From an uncultured Pirellulaceae bacterium (GTDB lineage Bacteria; Planctomycetota; Planctomycetia; Pirellulales; Pirellulaceae): a stretch of DNA of 64,000 nucleotides. A program made the translations under genes and the position numbers. The stretch is taken from contig CAYNJG010000004.1 in NCBI GenBank assembly GCA_964397295.1, forward strand, positions 8,302 through 72,301, written 5' to 3'. Within the stretch, counting starts at the first letter, position 1. Each line of letters starts with the position of its first letter. Below, piece after piece: positions 1 through 64,000 of this stretch. Below the pieces are notes generated by a model that was not told where the DNA came from, did not search any database, and saw only the letters and a list, made by a program, of their open reading frames with translations.

Positions 1-109
1 TCGGGATGATTGCAATTCTGTTCGCACCTGACACCAGCAAGCGGGATATGGCGGAGTAGTTATTGCTCGTTTGTAGTAAATCCTGTCAAAAAAACGCAGA
101 GAGAATTCG

Positions 110-859
110 CTACCTACGGCTAAGGAAATCCTGTCGCTCTCGTGGCGTGAGCTTTTCGATGGCGTAACGTAACATCGTTCGCGGCATCGCCGTGGCGTGT
201 GTTTCCAAGAACGAAAGTAGGAACATTTTGTCGCGTTTGCCCGCCTCACGGAGCATCCAGCCGACCGCTTTGTGGATGAGGTCGTGTTCGTGGTCGAGGA
301 ACCATTCTGCCAATCGCAAGATCCAGTCGAACTCGTAGCGTCGGATGAATGGTAAGCACGCGATGATGCTTACTCGTTCCCGCCAGAGGTGATTGGATTC
401 CGCCAGCTCATCGAGGATGTGTTGTTCGTTTTCGCGATCCAGCAACCATTCGCCGAGAATCTTGTGTGCCGACGTATCGACGAGATCCCAGTTGTTCACG
501 TAGTCGAGATTCCGTAAGTAGAAATCGACGATCTCTGCCGGTTCTGAATCAACCTTGGCCCGTTGGTATTGCTCGACCAGTATCAGCAATGCCGTCAGTC
601 GAAACTCGTGAGTCGGGTCGTGTAGGAGTTCTTCAATTTGCGGTAGCGAGAGATCGCGAAACTCGTTCGCGATCTTGCGTTGACTGGGAACCGCGACGCC
701 GATGAATTTATCACCTTCGGCGTATTCGCCTTTTCCAACTTTGAAGAACCGCGATGATGCGGCCGCTTTTTCTGGATCGGACAGAATCTTTAAAGCGTCT
801 CTTACTTCTTGTGCTGTGGGCATATGCAGTTGAGCTCTGAACGAATCGCGGTAAAGCAT
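110..859 (-). CDS. DNA alkylation repair protein (AlkD/AlkC-like HEAT-repeat family)
   Basis: 249-aa ORF. Its pattern (SSRFFKVGKGEY..GDKFIGV, NNWDLVD, HKAVGWMLRE) matches my memory of the DNA-alkylation-repair family. The true start may be the internal Met at 823. Confidence 0.7.
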   Translation of the reverse strand: MLYRDSFRAQLHMPTAQEVRDALKILSDPEKAAASSRFFKVGKGEYAEGDKFIGVAVPSQRKIANEFRDLSLPQIEELLHDPTHEFRLTALLILVEQYQRAKVDSEPAEIVDFYLRNLDYVNNWDLVDTSAHKILGEWLLDRENEQHILDELAESNHLWRERVSIIACLPFIRRYEFDWILRLAEWFLDHEHDLIHKAVGWMLREAGKRDKMFLLSFLETHATAMPRTMLRYAIEKLTPRERQDFLSRR

Positions 860-970
860 CTTAACTTTAGGAGCTCTGCTATTGCGGCGGGATTTTTTTC
901 AGGCGATGATATTCCGTCGGTGCGAGCCGTTTGTGAACGTAATTGAAACGCGTTTTGGGGGCAAAACAGT

Positions 971-3013
971 ATGAAATATTTGTTGGCTCTATCGGCCTCC
1001 ATGTTGTGCTGGACCCTGAGTGTGAGAGGCGTGGAACTCGAATTCGTAAGCGTCTTCGAAGATCATTGCATCAAGTGTCACGGTCTAGACGGAGAAGTCG
1101 AAGGCGACGTTGATCTGCGTTCGATTACAAGCAACGCTGACTTGCAGGCTCATCCAGAACTGGTGGAGGAACTCGTCGAAGTCCTTCGAGACCGACGGAT
1201 GCCTCCGGAAGACGAGCCACAGCCATCCGATGAATTGCGGCAGTCAGCGATCGACCAACTTCAGTCTATCCTTACTGAGGCGCTGAAGACTCAGCCGTTC
1301 CCGCCGACGCCACTTCGGCGTATGAATCGTTTTCAATACAACAACGCAGTGGTTGATTTGTTAGAACTCGATCGCGACTTGTTTCAAATGAACGAACGTT
1401 TGATGCGTCGCCGTGAAGACTATTTTCATCCCGAAACGGGGAAGATGCCTGATAAGGTTCGCGTCTCGAGCCGACCACTCGCGAAAGATATCGATAACCA
1501 GCGTCCCGAAGGCTTCCGAGGCGTTGCTGCTTTTCCGCAAGATCAGCGAGCCGAACATGGGTTTGACAACCGTGCCGACCATCTGACGCTTTCACCGTTG
1601 TTGATGGAGTCGTTACTCAAGTTGAGCCAAACGGTTGCTGAAAGCCCCGACTTGAATTCCAAAGAATGCGGTAGCTGGGATAGACTCTTTGCCGAACCGG
1701 AAGGCGAACTGGAAGACGACGAGTCGTTAGATCGGAAAGCTGTTGTTAGAGAAAGGCTTGAGCCGTTGCTGCGTCGCGCATTCCGGCGTCCGGTGAGTAA
1801 GGAATCGCTTGATCGGTTGGTCAGCTTTTCCGAGACGCAGTTGGAAGCGGGAAGATCGTTCGAGCAAACTATGCGGTCCGTCGTTGGCATCGTCTTGGGC
1901 ATGCCCGAGTTTCTCTACATCTACGAAGACGCCGAAGGCGAAGGGATCAAAGGCCGCCAACGAATCAATGACTTCGAACTGGCGACACGCTTGTCGCAGC
2001 TGTTTTGGAGCAGCATTCCGGACGACGCGTTGCTTGATTTGGCGGCAGCGGGAGAACTTTCCAAGCCAGAGGTGTTGTCGCAGCAAATTGATCGCATGAT
2101 GAACGATGTGCGAAGTGCTCGGTTTTGCGAGAACTTTGCCGCTCAGTGGTTGCAACTCGATCGGTTGGTAACTTCGATACCTGACCCCGAAAAGTTTGGC
2201 TACTTCTACTACGACGGCTACCGCAGCAGTATGCATATGATGTCCGAGCCGTTGCTGTTGTTCGAAACGATTTTCGTCGAAGACCGGTCGATTATGGAGT
2301 TGGTCGATTCGGACTTCACTTGGGAAAGCGAAATGCTCAAAGCGAATTACGCTGGCAACTCGGAGGCAAACTCAGAGGTTCAAGTGCAGACGTTTCGTCG
2401 TGTGTCATTGGACGATCCGCGTCGCGGCGGCATGATTACGAACGCTGCGATCATGACGATGACTTCGACGCCTGTGCGAACCCAGCCGATTACTCGCGGA
2501 GCGTGGGTGAATGCCGTAGTCTTCAATGATCCGCCCGAACCTCCACCAGCGGACGTTCCGCCGCTGCCCGAAAATGATCACGAGGCTCTAGCAAAGATGA
2601 CGATCCGTGAGCGATTGGCTGCGCACCGCGAACGCGCTGATTGCGCCGGTTGCCACGACAAGATTGATCCACTTGGTTTTGCGCTCGAGAACTTTGGTCC
2701 TACCGGCGTGTGGCGTGACAAATATGAAAACGGTCGTGGCGTGGATGTAAGTGGTGAGCTGTTTAATCAACACGAATTTAAAACGATCGAAGAATTCAAG
2801 CGTTTGATCGTGGAAGAGAAGCCGCGGTTTATCCGAGCCTTCCTATCGCATCTGTTATCCTATGGGTTGGGCCGCGAATTGGGCCCTGCGGATTCTTTGG
2901 CTCTTGATGAGATGACCAAAGCAGCCGCAAGCGAAGGCGATACATTGCGAGCGGTTTTGAAACGGGTAGCAACGAGCGAGCCGTTTTTGCATAAGAATAC
3001 AACGGGCGACTAA
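971..3013 (+). CDS. Planctomycete cytochrome-c-domain protein, DUF1587/DUF1592/DUF1595/DUF1588/DUF1585 architecture
   Basis: 680 aa with a signal peptide and an N-terminal CxxCH (CIKCHG). It also has RRMNRFQYNNAV and a C-terminal CAGCHDKIDPLGFALENF motif. It sits immediately upstream of a DUF1552 gene, which is the canonical pairing. Confidence 0.85.
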   Translation: MKYLLALSASMLCWTLSVRGVELEFVSVFEDHCIKCHGLDGEVEGDVDLRSITSNADLQAHPELVEELVEVLRDRRMPPEDEPQPSDELRQSAIDQLQSILTEALKTQPFPPTPLRRMNRFQYNNAVVDLLELDRDLFQMNERLMRRREDYFHPETGKMPDKVRVSSRPLAKDIDNQRPEGFRGVAAFPQDQRAEHGFDNRADHLTLSPLLMESLLKLSQTVAESPDLNSKECGSWDRLFAEPEGELEDDESLDRKAVVRERLEPLLRRAFRRPVSKESLDRLVSFSETQLEAGRSFEQTMRSVVGIVLGMPEFLYIYEDAEGEGIKGRQRINDFELATRLSQLFWSSIPDDALLDLAAAGELSKPEVLSQQIDRMMNDVRSARFCENFAAQWLQLDRLVTSIPDPEKFGYFYYDGYRSSMHMMSEPLLLFETIFVEDRSIMELVDSDFTWESEMLKANYAGNSEANSEVQVQTFRRVSLDDPRRGGMITNAAIMTMTSTPVRTQPITRGAWVNAVVFNDPPEPPPADVPPLPENDHEALAKMTIRERLAAHRERADCAGCHDKIDPLGFALENFGPTGVWRDKYENGRGVDVSGELFNQHEFKTIEEFKRLIVEEKPRFIRAFLSHLLSYGLGRELGPADSLALDEMTKAAASEGDTLRAVLKRVATSEPFLHKNTTGD

Positions 3014-3042
3014 TCTAGATTCCCTACTACAAAGGTTCAGCC

Positions 3043-4413
3043 ATGGCGAAAAATCCAATCCGCGAATCTTCACGACGTCGATTCTTGGCTTGCGCTGGGG
3101 GCGCGGTTTTGAGTCTTCCGTGGCTCGAGAGTGTTTCGCTTTCCGCGGAATCGGGCGCTGCCACTCAGCCGGTTCAACGTTTGGCGTTCTTTTATCTGCC
3201 CAACGGCATCACACGTCGTGGGTTCTTTCCTGGTGAGCATGATCGCGAGTTGCCGAAGTTCGCCGGGCAAAACAACGTGTGGCGATTCGATGGCAAAGTT
3301 GTACCGCCTGGTGTTCATCCACTTACCCTGACGCAGACGCTCGCGTCACTGGAATCTATTCGTGAGAAAGTCACGCTGATCACCGGTATGGACCGAACGT
3401 TTCAGCAAGGCACTGATTCTCACGCGCAGGCTGCATCTTGTTTCTTGACCAGCGTCGCACCGTACGAGGTCAAAGGGTCGGCTTACCCGCTCGCTCGAAC
3501 TCTCGACCACATTGCTGCCGAGACGATCGGTCAGGAAACTCCGTACTCGACTCTCGAGCTGAGTTGCAACGATCACAAGGACAACATCGAGTCGATCTAC
3601 TTCGACAACATGTCGTGGTATGGAACGGGGCATGTTGCTCCGTCGATGCGAAATCCTCGTAAGGTGTACGATCGTTTGTTTGGAACGCAGGCTAATACGC
3701 CGTTCCGAAACATCACCGACTTGGCTTTGGGCAACGCGCGACGTTTGCAGAAACAACTTAGCAAAAGCGATCGACACAAATTCGAAGAGTATTTCGACGC
3801 CGTGCGAACGATCGAGACTCGCATGGACCGTATTGAAGGGATGAAGTCCAAGCTGGCGTCTGCCAACATCGAACGCCCGGAAGAAATTCTTCCTCGTAAC
3901 GAGTACATCCACTTGATGGGGAATCTGCTCGTGACAGCGTTGCAAGTTGGACTCACGAACGTTGGTACGCTGATGGTCGGTCCCGAGCGATGGACGACGC
4001 CGACGAACTGGGAAGGCATTTTGGACAAGCCAAAGAGCCATCATGGGATGACGCATAGTCCTCACGAGAACGTGGAAGACCTTTTGAAGCTCGATCACTT
4101 CCACGTGTCAGTATTCACCAATTTGGTCGAACGAATGGCGAAGATCGAAGAAGCAAATGGCACGACGTTGCTCGACAACACGATCTTCACACTGGGTGCG
4201 GGAATGGGCGATGGCACGACGCATCAGTACAACGATCTGCCTTTAGTCGTTGCGGGCGGAGGCGGTGGAAAGCTCAAGCATGGAAATCACATCCACTGCG
4301 AGCCTGGAACGCCGTTGGCGAATCTTTGGCTAACTCAGTTGCATTGCCTCGGAGACCAACGAGACCGCTATGCCGACAGTGACAACACTGTTTCTTCATT
4401 GCTCGCTGGGTAG
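3043..4413 (+). CDS. DUF1552 domain protein with a twin-arginine signal
   Basis: 456 aa with a TAT-like N-terminus (SRRRFLACAGGAVL). It is paired with the upstream DUF1592/DUF1588 gene, as is typical in Planctomycetota. Confidence 0.85.
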   Translation: MAKNPIRESSRRRFLACAGGAVLSLPWLESVSLSAESGAATQPVQRLAFFYLPNGITRRGFFPGEHDRELPKFAGQNNVWRFDGKVVPPGVHPLTLTQTLASLESIREKVTLITGMDRTFQQGTDSHAQAASCFLTSVAPYEVKGSAYPLARTLDHIAAETIGQETPYSTLELSCNDHKDNIESIYFDNMSWYGTGHVAPSMRNPRKVYDRLFGTQANTPFRNITDLALGNARRLQKQLSKSDRHKFEEYFDAVRTIETRMDRIEGMKSKLASANIERPEEILPRNEYIHLMGNLLVTALQVGLTNVGTLMVGPERWTTPTNWEGILDKPKSHHGMTHSPHENVEDLLKLDHFHVSVFTNLVERMAKIEEANGTTLLDNTIFTLGAGMGDGTTHQYNDLPLVVAGGGGGKLKHGNHIHCEPGTPLANLWLTQLHCLGDQRDRYADSDNTVSSLLAG

Positions 4414-4692
4414 TCTCTCAATTGAGTTGGAGCTCACTTCTGTTCAAGAGGACAGTTTCTTGTGAGTGATGGCTGTGGCGTGAAACGAAGTAAACCGGCT
4501 GCATCGACGAAGCCGTTGTTGTTGCCGTCAGCGAGTAAGTTGAAGCCCAGAGCTTTTCCGCCGCGCCTTACCCACCTTTGCTCGCAACTGCCTACAAATC
4601 AGGTGCATAAATCGGAACATAAGCGAAGGTCCGAGGGACATTTATGAGGTAGGTTTTAATAGGCTGAAACCGACGGGCGAGCGAGACCAACG

Positions 4693-5454
4693 ATGGCATA
4701 CGAAGAAGCGTATACAGACTGTTGTGCATGGCAAGACTTCATTTTGTATTCGGTGTACGGACTAGGGGGCATTGGCCTTCTGTTGTTTATTGCTTTTGGC
4801 GGTGTTGCGAGTCCAACGCGATATCCTGAGAACCTCATCATTGTCGATGGCGAGATAACCCACTTCGAACCATTCTTTGACGGTGTTCTAGAGTCTGGTG
4901 TTGTGAAAAAGGCAGATGGACCACTTAGCAAAGAGGGAGTCGTCGTCAGCGTCACTTACACGACACCGGATGGTGAACAACGCAGTCTGAAAGAAACGTG
5001 GATGTTGCCGTGCGTCGACCATTTCAAGCTCGGTGATACGGTGCCAGTGATTTGGTTCGAGAAAAAGTGGGCTCGATCTGTTGTTCTTTCGCAGAATCGA
5101 TTGAACGAATCACTAGAACTCGGTCGCAATCGGAAGACGTTACCCGAGGATTCTACTTTGAAGGATGAAGCGGAGAGCCGTGCCACCGCGATGCTAGAAC
5201 AGTATGACAAGATGTTCCGCCTGCTCGAACTCTACGAAATAGACTTCGAAGATGAATCAACGACTTGGGAATTTGCCGAACACTATGACGCTTGGAGAGC
5301 AAAGCAGGCGGAAGCGTTGAAGCGTCGTTTGCGTTTGCTTGAGGAAGGGCGGGACGGTTCGTTGGAAGTAGTGGATTCTCCGCGTCGAAGAAAACGAGAC
5401 GCGACTCAGACCATTACGGTTTCTGCGGAAGCTGATCCAGAAAGCTACGAATAG
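4693..5454 (+). CDS. Hypothetical membrane protein (DUF3592-like N-terminal half, acidic helical C-terminus)
   Basis: 253-aa ORF with one clear hydrophobic helix (ILYSVYGLGGIGLLLFIAFGGV) followed by a beta-rich segment (VSVTYTTPDGEQRS..GDTVPVIWF). No catalytic motif recognised. Confidence 0.5.
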   Translation: MAYEEAYTDCCAWQDFILYSVYGLGGIGLLLFIAFGGVASPTRYPENLIIVDGEITHFEPFFDGVLESGVVKKADGPLSKEGVVVSVTYTTPDGEQRSLKETWMLPCVDHFKLGDTVPVIWFEKKWARSVVLSQNRLNESLELGRNRKTLPEDSTLKDEAESRATAMLEQYDKMFRLLELYEIDFEDESTTWEFAEHYDAWRAKQAEALKRRLRLLEEGRDGSLEVVDSPRRRKRDATQTITVSAEADPESYE

Positions 5455-5455
5455 G

Positions 5456-6583
5456 TCAGTAGCGTACCGCAACCGGCAAGCCTGTACGTCCGGACTCGAT
5501 GGCAGCGTGCACCGTCGCGCAGATGTCACGTGAGACCTGCACGTTTAGTGAGGTGTCGGAACCTGTTTCGATTGCATTCGCAAAATCATTGGCCAACAGC
5601 CAGTCGTTCTCGTTGGCGATGCGGCGATTGGGGAATTCAGCGTCAGGCTGGTCCCGGTAGTAGAGGCCGACTTCGGGGCGGGCTTCACTGATGACCATCG
5701 AGCCCTCAGTTCCCTGTAAGTGCAACTTGATTTCGCCAATGTCCGGGTGGCTTGCGTTGCCAATACGACCGAGGCAAAGCGACGCCACAATTCCGTCTTC
5801 CAATTGCAACGTCACGGTCGAAAGATCATCGACTTCGTTGTCTTCATAAAGCTGATGGAAGTGTGCCTTTGTACGCGCGAACGTAGCCAGCGCTTTCTTT
5901 CCGGTCAACAGATGAAGATAGCCAAGCGGATAGATCCCCTCGATTTCGAGCTCGCCCATCGGTCGCTTACCCACGCCACCATCGGCGCCAGTTACGTGTG
6001 CGGCTTTGAGGAATTCGAGCCATTCGAGTTTCGGACCGCCGTCACCGTGCGAGCCAATCGGCGGCCCGGCATCCTTGGCAAAGTAGAAGTCGATGTGTAT
6101 CGCTGTTAGTTTTCCGAGTTTTCCATCACGGACGGTTGTCGCTGCGTGTTGGATGGCGGGAAGGAAGTTACGATTCCACATCATGAATCGCACGTCGTTT
6201 TTCTTGATCGCCTCGACGAGTCGATCGCACTCGGAAAGATCCGTCGACATCGGCTTATCTTGAACGACGTGTAGCCCCAGATTCGCAGCTCGGACGCTTA
6301 GGTCGCAGTGGCGTTCGGCTTCTGGGCTAATTACTGCCACCTCGGCGGAATGTTCTTGCAGAGACGCTTCGATTCCGGGCGAGTAGGGCACGTTGTACTG
6401 ATCGGCGTACTTTTGGTTTCGCTCGTGGACCCAATCTGGTTGATCTTCGTCGTCCGTCACGACAACTGGCTGGAACTGTTGATGCGAGAACATGCCGTTG
6501 GGTACGTAGTCATGTTTGACCACGCTCACGACGGCCGTGCGGAAAACTCTCTTGTCGCTACTGGAGTTCATACTGATCTCCAT
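5456..6583 (-). CDS. Gfo/Idh/MocA family oxidoreductase
   Basis: The ORF track gives 5456-6646. Probable starts are Met at 6583 or 6571. Length and layout fit a Gfo/Idh/MocA N-terminal Rossmann domain plus C-terminal alpha/beta domain. It overlaps the stop of the upstream paralogous gene. Confidence 0.7.
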   Translation of the reverse strand: MEISMNSSSDKRVFRTAVVSVVKHDYVPNGMFSHQQFQPVVVTDDEDQPDWVHERNQKYADQYNVPYSPGIEASLQEHSAEVAVISPEAERHCDLSVRAANLGLHVVQDKPMSTDLSECDRLVEAIKKNDVRFMMWNRNFLPAIQHAATTVRDGKLGKLTAIHIDFYFAKDAGPPIGSHGDGGPKLEWLEFLKAAHVTGADGGVGKRPMGELEIEGIYPLGYLHLLTGKKALATFARTKAHFHQLYEDNEVDDLSTVTLQLEDGIVASLCLGRIGNASHPDIGEIKLHLQGTEGSMVISEARPEVGLYYRDQPDAEFPNRRIANENDWLLANDFANAIETGSDTSLNVQVSRDICATVHAAIESGRTGLPVAVRY

Positions 6584-7475
6584 CGAATTTTGCGGCTTGT
6601 CCCGAGCCCGCTGATTTAATTGCCGATTGCGACACACGAATTGCACGTTTCATTTCGTCGATCGTTGTGTCATCCGAGCCGGACTTGATTGTGTCGACGA
6701 ACGACTCGATTTGAAGTCTCAGTGAATCGGAGTCCTGGGCGACATTTAAACCCAGTGTCTCTGACTTCATCAGTAAGTTCGTGTTGTGGTGGTCGTCCGC
6801 ATAGGCCGCGCCCTTCGATCCAATTAACGATGCGGTGTAAAACGGTTTGCCCGCGTGGATGGAGCAGTCGACAATCGCCATCCCCGACTGAAACCCAAGA
6901 TGGATTACGATGCCTTGCTGACCAGTAATGGCTTGAGCGGAGACAACTTCGAGCGGACTATCAAACAAACTGCACGCCAGATCGATTTCGCCGACGGTTG
7001 CTGCCCAAAGCACGGTTTGCGGTGGCTCGACTTGATCTTTCTCCAGCCAACGATGAATGCGAACGAGACCGGGCTCGCCAAGTTGTTTCTTGTCGAGGCC
7101 TTCACGGATGGCGGTGGCGTAGGGTGTGAATCGTCGAATCTGCGCGGCGCAGCACGTGGCTCCGGCTAATTTCCAAATCTCGGAAATCTTGTCTAGATGC
7201 GTAATGTCCGTGTAGTTGGCTTCGACAAGAATATGCTTGCCCGAGTTTGCCAGCGTTTCTATTTGCTCGCGACTGATTGAGTTGGGTGCCAACATCACAC
7301 ATGCATCGAAGTTGTCGCGTTGCGCAAGCAGTTGATCGATGCCGTTTGTGCTGGTGAGGTCCGAGGTTGCGCACGCGATTTCAAACCGACCGGATCGCGC
7401 GGCGGCCTGTTCGTACAGTGGTACGTTTTCCTGTTGTGCGATAATTGCCAAACGCATTGCTTGCTCTCGGATCAC
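6558..7475 (-). CDS. Gfo/Idh/MocA-like oxidoreductase
   Basis: 305 aa. A GTG start at 7475 overlaps the stop of the SGNH gene (GTGA); an alternative ATG at 7457 gives MRLAII. Family-like N-terminus and ..KHILVE.. motif. Confidence 0.65.
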   Translation of the reverse strand: MIREQAMRLAIIAQQENVPLYEQAAARSGRFEIACATSDLTSTNGIDQLLAQRDNFDACVMLAPNSISREQIETLANSGKHILVEANYTDITHLDKISEIWKLAGATCCAAQIRRFTPYATAIREGLDKKQLGEPGLVRIHRWLEKDQVEPPQTVLWAATVGEIDLACSLFDSPLEVVSAQAITGQQGIVIHLGFQSGMAIVDCSIHAGKPFYTASLIGSKGAAYADDHHNTNLLMKSETLGLNVAQDSDSLRLQIESFVDTIKSGSDDTTIDEMKRAIRVSQSAIKSAGSGQAAKFDGDQYELQ

Positions 7476-8407
7476 TTCGTAACGGGCAAGAGTGCATCGG
7501 CTTTTTGCTGAGCTTCCTCAAGCGGCAAGCCGGCTTTGATTCCCGGACGTTTGTGTCCGACGTGGCTTAGCCATGCGTCTCGCAAAATGTTCTGGCGTTC
7601 AACGAATCTTTTGACGTCTTCTGGTGATGTCTCATTTGTCGGCAGATTGAGTTGATCCACTATCACGTTCGCAACCGTTTCGTGTGCTTTGTCGTTGAAG
7701 TGTACGCCGTCTTTGGCAAGGATGTATTCTGGGTCTTCGCTTCGAGAGGCTTCGAGCGATTCCGTCAATGCGCCGTGCAGGTCAACGATTCCGTCCACCG
7801 ATTCTTTCAGTGAGAATATCCAATTCGCGTACGCCGCCATGACTTCGTTGTAGCCCTCGTATGGAGCGAACCAAGCGTATTTTTCCTCGCCCTTCTTTAG
7901 CAGCTTTCCTTTGTTCATCCTGACCGCCTCGACATCGAAAGGCGGCGGAGTCATCAGTACTATCCGCGCACCTGCTGCTTTTGTTTTCTTGATGAGCTCT
8001 TCCATCGCTGACTTATATTCAGCGAAATTCTCATCGATCAGCGGATAGTAGATCGCGTCGTTCATCCCGTAGCACGCGATCACGACGTTTGGTTTCGCTT
8101 TCTTGAGTACTCGATCGAGTCGCTCCATCACGCAAGGCCGCGGGAAGGGATGATCCGGTTCGGAGAGGCCTGAAGCCGTTTCGCTGCTTAGCCCCAAGTT
8201 AAGAAGCTCGACATCGTCCAACTCATCTGCGTTTTGCAGAACCGCTTCGATGTGGGCGATGAATTTACCCGCGTACGTGTTCGAGTCGCCGAGAAAGACT
8301 ACGCGATCACCGCTCCGGATAATTGGCTCCGGTTCTGCGGCTTGGAGCGTCGTGGCCGCGACAATCAGGAACAACACGGGGAGCAGTTTCATATCGCTTT
8401 CCTTCAT
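7472..8407 (-). CDS. SGNH/GDSL hydrolase family protein, secreted
   Basis: Signal peptide present. Block I VVFLGDSNT, block III YGMNDA and block V DGVHFN are all visible. Confidence 0.8.
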   Translation of the reverse strand: MKESDMKLLPVLFLIVAATTLQAAEPEPIIRSGDRVVFLGDSNTYAGKFIAHIEAVLQNADELDDVELLNLGLSSETASGLSEPDHPFPRPCVMERLDRVLKKAKPNVVIACYGMNDAIYYPLIDENFAEYKSAMEELIKKTKAAGARIVLMTPPPFDVEAVRMNKGKLLKKGEEKYAWFAPYEGYNEVMAAYANWIFSLKESVDGIVDLHGALTESLEASRSEDPEYILAKDGVHFNDKAHETVANVIVDQLNLPTNETSPEDVKRFVERQNILRDAWLSHVGHKRPGIKAGLPLEEAQQKADALLPVTK

Positions 8408-8480
8408 CGCGTTTACATTTCACTGTCGTGAGCAAGTAAGATAGTAACGGAAATAAACACCTTGGCTACCGGATCTTGCG

Positions 8481-11400
8481 ATGTCGCTTTGGGAATTCTT
8501 AGGACTTGGGTCGAAACGTCGCGCTCGACCGCGCGTGAGACGTCGTTTTCAAGTTCGCTACATCCCTCGTGACGATCGCAACTACAACGATCCTTGGACA
8601 AGCGACGTGTCGGCCGATCATGGTGCGCATGCCGAGCATGGCAACCCGGACTTTCGCAACTCGGGGCGTGGAGCCGGTCCGGGAATGGCCGGTGGAGACG
8701 CGACTCCTGCATCTCCCGCGCAGGAAGCTGGCGAGCAGCGATTGCGTTTTACGTCTCATCCCACCGAACCGAACAAGTTCAACGTAACGGGCAAGAGAAA
8801 GCCCGCGGACACCGAGCAAGAGCACGTCAACATTCCCGAGCTCGATTCGCACACGGGTCGCTACTTCACGATGAAAGCCAACGGTGGCAACGGCGGTCAT
8901 GGAGGTCACGGCGGATTTGGCGAAGACGGTGCCCGTGGTCGTGATGCTTGGTCGACCGGTGCTCGCGGAGGCAATGGTTACGGCGGCGGCGATGGCGGAC
9001 TCGGAACGCATGGCGGTGCCGCGTCCGATGGTGGAATCAATATTGCCGAGTACGACAAGGACGATACGTACTTGGCTGGTTTGGTGAAGGGTGAAGCAGA
9101 GGGTGGCCAGGGCGGTGCTCCGGGCACGCACGGACGTGGTGGCGAGGGTGGTCCGGGTGGACGCGGCGGTCCGGGACGCTCACCTCAGTATTCCACGCGT
9201 AGAAATAGAGATGGAACGACGACACGTGTATTGGTTCGATCGGGTGTTCCGCCAGGGAGTCCGGGTTTCAGCGGTAGCGATGGACATACGCCAACCACGC
9301 CACTACATCCAGGCCGCGATGGAGACAATGGATTCACAAGGCACATCGTTTACGACGGCAACGAAGAAATTGCTCGTTACCGTACGACGTGGGAACTGAT
9401 CCTTGATGGTTTTGTAATTCGCGAAGGCAGTGACAAAGGGCGGCGGCTAAGTATTAAAGAGCACAACTCAATTTTCGAGCCGACCGAGGAACTGGAAACG
9501 GATCATTTCGACGTGCACAACCGAGGCGAGATGCCGATGTCGCACAACTACCCAACGGTTGTTCATCTCGAAGCGAACGATCGCGTTGAACCATTGGTCG
9601 TGGAAGACTTCGGAAAGTCGGTTGTGCACACGGCGCTTTTGCATGATCCGCTCAAAGAAGATGTGCCGCACACGATCAGTGGACAAGTGCTGCCGTTTCG
9701 TTTGCTCGATATCGACTTCATTCCTGAAGACGAACCCCTCGATATGCCGTTCGTCGTTCGTCCTCGAGCCATACAAACCGGCATCGATCGACTGCACACA
9801 TCGTTCGACAATCCTCGACACGAGCGAATGCGATTTCCTTGTGACTCGAATAAGCCGAGTTCAATGGAAGCGATGGAACCCGGGCAGATGGCGCTGTTCG
9901 AGTTACAAGTCAACAATCGCGGCGAGCTGGACGTCGGTCGCGAAACGGACGGGAATCGTGATCTCGAAACATTGATTCATTTAGTGACCAGCGAGATGTC
10001 CGATCACATCATGATTCTGGATGAAAGCGGCAAAGAACTGACGGCGAACGAATTGCGTCACAACATCACGGAACTGAATGCCGGCACTGACACCACGCTA
10101 AGCGTCTATATCGGCGTGCTTCCTACGGCGACTCCCTACAGCGGATTCAATATTCAGTCGGACCTTGAACTCGGTCGACTCTACAAGCCTACCGAGCGGC
10201 GAACCGTTCTACGTCGGAACTATCATGCGAGGGTCGCTCAGAAGTATCGATACATTCCCGATGCTGACGTTCTGCTGATTACCAATCGCGATACGGACGT
10301 GACGGAGAAGAATGCAATCGAAGCGACCGCAAAGCTGATGGGTCGCAACGTGAACATCTGGGATATCTCGCTCAACAATGAGCTGTCGTTCAGTCAGGAT
10401 AACGAACACGGTGCAAACTTGCTGCGTGATTTTCACGGTCAAACGATTGTGATGACCAACAACGCGTTCGAGACGATCAATGGCTCGCGTCACGCAGATC
10501 AGTTTCTCAGCCAGATGGATTTGATCCGCGCGGGAGAGAGCCACGACATCGGGTTGGTCGTACTGAATCCCAAGGGCCATAACATCGATTCGATGTTCAC
10601 GCTGCGGCTGTATCCGACCGAAGAGCAAGAGATCGAATACGAGTTCGACTCGGTGAAGGAGTTCTCGGCCGGCACCAATTCTGAATGGATGGATGCCGAA
10701 ATGCTGAACGACGTTGGCGAGATGGTGGAGTACCACGCAGACCGGGCGAAACTCGATCCAACCCGCATGACGTCACTGATTCGGATTCACGGTCGATTCA
10801 AACCGGACAAAGAAAAGCTTGTAAAGATTGCAAGGAAGGTGCAGCTGAGCGTCGAGCAAGCCAACCCTGGACGTCGCGTGATGGCGAAGGTCAAAGTCAA
10901 CGACTACGGTGAACGTACGTGGAAGAACTGGTTTCGTAAGAAGGAGTTGGGCACGATCACGATCATGCCAACCGTGGGCGATGCAAAACCAAACACAATT
11001 GTGCTGGATGTCGACGAAGAAAAGATTCACGACCCTGAGTTTCTCAAGGGAAAAGCGTTTCGCACGGCGCTAGCGCAAGGCATGAGCTTTGACAAGCTGA
11101 TGGAGAAGCTGGTCGAACGTATCAAGCTACTCCAAGAGGATTCATCGTTGCTCGACGACGACGGTCGCGATCGCGAGGGTGAGTTGTTGGTGGACACGCT
11201 GCTTGCGAAGATCGCGATTCGACAGGCTTCGATGCAGAAGGCTTGGATGCGTGGCAAGATCTCGCCAGAGCAACTGCGCAAGGGTATGCAAAACCTCCAA
11301 ACACTCCGCGATGACTTGGCCGATATCATCCCGACGTTCTTCATCTCTGATGACAAAGGCGTTACGAACTTACTCGCACGGTTGGTTGCTGGTCTGCAAT

Positions 11401-12059
11401 TTCTCGGTAAGAGCCAAGGTCGCTGGTCGCGGTTCCTATTGGGTTTTCGCGGTTGGTTCCGAGCGTGGCAAGTTCGCGACGAAACGCTGCGGGTCGCTAA
11501 GTATTTGAAGAAGAAATGGTTCTCCAGCGAATCCCGTGAAGAACGCGAGATTGCGAATGCGGCGTTGGAGCTTCACCGGGACGAGTTTCGAAACCTACGA
11601 CTAGATAAGCGAGAAGACAACGAAGAGATTTCGATTCCACACGCAACACGCCAGTCAATTTTGCATTCAATTTTGAAGAACGGCATCCGTATGGACGCGC
11701 TTGAGTCCGTCAATCGCATCATCATGGAAGACGAATGGCGCGAGATCTGCCGTCGTGAGGCCGACCACATTCAAGACCGACTCGAGTTGGCAGACGCGAA
11801 GGCGCAGAATCAGGCAAAATACCTTGTGGTGGACGAAGGCAAAGTGATCGGCGGCAAGGAGTCGCATCCGACAAACCAGTTCGTCGATAGGTGGGAAGCC
11901 GAACGGCCAAAGCCGACTCCCATAACCCAGAAGTCGGCACCTGTGCAGGGTCCGCATTCGAAGGCTGCAGATCAACGCGGCCTAGACGTTGCGCGGAAGT
12001 CTAAAGAAGTATTGAGTGAAGAGGATTCGCCTTCTTCGCTGGGCCGTGAGCGCGAGTGA
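8481..12059 (+). CDS. Large (1192 aa) hypothetical protein with an N-terminal glycine-rich repeat region
   Basis: Long uninterrupted ORF. Residues ~133-245 are G-rich (GGNGGHGGHGGFGEDGARGRD..GGNGYGGGDGGLGTHGG..GGQGGAPGTHGRGGEGGPGGRGGPG). No Walker A or other catalytic motif found by eye. Confidence 0.7.
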   Translation: MSLWEFLGLGSKRRARPRVRRRFQVRYIPRDDRNYNDPWTSDVSADHGAHAEHGNPDFRNSGRGAGPGMAGGDATPASPAQEAGEQRLRFTSHPTEPNKFNVTGKRKPADTEQEHVNIPELDSHTGRYFTMKANGGNGGHGGHGGFGEDGARGRDAWSTGARGGNGYGGGDGGLGTHGGAASDGGINIAEYDKDDTYLAGLVKGEAEGGQGGAPGTHGRGGEGGPGGRGGPGRSPQYSTRRNRDGTTTRVLVRSGVPPGSPGFSGSDGHTPTTPLHPGRDGDNGFTRHIVYDGNEEIARYRTTWELILDGFVIREGSDKGRRLSIKEHNSIFEPTEELETDHFDVHNRGEMPMSHNYPTVVHLEANDRVEPLVVEDFGKSVVHTALLHDPLKEDVPHTISGQVLPFRLLDIDFIPEDEPLDMPFVVRPRAIQTGIDRLHTSFDNPRHERMRFPCDSNKPSSMEAMEPGQMALFELQVNNRGELDVGRETDGNRDLETLIHLVTSEMSDHIMILDESGKELTANELRHNITELNAGTDTTLSVYIGVLPTATPYSGFNIQSDLELGRLYKPTERRTVLRRNYHARVAQKYRYIPDADVLLITNRDTDVTEKNAIEATAKLMGRNVNIWDISLNNELSFSQDNEHGANLLRDFHGQTIVMTNNAFETINGSRHADQFLSQMDLIRAGESHDIGLVVLNPKGHNIDSMFTLRLYPTEEQEIEYEFDSVKEFSAGTNSEWMDAEMLNDVGEMVEYHADRAKLDPTRMTSLIRIHGRFKPDKEKLVKIARKVQLSVEQANPGRRVMAKVKVNDYGERTWKNWFRKKELGTITIMPTVGDAKPNTIVLDVDEEKIHDPEFLKGKAFRTALAQGMSFDKLMEKLVERIKLLQEDSSLLDDDGRDREGELLVDTLLAKIAIRQASMQKAWMRGKISPEQLRKGMQNLQTLRDDLADIIPTFFISDDKGVTNLLARLVAGLQFLGKSQGRWSRFLLGFRGWFRAWQVRDETLRVAKYLKKKWFSSESREEREIANAALELHRDEFRNLRLDKREDNEEISIPHATRQSILHSILKNGIRMDALESVNRIIMEDEWREICRREADHIQDRLELADAKAQNQAKYLVVDEGKVIGGKESHPTNQFVDRWEAERPKPTPITQKSAPVQGPHSKAADQRGLDVARKSKEVLSEEDSPSSLGRERE

Positions 12060-12127
12060 CTCCACGGCTATTGACCAAATCGAAAGCTGTGTTTGCCTCA
12101 GCGATTGTCGAAGTGAGCCGTTCTTCT

Positions 12128-12212
12128 AAAACACAGAGGCACGGAGATCACAGAGTTTGAGAAGGCCGAATGAGAGCCTTCTCTGTGTCCTCCGCGCCTC
12201 TGTGTTTCAAAA
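12128..12212. repeat. Palindromic REP/MITE-like element, full copy
   Basis: The arm AAAACACAGAGGCACGGAGATCACAGAG is inverted as CTCTGTGTCCTCCGCGCCTCTGTGTTTCAAAA around a ~25-nt loop. It lies directly 3' of the GxxExxY pseudogene stop. Related copies are at 12638-12670 and 48384-48461. Confidence 0.8.
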
Positions 12213-12218
12213 CCACCC

Positions 12219-12596
12219 TCAATATCCGTTAACAATCCGGCTAACCCCGTCAACAAGCTTCTCTTCGTGAAAGTTAATCAACAACCCAAATCGCAAGTTC
12301 AATAAACGAAGGTGGGAAAGCACTTGCGCTTTATCAACGGGATGGATGGCAGTCTTAGCCTTTAGTTCGACTACGACTGTTTTGTTGACTATCAAGTCTG
12401 CCCGGAATCCACATTCGAGTTTAACGTCGTCCTAAACGACAGGCACTGGTTGCTCCTCTACAACTTCGAGTCCTCGATTCCGTAGCTCATATGCTAGGCA
12501 TGCTCGATAAGCTGACTCCAGCAATCCTGGTCCAAGACGTCGGTGAACTTCAATCGCAGCGCCGATAATCGCATGAGTTAAATCGTTGTTGTCCAT
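12219..12596 (-). pseudogene. GxxExxY protein (PD-(D/E)xK-like family) interrupted by an in-frame TAG
   Basis: Hand translation of the minus strand gives MDNNDLTHAIIGAAIEVHRRLGPGLLESAYRACLAYELRNRGLEVVEEQPVPVV*DDVKLECGFRADLIVNKTVVVELKAKTAIHPVDKAQVLSHLRLLNLRFGLLINFHEEKLVDGVSRIVNGY. The GxxExxY motif is present (GLLESAY). The stop codon is at 12432-12434, where family members usually have Tyr. Confidence 0.8.
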
Positions 12597-12637
12597 TCGT
12601 GGATTTTACAAGCTAAACGACAACGTTGAATACGTCA

Positions 12638-12670
12638 TTTTTGAAACACAGAGGCACGGAGATCACAGAG
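12638..12670. repeat. Half copy (one arm) of the same REP/MITE-like element
   Basis: TTTTTGAAACACAGAGGCACGGAGATCACAGAG is near-identical to the left arm at 12128-12155. No matching right arm follows. Confidence 0.7.
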
Positions 12671-12954
12671 TGAACCATTCGGTCGGCAATAAAACGAAGA
12701 GACGTCGTTTCCTGAGAAAGACTGTAATGGAGTGGCTCGAACCCAACGGTTTCTTGCGGGACCGATTTGGTGCCCTGACTACCCATTCGCCATCCGTTCG
12801 GTACGATCCTTTCGTGGCTTCATCTAGCTTATTGACCGGGCTAATCGAATTCGTCTAGAGTTTGGAAAAGCGAGCAATCGCCATATGCTTTTCTTAAAGA
12901 GACAATCAATCACAGAGTTGCGAAATCGTTGTCGCTTCTCGCAAGGCAGATTAA

Positions 12955-13377
12955 GTGAGGTTCACCATTTTCAATCCCTCCCTAAGAACTCTGCTTACGA
13001 TTGGCTGCCTCGCCCTTGTGCCAACGGGCTGTGGAAAGAACGACGGTCAATTTGAAATTCATGGTCAGGTGAGCTTCGAGAGCCAACCGATTGCCGACGG
13101 TAAATTACTGTTCATGCCGATGGACGAAAGCCAACCACAGGCGATCGCTAAAATCGTCGATGGTGAATACACGACAGCTTCTCCGGGCGGTGTATTCGCG
13201 GGCAAATACAAAGTGCAGGTCTTTGGATACCGGAAAACGGGGAAGGTGCAAGACTTGGGGCCGTTACACGGGGAGGAGGAACAGCAGGAACAATACATTC
13301 CAGCCAGATTCAACCGTGAAACCGAAATCACGGTTGAAATCTCAGCAGCAGAAACGATCTACAACATTGAATTGTAG
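12955..13377 (+). CDS. Small lipoprotein, carboxypeptidase-regulatory-like domain
   Basis: 140 aa with a lipobox (LVPTGCG). Beta-rich body (GQVSFESQPIADGKLLFMP..GKYKVQVFG) of the kind usually adjacent to DUF1559 genes. Confidence 0.6.
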   Translation: MRFTIFNPSLRTLLTIGCLALVPTGCGKNDGQFEIHGQVSFESQPIADGKLLFMPMDESQPQAIAKIVDGEYTTASPGGVFAGKYKVQVFGYRKTGKVQDLGPLHGEEEQQEQYIPARFNRETEITVEISAAETIYNIEL

Positions 13378-13496
13378 AATTGTTGCCAGGAGATACAGGC
13401 AATCAGAATATCTTTCAGTTGGATGATTCTCGATTTGAATACAGCTTGAAAGCCTCTAGACTTTTAGCTGGGGCCATGGCGAACTTGGAGCGATCG

Positions 13497-14456
13497 ATGA
13501 AGAATAACAGTAGGTCTGCGTTCACGTTGGTGGAGCTTCTCGTCGTGATCGCCATCATCGCTATGCTCGTTACTTTGCTGTTGCCTGCGGTTCAAGCGGC
13601 CCGTGAAGCTGCCAGGAGATCGCAATGCAGTAACAATTTGCGGCAGATCATTCTCGCAAGTATGAACTTTGAAAGCGCAAGAAACGCGTTGCCCGCAGGC
13701 ACGACTTCTACCGGAAACGATGTTCACCATACTTGGGCCACGTTCATATTGCCTTTCGCCGAAGAAGGGAATATCCACGATAGTATTGATTTCACGAGAC
13801 CATCGTGGCACTCATTCGTGTCGGGATCGCCAGCTCCCTGGACGTTCCACGACTATTCTCTCTACCGGTGCCCGTCACAAGGGACTGTGGTGCATACGGA
13901 AGTAGCCGGCAATTTTTCGCATGGCAATTACGTTGCGAACAGCGGCTTTCTCTACGCCATTCGGCAGATCACGACGATGGATCGACGTGACGACGAAAAT
14001 CCCAAGTCGCTTCGAGGTCCGTTCGAAAAGAGTTTTGATACGGATCCGATTGGTGTACCTCTTAAACGCATTTCCGATGGTCTTTCAAAAACCGCCATGT
14101 TTGCCGAAACAAAGTTGTTTGAGGGCAACGATGGCCGTGGCCTATTGTTCCTCAGCGCCGGCACCTTTTATCAGCATTGGTTCGTGCCTAATTCGGTCGG
14201 TGATGATCAAAACGAATTCTGCGACACAGGTAGTGAAATGTTTCCGTGCCGTACCGACGGTCGACCGACTCGCGTTGGCAGTTTGACATCAAGAAGTTTC
14301 CACCCTGGTATCACGCACGTAGGCAACGCCGACGGTAGTGTGGCTGGAATTGACAACTCTATTGATCGAAGAGCGTGGGCGGCGCTTGGTACTCGTGGCC
14401 AGAACGATATCGAAAGCTCGGGTTTGCCTGATCCTTTGCCGCCCGTGTTCGACTGA
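13497..14456 (+). CDS. DUF1559 domain protein with prepilin-type N-terminal cleavage/methylation domain
   Basis: AFTLVELLVVIAIIAMLVTLLLPAVQAAREAARRSQCSNNLRQI and a C-terminal HPGITHVGNADGSV motif. The ORF track starts at 13380; likely starts are 13497 (MKNNSRS) or 13476. Confidence 0.85.
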   Translation: MKNNSRSAFTLVELLVVIAIIAMLVTLLLPAVQAAREAARRSQCSNNLRQIILASMNFESARNALPAGTTSTGNDVHHTWATFILPFAEEGNIHDSIDFTRPSWHSFVSGSPAPWTFHDYSLYRCPSQGTVVHTEVAGNFSHGNYVANSGFLYAIRQITTMDRRDDENPKSLRGPFEKSFDTDPIGVPLKRISDGLSKTAMFAETKLFEGNDGRGLLFLSAGTFYQHWFVPNSVGDDQNEFCDTGSEMFPCRTDGRPTRVGSLTSRSFHPGITHVGNADGSVAGIDNSIDRRAWAALGTRGQNDIESSGLPDPLPPVFD

Positions 14457-14588
14457 ACGCTCGATTGTTTGCCTGCCTCACGCGCGAAAAAGCTGTAGGA
14501 CAATTCTTCGAGTTTGCTAGAAGAGTTGGGTTGACTCGGATGCTTGTGATGCATATCTTCTAGGTAACTCGAAGAAAAGGAGCCTCGC

Positions 14589-14981
14589 ATGGTTCGTCCA
14601 CAATCGTCGCATCCAACGGATCTTGAATTGCAGATCCTCAAGATTCTCTGGGAAGCATCGCCGCTTCCGGTGCGAGATATACGCAGTGCTCTTTCCGATC
14701 AGGGCCGCGATATCGCTCATACGTCGGTCATTACGACGCTGAACACGATGTTTGAAAAGGGCTATCTCAAGCGAAAAAAACAAGGGAACGCGTTTCTCTT
14801 TTCGCCCGCGGTTGCCCAAGACGATGTTTCGCAAGGCATGTTGGGTGATTTGGTCGAACGCGTTTTCGATGGTTCGGCGTCGGCTGTCATGCTGAGTTTG
14901 TTTGAGGCTTCGGACCTGGACGAAGATGAAGTTAAAGAGCTTCGTCGTCTTTTCAATCGCAAGCTAAAGGAGAAGAAGTAA
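14589..14981 (+). CDS. BlaI/MecI/CopY family transcriptional repressor
   Basis: 130 aa with a winged-helix N-terminus (LELQILKILWE..PLPVRDI). Its stop overlaps the start of the downstream BlaR1-like gene (TAATG). Confidence 0.8.
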   Translation: MVRPQSSHPTDLELQILKILWEASPLPVRDIRSALSDQGRDIAHTSVITTLNTMFEKGYLKRKKQGNAFLFSPAVAQDDVSQGMLGDLVERVFDGSASAVMLSLFEASDLDEDEVKELRRLFNRKLKEKK

Positions 14982-17626
14982 TGATGTTTTCAAATAGCGA
15001 AATAAGTCTGCTTCATCCTGCGTTTTGTGTGCAACTGACCGTAACGCTGCTCCACTTTCTCTGGCAGGGCGCGTTGTTTTGCGGCTTGGCTTGGTTGCTT
15101 GCCCGAACAAGTCTTGATGCGAGAAGGCGATATGCTGTGCATCTTTCGGCTCTCGTGGCGATGTTAGTTTGTGTACTGCTAACGTTTCTGACGCTCGGTA
15201 AAGAAGCTGCGAAAGCTACACCAGCTCCAGTTGCTGTTGAGGCAACGTTGCCAGCTCGAAATGCCGAATCCAATTTGGCGGTGAAATTCGAAGTAACTAG
15301 GACGACGGTCCGAAAACCAATGGGCATCGCTGATTTTCAGCCCGCAACGAATCCACCGCTCGCGGAAGAAACCGCGAGTGCTTGGACGTTGGCTGATTTC
15401 TCTCCGCTAGTCGCGGTTTTGTACGGTTTGGGCGTCGTTTCACTGTTTGGAAGATTGTTGTTTTCGGTTTGCTCCGCACAACGTCTTCGCTGGCGGGCCA
15501 CATCAGTTACCGACTCACACTTGATTGCGTCGTTGCAGAAAACGGCGAAGCGAATGGGACTTCGGCTTGCTCCAAAGCTGGCAACTTGCACGCGTCTAAC
15601 GGCGCCGGTCGTTGTGGGCATGTTGCGTCCCACGATCTTGGTGCCCGCTTCGCTACTGAGTGGACTCACTATGGAAGAGGTGTCAGCGATCCTGACGCAC
15701 GAGATGGCTCACCTTCGTCGCAATGACTTGATCGTGAATTTGTTCCAGCGTATTGCCGAGTCGTTCTTGTTCTTTCATCCGTGTGTTTGGATCGTTAGTC
15801 GTCAGCTGAGCCATGAACGTGAACAGTGCTGTGATGATTTAGTATTGGACAGTGGCTGCGAGCGGATGAACTACGTTTCTGCTTTGTTACGCATGGCAGA
15901 GGTGTGTGTGCCAAGTCGGGCAGGGCGGCTAGAGAATGCAGTGGCGTTGTCCGCGTCCGGTGCGAGTCCGTCAGAGTTCAAGCGTCGCGTGCTGCGATTG
16001 TTGGGCGAGCCGTGTAGTACGCCGCGCCCAAGTTGGCTGCCGATCGTGTTTGCGTTTTGTATTTCTTTAGTTGGTATTTGTATCGGAACGGCTCAGGCAG
16101 AACGCGAAGCAGCCGAAGTCGCGTCGGTTGATGCGGTTCCGTCAGACCGTTGGCCGATGCTCGGCGGAAACGGACATAGAAATAACGTGGCTAAGGGCGA
16201 GAACATTCCCCTGAGTTGGGATGTAGAAGAAGCCGTCAATGTCGCGTGGTCGACCGAACTCGGAAATCTTTACTGTGGCATGGTGAACAGTATCGTTCCC
16301 GTTGTGGCGGATGGTCGAGTCTTCATCGGTTCGAGCAACCCCGACGGCGAATTACCCGACAACGCGTGTCTTGTGTGTCTTGAGCAATCGACCGGTAGGC
16401 GACTTTGGATTTACAAGAGCCCGCGGTTGGCTAACTTGCCCAATGGCCTTTTTGCGGGACACCTGGATTGGCCGTTGCAAGGGATGGGTTCAGTGCCATG
16501 TGTCAATGGTGATCGGTTGTACTTCGTTTCGAATCGATGCGAACTTGTTTGTTTAGATGTATCGAATGGAAAGCTGATTTGGAAGTTCGATATGATCAAA
16601 GAGTTCAAAGTGCAACCGCACAAGTTCACGGCCACTTCGCCGCTTGTGGTCGATGGCTTAGTACTAACCGGAACTTCCATTGGCCACCATACGAAGAAAG
16701 CTCCAAGCTTTGCCGCCTTCGACAAGCAATCCGGCAAGCTAATCTGGCAGGACGGAGTTGCGGAAGGCACGATATTGGATGGTCAGTGGGCATCACCGTC
16801 GTATGGCGTTTTCGACGGAGTTCCCCAAGCGATTTTCTCGGGCGGAGACGGTTGGCTCTACAGTTTCGACGTTCGCGACATCAAAAAGGGAAAGTCGACG
16901 CAGCTATGGAAATTCGACGCCAATCCGAAGGACTCCGAGTGGATACTCGGCGGACGTGGAACTCGCAATCAAATCATGGCAGCGCCGGTGATCTACGACG
17001 GTTTGGTCTATTTTGCAGTTGGCCAACAGGGAGAGCATGGAGAAGGCAATGGTCATCTGTGGTGCATCGATCCGAAACGTCGCGGTGATATTAGCGCCGA
17101 ATTGATTGCGAGTGACGACGATTCCAAGCTGGGGCTGTCAACAGAGAAACCAGTCAAAGCCCGGAACGAAGTGAACGTGAAACCGAATCCGAACTCCGGT
17201 GTCGTCTGGCACTACGACAAGTTTGACCTGGATGCGGATGGTGAGATTCAATTCGAGGAAGAAATGCATCGCGCGGTTGCGGCGCCGACTATTTCAGAAG
17301 GGCTCGTTTTCATCACTGATTTCTCGGGTTTGGTACACTGTGTGGATGCCCGTTCCGGCAAGCTCTACTGGACGCACGATCTTTTCGCCGCGTCCTATTC
17401 GACACCGCTCGTTGTCGATGGAAAAGTCTTCGTGACGGACGAAGACGGGGAAGTTGCGATCTTTAATCTCTCGAAAGAACTAGAACTTATCGACGAGATC
17501 GACATCAAAAACGCAAGTTACGGATCTGTCGTGTGTGTAGACAACACTTTGTTCGTTGCCAGTCGAAATCAGTTGACGGCGGTCAAGTCGGGGGGAAACG
17601 CGCAGGCCGATACATCCGGGAATTAG
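14981..17626 (+). CDS. BlaR1-type M56 peptidase sensor fused to a PQQ-like beta-propeller domain
   Basis: 881 aa. Multi-TM N-terminus with HEMAHLRRND (HExxH). The C-terminal ~480 aa carry repeated propeller-like blades (..DGRVFIGS.., ..GDRLYFVS.., ..DGLVYFAVG.., ..EGLVFITD.., ..DGKVFVTD..). Confidence 0.8.
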   Translation: MMFSNSEISLLHPAFCVQLTVTLLHFLWQGALFCGLAWLLARTSLDARRRYAVHLSALVAMLVCVLLTFLTLGKEAAKATPAPVAVEATLPARNAESNLAVKFEVTRTTVRKPMGIADFQPATNPPLAEETASAWTLADFSPLVAVLYGLGVVSLFGRLLFSVCSAQRLRWRATSVTDSHLIASLQKTAKRMGLRLAPKLATCTRLTAPVVVGMLRPTILVPASLLSGLTMEEVSAILTHEMAHLRRNDLIVNLFQRIAESFLFFHPCVWIVSRQLSHEREQCCDDLVLDSGCERMNYVSALLRMAEVCVPSRAGRLENAVALSASGASPSEFKRRVLRLLGEPCSTPRPSWLPIVFAFCISLVGICIGTAQAEREAAEVASVDAVPSDRWPMLGGNGHRNNVAKGENIPLSWDVEEAVNVAWSTELGNLYCGMVNSIVPVVADGRVFIGSSNPDGELPDNACLVCLEQSTGRRLWIYKSPRLANLPNGLFAGHLDWPLQGMGSVPCVNGDRLYFVSNRCELVCLDVSNGKLIWKFDMIKEFKVQPHKFTATSPLVVDGLVLTGTSIGHHTKKAPSFAAFDKQSGKLIWQDGVAEGTILDGQWASPSYGVFDGVPQAIFSGGDGWLYSFDVRDIKKGKSTQLWKFDANPKDSEWILGGRGTRNQIMAAPVIYDGLVYFAVGQQGEHGEGNGHLWCIDPKRRGDISAELIASDDDSKLGLSTEKPVKARNEVNVKPNPNSGVVWHYDKFDLDADGEIQFEEEMHRAVAAPTISEGLVFITDFSGLVHCVDARSGKLYWTHDLFAASYSTPLVVDGKVFVTDEDGEVAIFNLSKELELIDEIDIKNASYGSVVCVDNTLFVASRNQLTAVKSGGNAQADTSGN

Positions 17627-17685
17627 AGGCCCGGATAAAGCTGCTGGAGCATCAGAAAAGGCTCGAGTAACGCTACACTGCGTGG

Positions 17686-18729
17686 ATGAAATACGATCCG
17701 CAACTAACGTGGCGTCAGAATCTCGATCTGGCACCTAAGGCTCCTAACGAATTCGCTTCCGCTCCGGCAGTGCCTGGTAGTTGGGCGTTTTGCGGATTGC
17801 AAATCGATTCACCACTTGGAATTCCAGCGGGCCCGTTGCTTGATGCTCGCTGGCTGCTTTACTACGCCAACTTGGGTTTCGATTGGTTGGTCTATAAGAC
17901 TGTTCGATCGGGCGAGCGCGAATGTTACGACTTGCCTAACTTAGTGCCAGTCGAGGTCGACGCGATCTTGGAAGCTGGTAGTGTTGTCGCAGAGCAGCAG
18001 GAGATGCAGCAGACTTGGGCGGTGTCGTTTGGCATGCCTTCGCAATCGCCTGACCTTTGGCGACGCGATGTTGAATTTGCGAGAGAGCGTTTGCCCAAGA
18101 ACAAGGTGCTGGTGGTGTCCGTTGTCGGTACGCAAGATCCAACGCTAACGGACTCGGCCGCGTCACTCGAACAATTGGCCGACGACTTTGCGCTTTGTGC
18201 TCGGTGGGCTGTCGAGAGTGGCGCGGATGCTGTCGAAGCGAATTTTTCTTGCCCCAACGTGTCTACTGCAGATGGGCAACTCTATCAGCAACCCGCGGCG
18301 GCCGGATTCGTAGCAGAGCGAATTCGCGAGGCGATTGGTCAAAAGCCGCTGGTGTTGAAGATTGGTTCCGTGCGAGACAACGACTTAGGCCGCCAACTTC
18401 TTGACCAAGTCGGTTCACTCGTGGACGGGTTGGCGATGACAAACTCCATCATTGCTCGAGTGCAGAAGAGCACAGGTGATTTTCTCTTTGATGGTCAACC
18501 TCGCGGAATCTGCGGCGATGCCATTCGCGAGCGGAGTATCGAACAGGTTGCGATGTTTCAGCGTCTAATAATCGAGCAGGGTTGCGAGCTGGACCTGATC
18601 GGTGTGGGTGGGATCTCAAACCGCCAGCATGTGCGAGATTATCTGTCTGCGGGTGCCGCTGCTGTGGGGATAGCGACGGCAGCGATGGTAGATCCGAGCG
18701 TTGGCTTCGAGATTCGCCGAGACTGGTAA
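17686..18729 (+). CDS. Dihydroorotate dehydrogenase-like (class 1 DHOD/DHPD family) TIM-barrel protein
   Basis: 347 aa with ..VEANFSCPNV.. and ..LIGVGGI.. motifs typical of the DHOD family. Substrate assignment is uncertain. Confidence 0.6.
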   Translation: MKYDPQLTWRQNLDLAPKAPNEFASAPAVPGSWAFCGLQIDSPLGIPAGPLLDARWLLYYANLGFDWLVYKTVRSGERECYDLPNLVPVEVDAILEAGSVVAEQQEMQQTWAVSFGMPSQSPDLWRRDVEFARERLPKNKVLVVSVVGTQDPTLTDSAASLEQLADDFALCARWAVESGADAVEANFSCPNVSTADGQLYQQPAAAGFVAERIREAIGQKPLVLKIGSVRDNDLGRQLLDQVGSLVDGLAMTNSIIARVQKSTGDFLFDGQPRGICGDAIRERSIEQVAMFQRLIIEQGCELDLIGVGGISNRQHVRDYLSAGAAAVGIATAAMVDPSVGFEIRRDW

Positions 18730-18981
18730 AACAAGTACTACTTGACCAGTCTTCATCTTTGACGGCGCAGACTTTTGTCATCTAGATGTACATCGTTTGG
18801 TCGATGCTCGGTCCGATTGCGATGGCGTGGTCGCGCCGTCGAAGTTCGCATGAGCACTTCTGAGGCACTGAGCACTTTTGCAATATGGACCTTCTTTGGG
18901 TTAGGCTTTGTGCTTGACGAAGTGGTAAACCGCAAGGTACTCGGTTTGGCTTCGTAGAAATCATACAGGAAGCCGAATCCA

Positions 18982-19692
18982 ATGCAGCCAATGTTCACAG
19001 CACTTATTGCTTTCATCTTGACTTCCGCTTTGCACGCCCAAGAAACGGAAAAACGGTTTTTCGATCCTGTTGAAAAGGATGTTGAAGGCTGGACCGTTGC
19101 GGTCGACCCGCAGTTGCTAAGCGATGAGCATCGTGAATTCGGTGAGCGCGTGATGAAGGCACTCGCCAATCATTTGCAACGCGTTACATACATCGTGCCA
19201 GAAGAACGCGTGGCGGAACTCAAGAAGCTGCGAATTTGGCTTGAGCTCGAACACCCCAAGCTCACGTCCATGCAATATCATCCGGGCCGTGGGTGGTTGC
19301 TGAGTAACAAGCACGATCCGCGGTTAGTGAAACACGTTCACATTCCGCAGGCCAAGGCGTTGCTCGATCCTGGTATGTGGGCCAAGCATCCGTATGTTGT
19401 GTTGCACGAGTTGGCTCACTCGTATCACGATCAAGTGCTGAGTTTCGACGAGCCACGTGTGATCGAAGCGTTTGACGCCGCGAAGAAAAGCGGAAAGTAC
19501 GAAGAGGTGTTGCTCTACACAGGCAAGAAAGTTCAGCATTACGGCATGAGCAATCACAAAGAGTATTTTGCGGAGGCCACGGAAGCTTACTTCGGCGTGA
19601 ACGATTTCTATCCCTTTGTGCGAGCCGAATTGAAAGAGCACGATCCGCAAATGTTTGGGTTGCTGGAAAAGATCTGGGGCAAGATCCGCTAA
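18982..19692 (+). CDS. Secreted putative zinc metallopeptidase (HExxH ... E)
   Basis: 236 aa with a signal peptide, VVLHELAHSYHD (HExxH) and a downstream EYFAEATEAYF segment (gluzincin-like third ligand). Confidence 0.5.
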   Translation: MQPMFTALIAFILTSALHAQETEKRFFDPVEKDVEGWTVAVDPQLLSDEHREFGERVMKALANHLQRVTYIVPEERVAELKKLRIWLELEHPKLTSMQYHPGRGWLLSNKHDPRLVKHVHIPQAKALLDPGMWAKHPYVVLHELAHSYHDQVLSFDEPRVIEAFDAAKKSGKYEEVLLYTGKKVQHYGMSNHKEYFAEATEAYFGVNDFYPFVRAELKEHDPQMFGLLEKIWGKIR

Positions 19693-19711
19693 GCGGTTCG
19701 CAAATCCGTGG

Positions 19712-20212
19712 TTATGGCGAAGCTTCTAGTTCATCATCAGAGGTTGCCGTGAAGGCAAGCGATACTTTTTCGCCGTCGCTGGACTCTACGATGATTTCAA
19801 ATTCGTTGTCCGAAATCTGGTTGAACTTGCAGACGTCCAGGTTCGGTTCAAACTGGCCGTGCACCCAATTGTTGATTCTCGACTTCCACAGATTCGACCT
19901 TTGAGAGACGGGGTGAAAGGTACGGAATTCGTTGTTCTCATCAGGGGTCCATTCTATGTACTCAAAGTCTGAATTCCTGGCGCTACCATCTCTAATTCGA
20001 GTGGTACCGTCCGGCCGGAAATGGATGATGGAAGATCCACTGTCGCGTTGCCACGTTCCATGTATGGGGGCAGTCGCGTTGGGCGTCGCGTAGCTTCGCG
20101 TGGCAACGTAAAACAATGTAGTAAGACCGACTAATAGTAAGACGAACACGGAACCGACAAGGATTGAAAGCAACTTGCGTTGTGTAATACGTTTTGGCGG
20201 TTTTTGTTTCAT
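19712..20212 (-). CDS. Small N-terminally anchored hypothetical protein (paralog A)
   Basis: 166 aa starting MKQKPPKRITQRKLL, then a TM helix. It aligns along its whole length with the product of 21952-22443. Confidence 0.6.
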   Translation of the reverse strand: MKQKPPKRITQRKLLSILVGSVFVLLLVGLTTLFYVATRSYATPNATAPIHGTWQRDSGSSIIHFRPDGTTRIRDGSARNSDFEYIEWTPDENNEFRTFHPVSQRSNLWKSRINNWVHGQFEPNLDVCKFNQISDNEFEIIVESSDGEKVSLAFTATSDDELEASP

Positions 20213-20242
20213 GAGACTTTGGCAAAGGAGTTTAGCTCCATC

Positions 20243-20386
20243 CGCTACGGAGGCAACAGAAGCGTATTTCGGCCTGAATGGTTTCTATCCGTTCGTGCGC
20301 GGAGCTGAAAGAATACGATCCGAAGATGTTTGATTTGTTAGAAATGTATGGGGCAAAATCGCTAGGCATCGCTATGTACTCGTGAC
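20243..20386 (+). pseudogene. 3'-terminal relic of a paralog of the 18982-19692 metallopeptidase gene (frameshifted)
   Basis: Hand translation gives ATEATEAYFGLNGFYPFVR, then after a 1-nt shift LKEYDPKMFDLLEMYGAK. The intact gene ends EATEAYFGVNDFYPFVRAELKEHDPQMFGLLEKIWGKIR. Confidence 0.7.
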
Positions 20387-20411
20387 TAAGTGCACACAAG
20401 AAAGATAACGC

Positions 20412-21938
20412 ATGACTAGGATGAAAAATCTGGCGGAATTGTTTTCCAGGCTGCCCGGACAGGTGCTGAGGAAGAATCCGTTCGGCGGTGATTGTCTCCC
20501 AACGCGAGTGCCGTTGTTGTTTCAATCGGGACGGAGCACGTTTCCGTTTCCACATTTTTGGAACTACCGCCGTCCTATCGAGATTCTTGATACCTACTTC
20601 TTGCACGCAGATGAGCAAGAAGGTTCTGCAAGACACAATCGATACCTTAGTGTACTTGGGTTTCCACCAGTGCTGGTGACGCGAGACCCAGCGATCATTC
20701 GCGATATTCTTACTTCAACAGGCGAACGCGAAGACCAGTTCGATCGCGATACGCTTCCGTCCAGTGGCATTGCTCGGGCAACTGGCGACGACACTTTATT
20801 GTTCGGAAATGGAGCGATGTGGAAACGCCAGCGGAAAGTTTCTGCATCACCCTTCGGTAAAACGTCGCTCTTTCAGGTTGATGTGTGTCTTGAATTCGAA
20901 GAGACGTTTAGGCGCGCTGCGCGAGAACGCATGAGTGCGCTGCGCCAGCATCTGAACGAAACTGGAACAAAAACGGTAACGCTGGCGCTTGAGTCTGAAA
21001 TAAAGGTAGTGATGCTGCAAATGTTGACCGAGTGTTTTTTCGGGACACGGATCGACCCGCAAGAATTGCGAGAAGTTTATGTGCCAACGATCGAACGGGT
21101 GATTGACCACATCATGCGTGATACGGTGGTCAATCGCATTGGAATCCCACGAGCGGTTCTCTCGCGTTTGATTCCAAGCTACGCGAAGGCTGCAAAAGAT
21201 ATCGAACGCTTCGAAGAGCTTGTGTATCGCGTATTGGAAGCAAGGAACAGCGACCGAGGTCTGTGGAAAAAATTCAAGTCGGACGCACCTGATTCGGCGC
21301 TAGCCAGCAACATTCGCGTTTTTCTCGCTGGTGCTCTCGAAGCCACAACGTCATTCGCAACGTGGGCGATTTCGCATCTTGCCCGCAACCAAGATTGGCA
21401 GCAAAAGGTTTTTGATGAATTGACGTTCGTTGACGATTTCACTCCCGATCAGTTGAACTCGGCAACGCATCTCAATGCGGTCCTCGAAGAAACGCTACGT
21501 CTAACGCCATCGTTGTATTTCTTGCCTCGCAAAGCTACAGCGGAAACCACCGTGCAGACATCAGATGGACGCAAGATGGTGATTCCTCGTTCCACGCACA
21601 TTTTGCTTGATGTGTGGCATGCGAACCGTCATCCAGACCATTGGGGTGAAGCGACTACTGGCTACCCGGCCGACCAGTTTCATCCGGATCGCTGGTTGGA
21701 GTTGGCCGAACGAAAAGGAGTATCGAAGGACTTTCTCCATTTCGGATTTGGACATGGCTCACGTGTTTGTCCGGGTAAGCACCTGGGCCAGTTGGAGGTG
21801 GCGCTGGTTGTCGGCGCTCTCGTGAAACTATTTCAGTTCGAGGCAGTCAACGCAGAGAACAAGGTAAAGGCGGGTGTTTCGACGAAGCCTGACGACGGCG
21901 CGTTGTTGACGCTGAAATTGCGTGATGATCAGCGGTGA
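20412..21938 (+). CDS. Cytochrome P450
   Basis: 508 aa with a heme-binding loop FGFGHGSRVCPGKHLG, an I-helix LAGALEATTS and an ExxR (EETLRL). Confidence 0.9.
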   Translation: MTRMKNLAELFSRLPGQVLRKNPFGGDCLPTRVPLLFQSGRSTFPFPHFWNYRRPIEILDTYFLHADEQEGSARHNRYLSVLGFPPVLVTRDPAIIRDILTSTGEREDQFDRDTLPSSGIARATGDDTLLFGNGAMWKRQRKVSASPFGKTSLFQVDVCLEFEETFRRAARERMSALRQHLNETGTKTVTLALESEIKVVMLQMLTECFFGTRIDPQELREVYVPTIERVIDHIMRDTVVNRIGIPRAVLSRLIPSYAKAAKDIERFEELVYRVLEARNSDRGLWKKFKSDAPDSALASNIRVFLAGALEATTSFATWAISHLARNQDWQQKVFDELTFVDDFTPDQLNSATHLNAVLEETLRLTPSLYFLPRKATAETTVQTSDGRKMVIPRSTHILLDVWHANRHPDHWGEATTGYPADQFHPDRWLELAERKGVSKDFLHFGFGHGSRVCPGKHLGQLEVALVVGALVKLFQFEAVNAENKVKAGVSTKPDDGALLTLKLRDDQR

Positions 21939-21951
21939 CTACCGTTTGTCG

Positions 21952-22443
21952 TTAGGGCGAAGCTTCCAGTTCTGCGTCGGAGGCCGCCTTGTAGACGATC
22001 GCAGTTTCTTCGCCGTCGCTTTTCTTTGTCACTAACCTGAATTCGGTTTCTGAAATCATTTCAATCTCGGTTGGTTTCATATACGGCTCCGATTGTCCGT
22101 GTATCCAGTTGTTGATTTTCAAAATCCACAAGCGCGACACGGTGTAGGTGTGATTGGACATGCAAAGCTCATTGTTTTCGTCGAGCGTCCATTCCATGTA
22201 CTCAACGTGTGGACTACCACCTCGATAGCGAGCTGTGCCATCCGATCGGAATTGAATGACTGCGGTGCCAGTTTCCTTCTGCCACGTTCCAAGTATGGGG
22301 GCGTTTGCATTGGGTGTGGCGGTGCTTTGCGTGGCTACGTAAGCCAAGGTCGCAAAGCCGACCAATAGCAAGACGAAGATGACGCCCGCTAGAATCCCAA
22401 GTAACTTGCGCTGTGAAATTCGTTTTGGCGGTTTCTGTTTCAT
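21952..22443 (-). CDS. Small N-terminally anchored hypothetical protein (paralog B)
   Basis: Starts MKQKPPKRISQRKLL at 22443; the ORF-track extension to 22557 is probably spurious. The start abuts the stop (22440) of the upstream membrane-protein gene. Confidence 0.6.
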   Translation of the reverse strand: MKQKPPKRISQRKLLGILAGVIFVLLLVGFATLAYVATQSTATPNANAPILGTWQKETGTAVIQFRSDGTARYRGGSPHVEYMEWTLDENNELCMSNHTYTVSRLWILKINNWIHGQSEPYMKPTEIEMISETEFRLVTKKSDGEETAIVYKAASDAELEASP

Positions 22444-23297
22444 TCGGACTTTGATGTTTGACTTGTAGGCCACATGACAGCAAACGCAGCAGCGAACACG
22501 AAGCCGTACGTGATAGGACCGTAAGGCGGCGCGTGTGTTCGCGTCACACCCCAGCATGCTCCGGCAAGCATCAACAGTGGAAACAATCCATGACCAGCTT
22601 TGTGCAAGCGAAACATAGTCAGCAAGAAGCCCACGATCGCCCCCACAACGGCGACGCGAGCAATGATCGTGACCATTGGCGAATGGTAATACGATTGAAT
22701 GATGATATCGGCGGCTTCTTCGTATGAGGCTGTCGCGCCGGGAATCGTCATGTCTTCGACGGTGTTCTTGACCATGACTCCCGTACCGATTCCCGCAATG
22801 CTATCGAATCCTGCGTAGCCAATTCCAAAGACAGCCAGTGCGATGGCGAGTAACTTTCTTTCAGCACCAACGCTGAGGCCGATCCCCACGGCCACGCCAA
22901 CTCCGGCTGCGACCGCTACTGTCACGGCGACACTCACATCGAAAACTAATGCTGCCGCGACGCCAACAGCCACGGCTAAGGACACGCCGAAACGCTCGGC
23001 CGCGCTTCCTTGGCCGTCGTGCGCTGCGGTCAGCTGGTACACGGACCAAGCGGTAAGCGGAAAGAGAACGAGTTGCAGATAGTGAACAACCAACCATCGA
23101 TCGATTTGCGGAGCAAGGGTCTGGTAGACCGCGTCGGCGTGTCCGCGAGTGTGGAAGGATTCGACGAAGGCCAGCAAACCCGGAGGTGCGACGATAAGAA
23201 TCTTTTCTAGTGTCGAGCGAGGTTGTGTTTGCGTCATTCGTGGTCTCGATTCGAAATTGTCCGTTTGCACAGTGATTTGTTTCGAGGGTCTCGTCAA
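22440..23297 (-). CDS. Polytopic membrane protein, hypothetical
   Basis: 285 aa with many hydrophobic helices and an Ala/Val/Gly-rich segment. Alternative start at 23237 (MTQTQ). Tightly coupled to paralog B. Confidence 0.55.
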   Translation of the reverse strand: MTRPSKQITVQTDNFESRPRMTQTQPRSTLEKILIVAPPGLLAFVESFHTRGHADAVYQTLAPQIDRWLVVHYLQLVLFPLTAWSVYQLTAAHDGQGSAAERFGVSLAVAVGVAAALVFDVSVAVTVAVAAGVGVAVGIGLSVGAERKLLAIALAVFGIGYAGFDSIAGIGTGVMVKNTVEDMTIPGATASYEEAADIIIQSYYHSPMVTIIARVAVVGAIVGFLLTMFRLHKAGHGLFPLLMLAGACWGVTRTHAPPYGPITYGFVFAAAFAVMWPTSQTSKSE

Positions 23298-23468
23298 CTT
23301 TAGAAACTTGCGGCGTGACTCGGTTTCAAAGCTGAAACAATACGGCTACGCGTTGTGCGTGTTTGAGCAAATCTTCCGCCATAAGTTCCTTTCTAGCAAG
23401 CGTTTGCAGTATGGATTCATTGACCGGTGATTTTGCCCTGTTTATGATGAATAGGCAGTATCTTCTCT

Positions 23469-25052
23469 GTGCGCAGCACCCCTGCGCCGTTCCTCGGTTC
23501 CTACGTCGAAAGCATAGCCGTGCTCGGATTAATTGTCCTCGGATTAGCTTTTCTATTCTTCTTGGTCGTCGCTTTTTTTGCGGCAAAGACATGGCACGTC
23601 GGTCACGTGGTGGCGATGACGTTCTTGTTTTTGTTCACGTTGACGACTCTATATTTGACAGCGACGTTGTTTCGTACCAACAAGGAATTCCATCCCAAGT
23701 ACACGGCAGCTACTGAGAAGTTAGTGTCCGCAGAAAAGAGGTCCGTGGAACTCGAGTACGGTGCGGGAACCGAGCGAGAGCTTCCAAAAGGTACGATCTC
23801 CGGCGAGCGTGCGTTGTCGAAGATTGAGTCGATGGCACGTGGACGTGTTTGGCGAAATGTGTTCGCACTGCCAGTCGGCCGCGACGGTGTGACGCCACTG
23901 AATATGCGCCGTTGGAACAATGATGGCTGCTTGCGTGTCGGAAACGAAGATGAGTTCTCGGACGAACCCATCGAGCCGGTCGCCGAGGAAGAACCCGTTG
24001 AAGGCGAAGAAGTGGCTGAAGCGCCACCCGCTAGTACTCACGGACTGATCAAAGGCAAGTTCATTTATGCGTTCAAAGAGATGCCGATCGCTAAGTTGAC
24101 CGCTGAGCAGAAGACGCATTACTTTGGCATGCTTGCTGATGGCGAGTTTGCAAACCAAGATACGAAAGGTATGTGTCGAGTGCCGATTGCTTATCTTGGA
24201 AAGTTTCTTGTCGTCGATGCTGATCCAAATGTGGTTCAGGTGCGGCTACAAGGTCAGCCCGATGATGGCCAGATTGCTCAGTTGCGACAGCAAGGACCAT
24301 GGGTTCTGTACGAACGCTTGCCGATGGACGTTGAAAAACTGTTTGGACCGGACGCGGACGCGACAAAGATTTCGCAACTGGTGCCGTTGAATCAACTTGG
24401 TGCGTTCGGCGTTCAAGTACCACAGGCTGCCTACAACAATATGATCTCGGAATACGCGAATGATGGAAAGTCGCCCCCTGGTCGTGTTGATCCGATTCGC
24501 ACGCGAGTTGAAGTCAAGTTCTTACGAGCGTATTCGCAGGTCGTCGACTTGCAGGTCGAGGGGGATTTGCCCGATGCCGATCAGCCTTTCAACATAGAAG
24601 GTCATGCTCAAGTGAAGAGCTTGATTCAAGGAAAGCCAACGGAATTCGTAGAAGGAAGCACAGCAGTCTTTGACGGCGTGACGGCACAGTCGCTCATCAG
24701 CAAAGGTATCGCCGAACAAGTTGGTGAACCAGTGTATGCTCGCCCACTGCGAATGTTCGAGTACAGTATCGACGACTATCAAAAACGTTTTGACGGGGTG
24801 AAGGTACAGATCGATGATGTGAACAAGAGCGTTGCCGCGCTAGCTGACTCGCTAAAACGATTGCAGTTGCAGATCGACAAACACGCCGAAGAATTGCAGC
24901 AATTGCGAAAGGATCAAGAAGGCTTCGAAGCGGAAAAAGTCGAGCTTGAAAAGTACCGTAAAGAGCTGGAAATGCGTTACCAAATGCTTCAAGGCGAAGT
25001 GAACGCGCTAACGGGTGGTGGCTATTTCGTAGCCCCTGGTGTGGCTGGCTAG
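23469..25052 (+). CDS. Hypothetical membrane-anchored protein with C-terminal coiled coil
   Basis: 527 aa with a GTG start and two N-terminal TM helices. The C-terminus (LKRLQLQIDKHAEELQQLRKDQEGFEAEKVELEKYRKELEMRYQMLQGE) is coiled-coil-like. Confidence 0.55.
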   Translation: MRSTPAPFLGSYVESIAVLGLIVLGLAFLFFLVVAFFAAKTWHVGHVVAMTFLFLFTLTTLYLTATLFRTNKEFHPKYTAATEKLVSAEKRSVELEYGAGTERELPKGTISGERALSKIESMARGRVWRNVFALPVGRDGVTPLNMRRWNNDGCLRVGNEDEFSDEPIEPVAEEEPVEGEEVAEAPPASTHGLIKGKFIYAFKEMPIAKLTAEQKTHYFGMLADGEFANQDTKGMCRVPIAYLGKFLVVDADPNVVQVRLQGQPDDGQIAQLRQQGPWVLYERLPMDVEKLFGPDADATKISQLVPLNQLGAFGVQVPQAAYNNMISEYANDGKSPPGRVDPIRTRVEVKFLRAYSQVVDLQVEGDLPDADQPFNIEGHAQVKSLIQGKPTEFVEGSTAVFDGVTAQSLISKGIAEQVGEPVYARPLRMFEYSIDDYQKRFDGVKVQIDDVNKSVAALADSLKRLQLQIDKHAEELQQLRKDQEGFEAEKVELEKYRKELEMRYQMLQGEVNALTGGGYFVAPGVAG

Positions 25053-25424
25053 ATAACTTTTTGCCTGGACACGGAATGTTGAAGCAATGAGCAAAAAAGG
25101 CGTACTTGGCGTTGTTGGGCTGTTAATCGCATTTCTCGCGTGTGGTGCTTGGCTAATCGCCCCAATGGCGCAATGAACTGGTCGGCGAATTGATTCGTAT
25201 TCCAATTAGTGGTGGCGAGTTTTCAGTAGCGGTGCCATCGGTGCATGCTTTGATGGCGGGTGAAACGCAACGAATTCGATAGACATCGATGTTGCGAATC
25301 AAACGTGTACTCCTATAATCCCCGCACTTTGCAAAGCCTATAGTCTTGTTTTTGCGTACCGTGTGCTTGGCTGTCAGAGCAACACAGGCGTTTCGCAAAA
25401 GACAAATAAAACGAAGCGAACAGC

Positions 25425-26636
25425 ATGGAAGCGTTCTTCACTACGTCCGCGCGAGCGATTATCTTCGCGCTCCTTTGCAGCGTCATCGGTATCGCCCAGG
25501 AATACCCGGGTTCGGCCAACGCTCAAAATCCGCTGCAGCAAGTATCGGCTCGGCCAGCGAATACTCCGTTCGCTCTGCCACCGGGCGCAAGCGGTCCGTA
25601 CGATGTGAACTCGTTGAGCACCGGGAGACACGTAACTGTGTCTCGTCCCGGCGAAGAACTTCAGGCTGCAAAGATCATCGCCCGCGTCGGAGACGAAGTT
25701 ATCCTAGCGGGTGACTTATTGGGACAAGTCAATCAGTTCCTGCACAATCGTATCGAGCAGATTCCCGAAGCACAACGCTCACAGCTAACCGACGAGATGC
25801 TAGAAGAGCAGCGTTGGAAGTTGATGGAGCAACTCTTGCCGCAAATGATTCTCGGTAAGTTGATGTATCTGGATTTTCTACGAACGATCCCCGAAGAGAA
25901 TCTGCCCGACATCCAAGATAGTCTGTACAAAGCATTCGACGAGCAACAACTTCCGACACTCGTCGAACGCGCCAATGTTCAAACGGCGGCGGATCTTGAC
26001 GCGATGCTACGCTCGTTTGGCAGTTCACTCAATCAACAACGTCTCTCGTTCGCCGAACAATTGGCTGCCGCGCAGTGGAAGCAGCAAAATGCGAAAGATG
26101 ATCGTGAAATATCACACGACGATTTGATTACCTACTATCGCGAGAACATCGAATCGTATCGCATCGAGGCGAAAACACGTTGGGAGCAACTCAGTGCGAG
26201 AAACGATGAAACCGGTTCAAAAGAAGCGTCCTACCGGACAGTCGCGTTGATGGGGAACGAAGTGTTTCGCGGTGCTTCCTTCGCCGCCGTGGCGAAACGA
26301 AGCTCACACGGCCCAACAGCCAGCGACGGTGGACAATATGGGTGGACTACGAGAAATAGTCTTCGCTCAAGTGTTCTCGATGAGGCGATTTTCACGCTTC
26401 CGGTCGGTCGCCTCAGCGCAATTCTAACGGACGACGATGGCTGCCATATTGTGCGTGTCATCGAACGGCAAGACGAGTCGTTCGTTCCTTTCCAGGAGTC
26501 CCAAGAAGGCATCCGTACAAAGATCGAGGAAGTCCGTTCAGAACTTGCCTTGAAAAAATATGCCGAGCAGCTGAAAAGCGAGTTTCCCGTTTGGACGATA
26601 TTCGATGATCAGACTAACGTTGCTCGCCGTCCTTAA
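25425..26636 (+). CDS. Periplasmic peptidyl-prolyl isomerase, SurA/PpiD-like with parvulin domain
   Basis: 403 aa with a signal peptide, a chaperone-like helical region and a parvulin-like segment (GGQYGWTTRNSL..VLDEAIFTLPVGRLS..DDGCHIVRVIER). Confidence 0.7.
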   Translation: MEAFFTTSARAIIFALLCSVIGIAQEYPGSANAQNPLQQVSARPANTPFALPPGASGPYDVNSLSTGRHVTVSRPGEELQAAKIIARVGDEVILAGDLLGQVNQFLHNRIEQIPEAQRSQLTDEMLEEQRWKLMEQLLPQMILGKLMYLDFLRTIPEENLPDIQDSLYKAFDEQQLPTLVERANVQTAADLDAMLRSFGSSLNQQRLSFAEQLAAAQWKQQNAKDDREISHDDLITYYRENIESYRIEAKTRWEQLSARNDETGSKEASYRTVALMGNEVFRGASFAAVAKRSSHGPTASDGGQYGWTTRNSLRSSVLDEAIFTLPVGRLSAILTDDDGCHIVRVIERQDESFVPFQESQEGIRTKIEEVRSELALKKYAEQLKSEFPVWTIFDDQTNVARRP

Positions 26637-26804
26637 CTTGCAAGCATGCTTTGCGTCATTTTCGTTGGTCAATTGTCACTGGTTCGGTAGGTCGCTACAC
26701 TGCTGTGAGTGGCTAGTGCGTCACTGTTGGAGCAACTCCCTAACGGCTGCAACGATTCTTCATCGACCAAAATATCGCATCGTTTAGAGTGGTTAAAAAG
26801 ACAT

Positions 26805-28106
26805 ATGGCAGACGCGAAATCCACTGAGACGGCAAAGCTGACGATCAAGGGGCAGGATATTGAGCTCCCAGTAGTCGTCGGTACGGAAAACGAAACTGCG
26901 GTCCAAATTGGTCGACTGCGAAAGGACACGGGCTTCATCACGCTGGATGAAGGCTACGTCAACACGGGCTCAACCACGAGCGATATTACGTTTCTAAACG
27001 GCGAGGAAGGCGTGCTTCGATACCGCGGTTACGCGATCGAAGACCTCGCCTCGAAATGTGATTTCCTGGAAGTCAGCTACCTACTGATTCATGGCGAATT
27101 ACCGAACGCCTCACAGCTAAACGATTTTCGCATGTCGATTCGGCGACACACCATGTTGCACGAGGACATGAAGCAGTTCTACGACGGCTTTCCACGAGAC
27201 GCACATCCGATGGCGATTCTGAGTTCCGTTGTTAGTGCCCTATCTACGTTCTATCAAGACTCCCTGGACCCGCGCGATCCCGACCAGGTGGAAGTCTCCA
27301 TCCATCGTCTGATTGCAAAGCTTCCAACAATCGCGGCCTATAGCTTCAAGAAGGCTTTCGGTCAGCCGTTCAACTACCCGAACAATGAGCTAACCTACAC
27401 TGAGAACTTTTTGCAGATGATGTTTTCGGTGCCCAGCGAGCCTTACGAAGTCGATGCGGACTTCAGCAAAGCACTCAACATGCTTCTTATTGTGCACGCA
27501 GATCACGAGCAGAACTGCAGCACGTCAACAGTTCGGATGGTCGGCTCGGCAAACGCGAACCTATTCGCATCTATCTCGGCCGGCATCTGCGCGTTGTGGG
27601 GGCCGCTGCACGGTGGAGCCAACGAAGCCGTTGTGGATATGCTCGAAAAGATCATTGCGGATGATTGCAACGTTGAAAAATACGTAAAGATGGCGAAAGA
27701 CAAAGATGACGGCTTTCGACTGATGGGATTTGGTCATCGCGTCTACAAGAACTATGATCCTCGCGCGAAAATCATCAAGTCCATGTGCGACACGCTGCTG
27801 AAGAAGCTTGATATCAAAGATCCGCTATTCGACGTGGCGCTGAAGCTTGAGCAGGTAGCTCTGAACGACGAGTACTTTGTTGCTCGCAAACTGTTCCCCA
27901 ATGTCGATTTCTATTCTGGTGTAATCTACCGAGCAATTGGCATTCCTGTGCAAATGTTTACCGTGCTATTCGCAATGGGCCGACTGCCTGGTTGGATCGC
28001 TCACTGGCAAGAGATGCACAATTCCTCCAGCAAACGGATCTGCCGCCCGCGACAAGTTTACACCGGGCCAAGCGTACGCGAATTCAAAGCCATTGCGGAT
28101 CGCTGA
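26805..28106 (+). CDS. gltA: Citrate synthase
   Basis: Starts MADAKSTETAKLTIKGQDIELPVV at 26805; the ORF track starts at 26709. Signature GFGHRVYKNYDPRA, HADHEQNCSTSTVR and the overall length all fit. Confidence 0.95.
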   Translation: MADAKSTETAKLTIKGQDIELPVVVGTENETAVQIGRLRKDTGFITLDEGYVNTGSTTSDITFLNGEEGVLRYRGYAIEDLASKCDFLEVSYLLIHGELPNASQLNDFRMSIRRHTMLHEDMKQFYDGFPRDAHPMAILSSVVSALSTFYQDSLDPRDPDQVEVSIHRLIAKLPTIAAYSFKKAFGQPFNYPNNELTYTENFLQMMFSVPSEPYEVDADFSKALNMLLIVHADHEQNCSTSTVRMVGSANANLFASISAGICALWGPLHGGANEAVVDMLEKIIADDCNVEKYVKMAKDKDDGFRLMGFGHRVYKNYDPRAKIIKSMCDTLLKKLDIKDPLFDVALKLEQVALNDEYFVARKLFPNVDFYSGVIYRAIGIPVQMFTVLFAMGRLPGWIAHWQEMHNSSSKRICRPRQVYTGPSVREFKAIADR

Positions 28107-28128
28107 ACCAAGTGGAGCGCGGCCACGA

Positions 28129-28689
28129 ATGAGCCAAGTTGAACTACTCGCGTTCTTGGCCGATATCCTCCGACAGTTGGAGGTTGAGTGGATGCTAGTT
28201 GGTTCACACGCTTCAAGCTATTTCGGGGAAGCTCGGTCAACTCACGACATTGACGTTGTTGTTGACTTGCCAGAGCAGAAAGTCTCGAAGTTGATGGACA
28301 TCGTGCCGGAGGATCGGTACTACTTGAGTGAAGTCGCGATTCGTGAGGGGCGGATGGCGAATTTGATCGATACGAAAACGGGCGACAAGGTTGACATGTT
28401 TTTTGTGGGCGAAAACGTCCGCTCCGAACAGCAGCTCTCTCGCCGAGTACAGGCCGAAATCCTCGGTGTGTCTGTTTTTGTTGCATCTATTGAAGACACT
28501 ATCGTGTCCAAGTTAGATTGGTATCAACAGACGGGCGGTTCGGAACGCCAGGTGAGTGACATACGCGGGATCATTCGAAATCAACGAACGCGGATCGACC
28601 TCGAGCAATTGGTTCGCCGGGTGGATCATGCGGGCTTGCGACAAACGTGGGATTTGCAAATCGCACCATGGCTGGAGGCAGAGCTTTGA
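28129..28689 (+). CDS. Small nucleotidyltransferase-fold protein (minimal NTase-like)
   Basis: 186 aa from the ATG at 28129, 20 nt after the gltA stop. LVGSHASSYFGEARSTHDIDVVVD resembles the G-S ... D-x-D motif of minimal nucleotidyltransferases. Confidence 0.5.
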   Translation: MSQVELLAFLADILRQLEVEWMLVGSHASSYFGEARSTHDIDVVVDLPEQKVSKLMDIVPEDRYYLSEVAIREGRMANLIDTKTGDKVDMFFVGENVRSEQQLSRRVQAEILGVSVFVASIEDTIVSKLDWYQQTGGSERQVSDIRGIIRNQRTRIDLEQLVRRVDHAGLRQTWDLQIAPWLEAEL

Positions 28690-28985
28690 TTCCGGAAGAT
28701 CGCGAAATCACGATCGCGAAAGAATCCGCTGCAGGACGCGAAGCACTGGAAGTTCTGAGGCGAGTTCGTGGTCGTATGACGAACGAACAACGATTGGAAA
28801 AAGCGTTTGAATTGACCGAAACAACGCGTCAATTCATGCGTGCAGGACTGAGGGCGGCGAATCCTGAGTTGAACGAGCAACAGCTTCAAAAGTTGTACGT
28901 CGACCGCATTCTCAGCTATCACGGTTTGTCGCTTGCTAAGATCCAAGCAATGCGCGAAGCAGACGCCGCTAATTCAATGGAATAA
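28668..28985 (+). CDS. Small helical protein, possible antitoxin-like partner
   Basis: ~105 aa. The start at 28668 overlaps the end of the NTase-like gene by 22 nt. All-helical appearance (RLEKAFELTETTRQFMRAGLRAANPELNEQQLQKLYVDRIL). Confidence 0.4.
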   Translation: MAGGRALIPEDREITIAKESAAGREALEVLRRVRGRMTNEQRLEKAFELTETTRQFMRAGLRAANPELNEQQLQKLYVDRILSYHGLSLAKIQAMREADAANSME

Positions 28986-29052
28986 TCTCGGGAACCAATT
29001 TCCAGGCAACGCGTCTAAGTTGAATCATTTCCCTGGCCACTAGGAGTGCATC

Positions 29053-30543
29053 GTGAACGCTTCAATTCCTCGCATTGGTTGTTTGATTCTGGCGTGTTTC
29101 TGCATCGGTTCCCAAGCCCAGCAAGCCTTCGGGTTGGGCATGGAGGCGTTCGGCCCGGCCGGTGAACGGGTCGGCATGCAACCGGATTGGCCCAAAAATG
29201 TTGAAGGTTTGCTGAGCCATTCAGCACGTGTCTACTGGCGAGACGTGAACGGTGACGACCATTCCTACTACAACGGTGGCATTTCGGAAATCAACGAACT
29301 GCTGGCATTGTTTTCCAAGGTTGGACTGAAAAAGCGGCAAGTTATTATCCTCGCGGGCAGTCCGAACGTGAGCTCGTTCAACGGCGAGAAAAAAATACCT
29401 TACGCTGCCGAATATCATCTGCCGGGCGGTCTCTATTTGTGGCATGCGAAGGAGCATATCAAAACAGGTCTGTATCCGACCGTGCCTCGATTACTGATTC
29501 ATGTATCGAACGATTGGGTAGATGATTTGGCAAAGCTTGAGATTCCGAAAAACGTCGTGCTCTATGCCGAAGAGTACGACTCGGCGCTCCTAATGAAAGC
29601 GGCCGCCGAAGGTTCCAAGCAACGAAGCCGAGCCATTCAACTTCTAGCAAGCAGCGATATCCCATCGGCGGAAGTAAGAGCATTGGTTGAAGAAGCTTCC
29701 AAGTCCGACGTTCAATACGTGAACAAAACCGCAAAGCTCGCACTAGACAAATGGTCGTCTGCCGACGGCACGCAGCGAAAATCGCTTCAAGCAAAAGTTG
29801 CGGCGTTTGTCGAAGCTCATCCTCAACACTACAAACTTCCTACTCCCGACGAAGTACTTGCGAAGCTGCGGGCCATTGACGAGAAGTGCCAAACCGACGG
29901 ATTTACTGCGAGCGGAACGCTTGTCGACTCGTCCAAACGAATGATGAATTGGACCGTGACGATGGGCAAGGGGAATCTTGTGATTCGTGAAGCAGCCGTC
30001 GACGAAGCAGCAACCGGGCGGATATCGCACACGCTATTCAAAAACGACGAACGCATGGGGTCGATCCAGCAGTCGCAGATGTGGGTGAAGGGAAAGCTGA
30101 GTAAATCCAAAGCATTCAAGAGCTTCGAACCCGTAGGCAAGACATACGATTTGCTGATCGGTCGAATACTTTGGCCGTTGGGACGCGGCTTTACAAGTCG
30201 CATCAGCGAGATCACCAAAGTCACGCCCGAACCCGACGGAACATTGTTCGTTGAAGCAAAAGAAGGTGATGGATTGAGTATCCGATGGGAGTTAATCGTC
30301 GACCCAGAAGCCGATTTTGTTGTCCGTCAAGCGAAGGGCTTTCGACGTGACGAAGTGGACCCCGAGTACATCGTGGATGCCGTCGGACTCTTTGCGACGA
30401 ACGATCGTTCCACGAACCATACAAGTCGTTGGGTGGAAGGCACAAACGGTCAAACGGTTTCCTTCGCAGTGCATGATGTTTCGTCAAAACCCGACGTCAA
30501 ACTCATGTTCGACGTAGAGAAGACTCTGCGAGAAGAAGAGTAA
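29053..30543 (+). CDS. Hypothetical secreted protein
   Basis: 496 aa with a GTG start and a signal peptide (IGCLILACFCIGSQAQQ). No recognisable motif. Confidence 0.55.
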   Translation: MNASIPRIGCLILACFCIGSQAQQAFGLGMEAFGPAGERVGMQPDWPKNVEGLLSHSARVYWRDVNGDDHSYYNGGISEINELLALFSKVGLKKRQVIILAGSPNVSSFNGEKKIPYAAEYHLPGGLYLWHAKEHIKTGLYPTVPRLLIHVSNDWVDDLAKLEIPKNVVLYAEEYDSALLMKAAAEGSKQRSRAIQLLASSDIPSAEVRALVEEASKSDVQYVNKTAKLALDKWSSADGTQRKSLQAKVAAFVEAHPQHYKLPTPDEVLAKLRAIDEKCQTDGFTASGTLVDSSKRMMNWTVTMGKGNLVIREAAVDEAATGRISHTLFKNDERMGSIQQSQMWVKGKLSKSKAFKSFEPVGKTYDLLIGRILWPLGRGFTSRISEITKVTPEPDGTLFVEAKEGDGLSIRWELIVDPEADFVVRQAKGFRRDEVDPEYIVDAVGLFATNDRSTNHTSRWVEGTNGQTVSFAVHDVSSKPDVKLMFDVEKTLREEE

Positions 30544-30572
30544 TATCCACGACGGCGAAGGGTAGATTTAGC

Positions 30573-31082
30573 TCAGAGATCGTACAACGTCTCGTCTACC
30601 TTAGGTGGCAATAGCTTTCTACGAACGCTCGCCAAATCGAGTCGGCCTCCAGACTTCGATGCGAACAACAGTTCGTCACCGTCCAGCGTGTCGCCCATTT
30701 CTTCTTCGATCTTGTCGGGGTCTTCGCCGGACTCCATGCGGCGGATCGCTTCTTCGATTCCGCCAGTCAGCTTTAGACCGGTTGAGTCATAAAGTTTGCG
30801 CATAAATTTGGCCATGGCTTTCGGATCGTCTTCATTGAGACCACTAGCCTCGCCCTCGAGTGCCATCATTGCCTTTTCCATCGCTGCTTCGTCGATGTCC
30901 GGGAACTCGCCCACTCCTTCTTCTTCGCCGCGGCCTTTGGAAATTGCAAAGAGCGAAATCTTCTTTTCGAGTTTCTTTGCACCGCAGTCCGGGCACTTGG
31001 GTTTCTTCTTGTTGTCGAAACTCGCTGTGCGAAAACTGTAGATCGTGTGGCAGTCCGAGCAATAGTATTCGTAAACGGGCAT
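30573..31082 (-). CDS. FmdB-family zinc-ribbon protein with acidic C-terminal extension
   Basis: MPVYEYYCSDCHTIYSF..KCPDCGAKKLEKKIS is the CxxC-CxxC FmdB motif. The start is taken at 31082 rather than the ORF-track 31193. Confidence 0.75.
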   Translation of the reverse strand: MPVYEYYCSDCHTIYSFRTASFDNKKKPKCPDCGAKKLEKKISLFAISKGRGEEEGVGEFPDIDEAAMEKAMMALEGEASGLNEDDPKAMAKFMRKLYDSTGLKLTGGIEEAIRRMESGEDPDKIEEEMGDTLDGDELLFASKSGGRLDLASVRRKLLPPKVDETLYDL

Positions 31083-31173
31083 TCCGCTGTCTCTCGTGAA
31101 GGAATCGATCCGCGTAATATCGAAGAGAGCGCGAGCCTTGGCAAGACGAACTTGGCAAGACGGAATGCGGCGT

Positions 31174-32619
31174 TTATCGGCGACGTCGTGCAAGTAGCAG
31201 GCTTGCGATCGCGAACATCAGAAATGCATGGGCATTCGGTTCCGGAACCGTTTGGTTTTGAAACGGAGCCGTTTGCCCGAAATTAGCGGAGAGCTTCAAA
31301 AAGTCATTAAATCCAACTCGACCATCGCCAGTCAAATCACCACTCGACCACGTTCCCACGCCGCCGAACGAAGAACTGAGTTGCAAGAAATCGGGGAAGT
31401 CCACATCACCGTCCAGATCAACATCGCCCTGCAAGTTGTTGCTGAAGAATATCCAATAGTCCAAATCTCGCTCTGTGACTTGACCATCTCCATCAAGGTC
31501 ATAGTGCGGATCCGTGATTTGGAAGGCAATCGCCCCAGACAGGACATCGGCATCATTGACCGTCAATCCGGGCTCGCCGTCGAGGTACATGAAAGAGGTG
31601 GGCGAGAGTGCATCGTAGATCGGCTCGACCCAGGTTCGAGAAGAGCGATTGAAGGTACCGAATCCCGCGCCGAACTCCCAGTACGACCAGGCGAAATCAC
31701 GTTCTTCGGCAGCTTGCGTAACGGCCTCGGTCCAAAGTGCGCGGGAATCCATATCTCCAAAGCGATAGGCCCCAAATTCACCCAGCAACACAGGTCGATC
31801 GAATCGCTCCGACCAATTTTGGACTAGATCGAAGTCACGAAGGACTGCGTTTTCTTCTGCCTCCGTTCCGTCCCAAGTTGTACCAAGCCAGGCGTCCGCG
31901 CCATCGACCCACTCCGCACGTTGGTGGGTAAACTCAAATGGCGAGTAGTAATGAAACGTGCCGATCAGATTGCGATCTTCTTCCGGCAAACGCAACCGAA
32001 CAAGTCCCGATACCCCGTTCCAATTGTTACCACCGACGATCACTTGCCGATCAGGATTGGTCTCGCGGATCACCGCGAGTGACTGTTCCATCACGTCTTG
32101 CCAGCGAGTGGACGTAAATTGGTCGTTCGGTTCGTTCAGAATTTCGAAGAACACACTTGTGGTTGGTTCATCGCGATAACGCTCGCCAATCTGCGACCAC
32201 AATCCGGCAAGCCGATCACGATGGCCCTCGATGTCCGAATGAATTTCGTCATAGTGATGAACATTGAGGATGACGGCGAGGTCGTTTGATTGGGCTTGGT
32301 CGATCACCCAATCGATGCGTTCGAAGAAAGTCGTGTCGATCTGATACGGACTCGTCGCATCTGCGTGCCCGGACCACTTGATGGGAACACGAACCGAGTC
32401 GAAGCCACCTGCTGCGATTGTTTCAAAGTGCCACGGTTGAAGAGTGAATCCCCAATCGCCCTCGTTTGGTGCCTCCAGTGTATTGCCGAGATTCACGGAT
32501 TGTCCGAGGCGACGGTTGTAGTCGTACGCGTCAAACTCAATTTGTTGAGCGGACGCTCGAATTGTGACGAATCCCGCTTGCAAGATGATTAGTGCAATCA
32601 GAGCCAAAGTCGCGCGCAT
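31174..32619 (-). CDS. Glycoside hydrolase family 5 (cellulase-like) with dockerin-like repeats and PEP-CTERM anchor
   Basis: Signal peptide, FEILNEPN (acid/base Glu) and GEFGA. C-terminal DLDGDGQVTERDLDYW, GDVDLDGDVDFPDFLQLSSSFG and GDLTGDGRVGFNDFLKLSANFG. It ends VPEPNAHAFLMFAIASLLLARRRR. Confidence 0.85.
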   Translation of the reverse strand: MRATLALIALIILQAGFVTIRASAQQIEFDAYDYNRRLGQSVNLGNTLEAPNEGDWGFTLQPWHFETIAAGGFDSVRVPIKWSGHADATSPYQIDTTFFERIDWVIDQAQSNDLAVILNVHHYDEIHSDIEGHRDRLAGLWSQIGERYRDEPTTSVFFEILNEPNDQFTSTRWQDVMEQSLAVIRETNPDRQVIVGGNNWNGVSGLVRLRLPEEDRNLIGTFHYYSPFEFTHQRAEWVDGADAWLGTTWDGTEAEENAVLRDFDLVQNWSERFDRPVLLGEFGAYRFGDMDSRALWTEAVTQAAEERDFAWSYWEFGAGFGTFNRSSRTWVEPIYDALSPTSFMYLDGEPGLTVNDADVLSGAIAFQITDPHYDLDGDGQVTERDLDYWIFFSNNLQGDVDLDGDVDFPDFLQLSSSFGGVGTWSSGDLTGDGRVGFNDFLKLSANFGQTAPFQNQTVPEPNAHAFLMFAIASLLLARRRR

Positions 32620-32627
32620 ACCGTGCT

Positions 32628-33203
32628 CTATTTAGAGGGGAATCGAAGATGCAGAAAGTCCAAGAGTATGGACCAGTCTTCACTCTGCACCAGTTTCGAA
32701 CGAGCAACGATTAGATGATCATTCGATTCGGTTAAGAATAACAGAACTACGTGTTCAGAACAAAGGAATTGTGAAAACGATGACCATGGAACGGATGCGT
32801 CGCCTTCGCCCTTTGACGTTTGGATTCCGTTTGTGGTCAGCCGCGTCTCTGTTGCGGCAAAAATGCCAATCTTTAACTTTGCATCGCGTTTCAATCTCAG
32901 GAAAATCATAAAAAGCGTAAACGGCAAGATCGCCGGCATGATCACAAGACCTAGCAGCATGAACGTGTTGCCAAAGAGTGCGTCGCTGGGTGTGAACAAG
33001 CCCAACGTCAGAACGAATGCGATGTAAATGCCGAGCGTGAGAACTGCGTAGGGCCAGCGCCGCCTCAAAATCAGAACTTGCGTTCGTAGCACGTCCTGAA
33101 TGGACATCGAACCTGCGAGCAAAATGTCGCGAGGCAACTGCGCTGACTCGGTGTGTGCGTACGGATCGTTCTTCGGTGCTGAATAGGGATTGTGCTTATT
33201 CAT
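32628..33203 (-). CDS. YcxB-like membrane protein, hypothetical
   Basis: 191 aa with two central TM helices and a C-terminal segment (TRLTTNGIQTS..VPWSSFSQF..EHVVLLFL) resembling the YcxB-like domain. Confidence 0.45.
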   Translation of the reverse strand: MNKHNPYSAPKNDPYAHTESAQLPRDILLAGSMSIQDVLRTQVLILRRRWPYAVLTLGIYIAFVLTLGLFTPSDALFGNTFMLLGLVIMPAILPFTLFMIFLRLKRDAKLKIGIFAATETRLTTNGIQTSKGEGDASVPWSSFSQFLCSEHVVLLFLTESNDHLIVARSKLVQSEDWSILLDFLHLRFPSK

Positions 33204-33224
33204 TTCGTGCTGAACTTCAGCCAG

Positions 33225-35384
33225 TCATGCATGTTGGATCAACCAGCTGCGGTGGATCCGTTGATTTCGAAATTCTTCTGGTAACGTTTTCTTTGTGATT
33301 TCTCGAGTGGTCGCGTTTCGAAGATTGTGTTCCTCGAGCTTAATCCGCCGAAAGTTGGTCGAGAAAAAGATCTGGCCGGTTGGCGTTAGTCGGGTGAGGA
33401 GCGAGTTGATTAGTTCCGCATGATGTCGCTGGATGTCCCACGTATCGTCGGATCGTTTGCTGTTCGAAAACGTGGGTGGGTCACAGACGATCAAATCAAA
33501 TTCCACGTCGGAGGGCAGGGTACTCACATAGGTTCGAGCATCACTGCGGGCGAAGCGATACTTTTGGTCATTCGTGAAGTCGTTGATTTTGAAGTTGCGT
33601 TTGGCCCATTCAACGTAAGTGTTCGACCAATCGACGGTTGTGACTTGCTTGGCGTTTCCATCGGCAGCGTAGACGGAGAAAGCGCCGGTGTACGCGAAAA
33701 GATTGAGCACGCGTTTGCCGTCGCTCATGTCACGAATCATAGACCTCGCATTGCGGTGGTCCAGGAATAAGCCTGTGTCCGTGTAGTCCGTCAAATTAAC
33801 GAGAAACTTAAGATTGCCTTCGTGCACGATCACTTCTTGCAACGAGTTGTCGAGCTTTTCGTGTTGCTGATCGCCACGTTGACGCATGCGCGACTTCACA
33901 AATACGCGATCCTTTGGCACGTTCAATGTTTCGCTGGCCGTGTGAGCCATCGCTTCCACCCACTCTGCGTGTTGCGCTATATCGCGGTCGTGGGGACGTT
34001 CGAATTCGACGATGTGAATTCGGTCTTCGTACTTGTCCACGACAAAGGGGATTTCAGGAATGTCGCGTTCATAAAGTCGGTAGCACGTGATGCCTCGCTT
34101 GGGTAGACGGCGAAAGTGCCGAGCGCGTTTGCGGAGTCGATTCGCGAAGATTTCGGTTTGTGCTTCGAAGTTGTCCGCACTGCCGCCAAACACGGGCGAC
34201 AACTTCGGTTTTGTTTGTGTTTCGTCCGACGCTTCCGAACTGTTCGCTTGTTTGAGTTTACTCGCGTCACCCGGTCTAGGGCCATGAAACTGATAGTAGG
34301 TACATTCAATGCGTCCGTTGTAGAGTTTCCGGCGACGATCTGCCTGTTTGCCGATCAGCGTTTCGAATTTCGGAAACGAAGTGAAAATGTAGTGCGACCA
34401 AGTGGGAAGGCCTCGCAACACGTACGGAATCGATTCGTACAAGTGTTGCAGCTCTTCTTGGTCGAGTCGTTCGCCATACGGCGGATTCGTAATGATGACG
34501 CCGAACTCTTTCTTGCTGGTGAGGTTTGCAAACTCAGCTTGCTGGAAATGAATATCGTCGGCGACGTTGGCGTCTGTCGCGTTCTTTCGTGCCAGGGATA
34601 GAGCGCCAGCGTGAATATCGCTACCGAATAACCGCAGCGGTTCGACGTCGGCACGTAGCGAGTCGGCGTTCTCGCGCGCTGCCGGTAGCGTCTCTTTGGG
34701 TACGTGGGTCCATTCTTCGAAAGCAAACGATCGTGAGCGGCCTGGAGCCATGTTGCGACCGAGCAGGGCGGCTTCGATCAGAATCGTGCCGCCACCGCAG
34801 AACGGGTCGATCAACGGACGTCCCGGTTGCCAAAAGCTGAGTTGCACCAGCGCTGCGGCCATGGTTTCCTTCAGCGGTGCGCGAGTCGAAATCTCGCGAT
34901 AGCCGCGTTTGTGGAGACTCGGGCCCGTCGTGTCGAGTGTCAGTCTAGCGACGTCGTTGCGGAGTCCGATATGAATCCGATATCGCGGACCTGTTTCCGG
35001 AAGTGACGAAATACTGGGATTCGCGAGTAGGCTCTCGACGATCGCCTTTTTCGTTGTGCGTTGGACGGCAGGCACACTGGATAGTAGTGACTTCACCGAT
35101 GCGCCCGTGACGTGGATCATGGCATCGGTCGTAAGCCACTGCGTCCAGTCTTCGGATTTGATCGTGTCGAATAGACAATCAAAGTCAGAGCACGGAAACT
35201 CGGCAATCGAGATGGAAACACGATCGGCGCAGCGAAGCCACAGGTTCGTTTTGGCAACATCGCTCCAGTCGCCATCGAATTCGATTTGCCCAGGGCCGAC
35301 CGTCTTCGTCGCGTAGCCCATTGATTGGAGTTCACGCGCGACGATCGCTTCGAGACCAAACGCGCAACTTGTGACTAACTTCAT
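33225..35384 (-). CDS. rlmKL: Bifunctional 23S rRNA methyltransferase RlmKL (m2G2445 / m7G2069)
   Basis: 719 aa. THUMP-like N-terminus, NPPYGERL in the first MTase, and a second SAM-MTase with LNLFAYTGAFSVYAA and CDPPTFSNSK. Confidence 0.85.
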   Translation of the reverse strand: MKLVTSCAFGLEAIVARELQSMGYATKTVGPGQIEFDGDWSDVAKTNLWLRCADRVSISIAEFPCSDFDCLFDTIKSEDWTQWLTTDAMIHVTGASVKSLLSSVPAVQRTTKKAIVESLLANPSISSLPETGPRYRIHIGLRNDVARLTLDTTGPSLHKRGYREISTRAPLKETMAAALVQLSFWQPGRPLIDPFCGGGTILIEAALLGRNMAPGRSRSFAFEEWTHVPKETLPAARENADSLRADVEPLRLFGSDIHAGALSLARKNATDANVADDIHFQQAEFANLTSKKEFGVIITNPPYGERLDQEELQHLYESIPYVLRGLPTWSHYIFTSFPKFETLIGKQADRRRKLYNGRIECTYYQFHGPRPGDASKLKQANSSEASDETQTKPKLSPVFGGSADNFEAQTEIFANRLRKRARHFRRLPKRGITCYRLYERDIPEIPFVVDKYEDRIHIVEFERPHDRDIAQHAEWVEAMAHTASETLNVPKDRVFVKSRMRQRGDQQHEKLDNSLQEVIVHEGNLKFLVNLTDYTDTGLFLDHRNARSMIRDMSDGKRVLNLFAYTGAFSVYAADGNAKQVTTVDWSNTYVEWAKRNFKINDFTNDQKYRFARSDARTYVSTLPSDVEFDLIVCDPPTFSNSKRSDDTWDIQRHHAELINSLLTRLTPTGQIFFSTNFRRIKLEEHNLRNATTREITKKTLPEEFRNQRIHRSWLIQHA

Positions 35385-35390
35385 CGCGAA

Positions 35391-35819
35391 CTATGCAGCA
35401 CTAACGGGCGGTGGCGAGGTGATCTCGATTTGATGACCATCCGGGTCGAGAATGTAAAGCTGCACTGCACCGTCGGGGCGCTTGCGAGGTCCGGCAATGA
35501 TCTCCACACCACGCGATAATAAAAACTTGGCGGCCGCGTCAGCGTCAGCAACACTGAAAGCGATGTGTAACGCGCGCGTCACGCTGGTTGCATCGTAAGT
35601 GAGTCCGGCGGTTCCGGCTTCTTCACTAGCAACGTTCAAATGGATCTGTGTTGTTCCGGCCTCGAACCACAAACCGGGAAAACCGAAGTCGGGCCGAGGG
35701 ACTTCTTTCATACCCAGCAGGTCAGCGAAGAATGCCCGACTGCGATCCAGGTCCGCAACAACAAGTGTGACATGATCAATCGCATCGACGGAAATGCGTG
35801 CGTTAGTTTCCGTGGCCAC
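35391..35819 (-). CDS. VOC (glyoxalase/bleomycin resistance/dioxygenase) family protein
   Basis: 142 aa with IDHVTLVVADLDRSRAFFADLLGM at the N-terminus and HIAFSV..., typical of the VOC fold. Confidence 0.75.
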   Translation of the reverse strand: MATETNARISVDAIDHVTLVVADLDRSRAFFADLLGMKEVPRPDFGFPGLWFEAGTTQIHLNVASEEAGTAGLTYDATSVTRALHIAFSVADADAAAKFLLSRGVEIIAGPRKRPDGAVQLYILDPDGHQIEITSPPPVSAA

Positions 35820-35938
35820 GGTGGACTCCCGAATGGTGTTTGCTAGTTGATCCGATTGACTCGACGAGTCGTTCGAATTGACGATCGCGGGCTAGTATAA
35901 CGTTTGCTAGTTGCGTTCACACGGGCATAGTTTTGCGG

Positions 35939-37051
35939 TCAGTTGTCCTGCGAAAGGCAGGACTTGCGGAGTCGATTCGCAGTGTCGCGGAGTTTCTGAT
36001 CAGGGTCTTCGTCGCCCTTGAGCAGGACCGTGGTGATCGGAGCTCCGGTAGATATTGACTGCCCGGGTGTAGGGATGTCGGCCAGTGTTTGATTGCGGGT
36101 GGTAAACTTGTCGAGCAACTCGTCGTTCGAATCGGGCATGATGACATTGCGGTCGGCGAAGACGACAAGCTTGGCGCACGTTCGAAATTCAGCTTCGACC
36201 ACGTTGAGGTTTTCTCCACGGCACGCATCGACGTGGTATTGCAAGATGGGCTGCGTGAGAGAAACCTCTAGCGTTTCCATCGACGCGGTATAGCGTGGAT
36301 TCACTTCAATCGGCACGATGCCACATGCGGTGGCGATGGCATCGATGCCGAACACGCCCACCAAATCGAAGTCGTCGGCCAGTGCTTGAGCGATTGCTAG
36401 CCACTGTGTTTTTTGCTCCGCCGTCGGCGAATAGGAAATCGATCCGCAATAGCCGAATTCATGAGGTGAGCCCCACGGTTCGCCAACCAACATCCGCGAT
36501 GCGCCCAGAAATTCTGTTTTGCGATTGGATTTGCTTGTTGCGAACGCTGCTGAACACGGTTCGCCAGTGGACTCTCTTTGAAACAAGCAGTCTTCGGTGA
36601 TCGTTTCGGTTTCGTTGACCCGTCTGACGTTTGCTCCGCCAGCCGATCGAAGCGGTTTTGCCAACCATCGTTCTCGCGAATCCTTCGGAAGTGAAAGTTG
36701 TGTTTCCGGGCAGGCTATGTTGCGTTTGCTCAGTGCCGATGTCCATTGCAGGGGATCACGAATGTTGCGCAGAGTAACCGCCGTCTGCCCCCACACTGGT
36801 CCGATCGTCTGGAGTTCTTCAATTAGCGATGGGTAGTTCTCTAGTGCGCCGGTGTAGACGACCGGTAAATCAGGGAACTGTTTTCGGATCGATAAAAAAT
36901 CATCAGGGTAGTTCGGCACACGAAGGCACGTCGCGAAGCTTGCGAGATCCTGGTCTGCGAATAAATCTGCTGCAACGACCTCGAAGCCGGCACGGTGAGC
37001 TGACTGCGCGGCGGCTCGAGCAGACGCGCCAATTATCAAGATCTTTTGCAT
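35939..37051 (-). CDS. ATP-grasp domain protein
   Basis: 370 aa. N-terminal MQKILIIGASARAAAQSAHRAGFEV and a C-terminal half with GVFGIDAI..IEVNPRYTASME, typical of ATP-grasp ligases. Substrate unknown. Confidence 0.6.
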   Translation of the reverse strand: MQKILIIGASARAAAQSAHRAGFEVVAADLFADQDLASFATCLRVPNYPDDFLSIRKQFPDLPVVYTGALENYPSLIEELQTIGPVWGQTAVTLRNIRDPLQWTSALSKRNIACPETQLSLPKDSRERWLAKPLRSAGGANVRRVNETETITEDCLFQRESTGEPCSAAFATSKSNRKTEFLGASRMLVGEPWGSPHEFGYCGSISYSPTAEQKTQWLAIAQALADDFDLVGVFGIDAIATACGIVPIEVNPRYTASMETLEVSLTQPILQYHVDACRGENLNVVEAEFRTCAKLVVFADRNVIMPDSNDELLDKFTTRNQTLADIPTPGQSISTGAPITTVLLKGDEDPDQKLRDTANRLRKSCLSQDN

Positions 37052-37060
37052 CGGTGGCAG

Positions 37061-37345
37061 CTACATCGTCATAACAACGCCTTCGACAGATCTAAGCTGC
37101 TCGTAGACGGCGAGCACCTGTTCTGCAGAAGCGAGTGTGGGCAACAGCGTTATGGAAGTATGTTTGCCATTTGGCGTTGAGCGCGTGGTGACTGGGATCT
37201 CGTCGGAGTCGAGGTTCACGGACTTTACCGCGACGAGGCAGCGATCGACGAAATCATCCGTGCTCGTGCCGATAACCTTTAGTGTGAATTGGCAAGGGAA
37301 CGTGTGTGTGGCGTTCAGTAGTTCCAGTGACGTTTCTCGGTCCAC
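37061..37345 (-). CDS. DUF493 (YbeD-like) protein
   Basis: 94 aa with the HTFPCQFTLKVIG motif characteristic of the YbeD family. Confidence 0.7.
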   Translation of the reverse strand: MDRETSLELLNATHTFPCQFTLKVIGTSTDDFVDRCLVAVKSVNLDSDEIPVTTRSTPNGKHTSITLLPTLASAEQVLAVYEQLRSVEGVVMTM

Positions 37346-37377
37346 GCCGAAGCCTCTCTATGGCTTATCCAGATCTC

Positions 37378-38475
37378 TTAGTTATTCAACACACGTTCGA
37401 TGGTTGCTTCCAAAACAGGAAGCGGCTGGTAGCCAGTCATTACTAGTCGAACCATTCCTTTTTTGTCGAGCAATAACATGGTTGGGAAACCGACGAAATC
37501 TACGATTTTCTCAGAAGGTTCGAAGTCACCGTGCAGGCAAGGATAGTTCATTGGTTGCAGTTTTTGGAAGTCCTCCAGCTTCGTTTTCGCTTCGTCGTAC
37601 TCGGCGTCACCTATCGGTTTCTCGAAGTTGATACCGACGAATGCAACTCGATCTTGGAGCTTTGTTTGCAATTCAACTAGGTGTGGGATTTCTGCGCGGC
37701 AAGGAGGACACCACGTACCCCAGAGATCGACGAGCGTCCACTCTTTATCGTCGAAGTCAGTATGTGACACCATGGTGTCGTCTTCGGTGAGTGATTTGAG
37801 TGAGAACTCAAACGGGAAAGGCTCGTGAGTGGTGAGTTCCTTATCGATCTCGTCGCTTAACCAAGTCTGCATTTCCGATACGTATTGTTCATTCTGTACG
37901 ATCGGGTCTAGTTCGGCGTCCAAAAACAGAATCTTCGTCTGTCGAAAACCGTGACTTCTTGATTCGACGATCGACTGCCAACCTTTTTCGAGATTCTTGT
38001 TGAGAATGTGTCCTTTGGCTTCTTCCAACAAAAGGAAGCTGGGCATGTTTCCGAGTTGCTCAATCGACTCCGAGTTTTCGGTGAGCGAGCGAGCCATGTC
38101 GCCAAGTTCGAGGCGACGTGCGATTAGATTTTCTGGATGATCAGCAAGGGATTGGATCGACTGGTACATCAACGTGGCCAATGCCTTGGTCAAGTTGTCG
38201 TCTTTCGAGAAACGTTTTCGTCCCTTTTGCCCAATCGCGATGGCAGCTTCTGAATCGCCGGATGATGTCAACTGAGCTTGCATCGCTTCGATTACTTCCT
38301 GAGCGGATTGAGGCTCGGGTGTCGATGTTGACGGCGCATCGTCCGCGTTCGTTTTCGCTGTTGTGTTGTTCTCAGAACTGTTCGGTTGTGGAAGAGTGGC
38401 CGTGCCCGACTGATTGCATCCAGTCCAAAAAATACAGGCCATGAGAACAAACGAAACGGTACGAAACTTTTTCAT
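37378..38475 (-). CDS. TlpA/ResA-like thiol-disulfide oxidoreductase lipoprotein with N-terminal helical domain
   Basis: 365 aa with a lipobox-like signal (FWTGC). The thioredoxin domain carries DLWGTWCPPCRAEIPHL. Confidence 0.8.
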   Translation of the reverse strand: MKKFRTVSFVLMACIFWTGCNQSGTATLPQPNSSENNTTAKTNADDAPSTSTPEPQSAQEVIEAMQAQLTSSGDSEAAIAIGQKGRKRFSKDDNLTKALATLMYQSIQSLADHPENLIARRLELGDMARSLTENSESIEQLGNMPSFLLLEEAKGHILNKNLEKGWQSIVESRSHGFRQTKILFLDAELDPIVQNEQYVSEMQTWLSDEIDKELTTHEPFPFEFSLKSLTEDDTMVSHTDFDDKEWTLVDLWGTWCPPCRAEIPHLVELQTKLQDRVAFVGINFEKPIGDAEYDEAKTKLEDFQKLQPMNYPCLHGDFEPSEKIVDFVGFPTMLLLDKKGMVRLVMTGYQPLPVLEATIERVLNN

Positions 38476-38720
38476 CGAAAATTTGCCAGCAAGTGGATGC
38501 CGATTTGTAGAATTAGATGTCGGAGTATTACCGGGGCCGGACTTCAGGCAAAGGGGATTTGGCTCGAATCTTCGTGCTGGGCCTAAAATGAGAGGCGAAA
38601 AGCGGTCAGAAACTGTTGATTGTTAATCTGCGCTAGATTGATTTCGAGAACTGGTCAGTTTGGCGAATCGAAGTAACAATTGGGCATACGAATTTTCAAC
38701 CCCGCGAGCAGTACCCTTTC

Positions 38721-39050
38721 ATGTCCGATTATCCAGAGAAGACTTGTTCCATTGATCGTTTAGTGACCCACGACAAACTAGTCGCTGCAGCGATTGCTGG
38801 TAAGAAGACGCAGCAGCGACGGGCGGGTGTTTATGCCTATCCCGGTGAAACCTTCGAGTTAGAAGGTACGCAGTTTGTTGTGAAAGATCTTCGCCAAGAG
38901 ACATTGGCGGATATGACGGATGTCGAGGCGCAGAAGGAAGGCTATCCGAACTTAGAGTTCTACAAAGATCTGATTCTGCGCATGCACAAAGGCATGGAAT
39001 GGAACACTGCTGACACAGTCTGGGTTCACGAGTTTGAGATCGCCCAGTAA
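38721..39050 (+). CDS. ASCH domain protein
   Basis: 109 aa. HDKLVAAAIAGKKTQQRR and the size fit ASCH/PUA-like proteins. Confidence 0.5.
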   Translation: MSDYPEKTCSIDRLVTHDKLVAAAIAGKKTQQRRAGVYAYPGETFELEGTQFVVKDLRQETLADMTDVEAQKEGYPNLEFYKDLILRMHKGMEWNTADTVWVHEFEIAQ

Positions 39051-39153
39051 CGCAGGCGATTATCACAGCTATGGTTTTTGCACTGTGTGTGGAACGCTGC
39101 GCCGTTAACGAACACACGCCTCAAGACAAGTCGATTACGTCGCTTTGAGGCTA

Positions 39154-40599
39154 CTATTCATCGCCGCTGCGGCCACGGCCACCACGTGCACCGCCAGCGC
39201 GAGGGCGGTTGAGTTTTGGTTTGGGTTTCTCAATGCCCAATTCGGCCTCGAGGGTGTCCGCCATGTCCGAAACCTTCCTTTGGAAGGTGCCGGTTCCTAG
39301 ATCCTCTTCGTCTGCCAAAGTTAGTAGTTCTTTAATCTGGCCGTCGAGGTCTTTCAGATCTTGATCTTCTGGCACAAGTGCGACGAATTTCTTAACTCCT
39401 TTATCGACGCAGCCCAATCGGTACTTCAACTCGCGACGAGCCTCCGTGAGGAGAGGGTCTTCCTCTTCCTTTTCTTCTTCATCCTCTTCGGCACCACCGC
39501 CACCACCGTAGCCGTCGCCGCCGCCATAACCACCACCGTAGCCACCGCCGTATCCTCCTCCGTCACCACCACCACCGCCATAGCCACCACCGCCGCCGCC
39601 GCCATAGCCACCGCCATAACCGCCTCCGCCGCCGTAAGCGCCGCCACCTCCTTCGAAGGCGCCACCTCGCTCTTTATGACGGTTTAGCAATCGCGTGCTA
39701 ACTTCGCGGCAAACATAGGCTGTGGTGGTGCTGAAGCCTTTTGCAGTATGTCCGACATCTAAGCCGTCCGTTGACTTAATGTTGAGTTTGCCGAGTGCCT
39801 CGATCGCGGCACAACGCTTTGAAATCGATGCGTCTTTATCATGGATGGACTTGTCCATCATCTTGGCGATCGCATTGTCTTTTCCCGCCCAACCGAGTTC
39901 ACCCAGGATCTCAATCGCACGACGTTGCATCCAATCATGCCCCGATTTCGTTCGAGTCGTTGGGCATTCGGACTCGGCGATTTTGACGGCTGCACCAGCA
40001 AAAGTCGTAGCAGCCTTTGCTGGCATTCGCGAGCCAGCGCGGTGCAGCTTTGCGTGTCGAAGAACGCCGATTAACGCGGCAACTTGAACCGGATCACTGG
40101 TCGAGCTCATGCCTCGAAATAAGGTTCCGTATGTTTTCTTGTAAGGAACAGGTAACGTAGTTCTAGTTGCTTCTTTCTCGTTAAGCGAACCAATAAGTAG
40201 CATCGACGTATACTGTGCGGGATACGGATAGTTCTTTTTCGTGTCTGGCGTCGCGTTGGAGATACTTTTGCACCACGTGTGTAGGTCGTTGATCATCGAC
40301 GCATGGGTGCTTGGATTTTGCTTATAGGCGGCCTCGAGTTCACGCATGACTTGCGTCTTGACATTACCGAGTGTAAGCCCGTCGGAAACCTGCGGAGCCA
40401 TGGTGCTCGCCAAGAGTGACTTAACGTAATAGTTCATCGCCGCGGTTTTGTTGTACGCACTATCGCCCTTGATGAACTTTGCAGCTTCGCGTTGCGTGGC
40501 GTTTTTGGGTAGCGGTTTGATTCTCTTCTGCGCGGAACAAACTTGCGTTGTCGCGGCGATCAAAATGCAAACGCATGTGACGTGATAGAACCTTGTCAT
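39154..40599 (-). CDS. Secreted hypothetical protein with Gly/Tyr low-complexity region and acidic tract
   Basis: The start is taken at MTRFYHVTCVCILIAATTQVCSAQ (40599). It contains GGGGAYGGGGGYGGGYGGGGGGGYGGGGGDGGGYGGGYGGGYGGGDGYGGGGGAEEDEEEKEEED. The N-terminal part is helical-repeat-like. Confidence 0.6.
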   Translation of the reverse strand: MTRFYHVTCVCILIAATTQVCSAQKRIKPLPKNATQREAAKFIKGDSAYNKTAAMNYYVKSLLASTMAPQVSDGLTLGNVKTQVMRELEAAYKQNPSTHASMINDLHTWCKSISNATPDTKKNYPYPAQYTSMLLIGSLNEKEATRTTLPVPYKKTYGTLFRGMSSTSDPVQVAALIGVLRHAKLHRAGSRMPAKAATTFAGAAVKIAESECPTTRTKSGHDWMQRRAIEILGELGWAGKDNAIAKMMDKSIHDKDASISKRCAAIEALGKLNIKSTDGLDVGHTAKGFSTTTAYVCREVSTRLLNRHKERGGAFEGGGGAYGGGGGYGGGYGGGGGGGYGGGGGDGGGYGGGYGGGYGGGDGYGGGGGAEEDEEEKEEEDPLLTEARRELKYRLGCVDKGVKKFVALVPEDQDLKDLDGQIKELLTLADEEDLGTGTFQRKVSDMADTLEAELGIEKPKPKLNRPRAGGARGGRGRSGDE

Positions 40600-41143
40600 A
40601 CCCACTTCTCCTACACGAAATTGGTTGGATCCAAATTCTTGATTTTGGTGGCGTTTTGCACGCCGATTACCCATAAATACAGAGTAGTTGTTTCTCGAAG
40701 GAAATGTCAACTGCTGGGGAATTTACTGCGTTTTTTCAGCGGTTCGTCTTCTAAATTACTCGGATGTTCGATCACCGAAACGCCATCAATCCTCGAAGCC
40801 AAACGCGATTCTTACAATTGTTTGACATTCTGTCGCTGTAGCCGGTCGAGTTTGCCGAGTGTTCGGATCCGTTGTCACCGACTCGTTCTCGCGAACATCT
40901 GTTACGGAAAGATGTAGCGAATGTCTGTATGGCAAGAACAACTACGCTTAGCGAGTGCTTTGCCCGACTTGAGATACGGCGGTGGTTTCGCTCCTCAACG
41001 ATTGCGTGGTCAACGTGCGCGACCGAAGGGTCTTGGTTTGCCGTAATTGGCTGATAGTTAGCGTTCTTGACAGCCAAGCCGAAAACCTGATACCGTTTAA
41101 ACGCTCGAAGTCGCTCGACCAGCGGCTTCGATCCAGCATTGCT

Positions 41144-41216
41144 GGGGGATTAGCTCAGTTGGGAGAGCGTTTGGCTGGCAGCCAAAAGGTCGTCGGTTCG
41201 AACCCGTCATCCTCCA
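41144..41216 (+). tRNA. tRNA-Ala (anticodon GGC)
   Basis: Folded by hand. Acceptor GGGGGAT/ATCCTCC includes the G3:U70 alanine identity pair. D arm GCTC-AGTTGGGA-GAGC; anticodon arm TTTGG-CTGGCAG-CCAAA; T arm GTCGG-TTCGAAC-CCGTC with one U:U mismatch. CCA is not encoded. Confidence 0.9.
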
Positions 41217-41279
41217 CTTCTCGTAAGTCATTGTCAAAAGCCGCTTTGCGGTTCTCGGGTGTGACGCATTTTGATGAGC

Positions 41280-41303
41280 GCAAACCAGTACATACTGGTT
41301 TGC
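41280..41303. repeat. Perfect 11-bp inverted repeat with 2-nt spacer
   Basis: GCAAACCAGTA-CA-TACTGGTTTGC lies between the tRNA and the integrase remnant. Confidence 0.8.
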
Positions 41304-41313
41304 GGCTTTCAAC

Positions 41314-41607
41314 ATGAAAGTTCACACCATGCCACGTCTTGAAAAGTCTCTTCCGCGCCTGGGAATCCACAAGCCAAGCGGCCAGTTCTGCGTCGATCTA
41401 AGCGGCCGCTGCATCTACCTCGGTAAGACGAAGCGTATCGCCAAACAGAACTACGATATCGCCGTTGCCGAATGGCTGTCCAACGGTCGCCAACACCCCG
41501 TCGCCAAGTCCCAGCAAGTGACCGTCAATAAGGTGATCCTCGACTATGTGAAGTTCGCCAAGACGTACTACGTCAAGCGGGGCAAACTCACAAGCGAGTA
41601 CCTGTGA
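41314..41607 (+). pseudogene. Truncated tyrosine-recombinase (phage-type integrase) gene, N-terminal ~97 codons only
   Basis: MPRLEKSLPRLGIHKPSGQFCVDLSGRCIYLGKTKRIAKQNYDIAVAEWLSNGR.. resembles the N-terminal arm-binding region of planctomycetal site-specific integrases. No catalytic domain follows. It sits directly 3' of a tRNA. Confidence 0.6.
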
Positions 41608-41731
41608 CGCGGGTTGTCACATTGCCAGACAGAGTAAGAACAAGCTCTCTCGTTTCGACGCGAAAGGTTTCTGCACTATGTGGCACCTGCCACTCTGCAA
41701 AAGCGAAAGAGTTTTGGTCAGCACCGCTATT

Positions 41732-41756
41732 GGAGGGTCCCTCCACGGGGGCCCCC
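41732..41756 (-). terminator. GC-rich palindromes downstream of hsdR (candidate terminator)
   Basis: GGAGGGTCCCTCC and GGGGGCCCCC palindromes lie 40-65 nt 3' of the hsdR stop. There is no clear U-tract. Confidence 0.35.
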
Positions 41757-41796
41757 AAGGGATCTGAAAAGCGACACATTACCAACTGGACTGAAC

Positions 41797-44700
41797 TTAG
41801 ACCCAAGAATCACATAGTATGGCGGCTTGCTCCAAAACTAGCTTTACGGCTTCGTCTTGCAAGTCTGGCGGATACCCATGCTTCTTTAGAATCCGCCTTA
41901 CTATCACCCGGATCTTTGCACGTGCTGACTCTCGAAGCGTCCAGTCAATGGAGACATTGGCTCGGACCTTCATAACAAGCTCGGTAGCGATCACCTTTAG
42001 CTTGTCCTCGGTTAATGCTTCTACCGCTGTGTCGTGATTTGCCAGCGCGTCATAGAAGCAGACTTCATCATTGTTGAGGCCCAGCTGCTCACCACGAGCT
42101 TCAGAGGCTTGAATGTCTTTCGCCAATCTTATTAGCTCGTCGATGATCTCTTGTGTCGTTATGGCTCGGTTGTGGTAGGAGTTCAGCGTAGCCTGTAGCA
42201 TCTCGGCAAAGGATCGTCCTTGAACAATGTTCTTCTGCTTGCGGATCTTGATCTCATCGTTGAGCAATTTGCGAAGCAACTCTACCGCAACATTCTTGTA
42301 GGGCATGCTGCGTACTTCGTCGAGGAATTCATCCGATAAGATAGAAATGTCAGGGCGTTCAACTCCGGCGGCGGTGAATACATCGATCACCTCTTCGTCT
42401 GCCGAGATCACAGCTTTCGCGACCAGTTGCCGAACTGCGTAGTCCAGCTGGCTTGAAGACTTACCGTTGTCGGTGTACTTCCGAAACATGGTGCGGATGA
42501 TTTGGAAGAACGCCACATCTTCCTTGATCGATTCGGCATACTCTTCGGTCGGACATAGAGAAAACGCTTTGGATAAGTTGCCTACAATTGCGTTCCAACG
42601 TGCTTTGCCGTCTTGCTCGCCAAGGATGAAGTCTTGTCCCGCTTGAAGCAACGTGATTCGCTCGGCGGGAGTTCCGGTTGTCCATTTCGACCAATCGAAT
42701 CCATGCAGTATGTCGCGGCATTGCTCGTGGTGTTTACGCAGGGCTTCGAGAGCTGCCTCGGTATCAATGGTGGTCTGCCCCTGTCCGCCACTGTCCGTGT
42801 ACGTCTTCAGGGCTTTCTTTAGCGAATCGCCGATCCCAAGATAGTCGACGACCAATCCACCCGGCTTCTCTTTGAAGACACGATTCACACGAGCAATTGC
42901 TTGCATCAGACCATGGCCTTGCATCGGCTTGTCGATATACATCGTGTGCATCGACGGAGCATCAAAACCGGTCAACCACATATCGCGGACGATCACCAGT
43001 TTGAAGTCGCTGTCGGCTTTTTTGAAACGAGTCGCGAGTGCTTTGCGGCGATTCTTGCTGCGTGAATGCTGCTGCCATTCCGGTCCGTCATCCGCCGACC
43101 CTGTCATGATGATCTTTAACGCTCCCTTTTCGTCATCTTCATCGTGCCAATCGGGGCGAAGTCTAATCAGCTCGTTGTACAGGTCCACACAAATACGGCG
43201 GCTCATGCAGACGATCATGCCCTTACCTTCGATGCCTTCCGCCTCCATTGCATCGCATCGCTTTTCGAAGTGATCGACCAGATCCTTAGTCATCACTTCT
43301 AGTCGATTGTCATCGCCAACCATCGCTTCAAGCGCTGCCCACTTGGCTTTTACCTTGGTGCGTACCGTTTCTTCGGCACCCTCGGTGACTTCTTCAAACT
43401 CCTCGTCGATCGTCTCAATGCTGGAATCATCCAACGCCATCTTGATCACGCGACTCTCGTAGTAGATCGGAACGGTCGCTTTGTCATCGACAGCTCGCTG
43501 GATGTCGTAGACGCTGATGTAGCCTCCGAAGACGGCTCGGGTGTTCTTGTCGTCAAGCTCGACCGGTGTCCCAGTGAAACCAATGAACGACGCATTGGGT
43601 AAGCCATCGCGGATATTACGAGCGAATCCATACGCGATCGTCTCTTCGCCCGTTTCCTTGTTCTTCTTTTTGCGAGCCGTAAAGCCGTATTGGCTTCGGT
43701 GGGCCTCGTCTGCCATGACGACAACGTTTTTGCGATCAGTCAGGACGGGAAACTGCCCTTCCGCTTCCGCGAACTTGTGGACGGTCGTGAAGATGACACC
43801 ACCAGAATTGACTTGAAGCAGCTCACGCAAGTGGTCTACCGAATCAGCTTGAATCGGAGTCTGCCGTAGGATCTCACTGCAGCGTTGAAACTGGCCGAAC
43901 AGTTGATCGTCCAAGTCATTGCGGTCGGTCAGTACAACCAACGTTGGATTGTTCATCGCTGGTGAGGAAATCACGAGACCCGAATAGAAGAGCATCGTGA
44001 AGCTTTTGCCGCTGCCTTGCGTATGCCAGACAACACCGACCCTTCGGTCACCTTCTTCTTGTGTCGCTTCGATAGTGCGTTGAAGCGCTTGTCGAGCTGC
44101 GTGGAACTGATGGTAACCGGCAAGAATCTTGTAGACGCGATCGCTGTCTGTATCGTCCTCGAACAACACAAAGCTCTGTAGCATATCGAGGAAGCGTTGC
44201 TTGTCGAATACGCCCCGAATCAGCGTTTCCAATTCGAGAATACTGGCGACCGGTTCTTCGGTATCGATCGTCGGCCAAGTTTTGAACCACTCTGGCCCGG
44301 CTGTGAGCGATCCAATCCTTGCCTTTTGACCATCGCTCGTAACGAGTACCTCGTTGTAGGTTAGCAGCGTTGGCAATTCCTTCTTGTACGTTTGCAACTG
44401 CTTGAACGCTTTTTCGACCGTAGCCGTTTCATCGCCGATATTCTTTAGCTCAATCAGCGCCAACGGCAAGCCGTTTACAAACACGACGACATCAGCCCTT
44501 CGCTCGTTTCGTCCCTCTTTTACCGTGAACTGATTCAACGCAAGCCATTCATTGTTCTCTGGTTGGTCGTAGTCGATGAGTTTTGCGATCTGACCGCTGA
44601 TCGTGCCATCGTCACGTTTGACTTCGACAGGTACACCATCACGCAACAGCTTGTGAAAGTTACGATTGGCGGCAATCAATGACGGTGAGTCGATGCGCAA

Positions 44701-44919
44701 CACTTGCCGCATCGCTTCGTCGATATCGTCCGACCCGAGTTGCGGGTTCAAACGTCTAAGAGCGGTTTCCAAACGCTCAATCAAAACAACGTCGTTAAAC
44801 GAGTCTCGTTCTGCGTTGTCGCCGGAAGGTGCGATCTCGGGGCCATAGAGCGTCTCGTATCCTAGTTCCTCGAACCAAGACAACGCGGCTTCTTCGACGG
44901 TGGCTTCGTTAATCGTCAT
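41797..44919 (-). CDS. hsdR: Type I restriction enzyme R subunit
   Basis: The start is taken at [22 protein letters not shown] (44919). Walker [14 protein letters not shown] box [11 protein letters not shown], motif FTGTP and a long C-terminal helical domain typical of HsdR. Confidence 0.95.
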
Positions 44920-45845
44920 CAATCTAGCTCCGTTGTGTCTTCTTCGGACGCTGCCGATTGTCGATAGTCGAGCCCCGCATCTTGCCAATCTGCATAAGTC
45001 CTGCCGTCCGAAAGCTTCCATCGCAACCGACCGTTGCTATTTCGTCCGGCGACGACGGCCGCTGCAGCGCTTGGACTGCTAAAGGGTATGTCTTCGACGA
45101 AAACCAAATACTCAGGGTCATCGCTATCAACGAGCTTCTCATCGGCAACCAGTTGCTCGCGAAGTTTTCGATACGAGGTCCAGGAATCAACTCCTGCTTT
45201 CTGGCTGTACTTCCTTTCAGAACGACAAACTCATCGTCCATCAATACCGCGTTCGCATCTGCCCCAGCTACATGACATTCGAAAACTGGACTGGTCGATT
45301 CTGTTGACTTTTCGCTGGTCGAAATCATTGGTCGCGGATTCAGGAATTGGTGTCCAAGTACAGGCAAGATCATTTGAACCTGACTAAGAAAGAACTCCAT
45401 ATCAGCGACATCTGGCTCAGGGAGAGGTGGGGGAGAATGAGCTGTTCCATTTGCAATGGAGGCTCGGCTTCGCTGTGTTGCACAGATTGATCAGTCGGCT
45501 TTCCAAGTATCGAACGTGGGACTTCGTGAGATTGTCGTCCTTGCTGGTAATCAGAATAACACGCGTGAAGAAGTCTTTCGCTTCGTCGCTATCGTGCTTC
45601 TTGATGCGAGTGAAAACGTTGTCGCCCTCACCAATGTAAACGCGATCTTGTGAGGGCGATTCTGGATCAGAGCCGATTAACAGATAAATGCCAGTGCGTT
45701 TCGCTTCGTCGCGTTTGCCGAGTTCGGCAAGTCGTGACCTTGGCGCAACTACGACCTTGCCCGTCCAGTTGATGATTTCGGCCGTCAGGATGCCACTAGG
45801 CACGCCATCGGCGAGGTACAGTCGAATCGTCTTACCCGTCATCAT
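44919..45845 (-). pseudogene. GIY-YIG nuclease / DUF4357 accessory gene, disrupted by two frameshifts
   Basis: Three ORF-track pieces (45417-45881, 44924-45400, 44919-45107) join into one protein when the frame is shifted near 45468 and near 45190. GIYLLIG..VYIGEGDNV lies N-terminally and [28 protein letters not shown]-terminally. Confidence 0.8.
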
Positions 45846-46092
45846 GGCAATCTCCCGTTGTCTTGTCTGTGTCCCGTTCATGGCCCCTTTCTGTTAGCAC
45901 ATAACGGACTCCAACGCCGGTCGTCCCGTGCTTGTCGAAGATGCCTTTTTCCACAAGTTCTGACAGCTTCTCGAATTGGAACACCGTGAAGAACTGCGAC
46001 AGCAGCGGATCGCTGCTCACGTAATCTTTGACGCGATTACGGAACTCCTGAAGTTCCTTCTGAACGCTGCTGATGAAGATCTGCCGACTCAT
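45832..46092 (-). pseudogene. Collapsed remnant of a DUF4062-type ATP-binding/wHTH accessory gene
   Basis: MSRQIFISSVQKELQEFRNRVKDYVSSDPLLSQFFTVFQFE (DUF4062-like N-terminus) runs directly into ..LVEKGIFDKHGTTGVGVRYVL (C-terminal wHTH-like tail). The several-hundred-aa middle expected for such proteins is missing. Confidence 0.5.
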
Positions 46093-46314
46093 GGTGTTAA
46101 TCTGGTGAACCTTCGTTCTGTCCCGTGTCTCCAACTGCTGGCATGTGTCCAATGAAACACGAACTTCCCCCAAGATTCACGCTCGATCCGAATTACGTCG
46201 ATATTGCGGGCTGTGTTAATTTAAAAAACAGGGTTGGCAACCTATACGCTTGATTGTTAGGCTCCCGTGACCGATACTTGAAACAACTCATCTGCCATGT
46301 GTAGAAGGAGTACC

Positions 46315-46338
46315 GAAGCCGTCCCTTGGGGCGGCTTC
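46315..46338 (-). terminator. GC-rich hairpin immediately 3' of the 166-aa gene
   Basis: GAAGCCGTCCC-TT-GGGGCGGCTTC starts 7 nt after the stop at 46345. No U-tract. Confidence 0.45.
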
Positions 46339-46344
46339 AGCTGT

Positions 46345-46845
46345 TTACGGGGTGTATTCATCTCTTTCTTTTCGCAGTTTTCTCTTCCGAGACTCCTCGG
46401 GTGTGCAGTACGCGGTTATGAACTGCAGGTATTGAAATCCATCACGTTGTCTGGTCCGTTCGGCTAGCACCACAAGATATCTTTCGGCAAACCAAAACAG
46501 AACGTGTGTGTTCCGTCCTCTCTGGTTCTTCCACACGTTGATCTCACCAGCAACGCCTGCATTGTCGATAATTGCTCTTGGCCAAAGGATGCGTTCGCAC
46601 CGTCTCATTTCCGGCGTGCGTTCTTCTTCGTTTGGCCCTTCAGACATGCAATGCCAAAACCCTGCGAACTTCCCGTCGTACATTGGATCGCGACGACAAC
46701 GGATCCATTTACCTTCAAATTGTGGTTGGCTGTCAATCATGCTGTTTTTGAATGCATCGTAAATAGCAGCTAAATAAAGCGCCCAATCTCCGTCGAAGTC
46801 TTCGAGTGTGATTAACTCAGGCAACCATGTGTTGTCGTCACTCAT
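46345..46845 (-). CDS. Hypothetical 166-aa protein, partner of the DUF3800 gene
   Basis: The start is taken at MSDDNTWLPELI (46845), 8 nt after the DUF3800 stop. No motif recognised. Cys/His/Trp-rich patches (FWHCMSEG, RRCERILWPR). Confidence 0.6.
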   Translation of the reverse strand: MSDDNTWLPELITLEDFDGDWALYLAAIYDAFKNSMIDSQPQFEGKWIRCRRDPMYDGKFAGFWHCMSEGPNEEERTPEMRRCERILWPRAIIDNAGVAGEINVWKNQRGRNTHVLFWFAERYLVVLAERTRQRDGFQYLQFITAYCTPEESRKRKLRKERDEYTP

Positions 46846-46853
46846 GGGAAGCC

Positions 46854-47552
46854 TCAGCGCGATTGCCAGACGAGGAGGTTGAGTTTTGGCTCTCGAAGCC
46901 ACGTTGATCGTTGCAGCGAAAAGCCCGTCCGCTCTCGAACCCTTTCTATGAGCGCCAATTTTGCCGCGCTTGTTTGCAGTCCGCGATTGGAATACGTAAC
47001 AGCCCCAATTAGCAAGTCTGCCAACTGCATCAACTCCGATTCGTGAGATCGAATCTGCTGGACACGCCGGACAATGTTCCCATTGCCATCGTAGTTGGCA
47101 TCTCGAAGGACTTCCTCTAGTTTTTGGCGTTTCCCCTCGCTACGAGTGTCCTTGATGTCCAAATAGATCGAGTAGTGTTGCGTGGGGTCGATAATTGGCT
47201 CCAGCAGCGTGAAGCACATTTTGTAGTACCAATCGTCGTGCGTTTGGTGAAAGCGGTTGTGTTCCAACTGGGTCTTGTCGGGAACGACTATGCATCGAAA
47301 ATGCAAGTCGTCGTCATCAAGAAAGTAGTCAATGATCGCCCGGTAAAAGTCGAGTTTTGCTGGAGAAACTTTTGTCCATTTGAACTCGAATTGAGGTGAC
47401 AACCCATGAGACTTTTGTATGTCGCGAACTCGAATCGAGATCTCGCGAGCCTTCTCTTCGGGGCACCAAATAGCGCCCAGAGTCATGGGTTTGATTCTGT
47501 CGTGCTCCAAGTGACAACTTTCGTCGAGGTAGACATTAAACGACTCAGCCAT
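46854..47552 (-). CDS. DUF3800 domain protein
   Basis: 232 aa with an N-terminal FNVYLDESCH (DES motif) and a C-terminal ELMQLADLLIGAVTY (QxxD motif). These are the two signatures I associate with DUF3800. Confidence 0.7.
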   Translation of the reverse strand: MAESFNVYLDESCHLEHDRIKPMTLGAIWCPEEKAREISIRVRDIQKSHGLSPQFEFKWTKVSPAKLDFYRAIIDYFLDDDDLHFRCIVVPDKTQLEHNRFHQTHDDWYYKMCFTLLEPIIDPTQHYSIYLDIKDTRSEGKRQKLEEVLRDANYDGNGNIVRRVQQIRSHESELMQLADLLIGAVTYSNRGLQTSAAKLALIERVRERTGFSLQRSTWLREPKLNLLVWQSR

Positions 47553-47731
47553 TTGCGAGGGCCTCCGAGGTGACGGTGAGCAAATAAAATGCGAACGGTG
47601 AATGGTGAAGAGTGAAACTTTTCAACCTCATACGTTTACCCTTCTCTCTTCAACCTTCACCTTTTTTGTCTCGCCGGTTAGAAACTTAGCAATGAGCGTG
47701 TTGCGAATCAGCGGTAAGGAGACCATTTTCA

Positions 47732-48253
47732 TTACCCCCACACGATATAGGCTGGATTCACGGATCGCCCGCACTGCGTGCAGGTGGGTTCGCTGGCGGT
47801 GACGGTGCCTTTCTCGCAGTGGGGGCACAAGTCGTTGTCGAGTAGCCACATGACTTGATCTCCCATGCTGACGCCACATTCGGGGCAGGTTGGGTTGCGG
47901 TCTTTTGCATCCCAACGCCCCCAGCAGTCAGGGCAATGGTCGTGGGGGACGATGCTGAGCTGGCCGTGGACGACGTAGCGGTGCGGGGATGAGTCGCCCC
48001 AACATTGGCGCGCAGGCGATCCGCTATTGGTTGCGAGACCGGTTTGTAGCAGCGGTAGGCTCTTTTCTCGCTCCTCGTCGAAAACCTGAAGGCTGATGTC
48101 GAGCGTCAACGAATACGGCTCTCCAAGAATCCGACTGATTTCGGCCAGCTTGGCTTTGAGTTGATCGAGTGTTTCACCTTCGATCAACTCACTCACCTGC
48201 TCGGAAATGTCGTCGATGAGGGGATCGATTTGTTCAAACTCATTCTTTTCCAT
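47732..48253 (-). CDS. Double zinc-ribbon protein with acidic helical N-terminus
   Basis: 173 aa with CPDC-12aa-CPEC and CPHC-11aa-CTQC. The start lies 3 nt after the stop of the hsdS relic frame. Confidence 0.6.
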   Translation of the reverse strand: MEKNEFEQIDPLIDDISEQVSELIEGETLDQLKAKLAEISRILGEPYSLTLDISLQVFDEEREKSLPLLQTGLATNSGSPARQCWGDSSPHRYVVHGQLSIVPHDHCPDCWGRWDAKDRNPTCPECGVSMGDQVMWLLDNDLCPHCEKGTVTASEPTCTQCGRSVNPAYIVWG

Positions 48254-48256
48254 GTT

Positions 48257-48379
48257 TCATCCTTCAACCTTGCACACTGGCGAGGGCCTGAGCGCGGCGG
48301 GGACAGGCAACTCGTCGGAAAGAAGCGTGGGTAGCAGCGTGTTGCGAAGGGTGCCCAGCGTCGAGGACGCTTGCGCGGA
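48257..48379 (-). pseudogene. Relic of an hsdS 3' end (distal conserved helix)
   Basis: It translates to [29 protein letters not shown]. The C-terminus of the intact HsdS is [30 protein letters not shown]. Same orientation, separated by the REP element. Confidence 0.75.
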
Positions 48380-48383
48380 CCTA

Positions 48384-48461
48384 TTGAAACACAGAGGCAC
48401 AGAGGACACGGAGTCTCGCATGCGACATTCCTCTGTGATCTCAGTGCCTCTGTGTTTCCAA
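48384..48461. repeat. Palindromic REP/MITE-like element, full copy
   Basis: The arm TTGAAACACAGAGGCACAGAGGACACGGAG is inverted as CTCTGTGATCTCAGTGCCTCTGTGTTTCCAA around a loop containing TCGCATGCGA. It lies 22 nt 3' of the hsdS stop. Confidence 0.8.
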
Positions 48462-48482
48462 ACGTTTTGTCGGCTCATGCCA

Positions 48483-49871
48483 CTACTTCCTGTGTGCGGT
48501 GAGGGCGGCAGGGACGGGCAACTCGCCGGAGAGAAGCTTGGGAAGCAGCGTGTCGCGAAGGGTGCTCAGTGTTGAGGACTCCCACTCGTTGGCGTCCATG
48601 CGTTTGAAGATGCCATCAACCAGTTCTCCAAACGCATCAAATACCTCGTCGCTCGGTTTCACAAACGTTATTTCGTTCATGCTTCGTTGACTTAGCTTGG
48701 GAATTGTTGACCCAGTGAGGTAGCCGCTGATGTCAGTTGCTCGAAGCGTGAACATCAAGAATCGAGTCACGCCATCGTGGTCGCCCGAAAGAACATGGGC
48801 GTGGTTGTTTACCCAGAACCTTCCTGTCGCGCGAAACGCGATCGGTGTGTTTCTCGTTCGTAGGTTCTCGCCATCTTCGGCGACGAGCAAATACTCTCCG
48901 TCGTAGATGAATTCGTTAACGTGATCGACGACGCCCGACGCTCCGTAATACGGATATGGTCCAGCCACACGATCCTTTCCTTTGACCGGCTGCCGCAACT
49001 TGTCGTGGTTGTTCGCAAAGTCCCCGAGCCGAACAACTTCCCAGCCCGTTGGAATCTTGCCGAGGTCGGAGTCTTGGAAGGTGGAGGGGAAAAGAGCCGA
49101 GAGGGAAGGTGGAAGGGTGAAGGGCGAATACGCGGGCGAGGAATCGGGGGAAAGGTCGCGAGGGGGCGGCGAGGTCGCCGTGGCGGCTCCGGTTCCCGAT
49201 GGCGGATTGGCCTGCTGGCCACTCTTGCTGCGCACGGGGTCGAAATCGACGAACCAACTCTTGAAGATCGCCCGCGCAAGGGACTCCAGCGTCGCATTCA
49301 TCCGACGGTTCAACTCGATCTTGTCGTCCAACGCACCAAGGATCGACGCGATCGCTCGCTGTTCTCCGATGGGAGGCAGCTTGAACTTGAATGCTTCGAT
49401 GCGTTTTGGAGCGGTGTGCAGGATTTTCGTCCCAGTCGCACCAACGTACAGCTCGCGATTAAATTCCGACCAAAGGAAAAGCCAGTAAAGAAAGTCGGGA
49501 TCAACGGCATCGGCTTCCTTGACGACCACTTTACCGAGACGTTGGTTGTGCAAATAAGTTCGACCGTCGTCGGGTATGCGGCCCGGAATTCCAAGAATTT
49601 CTCCGCCTGCTGTCTGGCACGTCATTACTAGCAGAATGTCTCGCGGTTTCAGGTCGTATTCGGCGGGATAGTCTTCGCGATATTCTTTAACCGTCGTTGA
49701 TTCAAAACGAAACCCGCCGGTGTATTGAAAGTTGCCGATGTTCACGACGATCGGCTTGCCCGAAAGGTCTTCAGAAAAGAACTTGCTCTTGAACGGCCAG
49801 CCATGGGTAATGCTGACGACATCGCCGAGCATGACTTCTCGCCATTTTCCGTTTGGCGACTCATCCGCCAT
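48483..49871 (-). CDS. hsdS: Type I R-M specificity subunit
   Basis: The start is taken at [13 protein letters not shown] (49871), overlapping the hsdM end by 11 nt. Two target-recognition domains are separated by the central helix ([50 protein letters not shown]). The distal helix is at the C-terminus. Confidence 0.9.
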
Positions 49872-51588
49872 AGCCCAACGCCTCCAGATTGGACTTGATG
49901 GCTTCCTCCAAACGCGACGACTCCTCGAACTGACCGCCAAGCTCGCCGACCAAGCGACGCATCTTGTCCTCAAACGGCTCGCCGTCGTCCTCGACTTCTT
50001 CCGCTCCCACGTAACGGCCCGGCGTGAGCACGTGGCCGTGTTCGGCGATCTCGGACTGCGTCGCACTTTTGCAGAAACCGGGGATGTCGGAGTAAGTGTC
50101 GAGTGACGAGTTGCGAGTGTCGAGCAGAGGGTTCTCTTGCCACGCGTGGTAGGTGTCGGCGATGCGGGCGATGTCGGCGCCGGTTAGCTCGCGGTGGACT
50201 CGGTCGATCAGCGTGCCCATTTTGCGGGCGTCGATGAACAGAGTCTCGCCTTTCCTGTTTCGGAATCCCTTGGCGGCTTTGTCTCGTGTCAGGAACCACA
50301 GGCAGACCGGAATCTGCGTGCTGTAAAACAACTGACCGGGCATCGCGACCATGCAATCGACCAGATCGGCTTCGATGATCTGGCGGCGGATGTCGCCTTC
50401 GCCCGACTGGTTACTGCTCATGCTGCCGTTGGCCAGCACGAATCCGGCCGTGCCCGTCGGACTGAGATGGTGGATGAAGTGCTGCACCCATGCAAAGTTG
50501 GCGTTGCCTTTGGGAGGCGTGCCGTATTTCCAACGCACGTCTTCTTCGTTGCGGTGCCAGTCGCTGTCGTTGAACGGCGGATTGGCGATGACGTAGTCGG
50601 CTTTGAGGTCTTTGTGCAGGTCGCGGCGGAAGGTGTCGGCGTGCTCTTTGCCAAGGTCGCCGTCGATGCCGCGAATCGCAAGGTTCATCATCGCCAGACG
50701 TCGAGTGGTGGGGTTGGATTCCTGACCGTAGATGGCGATGTCGCCTTTGATTTTTGGAGCGGCGGTTTTTCCTTTGCCCTTCTTGCCGTTTCCATTGCCG
50801 GAGGCGTGGGCTTTGATGAACTTGTCGGCCTGGACGAACATACCTCCGCTGCCGCACGCCGGGTCGTAGATGCGGCCCTTGTACGGGGCCAGCATTTCCA
50901 CCAGCGTGCGGACGACACAACTGGGCGTGTAGAACTGGCCGCCTTTCTTGCCTTCGGCGGATGCGAATTCAGAGAGGAAGTATTCGTAAACTCTACCGAG
51001 GATGTCTTTGGAGCGATGGGCAGTTTGTGCGTCGGACGGCGTTGTCGAGTCGCCGTCAGCGTCTGGCTTAGCGATCATCTCGATGGTGCCGATCAAGTCG
51101 ATCAGCTCGCCGAGTCGCTGCTTGTCGAGTGCCGGCCGAGCGTAGTTTTTGGTGAGCGTGCCTTTGAGCTTCGGATTGTCCCGCTCGATGGCATCCATTG
51201 CGTCATCGATCAGCTTGCCGATTGTCGGCTGTTTTGCGTTGTTCTGTAGTTCCAGCCAGCGAGCTTCCTTCGGAACCCAGAATACGTTTTCGGCTCGGTA
51301 CTCGTCGGCGTCCTCCGGATCAGCTCCTTCATACTCGCCTTCGCCAGCGACGAGCTTCGCGTGGTGCTCATCAAACGCATCGCTGATGTACTTGAGGAAG
51401 ATCAGCCCAAGCACAGTGTGCTTATACTCGGCGGCGTCCATGTTGTTGCGAAGTTTATCCGCAGCTAACCAGAGCTTGGCTTCAAAACCAAGATTTGCAG
51501 TAGTGTCCTTCTGTTTCTTGGTGCTGGGCTTCTTAGTTGCTGCCTTCTTCTTGGTTGCTTTTTTCTTAGCTGCCTTTTTCTTGGCCAT
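49861..51588 (-). CDS. hsdM: Type I R-M N6-adenine DNA methyltransferase subunit
   Basis: 575 aa with an HsdM N-terminal domain ([25 protein letters not shown]), motif [11 protein letters not shown] and motif [11 protein letters not shown]. An unusual Lys/Ala-rich N-terminal tail is present. Confidence 0.95.
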
Positions 51589-52048
51589 CCGGTAACCTAG
51601 CCGTCAATAAATTCGCAAAAGTATGAGGTCTGAATCTAGCAGAAACTAAAGCTATTTGCTCGCAACCTTCGACACCCCACTACAGAATTGCGACTGAAGT
51701 TGGAGTGGTTATTTTAGATTTCAAGTTGTCAGGTTGCCAAGCTCTTCTTAACGGAACAACTCTTACATTGGTGGCAATCTGCTATCAAAACCATCACTGC
51801 CGAAGAATGAGTCTGAGGTGGTCTAGCAACGTTTGAACGCAGAGCTCAGAGAAATCTTGGTTCTGGACAATGGGTGCCACATACATAGCTCGCTCTAGCC
51901 AGGACAACTCTCTTCACTTTCCAAAAGACTTCGTTGCTCCAGATTCGAGGCGTTGGTCTAGCGAGTGCTTGGATGGCGGCTTTCTGATCGCAATTGAGCG
52001 ACCGGAGCTTTTCGGTGGCGCAGGATTGCAAATGAATTAGCCAGCAGG

Positions 52049-52354
52049 TCAGCGAATGAAGATGGCAATAACCCCAACTAGCAAGAAGAATGCCGACGTC
52101 CGTACAAACCTACCGAGCAAGCAAGCCGCGCCGGCATACCAAGAAATACCGGTCACGTACCACACTACGGGAACCCAGAAATATGAAAGGAAGCTTTGCT
52201 GCCCGCGGCCTTCCCAGACGAATTCCATGAATAGTAGAACCGTGGCGTAACACATCACGATGATCGCCACGATCAACCAAAGCATACCCACAGCAACAAG
52301 GCCGGAATGAACCCCTAAGTCAGTCGCCAAGTTGTCGTACTTGTTTGGCATCAA
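52049..52354 (-). CDS. Small polytopic membrane protein, hypothetical
   Basis: 101 aa with three hydrophobic helices. Confidence 0.4.
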   Translation of the reverse strand: MMPNKYDNLATDLGVHSGLVAVGMLWLIVAIIVMCYATVLLFMEFVWEGRGQQSFLSYFWVPVVWYVTGISWYAGAACLLGRFVRTSAFFLLVGVIAIFIR

Positions 52355-52450
52355 TGCATCCTAGAATAGATTGCAGCCGCCTAACGTCATCGATAACCGG
52401 GCCGGTGCGGTTGATCTTCCATTTTGAAAAACGCGTATTCGATCCGTTTG

Positions 52451-52969
52451 TTAGGCAGCCGATGGGCCGAGTACGGTTCTAACCAATGCGGCCTTAGGCG
52501 AATGTCTACGATCTGAACGACCAATGCAAACGAAACCGAGTAAGATTAGAAACCTCCAACAGCGTACGGTCGGCTCAGGCACCATACGGACGGGGAACGA
52601 GCAAGTAGTATGATCGGCACAAAATCCAACGATATCGCCGTTTGTTGCACGTGGTGAAACAAAGATATCGAGTGTCAAAGGACCATCAATAGTCACAACA
52701 TCAGCGACGTTCACAACTGTTACGGACGACATTGGATCTGCGACATTGGGAATGATGAATTCAAACGGTGCTGGCGATGAACCTGGCATTAACTCGCCAC
52801 CAGCAGAAACAAACTCGAAGCCACGAGTGGTGTATGTACCTTCAATAGGCGAAACAGTGATGGGTCCGCCGCCGACTGGCCATGTGCCGATTATATTTTC
52901 CTGCGCGGACAGACGCGAAGCACAAACACACGGCAAAATGATCAGGAACAGACGAAATGCGTTTCGCAT
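52451..52969 (-). CDS. Secreted hypothetical protein with PEP-CTERM-like anchor
   Basis: 172 aa with a signal peptide. VPEP followed by a hydrophobic helix and a basic cluster (MVPEPTVRCWRFLILLGFVCIGRSDRR), though ~20 extra residues follow. Confidence 0.45.
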   Translation of the reverse strand: MRNAFRLFLIILPCVCASRLSAQENIIGTWPVGGGPITVSPIEGTYTTRGFEFVSAGGELMPGSSPAPFEFIIPNVADPMSSVTVVNVADVVTIDGPLTLDIFVSPRATNGDIVGFCADHTTCSFPVRMVPEPTVRCWRFLILLGFVCIGRSDRRHSPKAALVRTVLGPSAA

Positions 52970-53296
52970 GCTATCTCCTTCGTGATTTCGAATTAGGCCA
53001 CCTAACGTTACCGGTAGCCGGGTACGAAGAGTTGATTATGTGTAAACAGAACCATCGGCATCCGACTGTTTTGAGCACTCCGCGTTTGTTCAATCGTTTG
53101 CTATCCGGCAGTTTTCGCAGTGACAATTAGGGCCATCTTCAAATGGTCTCGCTGGTGGTTTTCATTCATCGATCGTTGGCCGGATAACATTTAAAATCTC
53201 GCGACAAGTGATTCCCCATTTGCTTACGCCCGGCTTCGCGACTCCTGTGCATTTTTTGTGTTATGCCCGGTTGCGCTTCAGGGTTTAATCCACACT

Positions 53297-53860
53297 TCAT
53301 TTCGTCACGAACGGTCCGTAGTACTTGAGCCCGAGTTCCGCGACGTCGTCCGGGTAATCCATGAATTCATACGATAGCGTACCAACGTCAGCCAGCACGC
53401 TCTCCGGCAAAGTTGAGCCAGCTTCTTTGACCGTATTCCCATCGCGATCAATCATGGGGTTTGGCATCAATGCCTGAAGTTGGTCGTGACTGAGTTTATC
53501 TATTTCTAATGCCGAAGTCAGTTTTGAATAACAGTCGGCGACGATCTTTGCCATCTTGTCTGCACCCATCTTTTGTAGTGCGGCCAGGCCATACCGATGA
53601 GAGCCGACGCCCCAGTTGGTGATGAACTGCAGGTATCCACCGTTGTTGACGTCCGCCTCCAATCGCCAAACGGCAGCCAACTCGCGTTGCCATTCTTCCG
53701 GCAGTGACTCAAGGTCACCGTCGTGGGCGAAGGTCATCTCGTGGTACTTGTCCGTGAGATCGTACCAATCCAATTGCGGCCTCCATTTGTGGCATAACGT
53801 GACGCTTCCGAAGAGTGGACCGTCCACACCGCACGACTTTTTGGAGCACTCCGCGTTCAA
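53297..53860 (-). CDS. DUF4375 (DMP19-like) domain protein
   Basis: EADVNNGGYLQFITNWG resembles the NGG(F/Y)xQF motif of the DMP19/DUF4375 family. The start is uncertain (TTG at 53860 or ATG at 53737). Confidence 0.5.
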   Translation of the reverse strand: MNAECSKKSCGVDGPLFGSVTLCHKWRPQLDWYDLTDKYHEMTFAHDGDLESLPEEWQRELAAVWRLEADVNNGGYLQFITNWGVGSHRYGLAALQKMGADKMAKIVADCYSKLTSALEIDKLSHDQLQALMPNPMIDRDGNTVKEAGSTLPESVLADVGTLSYEFMDYPDDVAELGLKYYGPFVTK

Positions 53861-54054
53861 TCGATTGCCCGCGTGCCAATCAGTTTAAGCGTCGCCGCGT
53901 ACGCGAGCAAATGAGTCAAGCAAAGCAGCGATTTTTTGCTTGCCGATGGGGTTTGCGTTTTGTCTTCCTGCGCCGCCAACGAATCTGTCTTATTGCGACA
54001 CGTGTTCCGTGTCACCGACTGCATGTTTGAGTATATTTAAATGGGAAATCCATC

Positions 54055-55980
54055 ATGAAACACGAAACCACTGCTCTGCTACTCACGTTTTTATTGCTGG
54101 GCCAAGCCTTAGCGCAAAACACGGTGGAACCGGGCGACCTCAGTGTGCGACTCAGGACTGCGGCCGCGTGGAATCCGGTTCTCGATCTCGGCAGCGAAGC
54201 GCTCGAACTTACGCCCACGGACGTTGTTCCGTTGGACGATGGAACCGGACGATTGCTGATCGCGACGCTCGGCGGAACCATCCGCGTTTTTGATCAACAA
54301 GCTGGTCTGCTCGACGAACCGCTTTTCAATAGTCAGCAAAGTGGCCTGCAACTTCAGCAAGAATCGGGAACAACGGGTATCGTCGTGCACCCGAACTTTG
54401 CCGGCAATCCGGCCGAGTTTGGCTACGGAAAGCTCTACACGATCACGACGGAGAACGGCGCGTCAACCAGCGGGCTTTCGCCGGAGCACGTGGACTTTCC
54501 ATTCGCCGGAGAAGTCCATCAAGACGTTATTCGCGAGTGGGACCTCGGGACGATTGTTGGCAACGCGGATCAAAACTCGCTGCCAAGTATTTCTGTCAGC
54601 GATTCGCGCGAGATCCTGCGCGTCGCGCAGCCGGGGCCTTTCCATAACCTTACGGACATGGCCTTCGACCTATCACTCGAGCCAACCCATTCGGATTACG
54701 GTCAGCTTTATATCAGTAGCGGTGATGGCGGCAACAGTTTCACCAACGCATCGACGAACGCGACACGCAAGCAGGCTGCGCAAGATCTTTCTTCGATTTA
54801 CGGTAACGTTCTGCGCATCAACCCGAATCCCGATGCCCACTCGCTGGTTCGCAACAACGAAAACACCAATTTGCCGGCCTACAGCATATCCCCGATCAAT
54901 CCGTTTGCCGGTGACGAAGTGGTCGAATCGCGCGACGCCGGTACGCTCGCTGAGATCTTTGCCTACGGCCTGCGCAGTCCGTTTCGACTGAACATTGATT
55001 CGCAGCAGGGTACCATCACGTTCGGAGACGTGGGCGAACAAAATCGCGAAGAGATTTCGCTGGTCACGCCGGGCAGTAACTCAGGTTGGGGTAGGTTCGA
55101 AGGGACACGCCAAGATAATGACTTCGTGGAACTCGCTGGTCCAGCCCCACATTCGCCGCCCGTCTTTGAATACGGTCGTGACGTGGGACGATCCGTCATT
55201 GGCGGTATCGTCTACCGAGGATCCGCGTTTCCAGAATTGTTCGGCAAATACGTGTTCGGTGACTTCGGACAATCTGGAGTTTCGGCGAGACTGTTTTACG
55301 GCTCGATCGATCCGACGGATGATAGTTTCGGCCAGATTTTCGAGTTCGATCTAAGTCGCAGTGAAGCACTCTTTCCCGTGAGCACGGACGAAGACGACAC
55401 GATCGACGGCGAGGCCGCTTTGCCGGATCGGCTGTTTAGCATCGGCGAAGACGAAAACGGTGAGCTGCTATTGATTGGCGGACAAGATCCTCGTTCAGCA
55501 GTCAGCAGCGTCGAGGGCGCGTTTCTGATTCGACTCACTCGTGGTCTTGGTTGCGATACAAGCGGCGACGGACTCTGCACGATCGACGACTTGAATGAGT
55601 TGGTCCTGGCGAGAAATCGTGATAGTGACGATCCGCTCTTCGACATCGACTGGGATGACGCACTTGATGGCGATGATGTGTCGTCGTGGCTCGAACAGGC
55701 AAGCGCCGAAAACGGTTTTCTCCACCGCGTGGGAGACACGAATCTCGACGGCGATGTGGACTTCGCGGACTTTCTTAGTTTGTCTGCGAACTTCGGAAAT
55801 CGCGAGGCAAACTGGACGCAGGGCAACTTCGACGGGAATGAAGGAACTCAATTTGCCGATTTCTTAGCGTTGTCCGAAAACTTCGGAGCCGTCGCTACAC
55901 TGCAAAACGTTCCTGAACCAAGTTTTCACCTCTTCTTACTGTTGGTATTCTTGGCGGCAAGACAGAAACGCCGGTATTGA
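54055..55980 (+). CDS. PQQ-dependent sugar dehydrogenase-like beta-propeller with dockerin-like repeats and PEP-CTERM anchor
   Basis: 641 aa with a signal peptide and sorbosone/glucose dehydrogenase-like segments (LYISSGDGGN, YGLRSPFR, NSGWGRFEG, GGIVYRG). The C-terminus has DTNLDGDVDFADFLSLSANFG and ends VPEPSFHLFLLLVFLAARQKRRY. Confidence 0.75.
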   Translation: MKHETTALLLTFLLLGQALAQNTVEPGDLSVRLRTAAAWNPVLDLGSEALELTPTDVVPLDDGTGRLLIATLGGTIRVFDQQAGLLDEPLFNSQQSGLQLQQESGTTGIVVHPNFAGNPAEFGYGKLYTITTENGASTSGLSPEHVDFPFAGEVHQDVIREWDLGTIVGNADQNSLPSISVSDSREILRVAQPGPFHNLTDMAFDLSLEPTHSDYGQLYISSGDGGNSFTNASTNATRKQAAQDLSSIYGNVLRINPNPDAHSLVRNNENTNLPAYSISPINPFAGDEVVESRDAGTLAEIFAYGLRSPFRLNIDSQQGTITFGDVGEQNREEISLVTPGSNSGWGRFEGTRQDNDFVELAGPAPHSPPVFEYGRDVGRSVIGGIVYRGSAFPELFGKYVFGDFGQSGVSARLFYGSIDPTDDSFGQIFEFDLSRSEALFPVSTDEDDTIDGEAALPDRLFSIGEDENGELLLIGGQDPRSAVSSVEGAFLIRLTRGLGCDTSGDGLCTIDDLNELVLARNRDSDDPLFDIDWDDALDGDDVSSWLEQASAENGFLHRVGDTNLDGDVDFADFLSLSANFGNREANWTQGNFDGNEGTQFADFLALSENFGAVATLQNVPEPSFHLFLLLVFLAARQKRRY

Positions 55981-55999
55981 ACTTTCTAGCGAGAACGAC

Positions 56000-56512
56000 A
56001 TGAAACGAATATTTGCCTTCGTGACGAGAGTGTCCTGCGGCATATTGTTAGTGACGATGGTTGTGTCTCTGGCGACTGCCAAACCGCAAGAAACTGTTGC
56101 TCCCAAAGATAATCGGGTGACTGCCGATCCAGACGTGACCGAGATCACTGAGCTCATGAGCAAGCAAGTCAGAGCTTGGAACGCGGCGGACATTCCTGAA
56201 TTCATGAAGTACTACTGGAAGTCTGACAAACTCACGTTTAGCTCGGGCGGTACCACACGTCGCGGTTGGAAAGCGACGCTTGAGTCCTACCAGAAAAAAT
56301 ATCCGACGCCGGAGAAGATGGGGCAGCTTCGTTTTTCCAATCTGGAGATCGACGTGTTGGGCGAGGGCGTGGCGTTGGTGCTAGGAGAGTGGCAGCTAAA
56401 GCGCGCAGACGATCCAGATATCGGTGGTAACTTTAGTTTGGTCTTTCGTAAGCTTGAAGGTCACTGGCTGATCATCCACGACCATTCTTCGGCACGAGAC
56501 AATCTTCCGTAA
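56000..56512 (+). CDS. SnoaL-like / DUF4440 (NTF2 fold) protein, secreted
   Basis: 170 aa with a signal peptide. QVRAWNAADIPEFMKYY..GEWQLKR..GNFSLVFRKLEGHWLIIHDHSS fits the NTF2-like pattern. Confidence 0.55.
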   Translation: MKRIFAFVTRVSCGILLVTMVVSLATAKPQETVAPKDNRVTADPDVTEITELMSKQVRAWNAADIPEFMKYYWKSDKLTFSSGGTTRRGWKATLESYQKKYPTPEKMGQLRFSNLEIDVLGEGVALVLGEWQLKRADDPDIGGNFSLVFRKLEGHWLIIHDHSSARDNLP

Positions 56513-56553
56513 TTGCAGCGACAAGAATTGAGGATAGCGTAAACCCTGGCCAG

Positions 56554-56859
56554 TTAAGTAATGGTCAGATCGACAATGCCAGATTCCAGTTTGTTTTCAT
56601 CAACGGCAACGTGTTGGAAAAGATCTTGGTAATCAGCAGCTACGAGAATCCATCGTGTCGGTTGGTCGTCATAGTTTCTGAGAATTACATCGTCTTCGAT
56701 GAGTCGCGAGAGACGAAACGCGACGGCATCATCGCCAAGCAATGTGTTGCCATACCGATCAATGAATGTCGATTTCGAGGGTGGCACTACCGCGGAGCGG
56801 TCGAGTGAAAACGGCAACGCATTTGTTTGTGCTGTCACGGTCCGCTTCACGTAAGTCAA
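56554..56859 (-). CDS. Hypothetical 101-aa protein, downstream partner of the 505-aa gene
   Basis: The ORF starts 23 nt after the stop of the upstream gene on the same strand. No motif recognised. Confidence 0.45.
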   Translation of the reverse strand: MTYVKRTVTAQTNALPFSLDRSAVVPPSKSTFIDRYGNTLLGDDAVAFRLSRLIEDDVILRNYDDQPTRWILVAADYQDLFQHVAVDENKLESGIVDLTIT

Positions 56860-56882
56860 GATAACGAGTTTTTGCGTCGGGA

Positions 56883-58400
56883 CTACTTGGCTCCAGTTGC
56901 CTCGGTTTCCGGAGGTGATGAGACAAGAGCGGGCACGTTCGGAAAACTAACTATCTCACCCTCTGTCTTGAAAATTGCGATCCGACATTTTTCGGCGTAG
57001 CCTGGATCAGCGTTGGAAATCAAATATCGAACAGGATCAAATAGATCGGGAGTGAAGACCAATGCAATTCTTAGGCGTTTTGCCGCAATACAGCATTTTT
57101 CGGTAAATACGTCGGTTCGATCCGCAGGAGGTTTTAGTCGAAAACCATTTCCAAAAAGAACGCCCTTAGCGAAATCAGCAACCTCGTCTCTCGCAAAGTC
57201 TTCCTGTAGATTTCTTTCGAGTTGGGTGATTTTTGCAATGTTTACTGCGCGCTTATCTTTCCCCTCCGCTTCACCTAGAAATCTTCCTTCTGCACTAGTG
57301 AATACCGCATCAAATTCGGATTCGCCATCGTCAAAACCCTCAGCCGAAAATCCAAGCTGTCGTAGGGAGAATAGGATGATTTCTTCAAGTGGTTTCCCTT
57401 TTTCAAAAAGCAGGCGCCGTAGTTCGCCAATTTGAGAAAGTTCTTTCACCAGTTCTATTTTTTCGTTGTTTAGTTCCTCTATGCGTTCGGTTTTTTCTTC
57501 TATTCTAACTTCGAGTTCATTTTCTTTGGGGACGCGTAAGCTTGGAGATGCGGTCCATTCTGGCGGTGGCGTAATCTGTGAGTCTGCCTTTAACGCATCC
57601 GATACTGACAGCAAAGAGGCGGACAGTCGATGGCCGAATTGAATAGCAGTTTTCGTCCAATGTTTGTCATCTAATTCAATAAATTCTCTATCGTCGTATG
57701 TGAAAGGAGGCAGGAAAATCATAGCTCCCGACTTACCTCGTATTGCTGCGGCTACAGTCAAATCACCGCATTGCGTTTTGATGAATTCATCGGTGAATTC
57801 ACCACTAATTGTTGCTAGATATGGTGATACGTCACCAAATTGATCCCAGTACGTCGCGAGGAATGTGAGATCGGTTGCTGGACGGACGCGTTCACCACTT
57901 CGTGCATGAACCGAGAGCTCAATTGGAATCGCAGAATACGATGAAGCAGGTTCTACGAAATTTGTCGTCTTACGATTTCGACCGGTACCAGAGTGTTCTT
58001 TCTGACCTGTTTGAACAAATACTGTTTCCGGAGTCTGAAGGTAAACAAAAATTGTCTTCCCTGCCTCAAAAGCTGTCTTGAGTTCGGTCCGCCAGTGACT
58101 CAATTGTTCGCGTAGGCGAAAGGATCCAGATTCTCCTAACGATAGTTTTCCTCGATAGTAAGACACATGGTCCGGTTCAATGTTGAAGCCAGGGGAGTAC
58201 ACGATGATGTCAGCGTCAAGTAAGGACTGATTTGACCAGAAACTGACATACTCCGCAGCATTACCAGGGAGTTGGAGTCCAACGGAAAAGATTGTCCTAG
58301 CAGACATTTCGGCACTCAGGGAGTAGCGTTGCTCATTCAGGGTAGGACAGTTGAAAGCATGTGTAGGTTCGGTGCGACCAAAACGACTAACTAAGTTCAC
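56883..58400 (-). CDS. Hypothetical protein: N-terminal alpha/beta region, central coiled coil, C-terminal PD-(D/E)xK-like nuclease motif
   Basis: 505 aa (alternative start at 58307). Coiled coil: ENELEVRIEEKTERIEELNNEKIELVKELSQIGELRRLLFEKG. This is followed by LRQLGFSAEGFDDGESEFDAVFTSAEGRFLGEAEGKDK (D ... E-x-K spacing). The DNA is markedly AT-rich relative to its surroundings. Confidence 0.6.
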   Translation of the reverse strand: MNLVSRFGRTEPTHAFNCPTLNEQRYSLSAEMSARTIFSVGLQLPGNAAEYVSFWSNQSLLDADIIVYSPGFNIEPDHVSYYRGKLSLGESGSFRLREQLSHWRTELKTAFEAGKTIFVYLQTPETVFVQTGQKEHSGTGRNRKTTNFVEPASSYSAIPIELSVHARSGERVRPATDLTFLATYWDQFGDVSPYLATISGEFTDEFIKTQCGDLTVAAAIRGKSGAMIFLPPFTYDDREFIELDDKHWTKTAIQFGHRLSASLLSVSDALKADSQITPPPEWTASPSLRVPKENELEVRIEEKTERIEELNNEKIELVKELSQIGELRRLLFEKGKPLEEIILFSLRQLGFSAEGFDDGESEFDAVFTSAEGRFLGEAEGKDKRAVNIAKITQLERNLQEDFARDEVADFAKGVLFGNGFRLKPPADRTDVFTEKCCIAAKRLRIALVFTPDLFDPVRYLISNADPGYAEKCRIAIFKTEGEIVSFPNVPALVSSPPETEATGAK

Positions 58401-58728
58401 TCATGTGATAATCCACAATTAAACCATTACCACCTGACTCGGGCAAGTTGCCGTAGTGCTATCACCTGGGGTGATACTAAATCACCAGCAATCGCAGGAA
58501 GCAAAGTGAGTCCCAGCACTGTGTCACTAGTCGGGTTACATGCGTTGCTCACGGCTTCGCTTGCTCGCTAGTAGTTCACGACTAGGTCGTACGTACCGTT
58601 GTATCCGCAATGTTTTTGCGAACTACTGTAAGGAACTCAATAAGTCTTTCCTCGGACAGGAATGTCTCACAGAGGTACGGTGGCACAGAGAGTGGATAGT
58701 TTCCTGGTATCGTCGATGACGTTTTCTA

Positions 58729-59274
58729 CTACCCAATAGCTCGGACTAGTTCGTCGTAGGTCGAAACGATTTCCTTGGTCGTCTCCGATTCCTGCGACTC
58801 AAGGTGCGCGCTTGCTTCGGTGATCGCCGTGGTGAGAATTGATTTTTCGAAGTCGTCGGCTTCTTCGATCAGTTTGCAGATTTGGTTGAATCCGTTTTGA
58901 CCGTACTCGGCATCTTTCGCGTACGCCTTTGACTGATTCAGGCAGAACGCAAGCCACGCAGTGAAGCGAGCGATGCTGGACCACGAGGCTTCGTCTGACT
59001 GTGGAGGCTGTTCGGATGTGGTTGCCACTTCGTCAACGACCGCCTTCAGCCATCGTCCTTCGTTTCGGCAAGGTTCACCTTTCGCCAGCGTCGGATCGTC
59101 GAGCAACTGTTCGGCGACTTGGATGACGTCGGCCGACATGTTCGGCATCTCGGCCCAAACCGACGAGATGGCTTTCTTGCCGCCTCGCGCGTCGATTTGT
59201 TCTTCCGTTGCGTCAATCAATAAATTCGTCGCCGTGACGAATGCGCGTAAGATAGTGTGCATGGTTCCGTCCAA
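58729..59274 (-). CDS. Hypothetical acidic helical protein
   Basis: 181-aa ORF with no recognisable motif. A 328-nt non-coding gap separates it from the 505-aa gene. Confidence 0.4.
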   Translation of the reverse strand: MDGTMHTILRAFVTATNLLIDATEEQIDARGGKKAISSVWAEMPNMSADVIQVAEQLLDDPTLAKGEPCRNEGRWLKAVVDEVATTSEQPPQSDEASWSSIARFTAWLAFCLNQSKAYAKDAEYGQNGFNQICKLIEEADDFEKSILTTAITEASAHLESQESETTKEIVSTYDELVRAIG

Positions 59275-59295
59275 AGCAAGTGTCGCAATGCTGGC

Positions 59296-60225
59296 TTAGC
59301 TAAAGTGTTGTCGGAGCAACGCGAGGCTCTTCTTCACTGAATCCTCGATCTCCGCTTTTCCTTCGAACTCAAGCGAAACATAGCCACGATAATTGGCATC
59401 TTGCATGATCTTCGCCACGCGGGCGTAATCGATGTCCAGCGTGTACCACGAACCACCGCCGAAGTACGTTTTGGCTTGCATCAAGACTGCTTGCGGTGCG
59501 ATCGCCTCGAGTTGCGTGTATTGATCCTCAAGGAAGTTACCCGTGTCGGCAGTAATCTGTAGCCATGGCGAATCGATCGCGTCAACAATGCGTTTTACGC
59601 CTGCGGCGGTGCGACCGAGTCCCCAGTGGTTTTCGAGACCCAGCGTGACGCCACATTTCTCCGCGGTGGGAATCAGTTTTTCGATCGCGCCGATGACCCA
59701 ACCGAAACCTTGGTCGTCGGTGTAGCCTTTGAGGGTCGGTTCTATGCCCTTGTTCTTCATGAGCTCATCGAACGAACCGCTCGTTCCCCAGCGTCCGGTA
59801 TTGATACGCATCGTTGGAATACCCATCTGATAGGCTTCCTCGATTTGTTTGATCGTTTTGTCGACTTCACTTTGTCGCTCTGCTTCGTCAGGCTTCACGA
59901 AACTCTGGTGCGTGGAGTAGCCCATCAAGTCGAGGCCCAGCTTGAACGCTTTCTGCTTAATCTTCTGCAACTGGCCGTTAGCAGGATCTTTTTCTTCGAA
60001 CTGGACCTTAAGAATTTCGACGCCATCGAATCCCATGTCGGCTGCGAGCTCCAGGCATTTTTCGATAGGGCGAAAATCATCGCGACGGAATTGCCAGAAC
60101 GAATACGTGGAAACGCCGATCGGGTTGATCCACGGTCGTTTGGATTCTTGCGCGAGCGTTGGTGACGACAGAGCGACAGCGCCCGTTAAAGCTAGTCCAG
60201 ATTGGATGAATGTTCGTCTTTGCAT
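59296..60225 (-). CDS. Sugar phosphate isomerase/epimerase (xylose-isomerase-like TIM barrel) with TAT signal
   Basis: The start is taken at MQRRTFIQSGLALTGAVALSSPTLAQ (60225). The body (GFDGVEI.., LGLENHWG, GYVSLEFEG) is typical of the family. Confidence 0.75.
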   Translation of the reverse strand: MQRRTFIQSGLALTGAVALSSPTLAQESKRPWINPIGVSTYSFWQFRRDDFRPIEKCLELAADMGFDGVEILKVQFEEKDPANGQLQKIKQKAFKLGLDLMGYSTHQSFVKPDEAERQSEVDKTIKQIEEAYQMGIPTMRINTGRWGTSGSFDELMKNKGIEPTLKGYTDDQGFGWVIGAIEKLIPTAEKCGVTLGLENHWGLGRTAAGVKRIVDAIDSPWLQITADTGNFLEDQYTQLEAIAPQAVLMQAKTYFGGGSWYTLDIDYARVAKIMQDANYRGYVSLEFEGKAEIEDSVKKSLALLRQHFS

Positions 60226-60371
60226 GTGAGCCTGCAGGATTGGAGTTGGCTGAATCGTCCGGGCAATGTCAACACGCCCGTGCACAAAAGTACCAGTCCG
60301 CACGCACGCACTCAAGCGAGTCTTTCGAAAATCGATGCGTGGCCAGCATGCCGACGATTTCGACACCAGAG

Positions 60372-61619
60372 CTACCAGGCCACTTCGCAGTCAGGTAAAG
60401 CCTGCTTGAGAAAATCGACGCCTTTGGGCGTTGCTCCGGTGGAGCCCAGCCTAAGCGTTCGAAGGTTCTTCAACGATTTTAGATGCACTAGCCCTTCATC
60501 GGTGATCTCATTGTTGTTTCGAAGGTCTAGAAAGGTGAGTCCCTTTAATTGCGTCAAATGTTCTACGGCCTCATTGGTGATCGGAGACCGATTTATGATG
60601 AGAGTTTCGAGCTGCGTTATTTTCGCAATCGTTTTTGCAAACTCGTCGCTGACGCCGTCGCCTTCGACCGTGAGACTTTTGAGATGCGGTAGTTGGTGCT
60701 GTACTAGCTTGTGCAATACTTGGGGTGAGATTCGAATGCTGTAGAGTGCTAGTTCCGTGACAAGTCCTTTGCCATCTGCTTGGTTGGTACCCACGACGCC
60801 GATCATCCGGTAGCCGTCAGGTGTTCGCAGGTTGTTGAAGGCTTCCTGAATCTGAGCGGCCGTTGGCTTCGCGTCGTCCGGAAACAGCGGCGCGTCCGAT
60901 ACTTCGTAGTGGTCTTCCCCAGCAACGATCTGGCATTGAGGCAGTGATTCTTTAAGTTTTTTTACTCCCTCTTCAGTAACGTTTGTTCCCATCAACGTCA
61001 GGCTAGTCAGCTTGGTCAGGTCGTGGAGGTGTTTGAGCCCTTCGTCCGTGATGTCGGTGTGATCGAGTCGCAACCAAGTGAGTTGTGACAATCGGGCTAA
61101 CTGTGCCAACCCTTGGTCATTGAGCTTGCTGTTCGCCAACGAAACCGATTCTAAGTTTGGCAGCTTGGCGAGATGTCGGAAGCCGGTACCCGTTACGCTC
61201 GACCGATACAGGTATAGTGTCTTTAAGTTCTGCATTTGTTTGAGATGCTCAAGGCCATCGTCAGTCACCTCGACGCCATAGCCGAGCTCGATCACTTCCA
61301 TGTCATCAAGCCTGCCCAAAGTTGAGAGAACCTGGTCGCTCGCTTTGAATTGAAAACTGTCGCGCTGCCGTCCCTGATTTGTCGCAAAGTCGACTACCGT
61401 CACGCGCCGAAAAAATTCTTCGCCGATGAATGTTTGAAGCCACTTCGGAGTCGATTTGAATCGTGGCTTGGTCTGGACGATGGTGCCACCATTTTCTTGA
61501 ATGTGGCTCACGGCCAGTTTTTGGTTGCGCACATCGTTCGTGATCAGCCCTAGCCAAATGGCAACGCAGGTGATCACGACCAAGAGGCTGGCCAAGCTGA
61601 ATCGAACCAGTTTTTTCAT
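60372..61619 (-). CDS. Leucine-rich repeat protein, N-terminally anchored
   Basis: 415 aa with an N-terminal TM helix. Multiple ~24-aa LRR units follow (L..L..L.L..T.VTD.GL..L). Confidence 0.8.
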   Translation of the reverse strand: MKKLVRFSLASLLVVITCVAIWLGLITNDVRNQKLAVSHIQENGGTIVQTKPRFKSTPKWLQTFIGEEFFRRVTVVDFATNQGRQRDSFQFKASDQVLSTLGRLDDMEVIELGYGVEVTDDGLEHLKQMQNLKTLYLYRSSVTGTGFRHLAKLPNLESVSLANSKLNDQGLAQLARLSQLTWLRLDHTDITDEGLKHLHDLTKLTSLTLMGTNVTEEGVKKLKESLPQCQIVAGEDHYEVSDAPLFPDDAKPTAAQIQEAFNNLRTPDGYRMIGVVGTNQADGKGLVTELALYSIRISPQVLHKLVQHQLPHLKSLTVEGDGVSDEFAKTIAKITQLETLIINRSPITNEAVEHLTQLKGLTFLDLRNNNEITDEGLVHLKSLKNLRTLRLGSTGATPKGVDFLKQALPDCEVAW

Positions 61620-61701
61620 GTTGGCCCCAGTGCACTCGTTGTGGAGAACACATTGTAAAGGCCGTTACATCTCAAGCAAGACGTTTCGTCTTATGTGTTG
61701 C

Positions 61702-63495
61702 TCATTCGATTCGCGTGAGCATCATCAACCGAAAGTCCATGACCTGCGAACCGGGGATGTCGGTTGCGCGGAGGCTGAGTTTTCCGTTGCCTTTCTTTAG
61801 TTCGATCGTACCCATCGAAAGTGGTTTGAAATCTTTCACGTACGATTCCGCGCGGGGAAAGCGATCGTGCTCGGCGCCTTGCAGCGGCGGGTCATGCGTT
61901 TCGGTGATTTTCGAGGCAAGCTTGGCGCCCTGGAAAGTGAGTTCGAATGTCGAGCCAACATCCGCCGCTGGGCAGGTGTAGTAGATCTGCACTTCGAACT
62001 TACCGTCGGCAGGAACTTCGACGTCCCACGTGATGCGGTCATCGAGCGTCTTCCAGTTACTGAAGAACGAACAGTTGGGAAAGCGATTCGAACGTTCGAT
62101 ACCGCCGATCGTTTTTGCGTCTCGTGCTGGGATCTGGGTGTACTTGTAGTCCGGATGACCGACGATGAACGGACGGTCATCTGATTCGAGTTCCGGTAAC
62201 AGCTCTTGCTTCCATGCTTCCACGGCGGTTCTCATTTTACTTGCAACCTTCTCGTTTTGGATCGGCGTGCGCTGTCCGGGATCGGTGGTCATCTCGAACA
62301 GTTGTCCTTTTCCGTCGTAGCGATATCGTTGCGAACGCACACTCACTCGGCCTCGCCAGTGGTTGAAGATCAAGCGATCCGGCCATGAGGCGGCGGTGTC
62401 GGTAAGCAGTGGCACAAGGCTCATGCCGTCGAGCTTTTTCTTAGGCGTGTGTTCGATGCCAGCCAGCTCACTGAGTGTTGGTAGTAAATCTATCGCTGCT
62501 GCAATTTGTGGCTCGCGTGTGCCGGCCTTGAGTTTGGCTGGGTAACGAATGAGCAATGGCGAACGCACGCCGCCTTCGTCGGTCGATCCTTTGCGGCCTT
62601 TCATCTCGCCGTTCCAGCGCGCGCCGTTCGGGCCGTTGTCATGAAAGAAAACGACGATGGTGTCGTTGGTCAAATCGAGTTCATCAAGCTTTTTCAAAAG
62701 TCGACCGACATTCCAATCAATGTTCTCACACATCGCGAGCGCCGCGCGCAGATGCAATGGATTCTCTTTTTCTTCACCATCGCGATGATGCATTCTGAGC
62801 TCTTTTTCTTGGAATCGATTCCAAAATTCGTCAGGTACTTGCATGGGCGAATGCGGCGTGTTGTATGGCAAGTAGACGAAGAACGGCTGTTTGCGATGTT
62901 GTTCGATGAATTTAATCGCGTTATTTGTGAGGTCGTCGACAAGAAAGCCCTTGCCGGTAGTCAGCTGACCATTGCGCTCGAGCATCGGGTCAAAGTAGTT
63001 GCCCCAATGGCCTGAACAAAACCCGTAAAAGTAGTCGAATCCACGACCATTCGGGTGATATGGGTACTGCATCCCGTTATGCCATTTGCCGAAGGCCGCG
63101 GTGGTGTAGCCCGCCGACTTGAATACGTCGGCGATCGTTTGTTCATCTACGTCCATGCGTTCTCCTCCCGCGGAGGTGGAGTAGACACCGGATCGGGGGT
63201 GGTAGCGCCCTGTTAGAAACTCAGCGCGTGTTGGCGAACAGACGGGGCAAACGTAAAACGACTCGAAACTGGCTCCATCGCGAGCCAGCGAGTCAATGTT
63301 CGGTGTCGAAAGATTCGTGTTGCCATTCAGGCTCAAGTCGCCCCAGCCCTGATCGTCTGTCAGAATCACGACGACATTTGGTGAGTCCGCTTGCGCAACT
63401 TGCGCAGTTTGAAAACAGAGTGCGTCTGCTACCAATCCGACAACGCAAGAACCAACTAAAACAGCGGTATTCTTATTGCCCATATTCACTTTCAA
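61702..63495 (-). CDS. Arylsulfatase (formylglycine-dependent sulfatase family) with C-terminal beta-sandwich domain
   Basis: Signal peptide, [12 protein letters not shown] and the [12 protein letters not shown] (C-x-P-x-R) active-site motif. Confidence 0.9.
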
Positions 63496-63714
63496 AACTC
63501 GTTCGTCGAAAAAAAGACGGGATAAGCAATTTGCGGTGGCGGATTTCGCGCGTCAATGCTGCTCTCTAGGAGTGTCGGAGAGGAATTGGAGGAGGGGCAT
63601 TTCTTAATTTCTTCCAAATTCTTGTACGATATCAACATTTGGTTACCTTACCAAAGTAGCTAGTAAATTACCCACCATCTAGCTGGACATCACGGAATAC
63701 AAGAGGAAGATTCG

Positions 63715-64000
63715 ATGAACAGGTTTGAGGCACGGCGACGGAACCGAATGAGTTCTAGGCCGAAATCACGGCGTCGATTAGTAGAACCACTGGAAGCCCG
63801 CCGGCTTATGGCCGCGGACACAGCGACGTCAGTTTGTGCGGCAGGTGCTTGCACCGAAACGGAATCATTCTCGGGAATACCCGACCTGAATGACTCGGCA
63901 ATTTTTGATCAATTCGATCCATCACTCGGTACTTTGCTTTCTGTGAAAGTAAGTATGGATTTGACGTCCGAGGGCGGATCTTTCCAGGCGGACAACGACA
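63715..64000 (+). CDS. 5' part of a secreted-protein gene (runs off the window)
   Basis: From the ATG at 63715 the frame is open to the window end. MNRFEARRRNRMSSRPKSRRRLVEPLEARRLMAAD is the basic-leader plus LE.RRL motif common at the N-terminus of large planctomycetal extracellular proteins. Confidence 0.55.
   Translation, partial: MNRFEARRRNRMSSRPKSRRRLVEPLEARRLMAADTATSVCAAGACTETESFSGIPDLNDSAIFDQFDPSLGTLLSVKVSMDLTSEGGSFQADND

Follow-up and report, generated by a model that had tools for sequence, protein, structure and literature searches.

The window, i.e. the whole 64,000-nt stretch of an uncultured Pirellulaceae genome that was analysed, carries a tRNA-Ala(GGC) gene followed by an integrase fragment, a type I restriction-modification (R-M) operon with nested genes, a cluster of integron-type cassettes and several orphan genes (Table 1). 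The tRNA gene had been placed at 41144–41216 by a preliminary description; its identity held, while ARAGORN and alignment with the tRNAs of three same-genus genomes (G001, G002 and G003) put the true 3′-end one base further. It is the sole tRNA-Ala(GGC) gene of the 7.86-Mb assembly.

Table 1. Features at the tRNA-Ala(GGC) locus, with positions counted from the first base of the window
Feature	Position	Strand	Basis
tRNA-Ala(GGC), putative integration target (attL side)	41144–41217	+	ARAGORN; alignment with G001–G003 tRNAs
Palindrome, 12-bp arms, CGCAAACCAGTA-CA-TACTGGTTTGCG	41279–41304	.	26 nt before integrase start
Tyrosine-integrase remnant	41314–41607	+	phmmer, PF00589 in full-length relatives, alignment, tblastn
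Non-coding junction, truncated integrase/hsdR 3′-end	41608–41796	.	Sequence; no integrase similarity in any frame
hsdR, predicted type I restriction subunit, 1040 aa	41797–44919	-	Pfam HSDR_N, SWI2_SNF2, T1R_D3-like, T1RH-like_C
Frameshifted PDC-S14-type gene (GIY-YIG/DUF4357-like), at least 2 pieces	44924–45881	-	PADLOC PDLC04923
DUF4062 stump, collapsed accessory gene	45832–46173	-	Pfam PF13271
PDC-M04 candidate defence pair	46345–47552	-	PADLOC; Pfam DUF3800
Zinc-ribbon gene between two hsdS 3′-end relics, plus REP-like palindrome	47670–48478	-	DZR Pfam match; repeats
hsdS (48483–49871) and hsdM (49861–51588), overlapping	48483–51588	-	Methylase_S x2, HsdM_N, N6_Mtase; L160 gene calls
hsdM upstream region, promoter-like site 51740–51711 (-)	51589–51850	.	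44% G+C
Integron-type cassette cluster (CALIN), no integron integrase nearby	52049–53880	-	Covariance model R1, BLAST
Cassette ORF, 101 aa	52049–52354	-	
Weak canonical attC site	52376–52463	-	R1, E 1.5
Cassette ORF, 172 aa	52451–52969	-	
attC site	52997–53113	-	R1, E 4.6e-9
Doubtful attC site ('C' repeat copy)	~53168–53268	-	Repeat alignment
Cassette ORF, DMP19-like	53297–53773	-	
attC site	53784–53880	-	R1, E 7.9e-9
GSDH-type dehydrogenase, PEP-CTERM tail	54055–55980	+	Pfam, NCBIfam
SgcJ/DUF4440 protein	56000–56512	+	Pfam, NCBIfam
505-aa orphan protein (56883–58400), plus 101-aa ORF	56554–58400	-	No family match
181-aa orphan ORF, last insert gene	58729–59274	-	Absent from G001 and G002 regions
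First conserved chromosomal gene past the island	59296–60366	-	Orthologues in G001–G003

The 97-aa ORF beside the tRNA gene had been read as the N-terminus of a tyrosine integrase that lacks its catalytic domain and is followed about 190 nt later by the hsdR 3′-end, and all three points were borne out. While Pfam and NCBIfam scans of the ORF gave no match, its homology became visible only by phmmer against a large library of 1.8 billion representatives, with 1751 matches at E≤1e-3 and 95 at E≤1e-10. All phmmer matches were protein N-termini, including those of 379–435-aa proteins; ~400-aa Planctomycetota tyrosine recombinases were among the proteins matched, and PF00589 was present in six of the seven full-length relatives scanned. 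The start codon is likely the ATG at 41329, giving 92 aa. In tblastn with 20 full-length relatives, integrase similarity stopped at 41598–41601, i.e. at the stop codon of the ORF, and neither further integrase pieces nor a core-binding or catalytic domain or tyrosine-recombinase C-terminus was detected anywhere in the window. The remnant therefore comprises just the arm-type domain, ~92 residues from the N-terminus, with the core-binding and catalytic domains gone, and the hsdR stop at 41797 lies 189 nt beyond the stop of the ORF. A frameshifted integrase composed of this ORF and the next plus-strand ORF (41604–41975) was rejected, since no similarity was found beyond 41601 in any frame.

Altogether 155 relatives of the remnant were found, and all of the 80 listed loci belonged to Planctomycetota or unclassified MAGs. 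In 49 of 60 related loci, the integrase was preceded at ~110–250 nt by the end of a same-strand tRNA gene, the corresponding distance in the window being 111 nt, so the ORF falls within a family of Planctomycetota integrases adjoining tRNA genes, and the objection that it might not resemble integrases at all does not apply. Palindromes whose arms measure 7 bp or more were present in 72 of 81 sequences (the window plus 80 related loci), mostly with the same core (family consensus AAAACGGTAC/ATACCGTTTT) and 16–30 nt upstream of the integrase gene; the window's copy is the palindrome at 41279–41304. The integrase ORF was at least 330 aa (median 400) in 55 of 73 related loci and decayed in 18; as the breakpoints of the latter are scattered (63–323 aa, or frameshifts), the idea that the ~92-aa truncation is a recurrent functional short form was not supported. 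An intact member was exemplified by the Adhaeretor mobilis element, in which a 430-aa integrase adjoins a tRNA-Ala(TGC) and a perfect 45-nt direct repeat, extending from the anticodon loop until 3 nt beyond the end of the tRNA, lies 25.1 kb away.

hsdR, hsdS and hsdM, listed on the block by the preliminary description, all had complete Pfam domain sets in one locus (1e-26 to 1e-124), identifying a predicted type I R-M system with full domain sets. Relatives of hsdR showed 60–80% identity, the named ones being mostly from Planctomycetota; unlike the window, the nearest other hsdR (80%) belongs to a simple hsdM-hsdS-hsdR operon in which no further genes are nested. The two pseudogenes noticed earlier proved real: one is a PDC-S14 gene of GIY-YIG type split over two frames, with PDLC04923 aligning by profile positions 17–144 to the piece 45417–45881 (4e-61) and by positions 167–241 to the piece 44924–45400 (1e-16), and the other a DUF4062 stump, in which PF13271 covers only its first 29 profile positions (E 2e-4, under the gathering score). 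The PDC-M04 pair consists of M04A (DUF3800, 46854–47552) and M04B (46345–46902), matched by PADLOC at 4e-95 and 5e-57, respectively; judged by these profile matches, PDC-M04 and PDC-S14 are candidate defence systems. The zinc-ribbon gene (47732–48253) is flanked by hsdS 3′-end relics at 47670–47707 and 48289–48368 (repeat families D1 and D2), the latter 86% identical to 48500–48579 at the hsdS 3′-end, so an hsdS relic had been rightly suspected and occurs at two places. The REP-like palindrome (48386–48458) folds into a hairpin with z = −5.75 and has further copies elsewhere in the genome.

Upstream of hsdM, an AT-rich non-coding stretch (51600–51850) had been taken as the end of the island. 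The stretch is present (51589–51850, 44% G+C versus the genome mean of 52.5%), but it contains the region's best sigma-70-like match, which is oriented toward hsdM, and is better understood as the promoter region of hsdM than as an island end. Beyond it lie small genes up to ~53.9 kb that had been tentatively included in the island; they do fall inside the limits determined below, and were identified as integron-type cassettes with attC sites. Clusters of attC sites without integron integrase are known as CALIN (Cury et al. 2016, PMC4889954), taken here to require two or more attC sites on the same strand within 4 kb and the absence of a neighbouring intI. By a covariance model (R1) built from the same genome's own attC arrays, 90 attC sites were found genome-wide, and the window matches form such a cluster, no tyrosine-recombinase C-terminus being present in the window. 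As in other CALINs, each window attC follows a small ORF of the same orientation, and an integron integrase and large cassette arrays exist elsewhere in the genome, the IntI gene (C64:29974–30912) scoring 366 bits with TIGR02249 (cut-off 265) and having an attC 1.1 kb away. Differences from CALINs are that the window sites show partial degeneration, that the R′ box of attC usually reads GTTATCC or GTTAGGC, and that the cluster lies within a tRNA-linked island adjoining an R-M operon. The attC family alignment showed R-box pairing, L-box covariation and seven pairs with compensatory changes; the window copies have several broken pairs and fold no better than shuffles, and BLAST ties them to array contigs of the same genome. 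Repeat families 'B' and 'C' had been considered promoter or 5′-UTR elements, which was discarded as the alignment shows attC sites.

To the right of the cassettes, the GSDH-type gene has 60% identical orthologues in G001 and G002 in a different, conserved context; this context is intact in the genome under study, with the gene missing and the locus precisely empty. The 505-aa orphan had no family match in Pfam, PADLOC or NCBIfam and no homologue in the 40 relatives searched, and to the eye its C-terminus is PD-(D/E)xK-like. The gene at 59296–60366, whose product, to judge by sequence alone, may be a secreted isomerase or epimerase of sugar phosphates, has orthologues of 73–77% identity in G001–G003, was found in 29 of the 41 genomes searched, and is the tRNA-Ala neighbour in same-genus relatives.

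Comparison with the same-genus genomes moved the distal border from ~51800 to ~59295 (within 59275–59295), supporting an island of ~18 kb (41218–59295) that is larger and more mosaic than the 10.6 kb first drawn. In G002, tRNA-Ala is only 42 bp from the orthologue of 59296–60366, i.e. the empty site that the preliminary description had suggested looking for; in G001, one unrelated 260-aa gene lies between the two; and in G003, a displaced tRNA 3′ half (attR) lies beside that orthologue, with attL and attR halves and a switched T-arm. The gene order beside tRNA-Ala thus differs in G001–G003 instead of being conserved in relatives. None of the 51.85–59.3 kb genes occurs at the corresponding site in G001 or G002. 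On the left, the flank at 23–40 kb shows synteny with G001. Beyond the genus, the isomerase-like gene shows no linkage to the tRNA, and the cargo genes were not found. The other assemblies with the locus were all 100% identical. As the window integrase has no homologue in the three same-genus genomes, the G003 element is either of another kind or unassembled. A direct repeat of the tRNA 3′-end had not been found by eye, and the computed search that had been advised likewise detected no attR or partial tRNA repeat in the window, either by 22-mers with up to 3 mismatches or by blastn-short with the whole tRNA plus 43 nt as query (no match >11 nt), although tRNA-derived flanking repeats do occur in G003 and in the intact A. 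mobilis element. Because attR is lacking, the distal end is set only by genomes whose orthologues are ~70% identical at the protein level. Nor did the anticipated compositional deviation appear: tetranucleotide distances of the block from the whole genome gave z values of −0.7 to +0.8, and the island G+C is 52.4% versus 52.5% of the genome.

We consider it about 80% probable that 41218–59295 represents a genomic island at tRNA-Ala(GGC) that has decayed and is now immobile, mosaic in content and more likely built up stepwise; the earlier notion of an integrative element without mobility is supported by the integrase stump, the missing attR and the empty site in relatives. Points that speak against this reading are the lack of an attR to mark the distal end, the lack of compositional deviation, the lack of a homologue of the integrase in G001–G003, and the poor folding and broken pairs of the window's attC copies. 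An element of the Planctomycetota-specific tRNA-targeting tyrosine-recombinase family would have integrated at this gene, probably by recombination in the anticodon-loop region, leaving the layout of tRNA, ~60 nt, conserved palindrome, ~25 nt and integrase gene. The integrase past residue ~92 has been removed by a deletion or replacement, the R-M operon now ending 189 nt away, and with the loss of the distal attR the block can no longer excise. The R-M operon would have gained PDC-M04, the zinc-ribbon gene, the now-broken PDC-S14 and the DUF4062 stump between hsdS and hsdR. Beside it are three or four cassettes with attC of the genome's own integron family, followed by the dehydrogenase gene that its ancestral locus lacks, by a nuclease-like orphan that has spread horizontally and by two more orphans.

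Given the mixed origins of the content, stepwise accretion at a hotspot is more likely than a single arrival of all 18 kb. That the whole block was the original cargo of one element, which later lost only the integrase C-terminus and attR, would fit the one contiguous insert relative to G002 and the 25 kb of mixed cargo in intact relatives, and is nonetheless unlikely, since the attC sites are of the integron family resident in the host genome, the conserved locus at which the genus keeps 60% identical orthologues of the GSDH gene is precisely vacant here, a different gene occupies the same site in G001, and composition is uniform. Very unlikely is a block that the genus inherited and that G001 and G002 lost by deletion, with the 97-aa ORF an unrelated leftover: the lack of compositional signal and attR agrees with it, and only three genus relatives, all distant, were available, but the remnant shares with its family the palindrome and the exact spacing from the tRNA, the G003 locus demonstrates that integrating elements do use the site, and outside the genus neither the tRNA linkage nor the cargo recurs. 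We give almost no credence to an island confined to 41218–51850 with native chromosome at 51.85–59.3 kb; the AT-rich non-coding stretch and the genus-level orthologues of the GSDH gene speak for such a border, and against it stand the 42-bp spacing in G002, the absence of these right-hand genes from G001 and G002, the 505-aa gene missing from 40 relatives and the hsdM promoter-like site within the stretch itself.

The decayed island resembles known tRNA-targeting tyrosine-integrase islands, for which P4- and lambda-type islands serve as comparison and among which Williams is said to have distinguished, in 2002, an anticodon-loop crossover class: the block lies 3′ of the tRNA with the integrase gene adjoining, it carries accessory and defence-type cargo, it is absent from relatives, and intact family members have tRNA-derived direct repeats (45 nt in A. 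mobilis). It differs from them in an integrase cut to ~92 N-terminal residues, in having neither attR nor a compositional signal, in an integrase N-terminal domain outside every Pfam or NCBIfam model, and in an integrase family seen, among 80 listed loci, only in Planctomycetota and unclassified MAGs. Like type I R-M defence islands, it holds the PDC-M04 and PDC-S14 candidates between hsdM-hsdS and hsdR; unlike them, two embedded genes are broken and hsdS 3′-end relics bracket the zinc-ribbon gene.

It is a long shot that the stump was kept because the palindrome and the 92-aa arm-type domain act as a DNA-binding module or, separately, that the island is a landing pad for cassettes of the integron integrase. 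The module, if true, might for example keep incoming elements from using the tRNA-Ala site again, or regulate neighbour genes; the landing pad would mean that cassettes are placed by the resident integron integrase at a site other than its own array, and would connect tRNA islands with integrons in Planctomycetota.

As a decayed tRNA-Ala island, the locus is an ordinary immobilised genomic island and leaves the current understanding of how such elements work unchanged. The analysis delimits a large clade of tRNA-targeting integrases specific to Planctomycetota, whose N-terminal domain and upstream palindrome lie outside the current models searched (Pfam, NCBIfam) and of which roughly one in four copies seen is decayed like that of the window. 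The genome possesses a large chromosomal integron (at least 90 attC sites), stray cassettes of which sit inside the island. The main use is for annotation: 18 kb are flagged as flexible, horizontally shaped DNA, which accounts for the co-occurrence of orphan genes, defence candidates and a type I R-M system.

The tRNA-Ala(GGC) gene, single-copy among the 65 tRNAs of the assembly (7.86 Mb, 455 contigs; the window corresponds to C4:8302-72301), is followed by a truncated ORF whose stop codon lies 189 nt from that of hsdR. Because relatives begin with 'MP', translation of this ORF probably starts at ATG 41329. This stump had no match in Pfam or NCBIfam, but phmmer against 1.84 billion representatives yielded 1751 matches at E ≤ 1e-3 (95 at E ≤ 1e-10), all aligned at the N-terminus, so that of the proposed HMM check the profile match failed while the similarity to integrases held. 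PF00589 (Phage_integrase) was found in the C-terminal half of six of seven scanned full-length matches (379-435 aa), and the catalytic R, H-x-x-R and Y motifs were visible in the aligned full-length relatives. By tblastn with 20 full-length relatives, 41326-41601 was the sole matching stretch in the window, with neither a further recombinase fragment nor a catalytic domain. The stump is therefore the N-terminal ~92 residues, cleanly cut, of a tyrosine recombinase of ~400 aa, as the preliminary description had supposed.

Features of the tRNA-Ala(GGC)-linked insert
Feature	Position	Strand	Evidence or remark
tRNA-Ala(GGC)	41144-41217	+	ARAGORN; sole tRNA of the window
Palindrome CGCAAACCAGTA-CA-TACTGGTTTGCG	41279-41304		compensating changes versus family core
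Integrase stump, 97 codons	41314-41607	+	ORF and homology
PDC-M04A/B candidate pair			nested in R-M operon; PADLOC 4e-95 and 5e-57
Double-zinc-ribbon gene			nested in R-M operon
PDC-S14-type candidate gene			nested in R-M operon; split over two frames
DUF4062 stump			nested in R-M operon
attC site, canonical GCCTAAC...GTTAGGC	52376-52463	-	weak covariance-model match
attC site	52997-53113	-	covariance model, E about 5e-9
attC site, doubtful fourth	about 53168-53268		
attC site	53784-53880	-	covariance model, E about 8e-9
GSDH-type dehydrogenase	54055-55980		
505-aa protein	56883-58400		no family match

Scanning one genome per prokaryotic species revealed 155 relatives of the integrase, and the 80 listed loci were all from Planctomycetota (Pirellulales, Phycisphaerae and Tepidisphaerales included) or unclassified MAGs. 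Among the first 60 loci, 49 have a same-strand tRNA upstream, with a gap of about 110-250 nt between the tRNA end and the integrase start, and the 111 nt in the window conform to this geometry; many tRNA types are adjoined, one Ala-GGC among them. In most loci a palindrome with the core AAAACGGTAC|ATACCGTTTT lies 16-30 nt ahead of the start codon; as AAACGGTA-(0-3 nt)-TACCGTTT, this core is kept throughout Planctomycetota whichever tRNA is targeted (window and 80 related loci, L077-L156). A second palindrome, TACCTGCCGATGGTCGGCAG, was observed about 70-85 nt upstream of the integrase in a subset of loci, and the two palindromes probably serve as operators or recombinase-binding sites. ORFs of ≥330 aa (median 400) are present in 55 of the 73 related loci with a stop codon in view; in the remaining 18 the gene has decayed through frameshifts or truncations of varied length. 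N-terminal stumps beside tRNAs are thus a common occurrence in the family. We infer that the tRNA-proximal island end tends to survive decay, because deletions from within an island cannot enter the tRNA gene. The window's own genome has a second family member (C202:4125-4379; L002 1135-1767, - strand), which shares 37% identity with the stump and, with an open frame of no more than 210 codons, has decayed as well; the end of this contig bears an attC site.

The intact state is represented by Adhaeretor mobilis HG15A2, whose complete genome has a 430-aa integrase beside tRNA-Ala(TGC). A perfect second copy of the terminal 45-nt stretch, which begins in the anticodon loop and finishes 3 nt beyond the tRNA end, lies 25.1 kb downstream with no tRNA there. 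The cargo of this element, an IS transposase and carbohydrate-use genes, marks the family members as genomic islands and not as obvious prophages.

Comparison with three same-genus genomes (G001-G003), distant relatives with orthologues 40-80% identical, defined the extent of the insert. Synteny with G001 holds along the left flank (23-40 kb). In G002, 42 bp separate the tRNA-Ala(GGC) from a gene that shows 72% identity to 59296-60366 and has its 3′-end towards the tRNA, with an orthologue (70%) of 61702-63495 after it, an empty site of the kind sought; in G001 one unrelated 260-aa gene precedes the orthologues of both. The G003 contig ends at the tRNA, and another starts near the 59296-60366 orthologue with a partial tRNA copy ~100 nt from that gene. 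This copy has 18 nt (ATGGCATTGTAGAGGTCA) in common with the complete tRNA and then a different, native-looking T-arm, the hallmark of integration by anticodon-region crossover. Gene order beside the tRNA is thus not conserved, and these differing states show that within the genus the site is a live hotspot of integration. Beyond the genus, the 59296-60366 gene does not adjoin the tRNA. Every other assembly of this locus matches the window at 100% identity. By the comparison within the genus the insert measures roughly 18.1 kb (41218 to about 59295, in place of 41144-51800) and takes in the small genes up to ~53.9 kb that had been tentatively assigned to it.

The R-M genes (predicted system, - strand) run hsdM-hsdS ... 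hsdR with inserted genes, and by Pfam HsdR, HsdS and HsdM are all complete proteins; the closest other hsdR (80%) belongs to a plain operon of three genes. The two reported pseudogenes are the PDC-S14-type gene and the DUF4062 stump, and the reported hsdS relic was recovered as relic hsdS 3′-ends which, with a REP-like palindrome, mark earlier rearrangements. This 73-nt palindrome (CACAGAGGCACAGAGG..., 48386-48458, fold z = -5.75) lies between the hsdS stop and a relic 3′-end and is multi-copy, recurring at about 12129-12210 of the window and on contigs C257 and C58. HsdS (48483-49871) has a ~50-residue Pro/Ser-rich linker after the central conserved helix; 135 nt of its gene (49231-49365) are 98% identical to hsdS of locus L163, an R-M locus otherwise ~84% identical, which hints at recent hsdS recombination.

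Short repeats at 52.0-53.9 kb recur on many small contigs of the genome and align as an attC-type site, xxTAAC-AAACGAT ... ATCGTGAC-GTTAxxC, with a long predicted hairpin whose L box shows compensatory changes. From 14 copies a covariance model was built, and it detected at least 90 attC-like sites in arrays at about 600-700 nt spacing, one of them 1.1 kb from an IntI gene (366 bits; TIGR02249 cut-off 265). The genome holds a large chromosomal integron. This gene is one of two adjacent IntI-type genes (C64:29056-30912); the arrays occupy about 25 small contigs (C316, C375, C167, C304, C373, C449, C450, C419 and others) and probably cause many assembly breaks. In the window, each of the three - strand sites follows a small - strand ORF and the copies are partly degenerate, a cluster matching the CALIN definition (PMC4889954).

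The GSDH gene has 60% orthologues in G001 and G002 flanked by two conserved genes, which on contig C332 of its own genome are adjacent without it, so that it has been either moved or replaced; against G001 C2:6.45 Mb (L063), C332:2885-6615 precisely misses the GSDH/PEP-CTERM gene, the former neighbours being 80-82% conserved. A search of 40 relatives gave no homologue of the 505-aa protein; two further ORFs, of 101 aa and 181 aa, are orphans.

The reading we favour, at a probability of 0.78, is an integrative island that decayed, together with accretion at a hotspot; the remainder is shared by cargo of a single event, the smaller island of the preliminary description and an ancestral block lost in relatives. 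The smaller island was to end in the AT-rich stretch, but 51589-51850 (44% G+C) holds the region's best promoter-like site, facing hsdM, and is better read as a regulatory region. No attR was detected in the window (no 22-mer copy at ≤3 mismatches; nothing >11 nt by blastn-short), in line with the earlier search by eye. The proposed composition check gave no signal (tetranucleotide distance to the genome, z = -0.7 to +0.8; G+C 52.4% versus 52.5% of the genome), which fits donors of the same phylum: named hsdR relatives are mostly Planctomycetota (60-80% identity). As for the immobile tRNA-Ala island first described, the degraded element stands and its extent does not: an integrative element has its authentic left end in the 390 nt nearest the tRNA, and the rest of the insert is a mosaic incapable of moving on its own.

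Follow-up and report, generated by a model that had tools for sequence, protein, structure and literature searches.

When genes are lodged between the hsdS and hsdR genes of a type I R-M operon, the question arises whether they serve the R-M enzyme, act against mobile elements in their own right, or belong to an element that happens to have inserted there. We addressed this question for a 64,000-nt stretch of DNA from an uncultured Pirellulaceae bacterium (GenBank assembly GCA_964397295.1, contig CAYNJG010000004.1, positions 8,302 to 72,301 of the forward strand), referred to here as the window. An initial annotation had proposed that three intact genes in this position, encoding a double Zn-ribbon protein, a DUF3800 protein and a 166-aa orphan, formed an undescribed defence cassette followed by its own hairpin. 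Our analysis led to a different delimitation, in which positions 46250-47552 hold one copy of a mobile three-part module consisting of an RlfA-like protein, an RlfB-like protein and a convergent small RNA (Table 1).

Table 1. Features of the interval between hsdR and hsdS, numbered by position in the window.
Feature	Position	Strand	Basis or detail
PDC-S14 (GIY-YIG/DUF4357-like) gene, in two pieces	45417-45881 and 44924-45400		HMM positions 17-144 and 167-241 of 320
DUF4062 remnant	45832-46173		just 29 N-terminal DUF4062 residues left
Putative small RNA promoter	46250-46278	+	-35 TTGATT (46250-46255), 17-nt spacer, -10 GATACT (46273-46278)
Putative small RNA, ~65 nt, antisense to cassette	46285-46348	+	comparative evidence; transcript ends approximate
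Small RNA stem-loop 1	46286-46311	+	near-invariant CUCAUCUrCCAUGUGUAGAAGGAG
Putative small RNA terminator hairpin (the GC-rich hairpin of the initial annotation)	46315-46338	+	
rlfB-like gene, partner protein PDC-M04B, 166 aa	46345-46845	-	PADLOC, P1 RlfB homology, PHROG 16230
rlfA-like gene, DUF3800 protein PDC-M04A, 232 aa	46854-47552	-	Pfam, PADLOC, P1 RlfA homology, fold model
Relic of hsdS 3' end, between Zn-ribbon gene and rlfA-like gene	47670-47707	-	aligns with resident hsdS 3' end, 48483-48560
Zn-ribbon gene, 173 aa, four CxxC pairs	47732-48253	-	Pfam DZR_2 and DZR

Cassettes between hsdS and hsdR

All three open reading frames were confirmed on the minus strand, as were the 8-nt spacer between the stop codon of the DUF3800 gene and the ATG of the 166-aa gene and the position of the hairpin, and the same reading frames appear in public gene calls for the same metagenomic scaffold. 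The hsdM, hsdS and hsdR genes of the window encode complete domain sets. Partial HMM coverage agreed with the view that the DUF4062-like and GIY-YIG/DUF4357-like neighbours are degraded. An NCBIfam search matched none of six proteins.

The DUF3800 gene was located directly upstream of the 166-aa gene in 78 of 78 assessable loci from many phyla, and the two genes overlapped by 4 nt (ATGA-type) in 34 of these. The rlfA-like and rlfB-like genes are thus a self-contained conserved two-gene unit, as had been suggested; the further suggestion that the Zn-ribbon gene might belong to the unit did not hold, as it co-occurred with the pair in 0 of 80 loci. This gene was found exclusively in planctomycetes, was recurrent in R-M operons and elsewhere preceded DUF4357, Nmad2, GmrSD, SLFN/HATPase_c_4 or DUF4062-HATPase_c_4 genes. 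On one contig (L081) a homologue was present in the operon of the pair, but downstream of the pair. In the window, the Zn-ribbon and rlfA-like genes are separated by a short relic whose translation, IRNTLIAKFLTGE, is similar to the HsdS C-terminus and which is a scar of recombination at the cassette's upstream boundary. Because of the lack of co-occurrence, the intervening hsdS-tail relic and the other partners seen elsewhere, we conclude that the Zn-ribbon gene is a separate insertion and not a partner of the pair. The RlfAB module is an independent cassette inserted between hsdS and hsdR, and the Zn-ribbon gene is a different one. At other loci the same slot held many unrelated cassettes, including GmrSD, DUF4357, Nmad2, SLFN and RhuM, and the relic shows how cassettes are swapped there, with each insertion leaving behind a remnant of the hsdS tail.

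The genomic context of the pair was surveyed in the 80 loci most similar to the query. HsdM was encoded within 10 kb of the pair in 30 and HsdR in 28 of these 80 loci, frequencies that may be biased because the loci are those closest to the query. The immediate upstream neighbour was HsdS in 20 of 73 loci and the immediate downstream neighbour was HsdR in 15 of 72. Across many phyla, the pair often sat exactly between hsdS and hsdR and was co-oriented with them inside hsd operons. Overall, these counts amount to a strong association of the pair with type I R-M, for which the initial annotation had proposed to look. More than half of the 80 loci had no R-M genes nearby, and some neighbours were housekeeping genes; others, identified by family scans that took in the nearest neighbours, were GmrSD, TIR, PLD, Mrr, RhuM and T5orf172.

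Identity and predicted folds of the two proteins

Profile searches supported the assignment of the rlfA-like protein to DUF3800 (Pfam PF12686, 46.6 bits against a cut-off of 21, E = 7.5e-12) and matched both proteins to a candidate system in PADLOC. Residues 1-231 of the rlfA-like protein aligned with positions 1-228 of the 232-position PDC-M04A profile (PDLC04353, E = 4e-95), and residues 3-165 of the rlfB-like protein aligned with positions 3-157 of the 162-position PDC-M04B profile (PDLC04357, E = 3.6e-57). By BLASTP, the two proteins were 47% identical to RlfA (E = 4e-82) and 37% identical to RlfB (E = 1e-29) of phage P1, which in turn matched the same PDC-M04 models at 1e-95 and 1e-51. 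Judged by these similarities, the pair has been catalogued already, as PDC-M04, and is homologous to P1 rlfA-rlfB, so that it can no longer be called undescribed. Nor is the 166-aa protein an orphan, as its family comprises 1,616 clusters at 50% identity, almost all of them stand-alone proteins of 150-190 aa; the top 150 representatives contained no domain fusion hinting at a function.

PDC-M04 is one of 145 'guilt-by-embedding' candidate systems in PADLOC-DB v2, which were defined through their embedding in R-M, BREX and DISARM (Payne et al., bioRxiv 10.1101/2024.01.29.577857). The copy in the window agrees with that candidate in having full-length matches to A and B that are adjacent, co-oriented and inside a type I R-M operon, whereas the PADLOC models used here cover two proteins, and neither the convergent small RNA nor the tie to P1 rlfAB is part of them. 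Compared to the P1 genes (rapB and its upstream neighbour in P7), the pair has the same gene order, with the P1 genes overlapping, and the same small RNA element directly after rlfB on the opposite strand, but the P1 copy is controlled by C1 and sits beside the lytic replicon of a phage-plasmid rather than in a chromosomal R-M operon. The pair was also carried by P1-type plasmids. In the literature searched we found no paper on 'PDC-M04', no experimentally defined role for the DUF3800/166-aa pair, in line with what the initial annotation had stated, and no demonstrated function for the DUF3800 domain.

The AF2 model of the rlfA-like protein (pLDDT 89.4) was compared with the PDB using Foldseek, and the top 24 matches were all RNase HII, H2 or HIII (E 5e-6 to 8e-4), with a probability of 1.00 and TM of 0.43-0.57. 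The model thus predicts a type 2 RNase H fold for this protein, and DUF3800 has independently been called RNase H-like in the literature. Residues D10, E11, D92, D132, D135, E171, Q176 and D179 were invariant in the family, and these include the DE and QxxD motifs of DUF3800, which correspond to D10-E11 and Q176..D179. RlfA resembles RNase HII, H2A and HIII in its predicted fold. Its strand 1 carries an N-terminal D-E and other carboxylates are conserved as well, and these residues may correspond to the DEDD catalytic residues of the enzymes. The likeness is at the level of fold and not of sequence, as the protein had no Pfam RNase H match and a profile search of the PDB at E ≤ 10 returned no relative, and the partner protein and the RNA set the module apart from these enzymes.

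For the rlfB-like protein, the alignment of homologues favoured the ATG at 46845 as the start codon over an upstream GTG at 46902. A Pfam search gave no match, and the confident AF2 model (pLDDT 92.9) had no PDB neighbour at E ≤ 1e-3 in Foldseek and returned one uncharacterised homologue, and nothing else, in a BFVD structure search. The expectation that both proteins might show a nuclease fold was therefore borne out for the DUF3800 protein, which is RNase HII-like by its model, but not for its partner. RelE-like and BrnT proteins, the best Foldseek matches of the 166-aa model (E 0.4-1), were rejected as not significant. PDB profile searches with both families returned nothing meaningful.

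PrrC and RloC are anticodon nucleases found in hsd loci. The pair resembles them in being wedged inside a type I R-M locus and differs from them in its predicted RNase H-like fold; neither protein matched a PrrC or RloC model among its PADLOC matches. DUF3800 domains have also been described in type VII retrons, in TPR-DUF3800 proteins of Cas12a2/a3 and in the Cas13-associated Csx32. In these contexts the domain always stands next to RNA-based immune machinery, and it also occurs beside the eleven orphan RNA motifs discussed below; the retron and Cas architectures differ from that of the window in being fusions to RT or TPR, with no RlfB partner reported.

A convergent RNA element at the end of the pair

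The GC-rich hairpin that follows the 166-aa gene had been taken as a terminator of the cassette. On the cassette strand it has no U tract, and we found no terminator-like site on the minus strand; instead, the hairpin appears to terminate a small RNA transcribed towards the pair from the plus strand. An RNA element in this position was present in all 78 assessable loci and in P1, always on the strand opposite to the genes; in P1 it would give an RNA of about 65-70 nt from the complement of NC_005856.1, at about 52908-52976. A covariance model of the element gave a single match in the window (46277-46368, plus strand, 85.3 bits) and scored 64.9 bits in P1. It yielded one match per locus, including L081, which was outside the model-building set, and no match in loci without the pair.

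RNAalifold predicted two helices with 18 pairs. In the alignment, 97.3% of cells were paired and 13 pairs had compensatory changes, a value reached by 0 of 500 shuffles, compared to 38-56% in slid controls. Single-sequence folding gave an MFE of -27.1 kcal/mol (z = -3.4), with z of -3.4 and -3.5 for the two strands. Because such folding cannot separate the strands, the strand was assigned by comparative counts, and these comprised 153 G-U cells and 10 A-C cells, which shows that the plus strand is the structured one.

Upstream of the RNA, 68 aligned loci had the consensus cTTGAC-17 nt-(g)ATAaT, a sigma-70-type promoter whose distance from the element is fixed, and the U tract was on the plus strand across loci. 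An independent consensus scan reported promoters in P1 (TTGAAA-17-TAGATT) and in locus L010 (TTGACT-17-GATAAT), and in P1 it found both a promoter and an intrinsic terminator for the small RNA. The promoter copy in the window was weaker than the consensus (8/12 score) and was not reported by the scan, and the U tract in the window was weaker than consensus too. A promoter at fixed distance together with a U-tract terminator indicates a transcript, and we therefore regard the element as a putative small RNA gene that is convergent to the pair and has its own promoter and terminator. The tail of the small RNA, AGCUGUUUAC, extends into the 166-aa gene at its stop codon (46345-46347), and this terminator tail is the sole part of the RNA that overlaps coding sequence. 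In RNAduplex predictions, the small RNA paired no better than shuffled RNA with the translation start region of either gene (-18.1 compared to -16.9 kcal/mol), and no conserved site emerged. Plain antisense control would not require the sequence of the RNA to be kept across phyla, as it is here, and the near-invariant sequence of stem-loop 1 is not explained by antisense control alone.

The element matched no Rfam 15 family, be it the copy of the window, that of P1 or those of nine further loci. These scans covered window positions 40500-52500 at E ≤ 1, window positions 46200-46420 and the P1 locus at E ≤ 10, and ten loci at the gathering score; the matches at or above gathering score were tRNA genes only. 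Sub-threshold matches, among them snoU83B (25 bits against 35), a plus-strand 'sar RNA' match (21 bits against 43) and several more from the E ≤ 10 scans, were taken as chance. Structured RNAs termed DUF3800-I to -XI have been described beside DUF3800 genes in either orientation, often ending in an intrinsic terminator (Weinberg et al. 2017, PMC5737381). Like these, the RNA described here is structured, ends in a terminator and adjoins a DUF3800 gene. None of the Rfam DUF3800 motifs matched window positions 46200-46420 or the P1 locus at E ≤ 10, or the ten loci at the gathering score; this comparison was made through Rfam, which contains at least DUF3800-I and DUF3800-IX. The small RNA was absent from the annotations and literature checked, where a small RNA at rlfB of P1 is likewise not reported, and later work on the DUF3800, drum or skipping-rope RNAs did not turn up in the literature searched.

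Proposed function and competing explanations

We propose, with confidence that is evenly balanced, that the module is an RNA-controlled RNase H-like module directed against mobile elements and independent of the R-M enzymes. With the modelled fold of a type 2 RNase H and conserved carboxylates that are intact, RlfA would be a metal-dependent nuclease that attacks RNA-DNA hybrids or other nucleic acids when phages or plasmids invade, while RlfB, a basic, Trp/Arg-rich protein, may serve as an adaptor binding nucleic acid, possibly the small RNA. The small RNA would be made constitutively and restrain the RlfAB pair, either by binding the proteins in the manner of an RNA antitoxin or by acting as an antisense RNA to the 3' end of the rlfAB transcript, and the nuclease would be freed when infection shuts down host transcription or degrades RNA. 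A more specific version, which we put forward tentatively, holds that RlfB and/or RlfA bind the near-invariant ~65-nt RNA and that this third component is obligatory, so that the module would represent a new class of immune effector with an RNase H fold and control by RNA. If so, an RNA-antitoxin-like or RNA-cofactor system would have been kept from the E. coli phage P1 to Planctomycetota. The proposal links a catalogued candidate, PDC-M04, with two non-essential P1 genes and a strongly conserved small RNA, and because of the P1 link, both RNA restraint or guidance of an RNase H-like nuclease and exclusion of phages or plasmids become testable in E. coli by P1 genetics.

The location of P1 rlfAB, directly after repL/oriL and behind a C1-controlled operator, and its annotation as 'possibly associated with lytic replication' point to another reading, in which the module is linked to the replication of mobile elements, RlfA acts as an RNase H on R-loops or primers, the structured element is a priming or origin-type signal, and the copies in R-M operons are hitch-hiking mobile-element remnants. 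The RNase H-like fold would suit such a role, and the G-U (G-T) asymmetry is also compatible with a strand-specific single-stranded DNA signal. We consider this reading unlikely, as the fixed-distance promoter and U tract favour a transcript, the chromosomal pairs are co-oriented in hsd operons with no replicon gene among their commonest neighbours, and rlfA-rlfB was non-essential in a P1 CRISPRi screen. The rlfAB region is moreover a variable hotspot among P1-like elements, one of which has ORFs including a toxin in its place.

RNA-controlled toxin-antitoxin (TA) systems include type III ToxIN and type I pairs in which an antisense RNA overlaps the 3' end, as in bsrG/SR4. The module shares with these a small, cis-encoded and strongly promoted RNA that adjoins or overlaps the 3' end of a gene whose product could be harmful. 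It might accordingly be a selfish addiction cassette that stabilises its carrier island or plasmid with no anti-phage benefit to the host, an idea with which its compact, mobile and tightly coupled operon and its carriage on P1-type plasmids are consistent. This too seems unlikely to us. In contrast to type III systems, the RNA is a single copy located downstream on the opposite strand and not a tandem array upstream of a toxin, and in contrast to type I systems there is no small hydrophobic toxin, the proteins of 232 and 166 aa being modelled as soluble folds. The RelE-like and BrnT matches of the partner would favour addiction had they been significant, and the enrichment of the pair in defence loci points to defence as the trait under selection.

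The position of the pair, which in many phyla is exactly between hsdS and hsdR, might also mean that it is an accessory of the type I R-M enzyme, for instance one that modulates restriction or its alleviation or acts in processing the cleavage products. We regard this as improbable, as most loci, and P1 itself, carry the module without type I R-M nearby and the slot accepts many unrelated cassettes. A three-gene system of Zn-ribbon, DUF3800 and 166-aa proteins with its own terminator hairpin, as first proposed from the adjacency and common orientation of the genes in the window and echoed by the arrangement in L081, is highly improbable in view of the evidence on the Zn-ribbon gene given above and the assignment of the hairpin to the opposite strand. 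The latter result also carries a practical lesson, which is to test both strands before naming a hairpin that follows a gene a terminator.

The DUF3800/166-aa pair and its phage P1 homologues

The DUF3800 protein and the 166-aa protein encoded between hsdS and hsdR matched the PADLOC-DB models PDC-M04A (E = 4e-95) and PDC-M04B (E = 3.6e-57), respectively, over their full lengths. The PDC set comprises 145 untested candidate systems, collected among genes that lie inside BREX, DISARM and type I R-M systems (Payne et al., bioRxiv 10.1101/2024.01.29.577857), and no paper on PDC-M04 by name was found in the literature searched. A tblastn search of a phage collection recovered P1 rlfB and P7 rapB (E 1e-19 to 5e-18) as well as Bifidobacterium phage Bbif-1, and about 100 P1-like plasmids were matched. 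The P1 record gives the product of rlfA as a DUF3800 protein, and the gene overlaps rlfB; RlfA and RlfB were 47% and 37% identical to the window proteins and matched PDC-M04A at 1e-95 and PDC-M04B at 1e-51, while PHROGs 3732 and 16230 were likewise matched. Given these full-length matches and the P1 homology, the system is not the undescribed one that the initial annotation had proposed; the window carries an ordinary and intact representative of the catalogued PDC-M04 family (P1 RlfAB), a candidate defence family.

ORF, Pfam and PADLOC results confirmed the three reading frames, the 8-nt gap between the DUF3800 stop and the ATG of the 166-aa gene, the hairpin position and the degraded neighbours read from the sequence. 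By domain content hsdM, hsdS and hsdR appeared complete, and the same scaffold was present in public metagenome assemblies with identical gene calls. The 166-aa protein, previously called an orphan, had at least 150 matches in a word-indexed search (almost all 160–190 aa), 1,616 clusters at 50% identity in an exhaustive search (stand-alone proteins of 150–190 aa nearly throughout) and relatives in at least 494 species when each species was represented by a single genome. The 80 loci kept for context analysis came from Planctomycetota, Alpha- and Gammaproteobacteria, sulfate-reducing Desulfobacterales and relatives, Nitrospirae, Chloroflexota, Bacteroidota, Spirochaetes, Elusimicrobia and others. 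By tblastn with the window proteins, the 166-aa gene was immediately preceded by the DUF3800 gene in 78 of them, and in the other two the contig begins at the match; the genes overlapped by 4 nt in 34/78 loci and their spacing was always –29 to +35 nt. The pair was associated with R-M and other defence genes: in the same 80 loci, which are the most query-similar ones, tblastn found HsdM in 30, HsdR in 28 and HsdS in 21, and a Pfam scan of the nearest neighbours, called by a simple heuristic, found Methylase_S upstream in 20/73 and HSDR_N downstream in 15/72, along with GmrSD, TIR, PLD, Mrr, RhuM, T5orf172 and some housekeeping genes.

Features of the hsdS–hsdR interval, its surroundings and comparison loci (window positions unless a locus is named)
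Feature	Position	Strand	Remarks
hsdS	48483–49871	–	527-aa ORF
Inverted repeat	about 48390–48450		between hsdS stop and relic 1
73-aa ORF (called)	48257–48478		mostly hsdS relic; probably no gene
hsdS-tail relic 1	about 48289–48356	–	before Zn-ribbon gene; 58/67 bases identical (own count on alignment)
Zn-ribbon gene	47732–48253	–	173 aa; Pfam DZR_2 and DZR
hsdS-tail relic 2	47670–47707	–	between Zn-ribbon gene and pair
DUF3800 gene (rlfA-like)	46854–47552	–	232 aa; DUF3800 46.6 bits, cut-off 21
166-aa gene (rlfB-like)	46345–46845	–	166 aa; no Pfam match
Small-RNA –35, TTGATT	46250–46255	+	
Small-RNA –10, GATACT	46273–46278	+	
Stem-loop 1	46286–46311	+	
GC-rich terminator hairpin	46315–46338	+	
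Small-RNA tail	46339–46348	+	overlaps 166-aa gene stop codon, 46345–46347
DUF4062 stub	45832–46173	–	first 29 DUF4062 residues only
PDC-S14 gene (GIY-YIG/DUF4357-like)	45417–45881 and 44924–45400	–	degraded, two pieces (PADLOC/Pfam)
Short ORF	41314–41607	+	just past hsdR
tRNA gene	41144–41216	+	just past hsdR
518-aa ORF	39154–40710	–	
hsdS relic, locus L001	7754–7840		similar to window relics
P1 small-RNA gene, locus L094	4455–4559 (NC_005856.1 about 52907–53011)	complement	between rlfB and pmgF

A conserved small RNA convergent to the pair

Folding of the 70 nt past the stop codon in all loci revealed a common two-hairpin element. Read on the other strand from the genes, its layout was the same in the window, P1 and every assessable locus. 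From 5' to 3' this consisted of cTTGAC, a 17-nt spacer, (g)ATAaT, roughly 6 nt, AGCUCAUCUACCAUGUGUAGAAGGAGUAACGA, a hairpin rich in GC whose sequence varies, and AGCCUUUU. RNAalifold gave two helices comprising 18 pairs together, with pairing in 97.3% of cells and compensatory changes at 13 pairs (103 cells); none of 500 shuffles reached these values, and slid controls paired in 38–56%. Because G-U cells far outnumbered A-C cells (153 vs 10), canonical pairing was lower on the coding strand (87.3%) than on its opposite (97.3%). An independent consensus scan of that strand of P1 found a promoter (TTGAAA-17-TAGATT) together with an intrinsic terminator (14 pairs, tail AGCTTTTTAT) enclosing about 70 nt, and locus L010 carried the promoter TTGACT-17-GATAAT. 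The hairpin that the initial annotation took to close the cassette's transcription unit is thus, from the G-U asymmetry and the promoter/terminator layout, part of a convergent plus-strand RNA.

A covariance model gave a single match in the 64-kb window (46277–46368, plus strand, 85.3 bits) and one match apiece in the 31 loci with the pair that were searched, invariably on the opposite strand from the genes, including locus L081 although it had been left out of model building; loci with the Zn-ribbon gene alone gave no match. No Rfam 15 family matched the element, nothing was annotated at its position in the detailed P1 record, and an RNA feature was annotated in none of the 12 records listed for E. 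coli copies of the P1 region, which is present in 121 complete E. coli genomes. Eleven RNA motifs, several of them terminator-ended, have been described near DUF3800 genes (Weinberg et al. 2017, PMC5737381); Rfam includes at least motifs I and IX, and the small RNA could belong to motifs II–XI or be distinct from them. The near-invariance of the stem-loop 1 sequence across phyla favours recognition, by a protein or target that is itself conserved, over simple antisense control. Pairing of the small RNA in trans with the start regions of both genes was unsupported.

Predicted folds and possible roles of the module

The DUF3800 protein (model pLDDT 89.4, 31-sequence alignment) is predicted to adopt an RNase H-like fold with conserved carboxylates, in agreement with earlier literature on DUF3800: the best 24 PDB matches of the model were RNase HII, H2 or HIII (E 4.8e-6 to 8.4e-4, TM 0.43–0.57), and D10, E11, D92, D132, D135, E171, Q176 and D179 were invariant. 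The 166-aa model (pLDDT 92.9) comprised helices followed by an antiparallel sheet of four strands and a helix at the C-terminus; at E ≤ 1e-3 it had no neighbour in the PDB, and BFVD contained a single uncharacterised homologue. Many of its (nearly) invariant residues were Arg, Trp, His and Lys, as in GK(E/F)AGFWH and RxPDxRRCERIxW. Neither protein had a sequence-level PDB relative. We propose that RlfA would be an active nuclease, RlfB a nucleic-acid-binding adaptor, and that the small RNA may restrain or tune the pair, by protein binding or as antisense to the operon transcript's 3' end, in a module directed against phages or plasmids that enter the cell. New here are the connection to P1, the removal of the Zn-ribbon gene from the module, and the small RNA, conserved and convergent, which turns a two-part module into a three-part one testable in E. 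coli.

A rival reading is a replication-linked RNase H module; in P1, rlfA-rlfB closely follows repL/oriL and sits behind an operator controlled by C1, and the record describes each of the two as 'possibly associated with lytic replication'. Another is a purely selfish addiction cassette. Both P1 genes were scored non-essential in a CRISPRi screen, rlfAB-pmgF is one of eight regions that vary strongly in P1-like phage-plasmids, and in one such element it is exchanged for ORFs including a toxin. The pair might also be an R-M accessory. The original idea of a three-gene unit, the last rival, was not supported: the DUF3800/166-aa linkage was strict (78/78 assessable loci), but tblastn found the Zn-ribbon protein in 0/80.

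The Zn-ribbon gene and successive insertions at hsdS

The Zn-ribbon family was small (33 matches, the organism-named members all Planctomycetota), with all eight cysteines invariant; the window protein has an acidic, helical N-terminus. In six of seven distinct contexts the gene was located within or adjoining a type I R-M operon, usually right after hsdS, and PADLOC did not match its product, so it may itself be a separate R-M-embedded candidate that is so far unlisted. Its downstream partners differed: the rlfAB-like pair in the window; a 292-aa DUF3800 paralogue in L081, where an rlfAB-like pair lies upstream; DUF4357, GYF and GmrSD in L082; Nmad2 and DUF4268 in L085; GmrSD in L086; SLFN/HATPase_c_4, Dev_Cell_Death and HIRAN in L088; and DUF4062-HATPase_c_4 in L083, which has no R-M system. 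A second, divergent DUF3800 paralogue accompanied the rlfA-like gene in two planctomycete R-M operons (L001 6191–6859; L081 8328–9206); PADLOC did not match the L081 copy, and the small-RNA model had no match beside either.

The 3' end of hsdS was present twice as relics, and their position on both sides of the Zn-ribbon gene suggests that cassettes were inserted separately and successively into the hsdS–hsdR slot, with the conserved tail of hsdS as the site of recombination. In Fuerstiella marisgermanici (L083 8001–9968), an intact 481-aa DUF4062-HATPase_c_4 gene begins 4 nt after the Zn-ribbon gene; the window DUF4062 stub may be a remnant of such a partner, split off by insertion of the rlfAB-like cassette. 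PDC-S14, the second PADLOC candidate in the window (44924–45881, minus strand), was there only as a split pseudogene, and an intact DUF4357 gene lay downstream of the Zn-ribbon gene in Posidoniimonas (L082). The long imperfect inverted repeat near the hsdS stop (AAACACAGAGGCAC...GTGCCTCTGTGTTT) could be a repeat element or terminator. Residues about 275–325 of HsdS, between its two specificity domains, were Pro/Ser/Ala-rich and of low complexity. The 518-aa ORF, unrelated to the cassette, encoded a long Gly/Tyr-rich repeat (GGGYGGG...), then an acidic segment and a tail rich in Arg and Gly. The short ORF past hsdR is suspected to be an integrase N-terminal fragment. Because tRNA genes flanked the R-M operons here and in two further loci (L081 2971–3044; L017 2786–2858), these operons may lie on tRNA-targeted islands.

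Follow-up and report, generated by a model that had tools for sequence, protein, structure and literature searches.

An orphaned hsdS 3' end left as a scar of recombination within a mosaic type I restriction-modification locus of a planctomycete

In the window analysed here, a stretch of 64,000 nucleotides of planctomycete DNA, a type I restriction-modification (R-M) locus carries a second, degenerate copy of the 3' end of hsdS, covering its final ~30 codons, between the intact gene and the zinc-ribbon (Zn-ribbon) gene that follows it. This arrangement raises the question of how the copy was orphaned, and whether it records the event that gave the locus its present specificity. The locus is mosaic and holds a genuine recombination scar, whose structure, age and possible origin are considered below.

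The features of the locus are collected in Table 1. Translation of hsdS starts at an ATG at 49871, overlapping the hsdM stop, and not at the GTG of the ORF track; its stop codon occupies 48483-48485. The same 462-aa product is called in the identical assemblies, and Pfam Methylase_S (PF01420) matches it in two stretches (E 3.9e-28), indicating two target-recognition domains (TRDs). Together with the conserved CR1 and CR2, the former lying with the P/S-rich linker at 49025-49370, and the operon context with hsdM and hsdR, these domains identify the product as HsdS. The cargo between hsdS and hsdR comprises the Zn-ribbon gene, a DUF3800 pair and a GIY-YIG remnant; its order varies among related loci, and homologues of the Zn-ribbon protein (at least 56% identity) sit between hsdS and hsdR in planctomycete type I R-M loci. 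Among the ORFs of the hsdS-hsdR interval, Pfam scans revealed no recombinase domain, and neither a sigma-70-like promoter nor an intrinsic terminator was found within 47500-48700.

Table 1. Coordinates of the features of the type I R-M locus within the window
Feature	Position	Strand	Basis
hsdM, type I methyltransferase, 575 aa	49861..51588	-	ORF; HsdM_N/N6_Mtase gene calls in identical assemblies
Intact hsdS, 462 aa: TRD1, CR1 + P/S-rich linker, TRD2, CR2	48483..49871	-	Pfam, gene calls
Working (upstream) copy of the 80-nt CR2 repeat, in hsdS	48500..48579	-	local alignment
hsdS private tail (..TAHRK*), stop, spacer	48459..48499	-	alignments; no counterpart in L022
73-nt hairpin repeat, perfect 15-nt terminal inverted arms	48386..48458	-	fold and arm pairing
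73-aa ORF across hairpin and relic, not a gene	48257..48478	-	no homologue, no Pfam match
17-nt spacer between hairpin and relic 1	48369..48385	-	also in L090, where it has 3 substitutions
Relic 1, decayed CR2 copy	48289..48368	-	alignment to working copy
Old hsdS tail + Zn-ribbon ribosome-binding region	48254..48288	-	same as L022 except deletion
Double-zinc-ribbon gene, 173 aa, embedded cargo	47732..48253	-	Pfam DZR_2/DZR
Relic 2, older CR2 remnant, mini-ORF MVSLPLIRNTLIAKFLTGE..	47628..47726	-	after Zn-ribbon gene; CR2-like part 47670-47723
hsdR, 1074 aa, closes the locus	41797..45021	-	HSDR_N/ResIII gene calls

The repeated hsdS end and its junction with the zinc-ribbon gene

The two segments were aligned at nucleotide level, as the preliminary description of this DNA had proposed, and its central observation, an hsdS 3' relic behind the working gene, was borne out. 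Relic 1 lacks a TRD and aligns with the working CR2 over 80 ungapped nucleotides, in the same orientation and at a spacing of 211 nt, with 69 of the 80 positions identical (86%, the first estimate of roughly four-fifths being slightly low). The local alignment score of 105 compares with a mean of 16.1 (sd 2.4) and a maximum of 26 over 500 shuffles, and a tblastn search with the locus's own hsdS tail recovers relic 1 at E 8e-11; the peptides originally quoted for the relic and the intact gene were likewise confirmed. The two copies are separated by 131 nt of tail, filler and hairpin. The private tail and its spacer are common to the window and a second metagenomic locus, L090, which carries an 8-nt indel there.

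The former role of the relic is apparent from the metagenomic locus L022, the hsdM of which shares 84-87% nucleotide identity with that of the window. In L022, the relic-1 sequence is still part of a working hsdS, whose stop lies 10 nt ahead of the Zn-ribbon ATG. Relic 1 is an orphaned hsdS 3' end, consisting of the distal conserved helix CR2 and the tail, and is orthologous to the sequence that still forms the working end of hsdS in L022. The upstream CR2 remained in service, differing from the L022 CR2 at only 3 of 78 sites, and the downstream copy drifted roughly neutrally: relic 1 differs from L022 at 10 of 78 sites (5 synonymous, 5 non-synonymous) and the L090 relic at 7 of 78 (2 synonymous, 5 non-synonymous), with the loss of 13 nt in the window and 9 nt in L090. 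Relic 1 combines the features of a pseudogene remnant, namely similarity to CR2, an orthologous working hsdS end and relaxed constraint, the last judged from small substitution counts. It probably has no present function; its only likely effects would be to keep hsdS and the Zn-ribbon gene apart by a long, structured stretch, and to provide an 80-nt, 86%-identical direct repeat that could mediate a 211-nt deletion.

The relic frame had been reported to stop 3 nt before the Zn-ribbon gene, from which direct coupling of the ancestral hsdS to that gene was deduced. The observation is correct for the window, where the frame ends at TGA 48257-48259, ahead of the ATG at 48251-48253, but this is not the ancestral spacing, since it results from a lineage-specific 13-nt deletion at 48288/48289. 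The ancestral stop is the TGA at 48264-48266, 10 nt before the ATG, and the coupling itself is upheld by the L022 hsdS and the L090 relic, both of which end in ...SEALASVQG* at that distance; the tail of the L090 relic has an independent 9-nt deletion, without that of the window. Beyond the 13-nt gap, the window and L022 are 95-98% identical for 180 nt, and then 65-82% identical within the Zn-ribbon gene. A foreign origin of the relic, considered on account of its 87% identity to L022 against 95-98% in the next 180 nt, was rejected, since the contrast can be accounted for by neutral decay of the relic and constraint on the ribosome-binding site and the 5' coding end of the Zn-ribbon gene.

The hairpin element and the 73-codon reading frame

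Between hsdS and relic 1 lies a palindrome that the preliminary description placed at 48384-48461 (78 nt), immediately 3' of the hsdS stop, and regarded as REP-like. The palindrome is real and downstream of hsdS, with narrower limits and at a measured distance of 24 nt from the stop: the perfect 15-nt arms (GAAACACAGAGGCAC / GTGCCTCTGTGTTTC) bound an element of 73 nt at 48386-48458, and looser pairing reaches 48379-48465. Its RNA fold has an energy of -47.6 kcal/mol (z = -3.9), without the T-run of a terminator. No Rfam family corresponds to it, the only hits being sub-threshold noise, such as a plant miRNA model that scored 25 bits where the gathering score is 150.

Members of this hairpin family, 73-89 nt long with sharply defined ends, occur at about six loci in the same genome (a 7.9-Mb draft), one of which holds a full and a half copy, and in 4 of the 40 relatives searched. 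In being extragenic, non-coding, dispersed hairpins with sharp inverted termini, here just past a stop codon, they resemble REP/BIME elements and MITEs. The assignment to classical REPs nevertheless fails on size and copy number (about 20-40 nt and tens to hundreds of copies). As to a RAYT gene, 7 Y1_Tnp matches exceed the Pfam cut-off in this fragmented assembly; none of them adjoins a hairpin copy, the nearest being about 4 kb away on C207. Among the features of MITEs, terminal inverted repeats of at least 15 nt are present and the flanks are often TT...AA, whereas no consistent target-site duplication is visible. The flanks of the other copies are unrelated to the filler at the hsdS locus. 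As the family already has members in this genome and in some related ones, the hairpin need not have been brought in with a donor hsdS, as had been proposed.

The 73-codon ORF that spans the hairpin and relic begins 4 nt past the hsdS stop. A protein search returned only the ORF itself, with no Pfam match; between the window and L090, its hairpin-encoded part shows 1 synonymous and 5 non-synonymous changes, and its C-terminal frame differs. The earlier view of this ORF as an artefact of palindrome plus relic therefore stands, given the absence of other homologues and the mostly non-synonymous changes. For annotation, it should not be called a gene, hsdS should end at 48483, and the Zn-ribbon gene should be recorded as formerly coupled to hsdS.

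Age of the scar, older relics and competing explanations

L090 dates the scar. It is a 1.4-kb metagenome scaffold in which the junction of hsdM with TRD2 may stem from a deletion or from chimerism. Its Zn-ribbon protein is 96% identical to that of the window, the order CR2-hairpin-relic-Zn is the same, and the segment from CR2 through tail, hairpin and relic to the Zn-ribbon gene is 92.7% identical over 887 nt. Because both loci hold this order, the scar predates their split. L090 nevertheless carries a different TRD2 end, and hence at least one TRD2 exchange followed the scar; in all, three different TRD2 ends (window, L090 and L022) are joined to a nearly identical upstream CR2. Comparison with related loci, as suggested beforehand, thus had a divided outcome: L022 supplied the pre-event junction, and the idea that the relic marks a swap to the present allele, and with it a change to the present specificity, was contradicted by L090. 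The scar is older than the present DNA-recognition domains of hsdS and is not a record of its present specificity. TRD exchange as such does occur in the locus family, the window and L022 being 96.8% identical at nucleotide level in CR1 plus linker and 95.8% in CR2, with unrelated TRD1 and TRD2. Among full-length HsdS homologues, identity does not exceed 52%, and matches sharing one TRD reach only 62-73%. As regards a donor, exact-pattern scans of metagenome and genome contigs gave 0 matches for either the private tail/filler junction (TGGCATGAGCCGACAAAACGTTTGG) or the tail-Zn junction (GCCAGTGTGCAAGGTTGAAGGATGAA).

A second, older remnant lies past the Zn-ribbon gene, and relic 1 is therefore the youngest scar of a nested series. 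Relic 2 is also a direct repeat without a TRD, matching the working CR2 at 30 of 38 nt (tblastn with the locus's own hsdS tail, E 0.011), and has counterparts behind the Zn-ribbon gene in L022, L023/L024, L028, L031, L090, L091 and L092. Same-strand hsdS-tail relics past the Zn-ribbon gene are thus found in eight loci including the window, and past other cargo in L101, where the relic follows an unrelated 437-aa gene. In L028, a unit of a 100-aa gene plus CR2 is duplicated around the Zn-ribbon gene, and L031 has a Zn-relic-Zn arrangement. The relic-2 copies open with ATG, and in L022, L023, L091 and L092 their stop overlaps the ATG of the next gene, an overlap that is the hallmark of a former hsdS end. 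They are 53-77% identical to one another at nucleotide level. When they were examined for concerted evolution or independent insertion, they proved only marginally closer to the hsdS of their own locus than to that of others (77% against at most 74%; 73% against at most 71%). Most of these cases probably descend from one ancient event, which reduces the independent events to about 3-4. In the window, both relics start no further than about 10-17 nt from the TRD2/CR2 boundary, suggesting that homology defined the joint.

When 30 loci were each scanned with their own hsdS tail, 6 same-strand downstream matches were obtained at E <=1e-6 and none as strong on the opposite strand. Relics were confined to the Zn-bearing group and L101, about 20 other loci having none; the process is therefore occasional and not a rule. 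L105 and L119 gave weak matches, which are similar to a motif at the C-terminus of the window's own hsdR.

Several explanations of the scar were weighed. Chance similarity or an assembly artefact has the shortness of the repeat in its favour and nothing else; the score of 105 against a shuffle maximum of 26 leaves chance next to no credence, and assembly error is excluded, as the region is 100% identical in three independent metagenome assemblies, namely ENA ERZ23487491 (BPAM22-1, SAMN08954306), ERZ27295569 and SRR7595370, and the arrangement is conserved in L090. It is also very improbable that the relic ORFs are functional, either as relay mini-ORFs bridging the distance between the hsdS stop and the following start for ribosomes, or as free CR2-helix peptides modulating HsdM/HsdS assembly. 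Such roles would fit the position of the 73-codon ORF, which begins just past hsdS and whose end is 3 nt away from the Zn-ribbon ATG in the window and 10 nt away in L090, as well as the ATG starts of relic 2 and its stop overlapping the next ATG in L022, L023, L091 and L092. Relic 2 of L091, however, contains an internal stop, the relic peptides are poorly conserved (53-77% nucleotide identity among copies), changes are mostly non-synonymous, no homologues exist among annotated proteins, and the stop/ATG overlap is merely carried over from the former hsdS end.

A single allelic replacement could have introduced the hairpin along with the present hsdS or its 3' part, leaving the relic as the footprint of present specificity. 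The contiguity of relic, hairpin and private tail, the evident TRD exchange in the locus family and the pre-event junction in L022 all accord with it, but we regard it as quite unlikely: in L090, tail, hairpin and relic are identical in kind and the TRD2 end is different, so that the present TRD2 in at least one of the two lineages postdates the scar, and a hairpin family resident in the genome and some relatives may have inserted on its own. Local tandem duplication of CR2 and tail by slippage or unequal crossing-over, followed by insertion of a resident hairpin, would involve no foreign hsdS and leave specificity unchanged. Relative to the L022-type CR2, the ancestral relic shows changes at only about 6 of 75 sites, in a near-neutral pattern, as expected of two initially identical copies of which one then decayed, and the hairpin is a dispersed element with sharp ends. 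This scenario is nonetheless unlikely, as it leaves unexplained the 37 + 17 nt of non-hairpin filler, to which the flanks of other hairpin copies are unrelated, and the new tail ACACAGGAAGTAG; moreover, the relics found in L028, L031 and L101 lie next to complete genes, favouring insertion or exchange over slippage.

The explanation preferred here combines an orphaned hsdS end, the gain of a block of about 211 nt, a later TRD2 exchange and recombination anchored in CR2, and is, taken as a whole, probable. The block, which combines another CR2 copy, a short new tail that carries a stop codon, about 54 nt of filler and the hairpin, came in front of the old hsdS end in the common ancestor of the window and L090, and TRD2 was exchanged at least once thereafter. 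CR2 would have served as the recombination joint, because it is the sole stretch common to all hsdS alleles beside the variable cargo zone. Recombination with its anchor in CR2 or upstream of it may have added blocks consisting of an hsdS 3' part and the sequence behind it, either through allelic replacement with one non-homologous end or through single-crossover integration of an excised CR2-bearing segment, and every such event would displace the former hsdS end downstream and leave a relic. For the second route, a 211-nt circle is implausibly small, and a larger, later-lost cassette would be needed. Against this explanation, the exact-pattern scans yielded no donor allele with private tail and hairpin but without the relic.

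The scar is real and ordinary in kind, one of several nested hsdS-tail scars that surround embedded cargo. A broader proposal, that the hsdS distal-helix region acts as a portable homology arm capturing and moving cargo cassettes among type I R-M loci, is doubtful, if conceivable; were it true, each capture would move the former hsdS end downstream, and a nest of same-strand CR2 relics would then mark off the embedded cassettes and preserve the order in which they arrived. This would explain how genes become embedded in type I systems and provide a sequence signature of the process.

Relation to known systems

A new working end, with the original displaced downstream as a direct repeat, is also produced by genomic islands at gene 3' ends (tRNA/dusA; PMC4482086). 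Unlike such islands, the present locus has no integrase, only 131 nt between the repeats, and 86% identity in place of identical att cores.

Phase-variable type I loci hold silent hsdS' copies with TRDs in inverted orientation, which switch specificity by inversion. An extra TRD-bearing inverted copy is not found in the window, where both relics are direct and without a TRD. Streptococcus pneumoniae SpnIII/ivr and the Mycoplasma loci (REBASE survey, PMC7394358) share with the window the presence of more than one hsdS-derived segment per locus; in contrast to those loci, the copies in the window are direct, TRD-less and decaying, and all that their recombination with each other could produce is a 211-nt deletion.

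TRD shuffling and allelic recombination of type I hsdS have been described as 'domain movement' in Helicobacter pylori (PMC3077401), and the passages searched in a preprint on Xylella fastidiosa hsdS alleles report clean exchanges and partial or fragmented alleles (bioRxiv 10.1101/2022.09.01.506293), the word 'remnant' being absent from its text. The locus studied here resembles such shuffling in using the conserved regions flanking the TRDs as recombination sites, CR1 and CR2 being 96-97% identical and the TRDs unrelated; it differs from the exchanges described there in the orphaned direct CR2 downstream of a working gene and the nested older copy past a cargo gene. By itself, it is one more trace of the plasticity of hsdS through recombination, which is well known.

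Genes embedded in type I R-M operons include PrrC and TgvAB of Vibrio cholerae VPI-2 (bioRxiv 10.1101/2024.04.04.588119), and embedded genes have been surveyed by 'guilt-by-embedding' (bioRxiv 10.1101/2024.01.29.577857); the route of cargo entry is not discussed in that survey, whose text contains 'recombination' and 'hsdS' 0 times. Like these operons, the window carries cargo between hsdS and hsdR in an order that varies across related loci; some cassette boundaries in this locus family are marked by CR2 relics. If the pattern were confirmed by a systematic survey, such relics would be a simple guide to where defence cassettes embedded in type I R-M operons begin and end and to how old they are relative to one another, and would point to homologous recombination at CR2 as the route of embedding.

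The hsdS-tail repeat

All relevant features in this type I restriction-modification (R-M) locus lie on the minus strand of the window, which belongs to contig C4 of a draft genome (7.86 Mb, 455 contigs) and whose genes have homologues from Pirellulaceae and other Planctomycetota. Three ORF pieces just upstream of hsdR resemble, by eye, one frameshifted GIY-YIG/DUF4357-type gene; Pfam gave no match for them.

Features of the R-M locus (in gene order) and members of the hairpin family (C numbers, other contigs of this genome)
Feature	Position	Strand	Remark
hsdM	49861-51588	-	first in gene order
hsdS	48483-49871	-	462 aa; ATG overlaps hsdM stop
Pro/Ser-rich linker of hsdS	49025-49200	-	low complexity, about 60 residues, between CR1 and TRD2
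Repeat copy in hsdS	48500-48579	-	working copy
Private hsdS end (..TAHRK), stop	48483-48485	-	between repeat copies
Spacer, 24 nt	between hsdS stop and hairpin	-
Hairpin, 73 nt	48386-48458	-	between repeat copies
Spacer, 17 nt	between hairpin and relic 1	-
Repeat copy in relic 1	48289-48368	-
Region in question (repeat, hairpin, relic 1)	between hsdS and Zn gene	-
Double-zinc-ribbon (Zn) gene	47732-48253	-
Relic 2	47628-47726	-	mini-ORF directly behind Zn stop
GTGAAG-rich hairpin	47597-47667	-	downstream of relic 2
DUF3800 gene and partner ORF	46345-47552	-
ORF fragments, GIY-YIG/DUF4357-like	44919-45881	-	by eye; no Pfam match
hsdR	41797-45021	-	last in gene order
Hairpin family, full and half copy	window 12128-12208 and 12643-12675		435 nt apart, downstream of large ORF; 12643 is half element
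Hairpin family member	C58:32886-32974		internal tandem duplication of CACAGAGGCACGGAGGT unit
Hairpin family member	C108:16240-16307
Hairpin family member	C207:2596-2680
Hairpin family member	C257:3445-3516

Behind the intact hsdS lies a second, diverged copy of its distal conserved helix (CR2) in the same orientation (relic 1), as the preliminary description, made from the sequence alone, had noticed. The nucleotide alignment it proposed yields a direct repeat of 80 nt, ungapped, with 69/80 identities (86%) and its copies 211 nt apart, scoring 105 against 16.1 ± 2.4 (maximum 26) in 500 shuffles. Since the window is matched at 100% identity, over up to 9.7 kb, by three assemblies made from other samples, the repeat region is no assembly accident. 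That description's observation is confirmed, and its interpretation partly supported.

The hairpin and the 73-aa ORF

The hairpin between the copies has perfect 15-nt terminal arms and an RNA fold of -47.6 kcal/mol (z = -3.9), with no Rfam family match and no T-run after the stem. Its family shares termini (GAAACACAGAGGCAC...GTGCCTCTGTGTTTC), varies in the loop, measures 73-89 nt and occupies five other loci in this genome, with flanks unrelated to one another; the 15-mer occurs in 4 of the 40 relatives searched. No Y1 transposase gene adjoins any copy (seven matches in the genome exceed the Pfam cut-off). The hairpin is a low-copy dispersed element, placed like REP sequences but differing from them in size and abundance; the "REP-like palindrome" first described, given there as 78 nt, holds as a 73-nt structure but not as a classical REP. 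As the family is resident in the lineage, the hairpin need not have arrived with a donor hsdS, and its import by recombination, as earlier proposed, is not required.

The 73-aa ORF had been dismissed as an artefact, rightly on present evidence: the protein search returned only itself, Pfam gave no match, its hairpin-encoded part differs from that of L090, a related scaffold, by one synonymous and five non-synonymous substitutions, and L090 has another reading frame at the C-terminus. Judged on these features, it is not a gene.

Origin and age of relic 1

Homologues of the Zn-ribbon protein number about 30, with Planctomycetota as the source of almost all; those with at least 56% identity are encoded in the hsdS-to-hsdR interval of type I loci, and more distant ones elsewhere. 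In the related locus L022 (Zn protein 82% identical), the hsdS end is followed by 10 nt and the Zn ATG. Relic 1 aligns with this end minus 13 nt (ACCGCCACCTCGG), a loss that shifts its frame, so that the original stop is TGA 48264-48266. Its frame now ends at TGA 48257-48259, 3 nt ahead of the Zn ATG as first reported, but this spacing is secondary; the claimed ancestral coupling of hsdS to the Zn gene stands on L022 instead. Relic 1 was formerly the end of an hsdS coupled to the Zn gene and is now orphaned. Against the L022 CR2, the working copy differs at 3/78 positions (two synonymous, one non-synonymous), the L090 relic at 7/78 (two and five) and relic 1 at 10/78 (five and five); the counts, though small, fit a copy that was cut off when near the L022 type and has since drifted neutrally.

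Past the 13-nt gap, identity to L022 is 95-98% over 180 nt and then 65-82% within the Zn gene, a drop that marks a recombination breakpoint. A reading of the relic as imported and the working CR2 as resident was dropped, because the relic's differences fit neutral decay and a constrained ribosome-binding site and Zn coding sequence explain the high identity of those 180 nt. Elsewhere the two loci are mosaic, with hsdM at 84-87%, the central conserved helix (CR1) plus linker at 96.8%, working CR2 at 95.8%, hsdR at 69%, and both target-recognition domains (TRD1 and TRD2) unrelated. The Pro/Ser-rich linker, seemingly unconstrained yet about 97% identical in nucleotides, suggests a recent exchange of the CR1 block.

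The window's closest relative, L090 (a 1.4-kb scaffold; Zn protein 96% and partial hsdM 96.8% identical), has the same order of CR2, private tail, hairpin, spacer, relic, Zn gene and second relic (92.7% over 887 nt). Its relic tail carries an independent in-frame 9-nt deletion rather than the window's 13-nt one, so the common ancestor's relic kept the full L022-type tail. Its TRD2 end upstream of the working CR2 (..APVDLQSAFTDLIEPFWAQHAKNERESL..) differs from both the window's and L022's. The duplication therefore arose before the window and L090 diverged, and TRD2 was exchanged at least once after it. Relic 1 thus predates the split, and the earlier view of it as marking a specificity-changing swap survives only for the orphaned end, not for the TRD2 exchange. 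In L090:1-500, hsdM breaks off at the position corresponding to window 50175, and the end of a different TRD2 follows within 157 nt; this may reflect a deletion of about 1.6 kb that takes in most of hsdS, or a chimeric scaffold.

Nested relics and known systems

A nested, older CR2 remnant (relic 2) reads MVSLPLIRNTLIAKFLTGE..; in its core, 30/38 nt are identical to the working CR2. Behind the Zn gene, far more recognisable counterparts occur in L022 (MNSITLNTLRNTLAPKTCSTEMPAPTALTTSEALA, then a stop), L023/L024 (MESLMTSPLRDTLFPNLLSSESPVPATLTAAEEALE, then a stop), L028, L031, L090, L091 (with an internal stop) and L092. In L022, L023, L091 and L092 the relic stop overlaps the next gene's ATG, the arrangement to be expected where an hsdS end was once coupled to the gene downstream. 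In L028:560-2200 a unit made up of a 100-aa gene (MKVRLEIQFESPTA..) and a CR2 relic is duplicated, with one copy on each side of the Zn gene; in L031:157-860 a CR2 relic lies between tandem Zn-ribbon genes. In L101, from another genus, hsdS is followed by a 437-aa cargo gene, and a CR2 relic (E 1.6e-8) lies between that gene and the next. Scans of 30 loci of the family, each with the tail of its own HsdS, gave six same-strand downstream matches at E 1e-6 or better, none at that threshold on the opposite strand, and none in the about 20 loci without a Zn gene adjoining hsdS. Such relics are recurrent but occasional, and most relic-2 cases probably trace back to a single old event.

At the 3' side of the Zn gene, the window's GTGAAG-rich hairpin (GGTGAAGGTTGAAGAGAGAAGGG...CACTCTTCACC) has a similar counterpart at L028:1660-1745 (-32 kcal/mol) that follows the Zn gene there; the 3' border of the Zn cassette may thus hold a structured element that is conserved. 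Cargo order differs between L026:2368-7445 (hsdS, DUF3800 pair, Zn gene, hsdR) and window 44000-49900 (hsdS, Zn gene, DUF3800 pair, GIY-YIG remnant, hsdR), so the Zn gene and DUF3800 pair move independently.

CR2 borders the variable cargo zone and is the only sequence there that every allele shares, so it would serve as the joint for recombination. In the window, each relic starts close to the TRD2/CR2 boundary (within about 10-17 nt), which suggests a homology-defined joint, as a random illegitimate end would need to land there twice. Three routes are candidates for the scar: the allelic replacement originally proposed, homologous at its left end and non-homologous at its right; single-crossover integration of an excised CR2-bearing segment, most of the insert being lost later; and local tandem duplication followed by hairpin insertion. 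No donor hsdS emerged from exact-pattern scans of metagenome and genome contigs or from a full-length HsdS homologue search, and no source was found for the 54-nt filler (37 + 17 nt) around the hairpin.

A phase-variable inverting system is ruled out, the copies here being direct and without TRDs. Nested direct hsdS-tail relics bounding embedded genes were not found described in the portions of the literature searched, and the pattern is worth a systematic test. Genes embedded in type I operons are established (bioRxiv 10.1101/2024.04.04.588119; bioRxiv 10.1101/2024.01.29.577857), the latter survey not discussing the insertion route, as is TRD exchange via conserved regions of hsdS (PMC3077401; bioRxiv 10.1101/2022.09.01.506293). 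In kind, the scar is an ordinary recombination scar of a mosaic hsdS locus.
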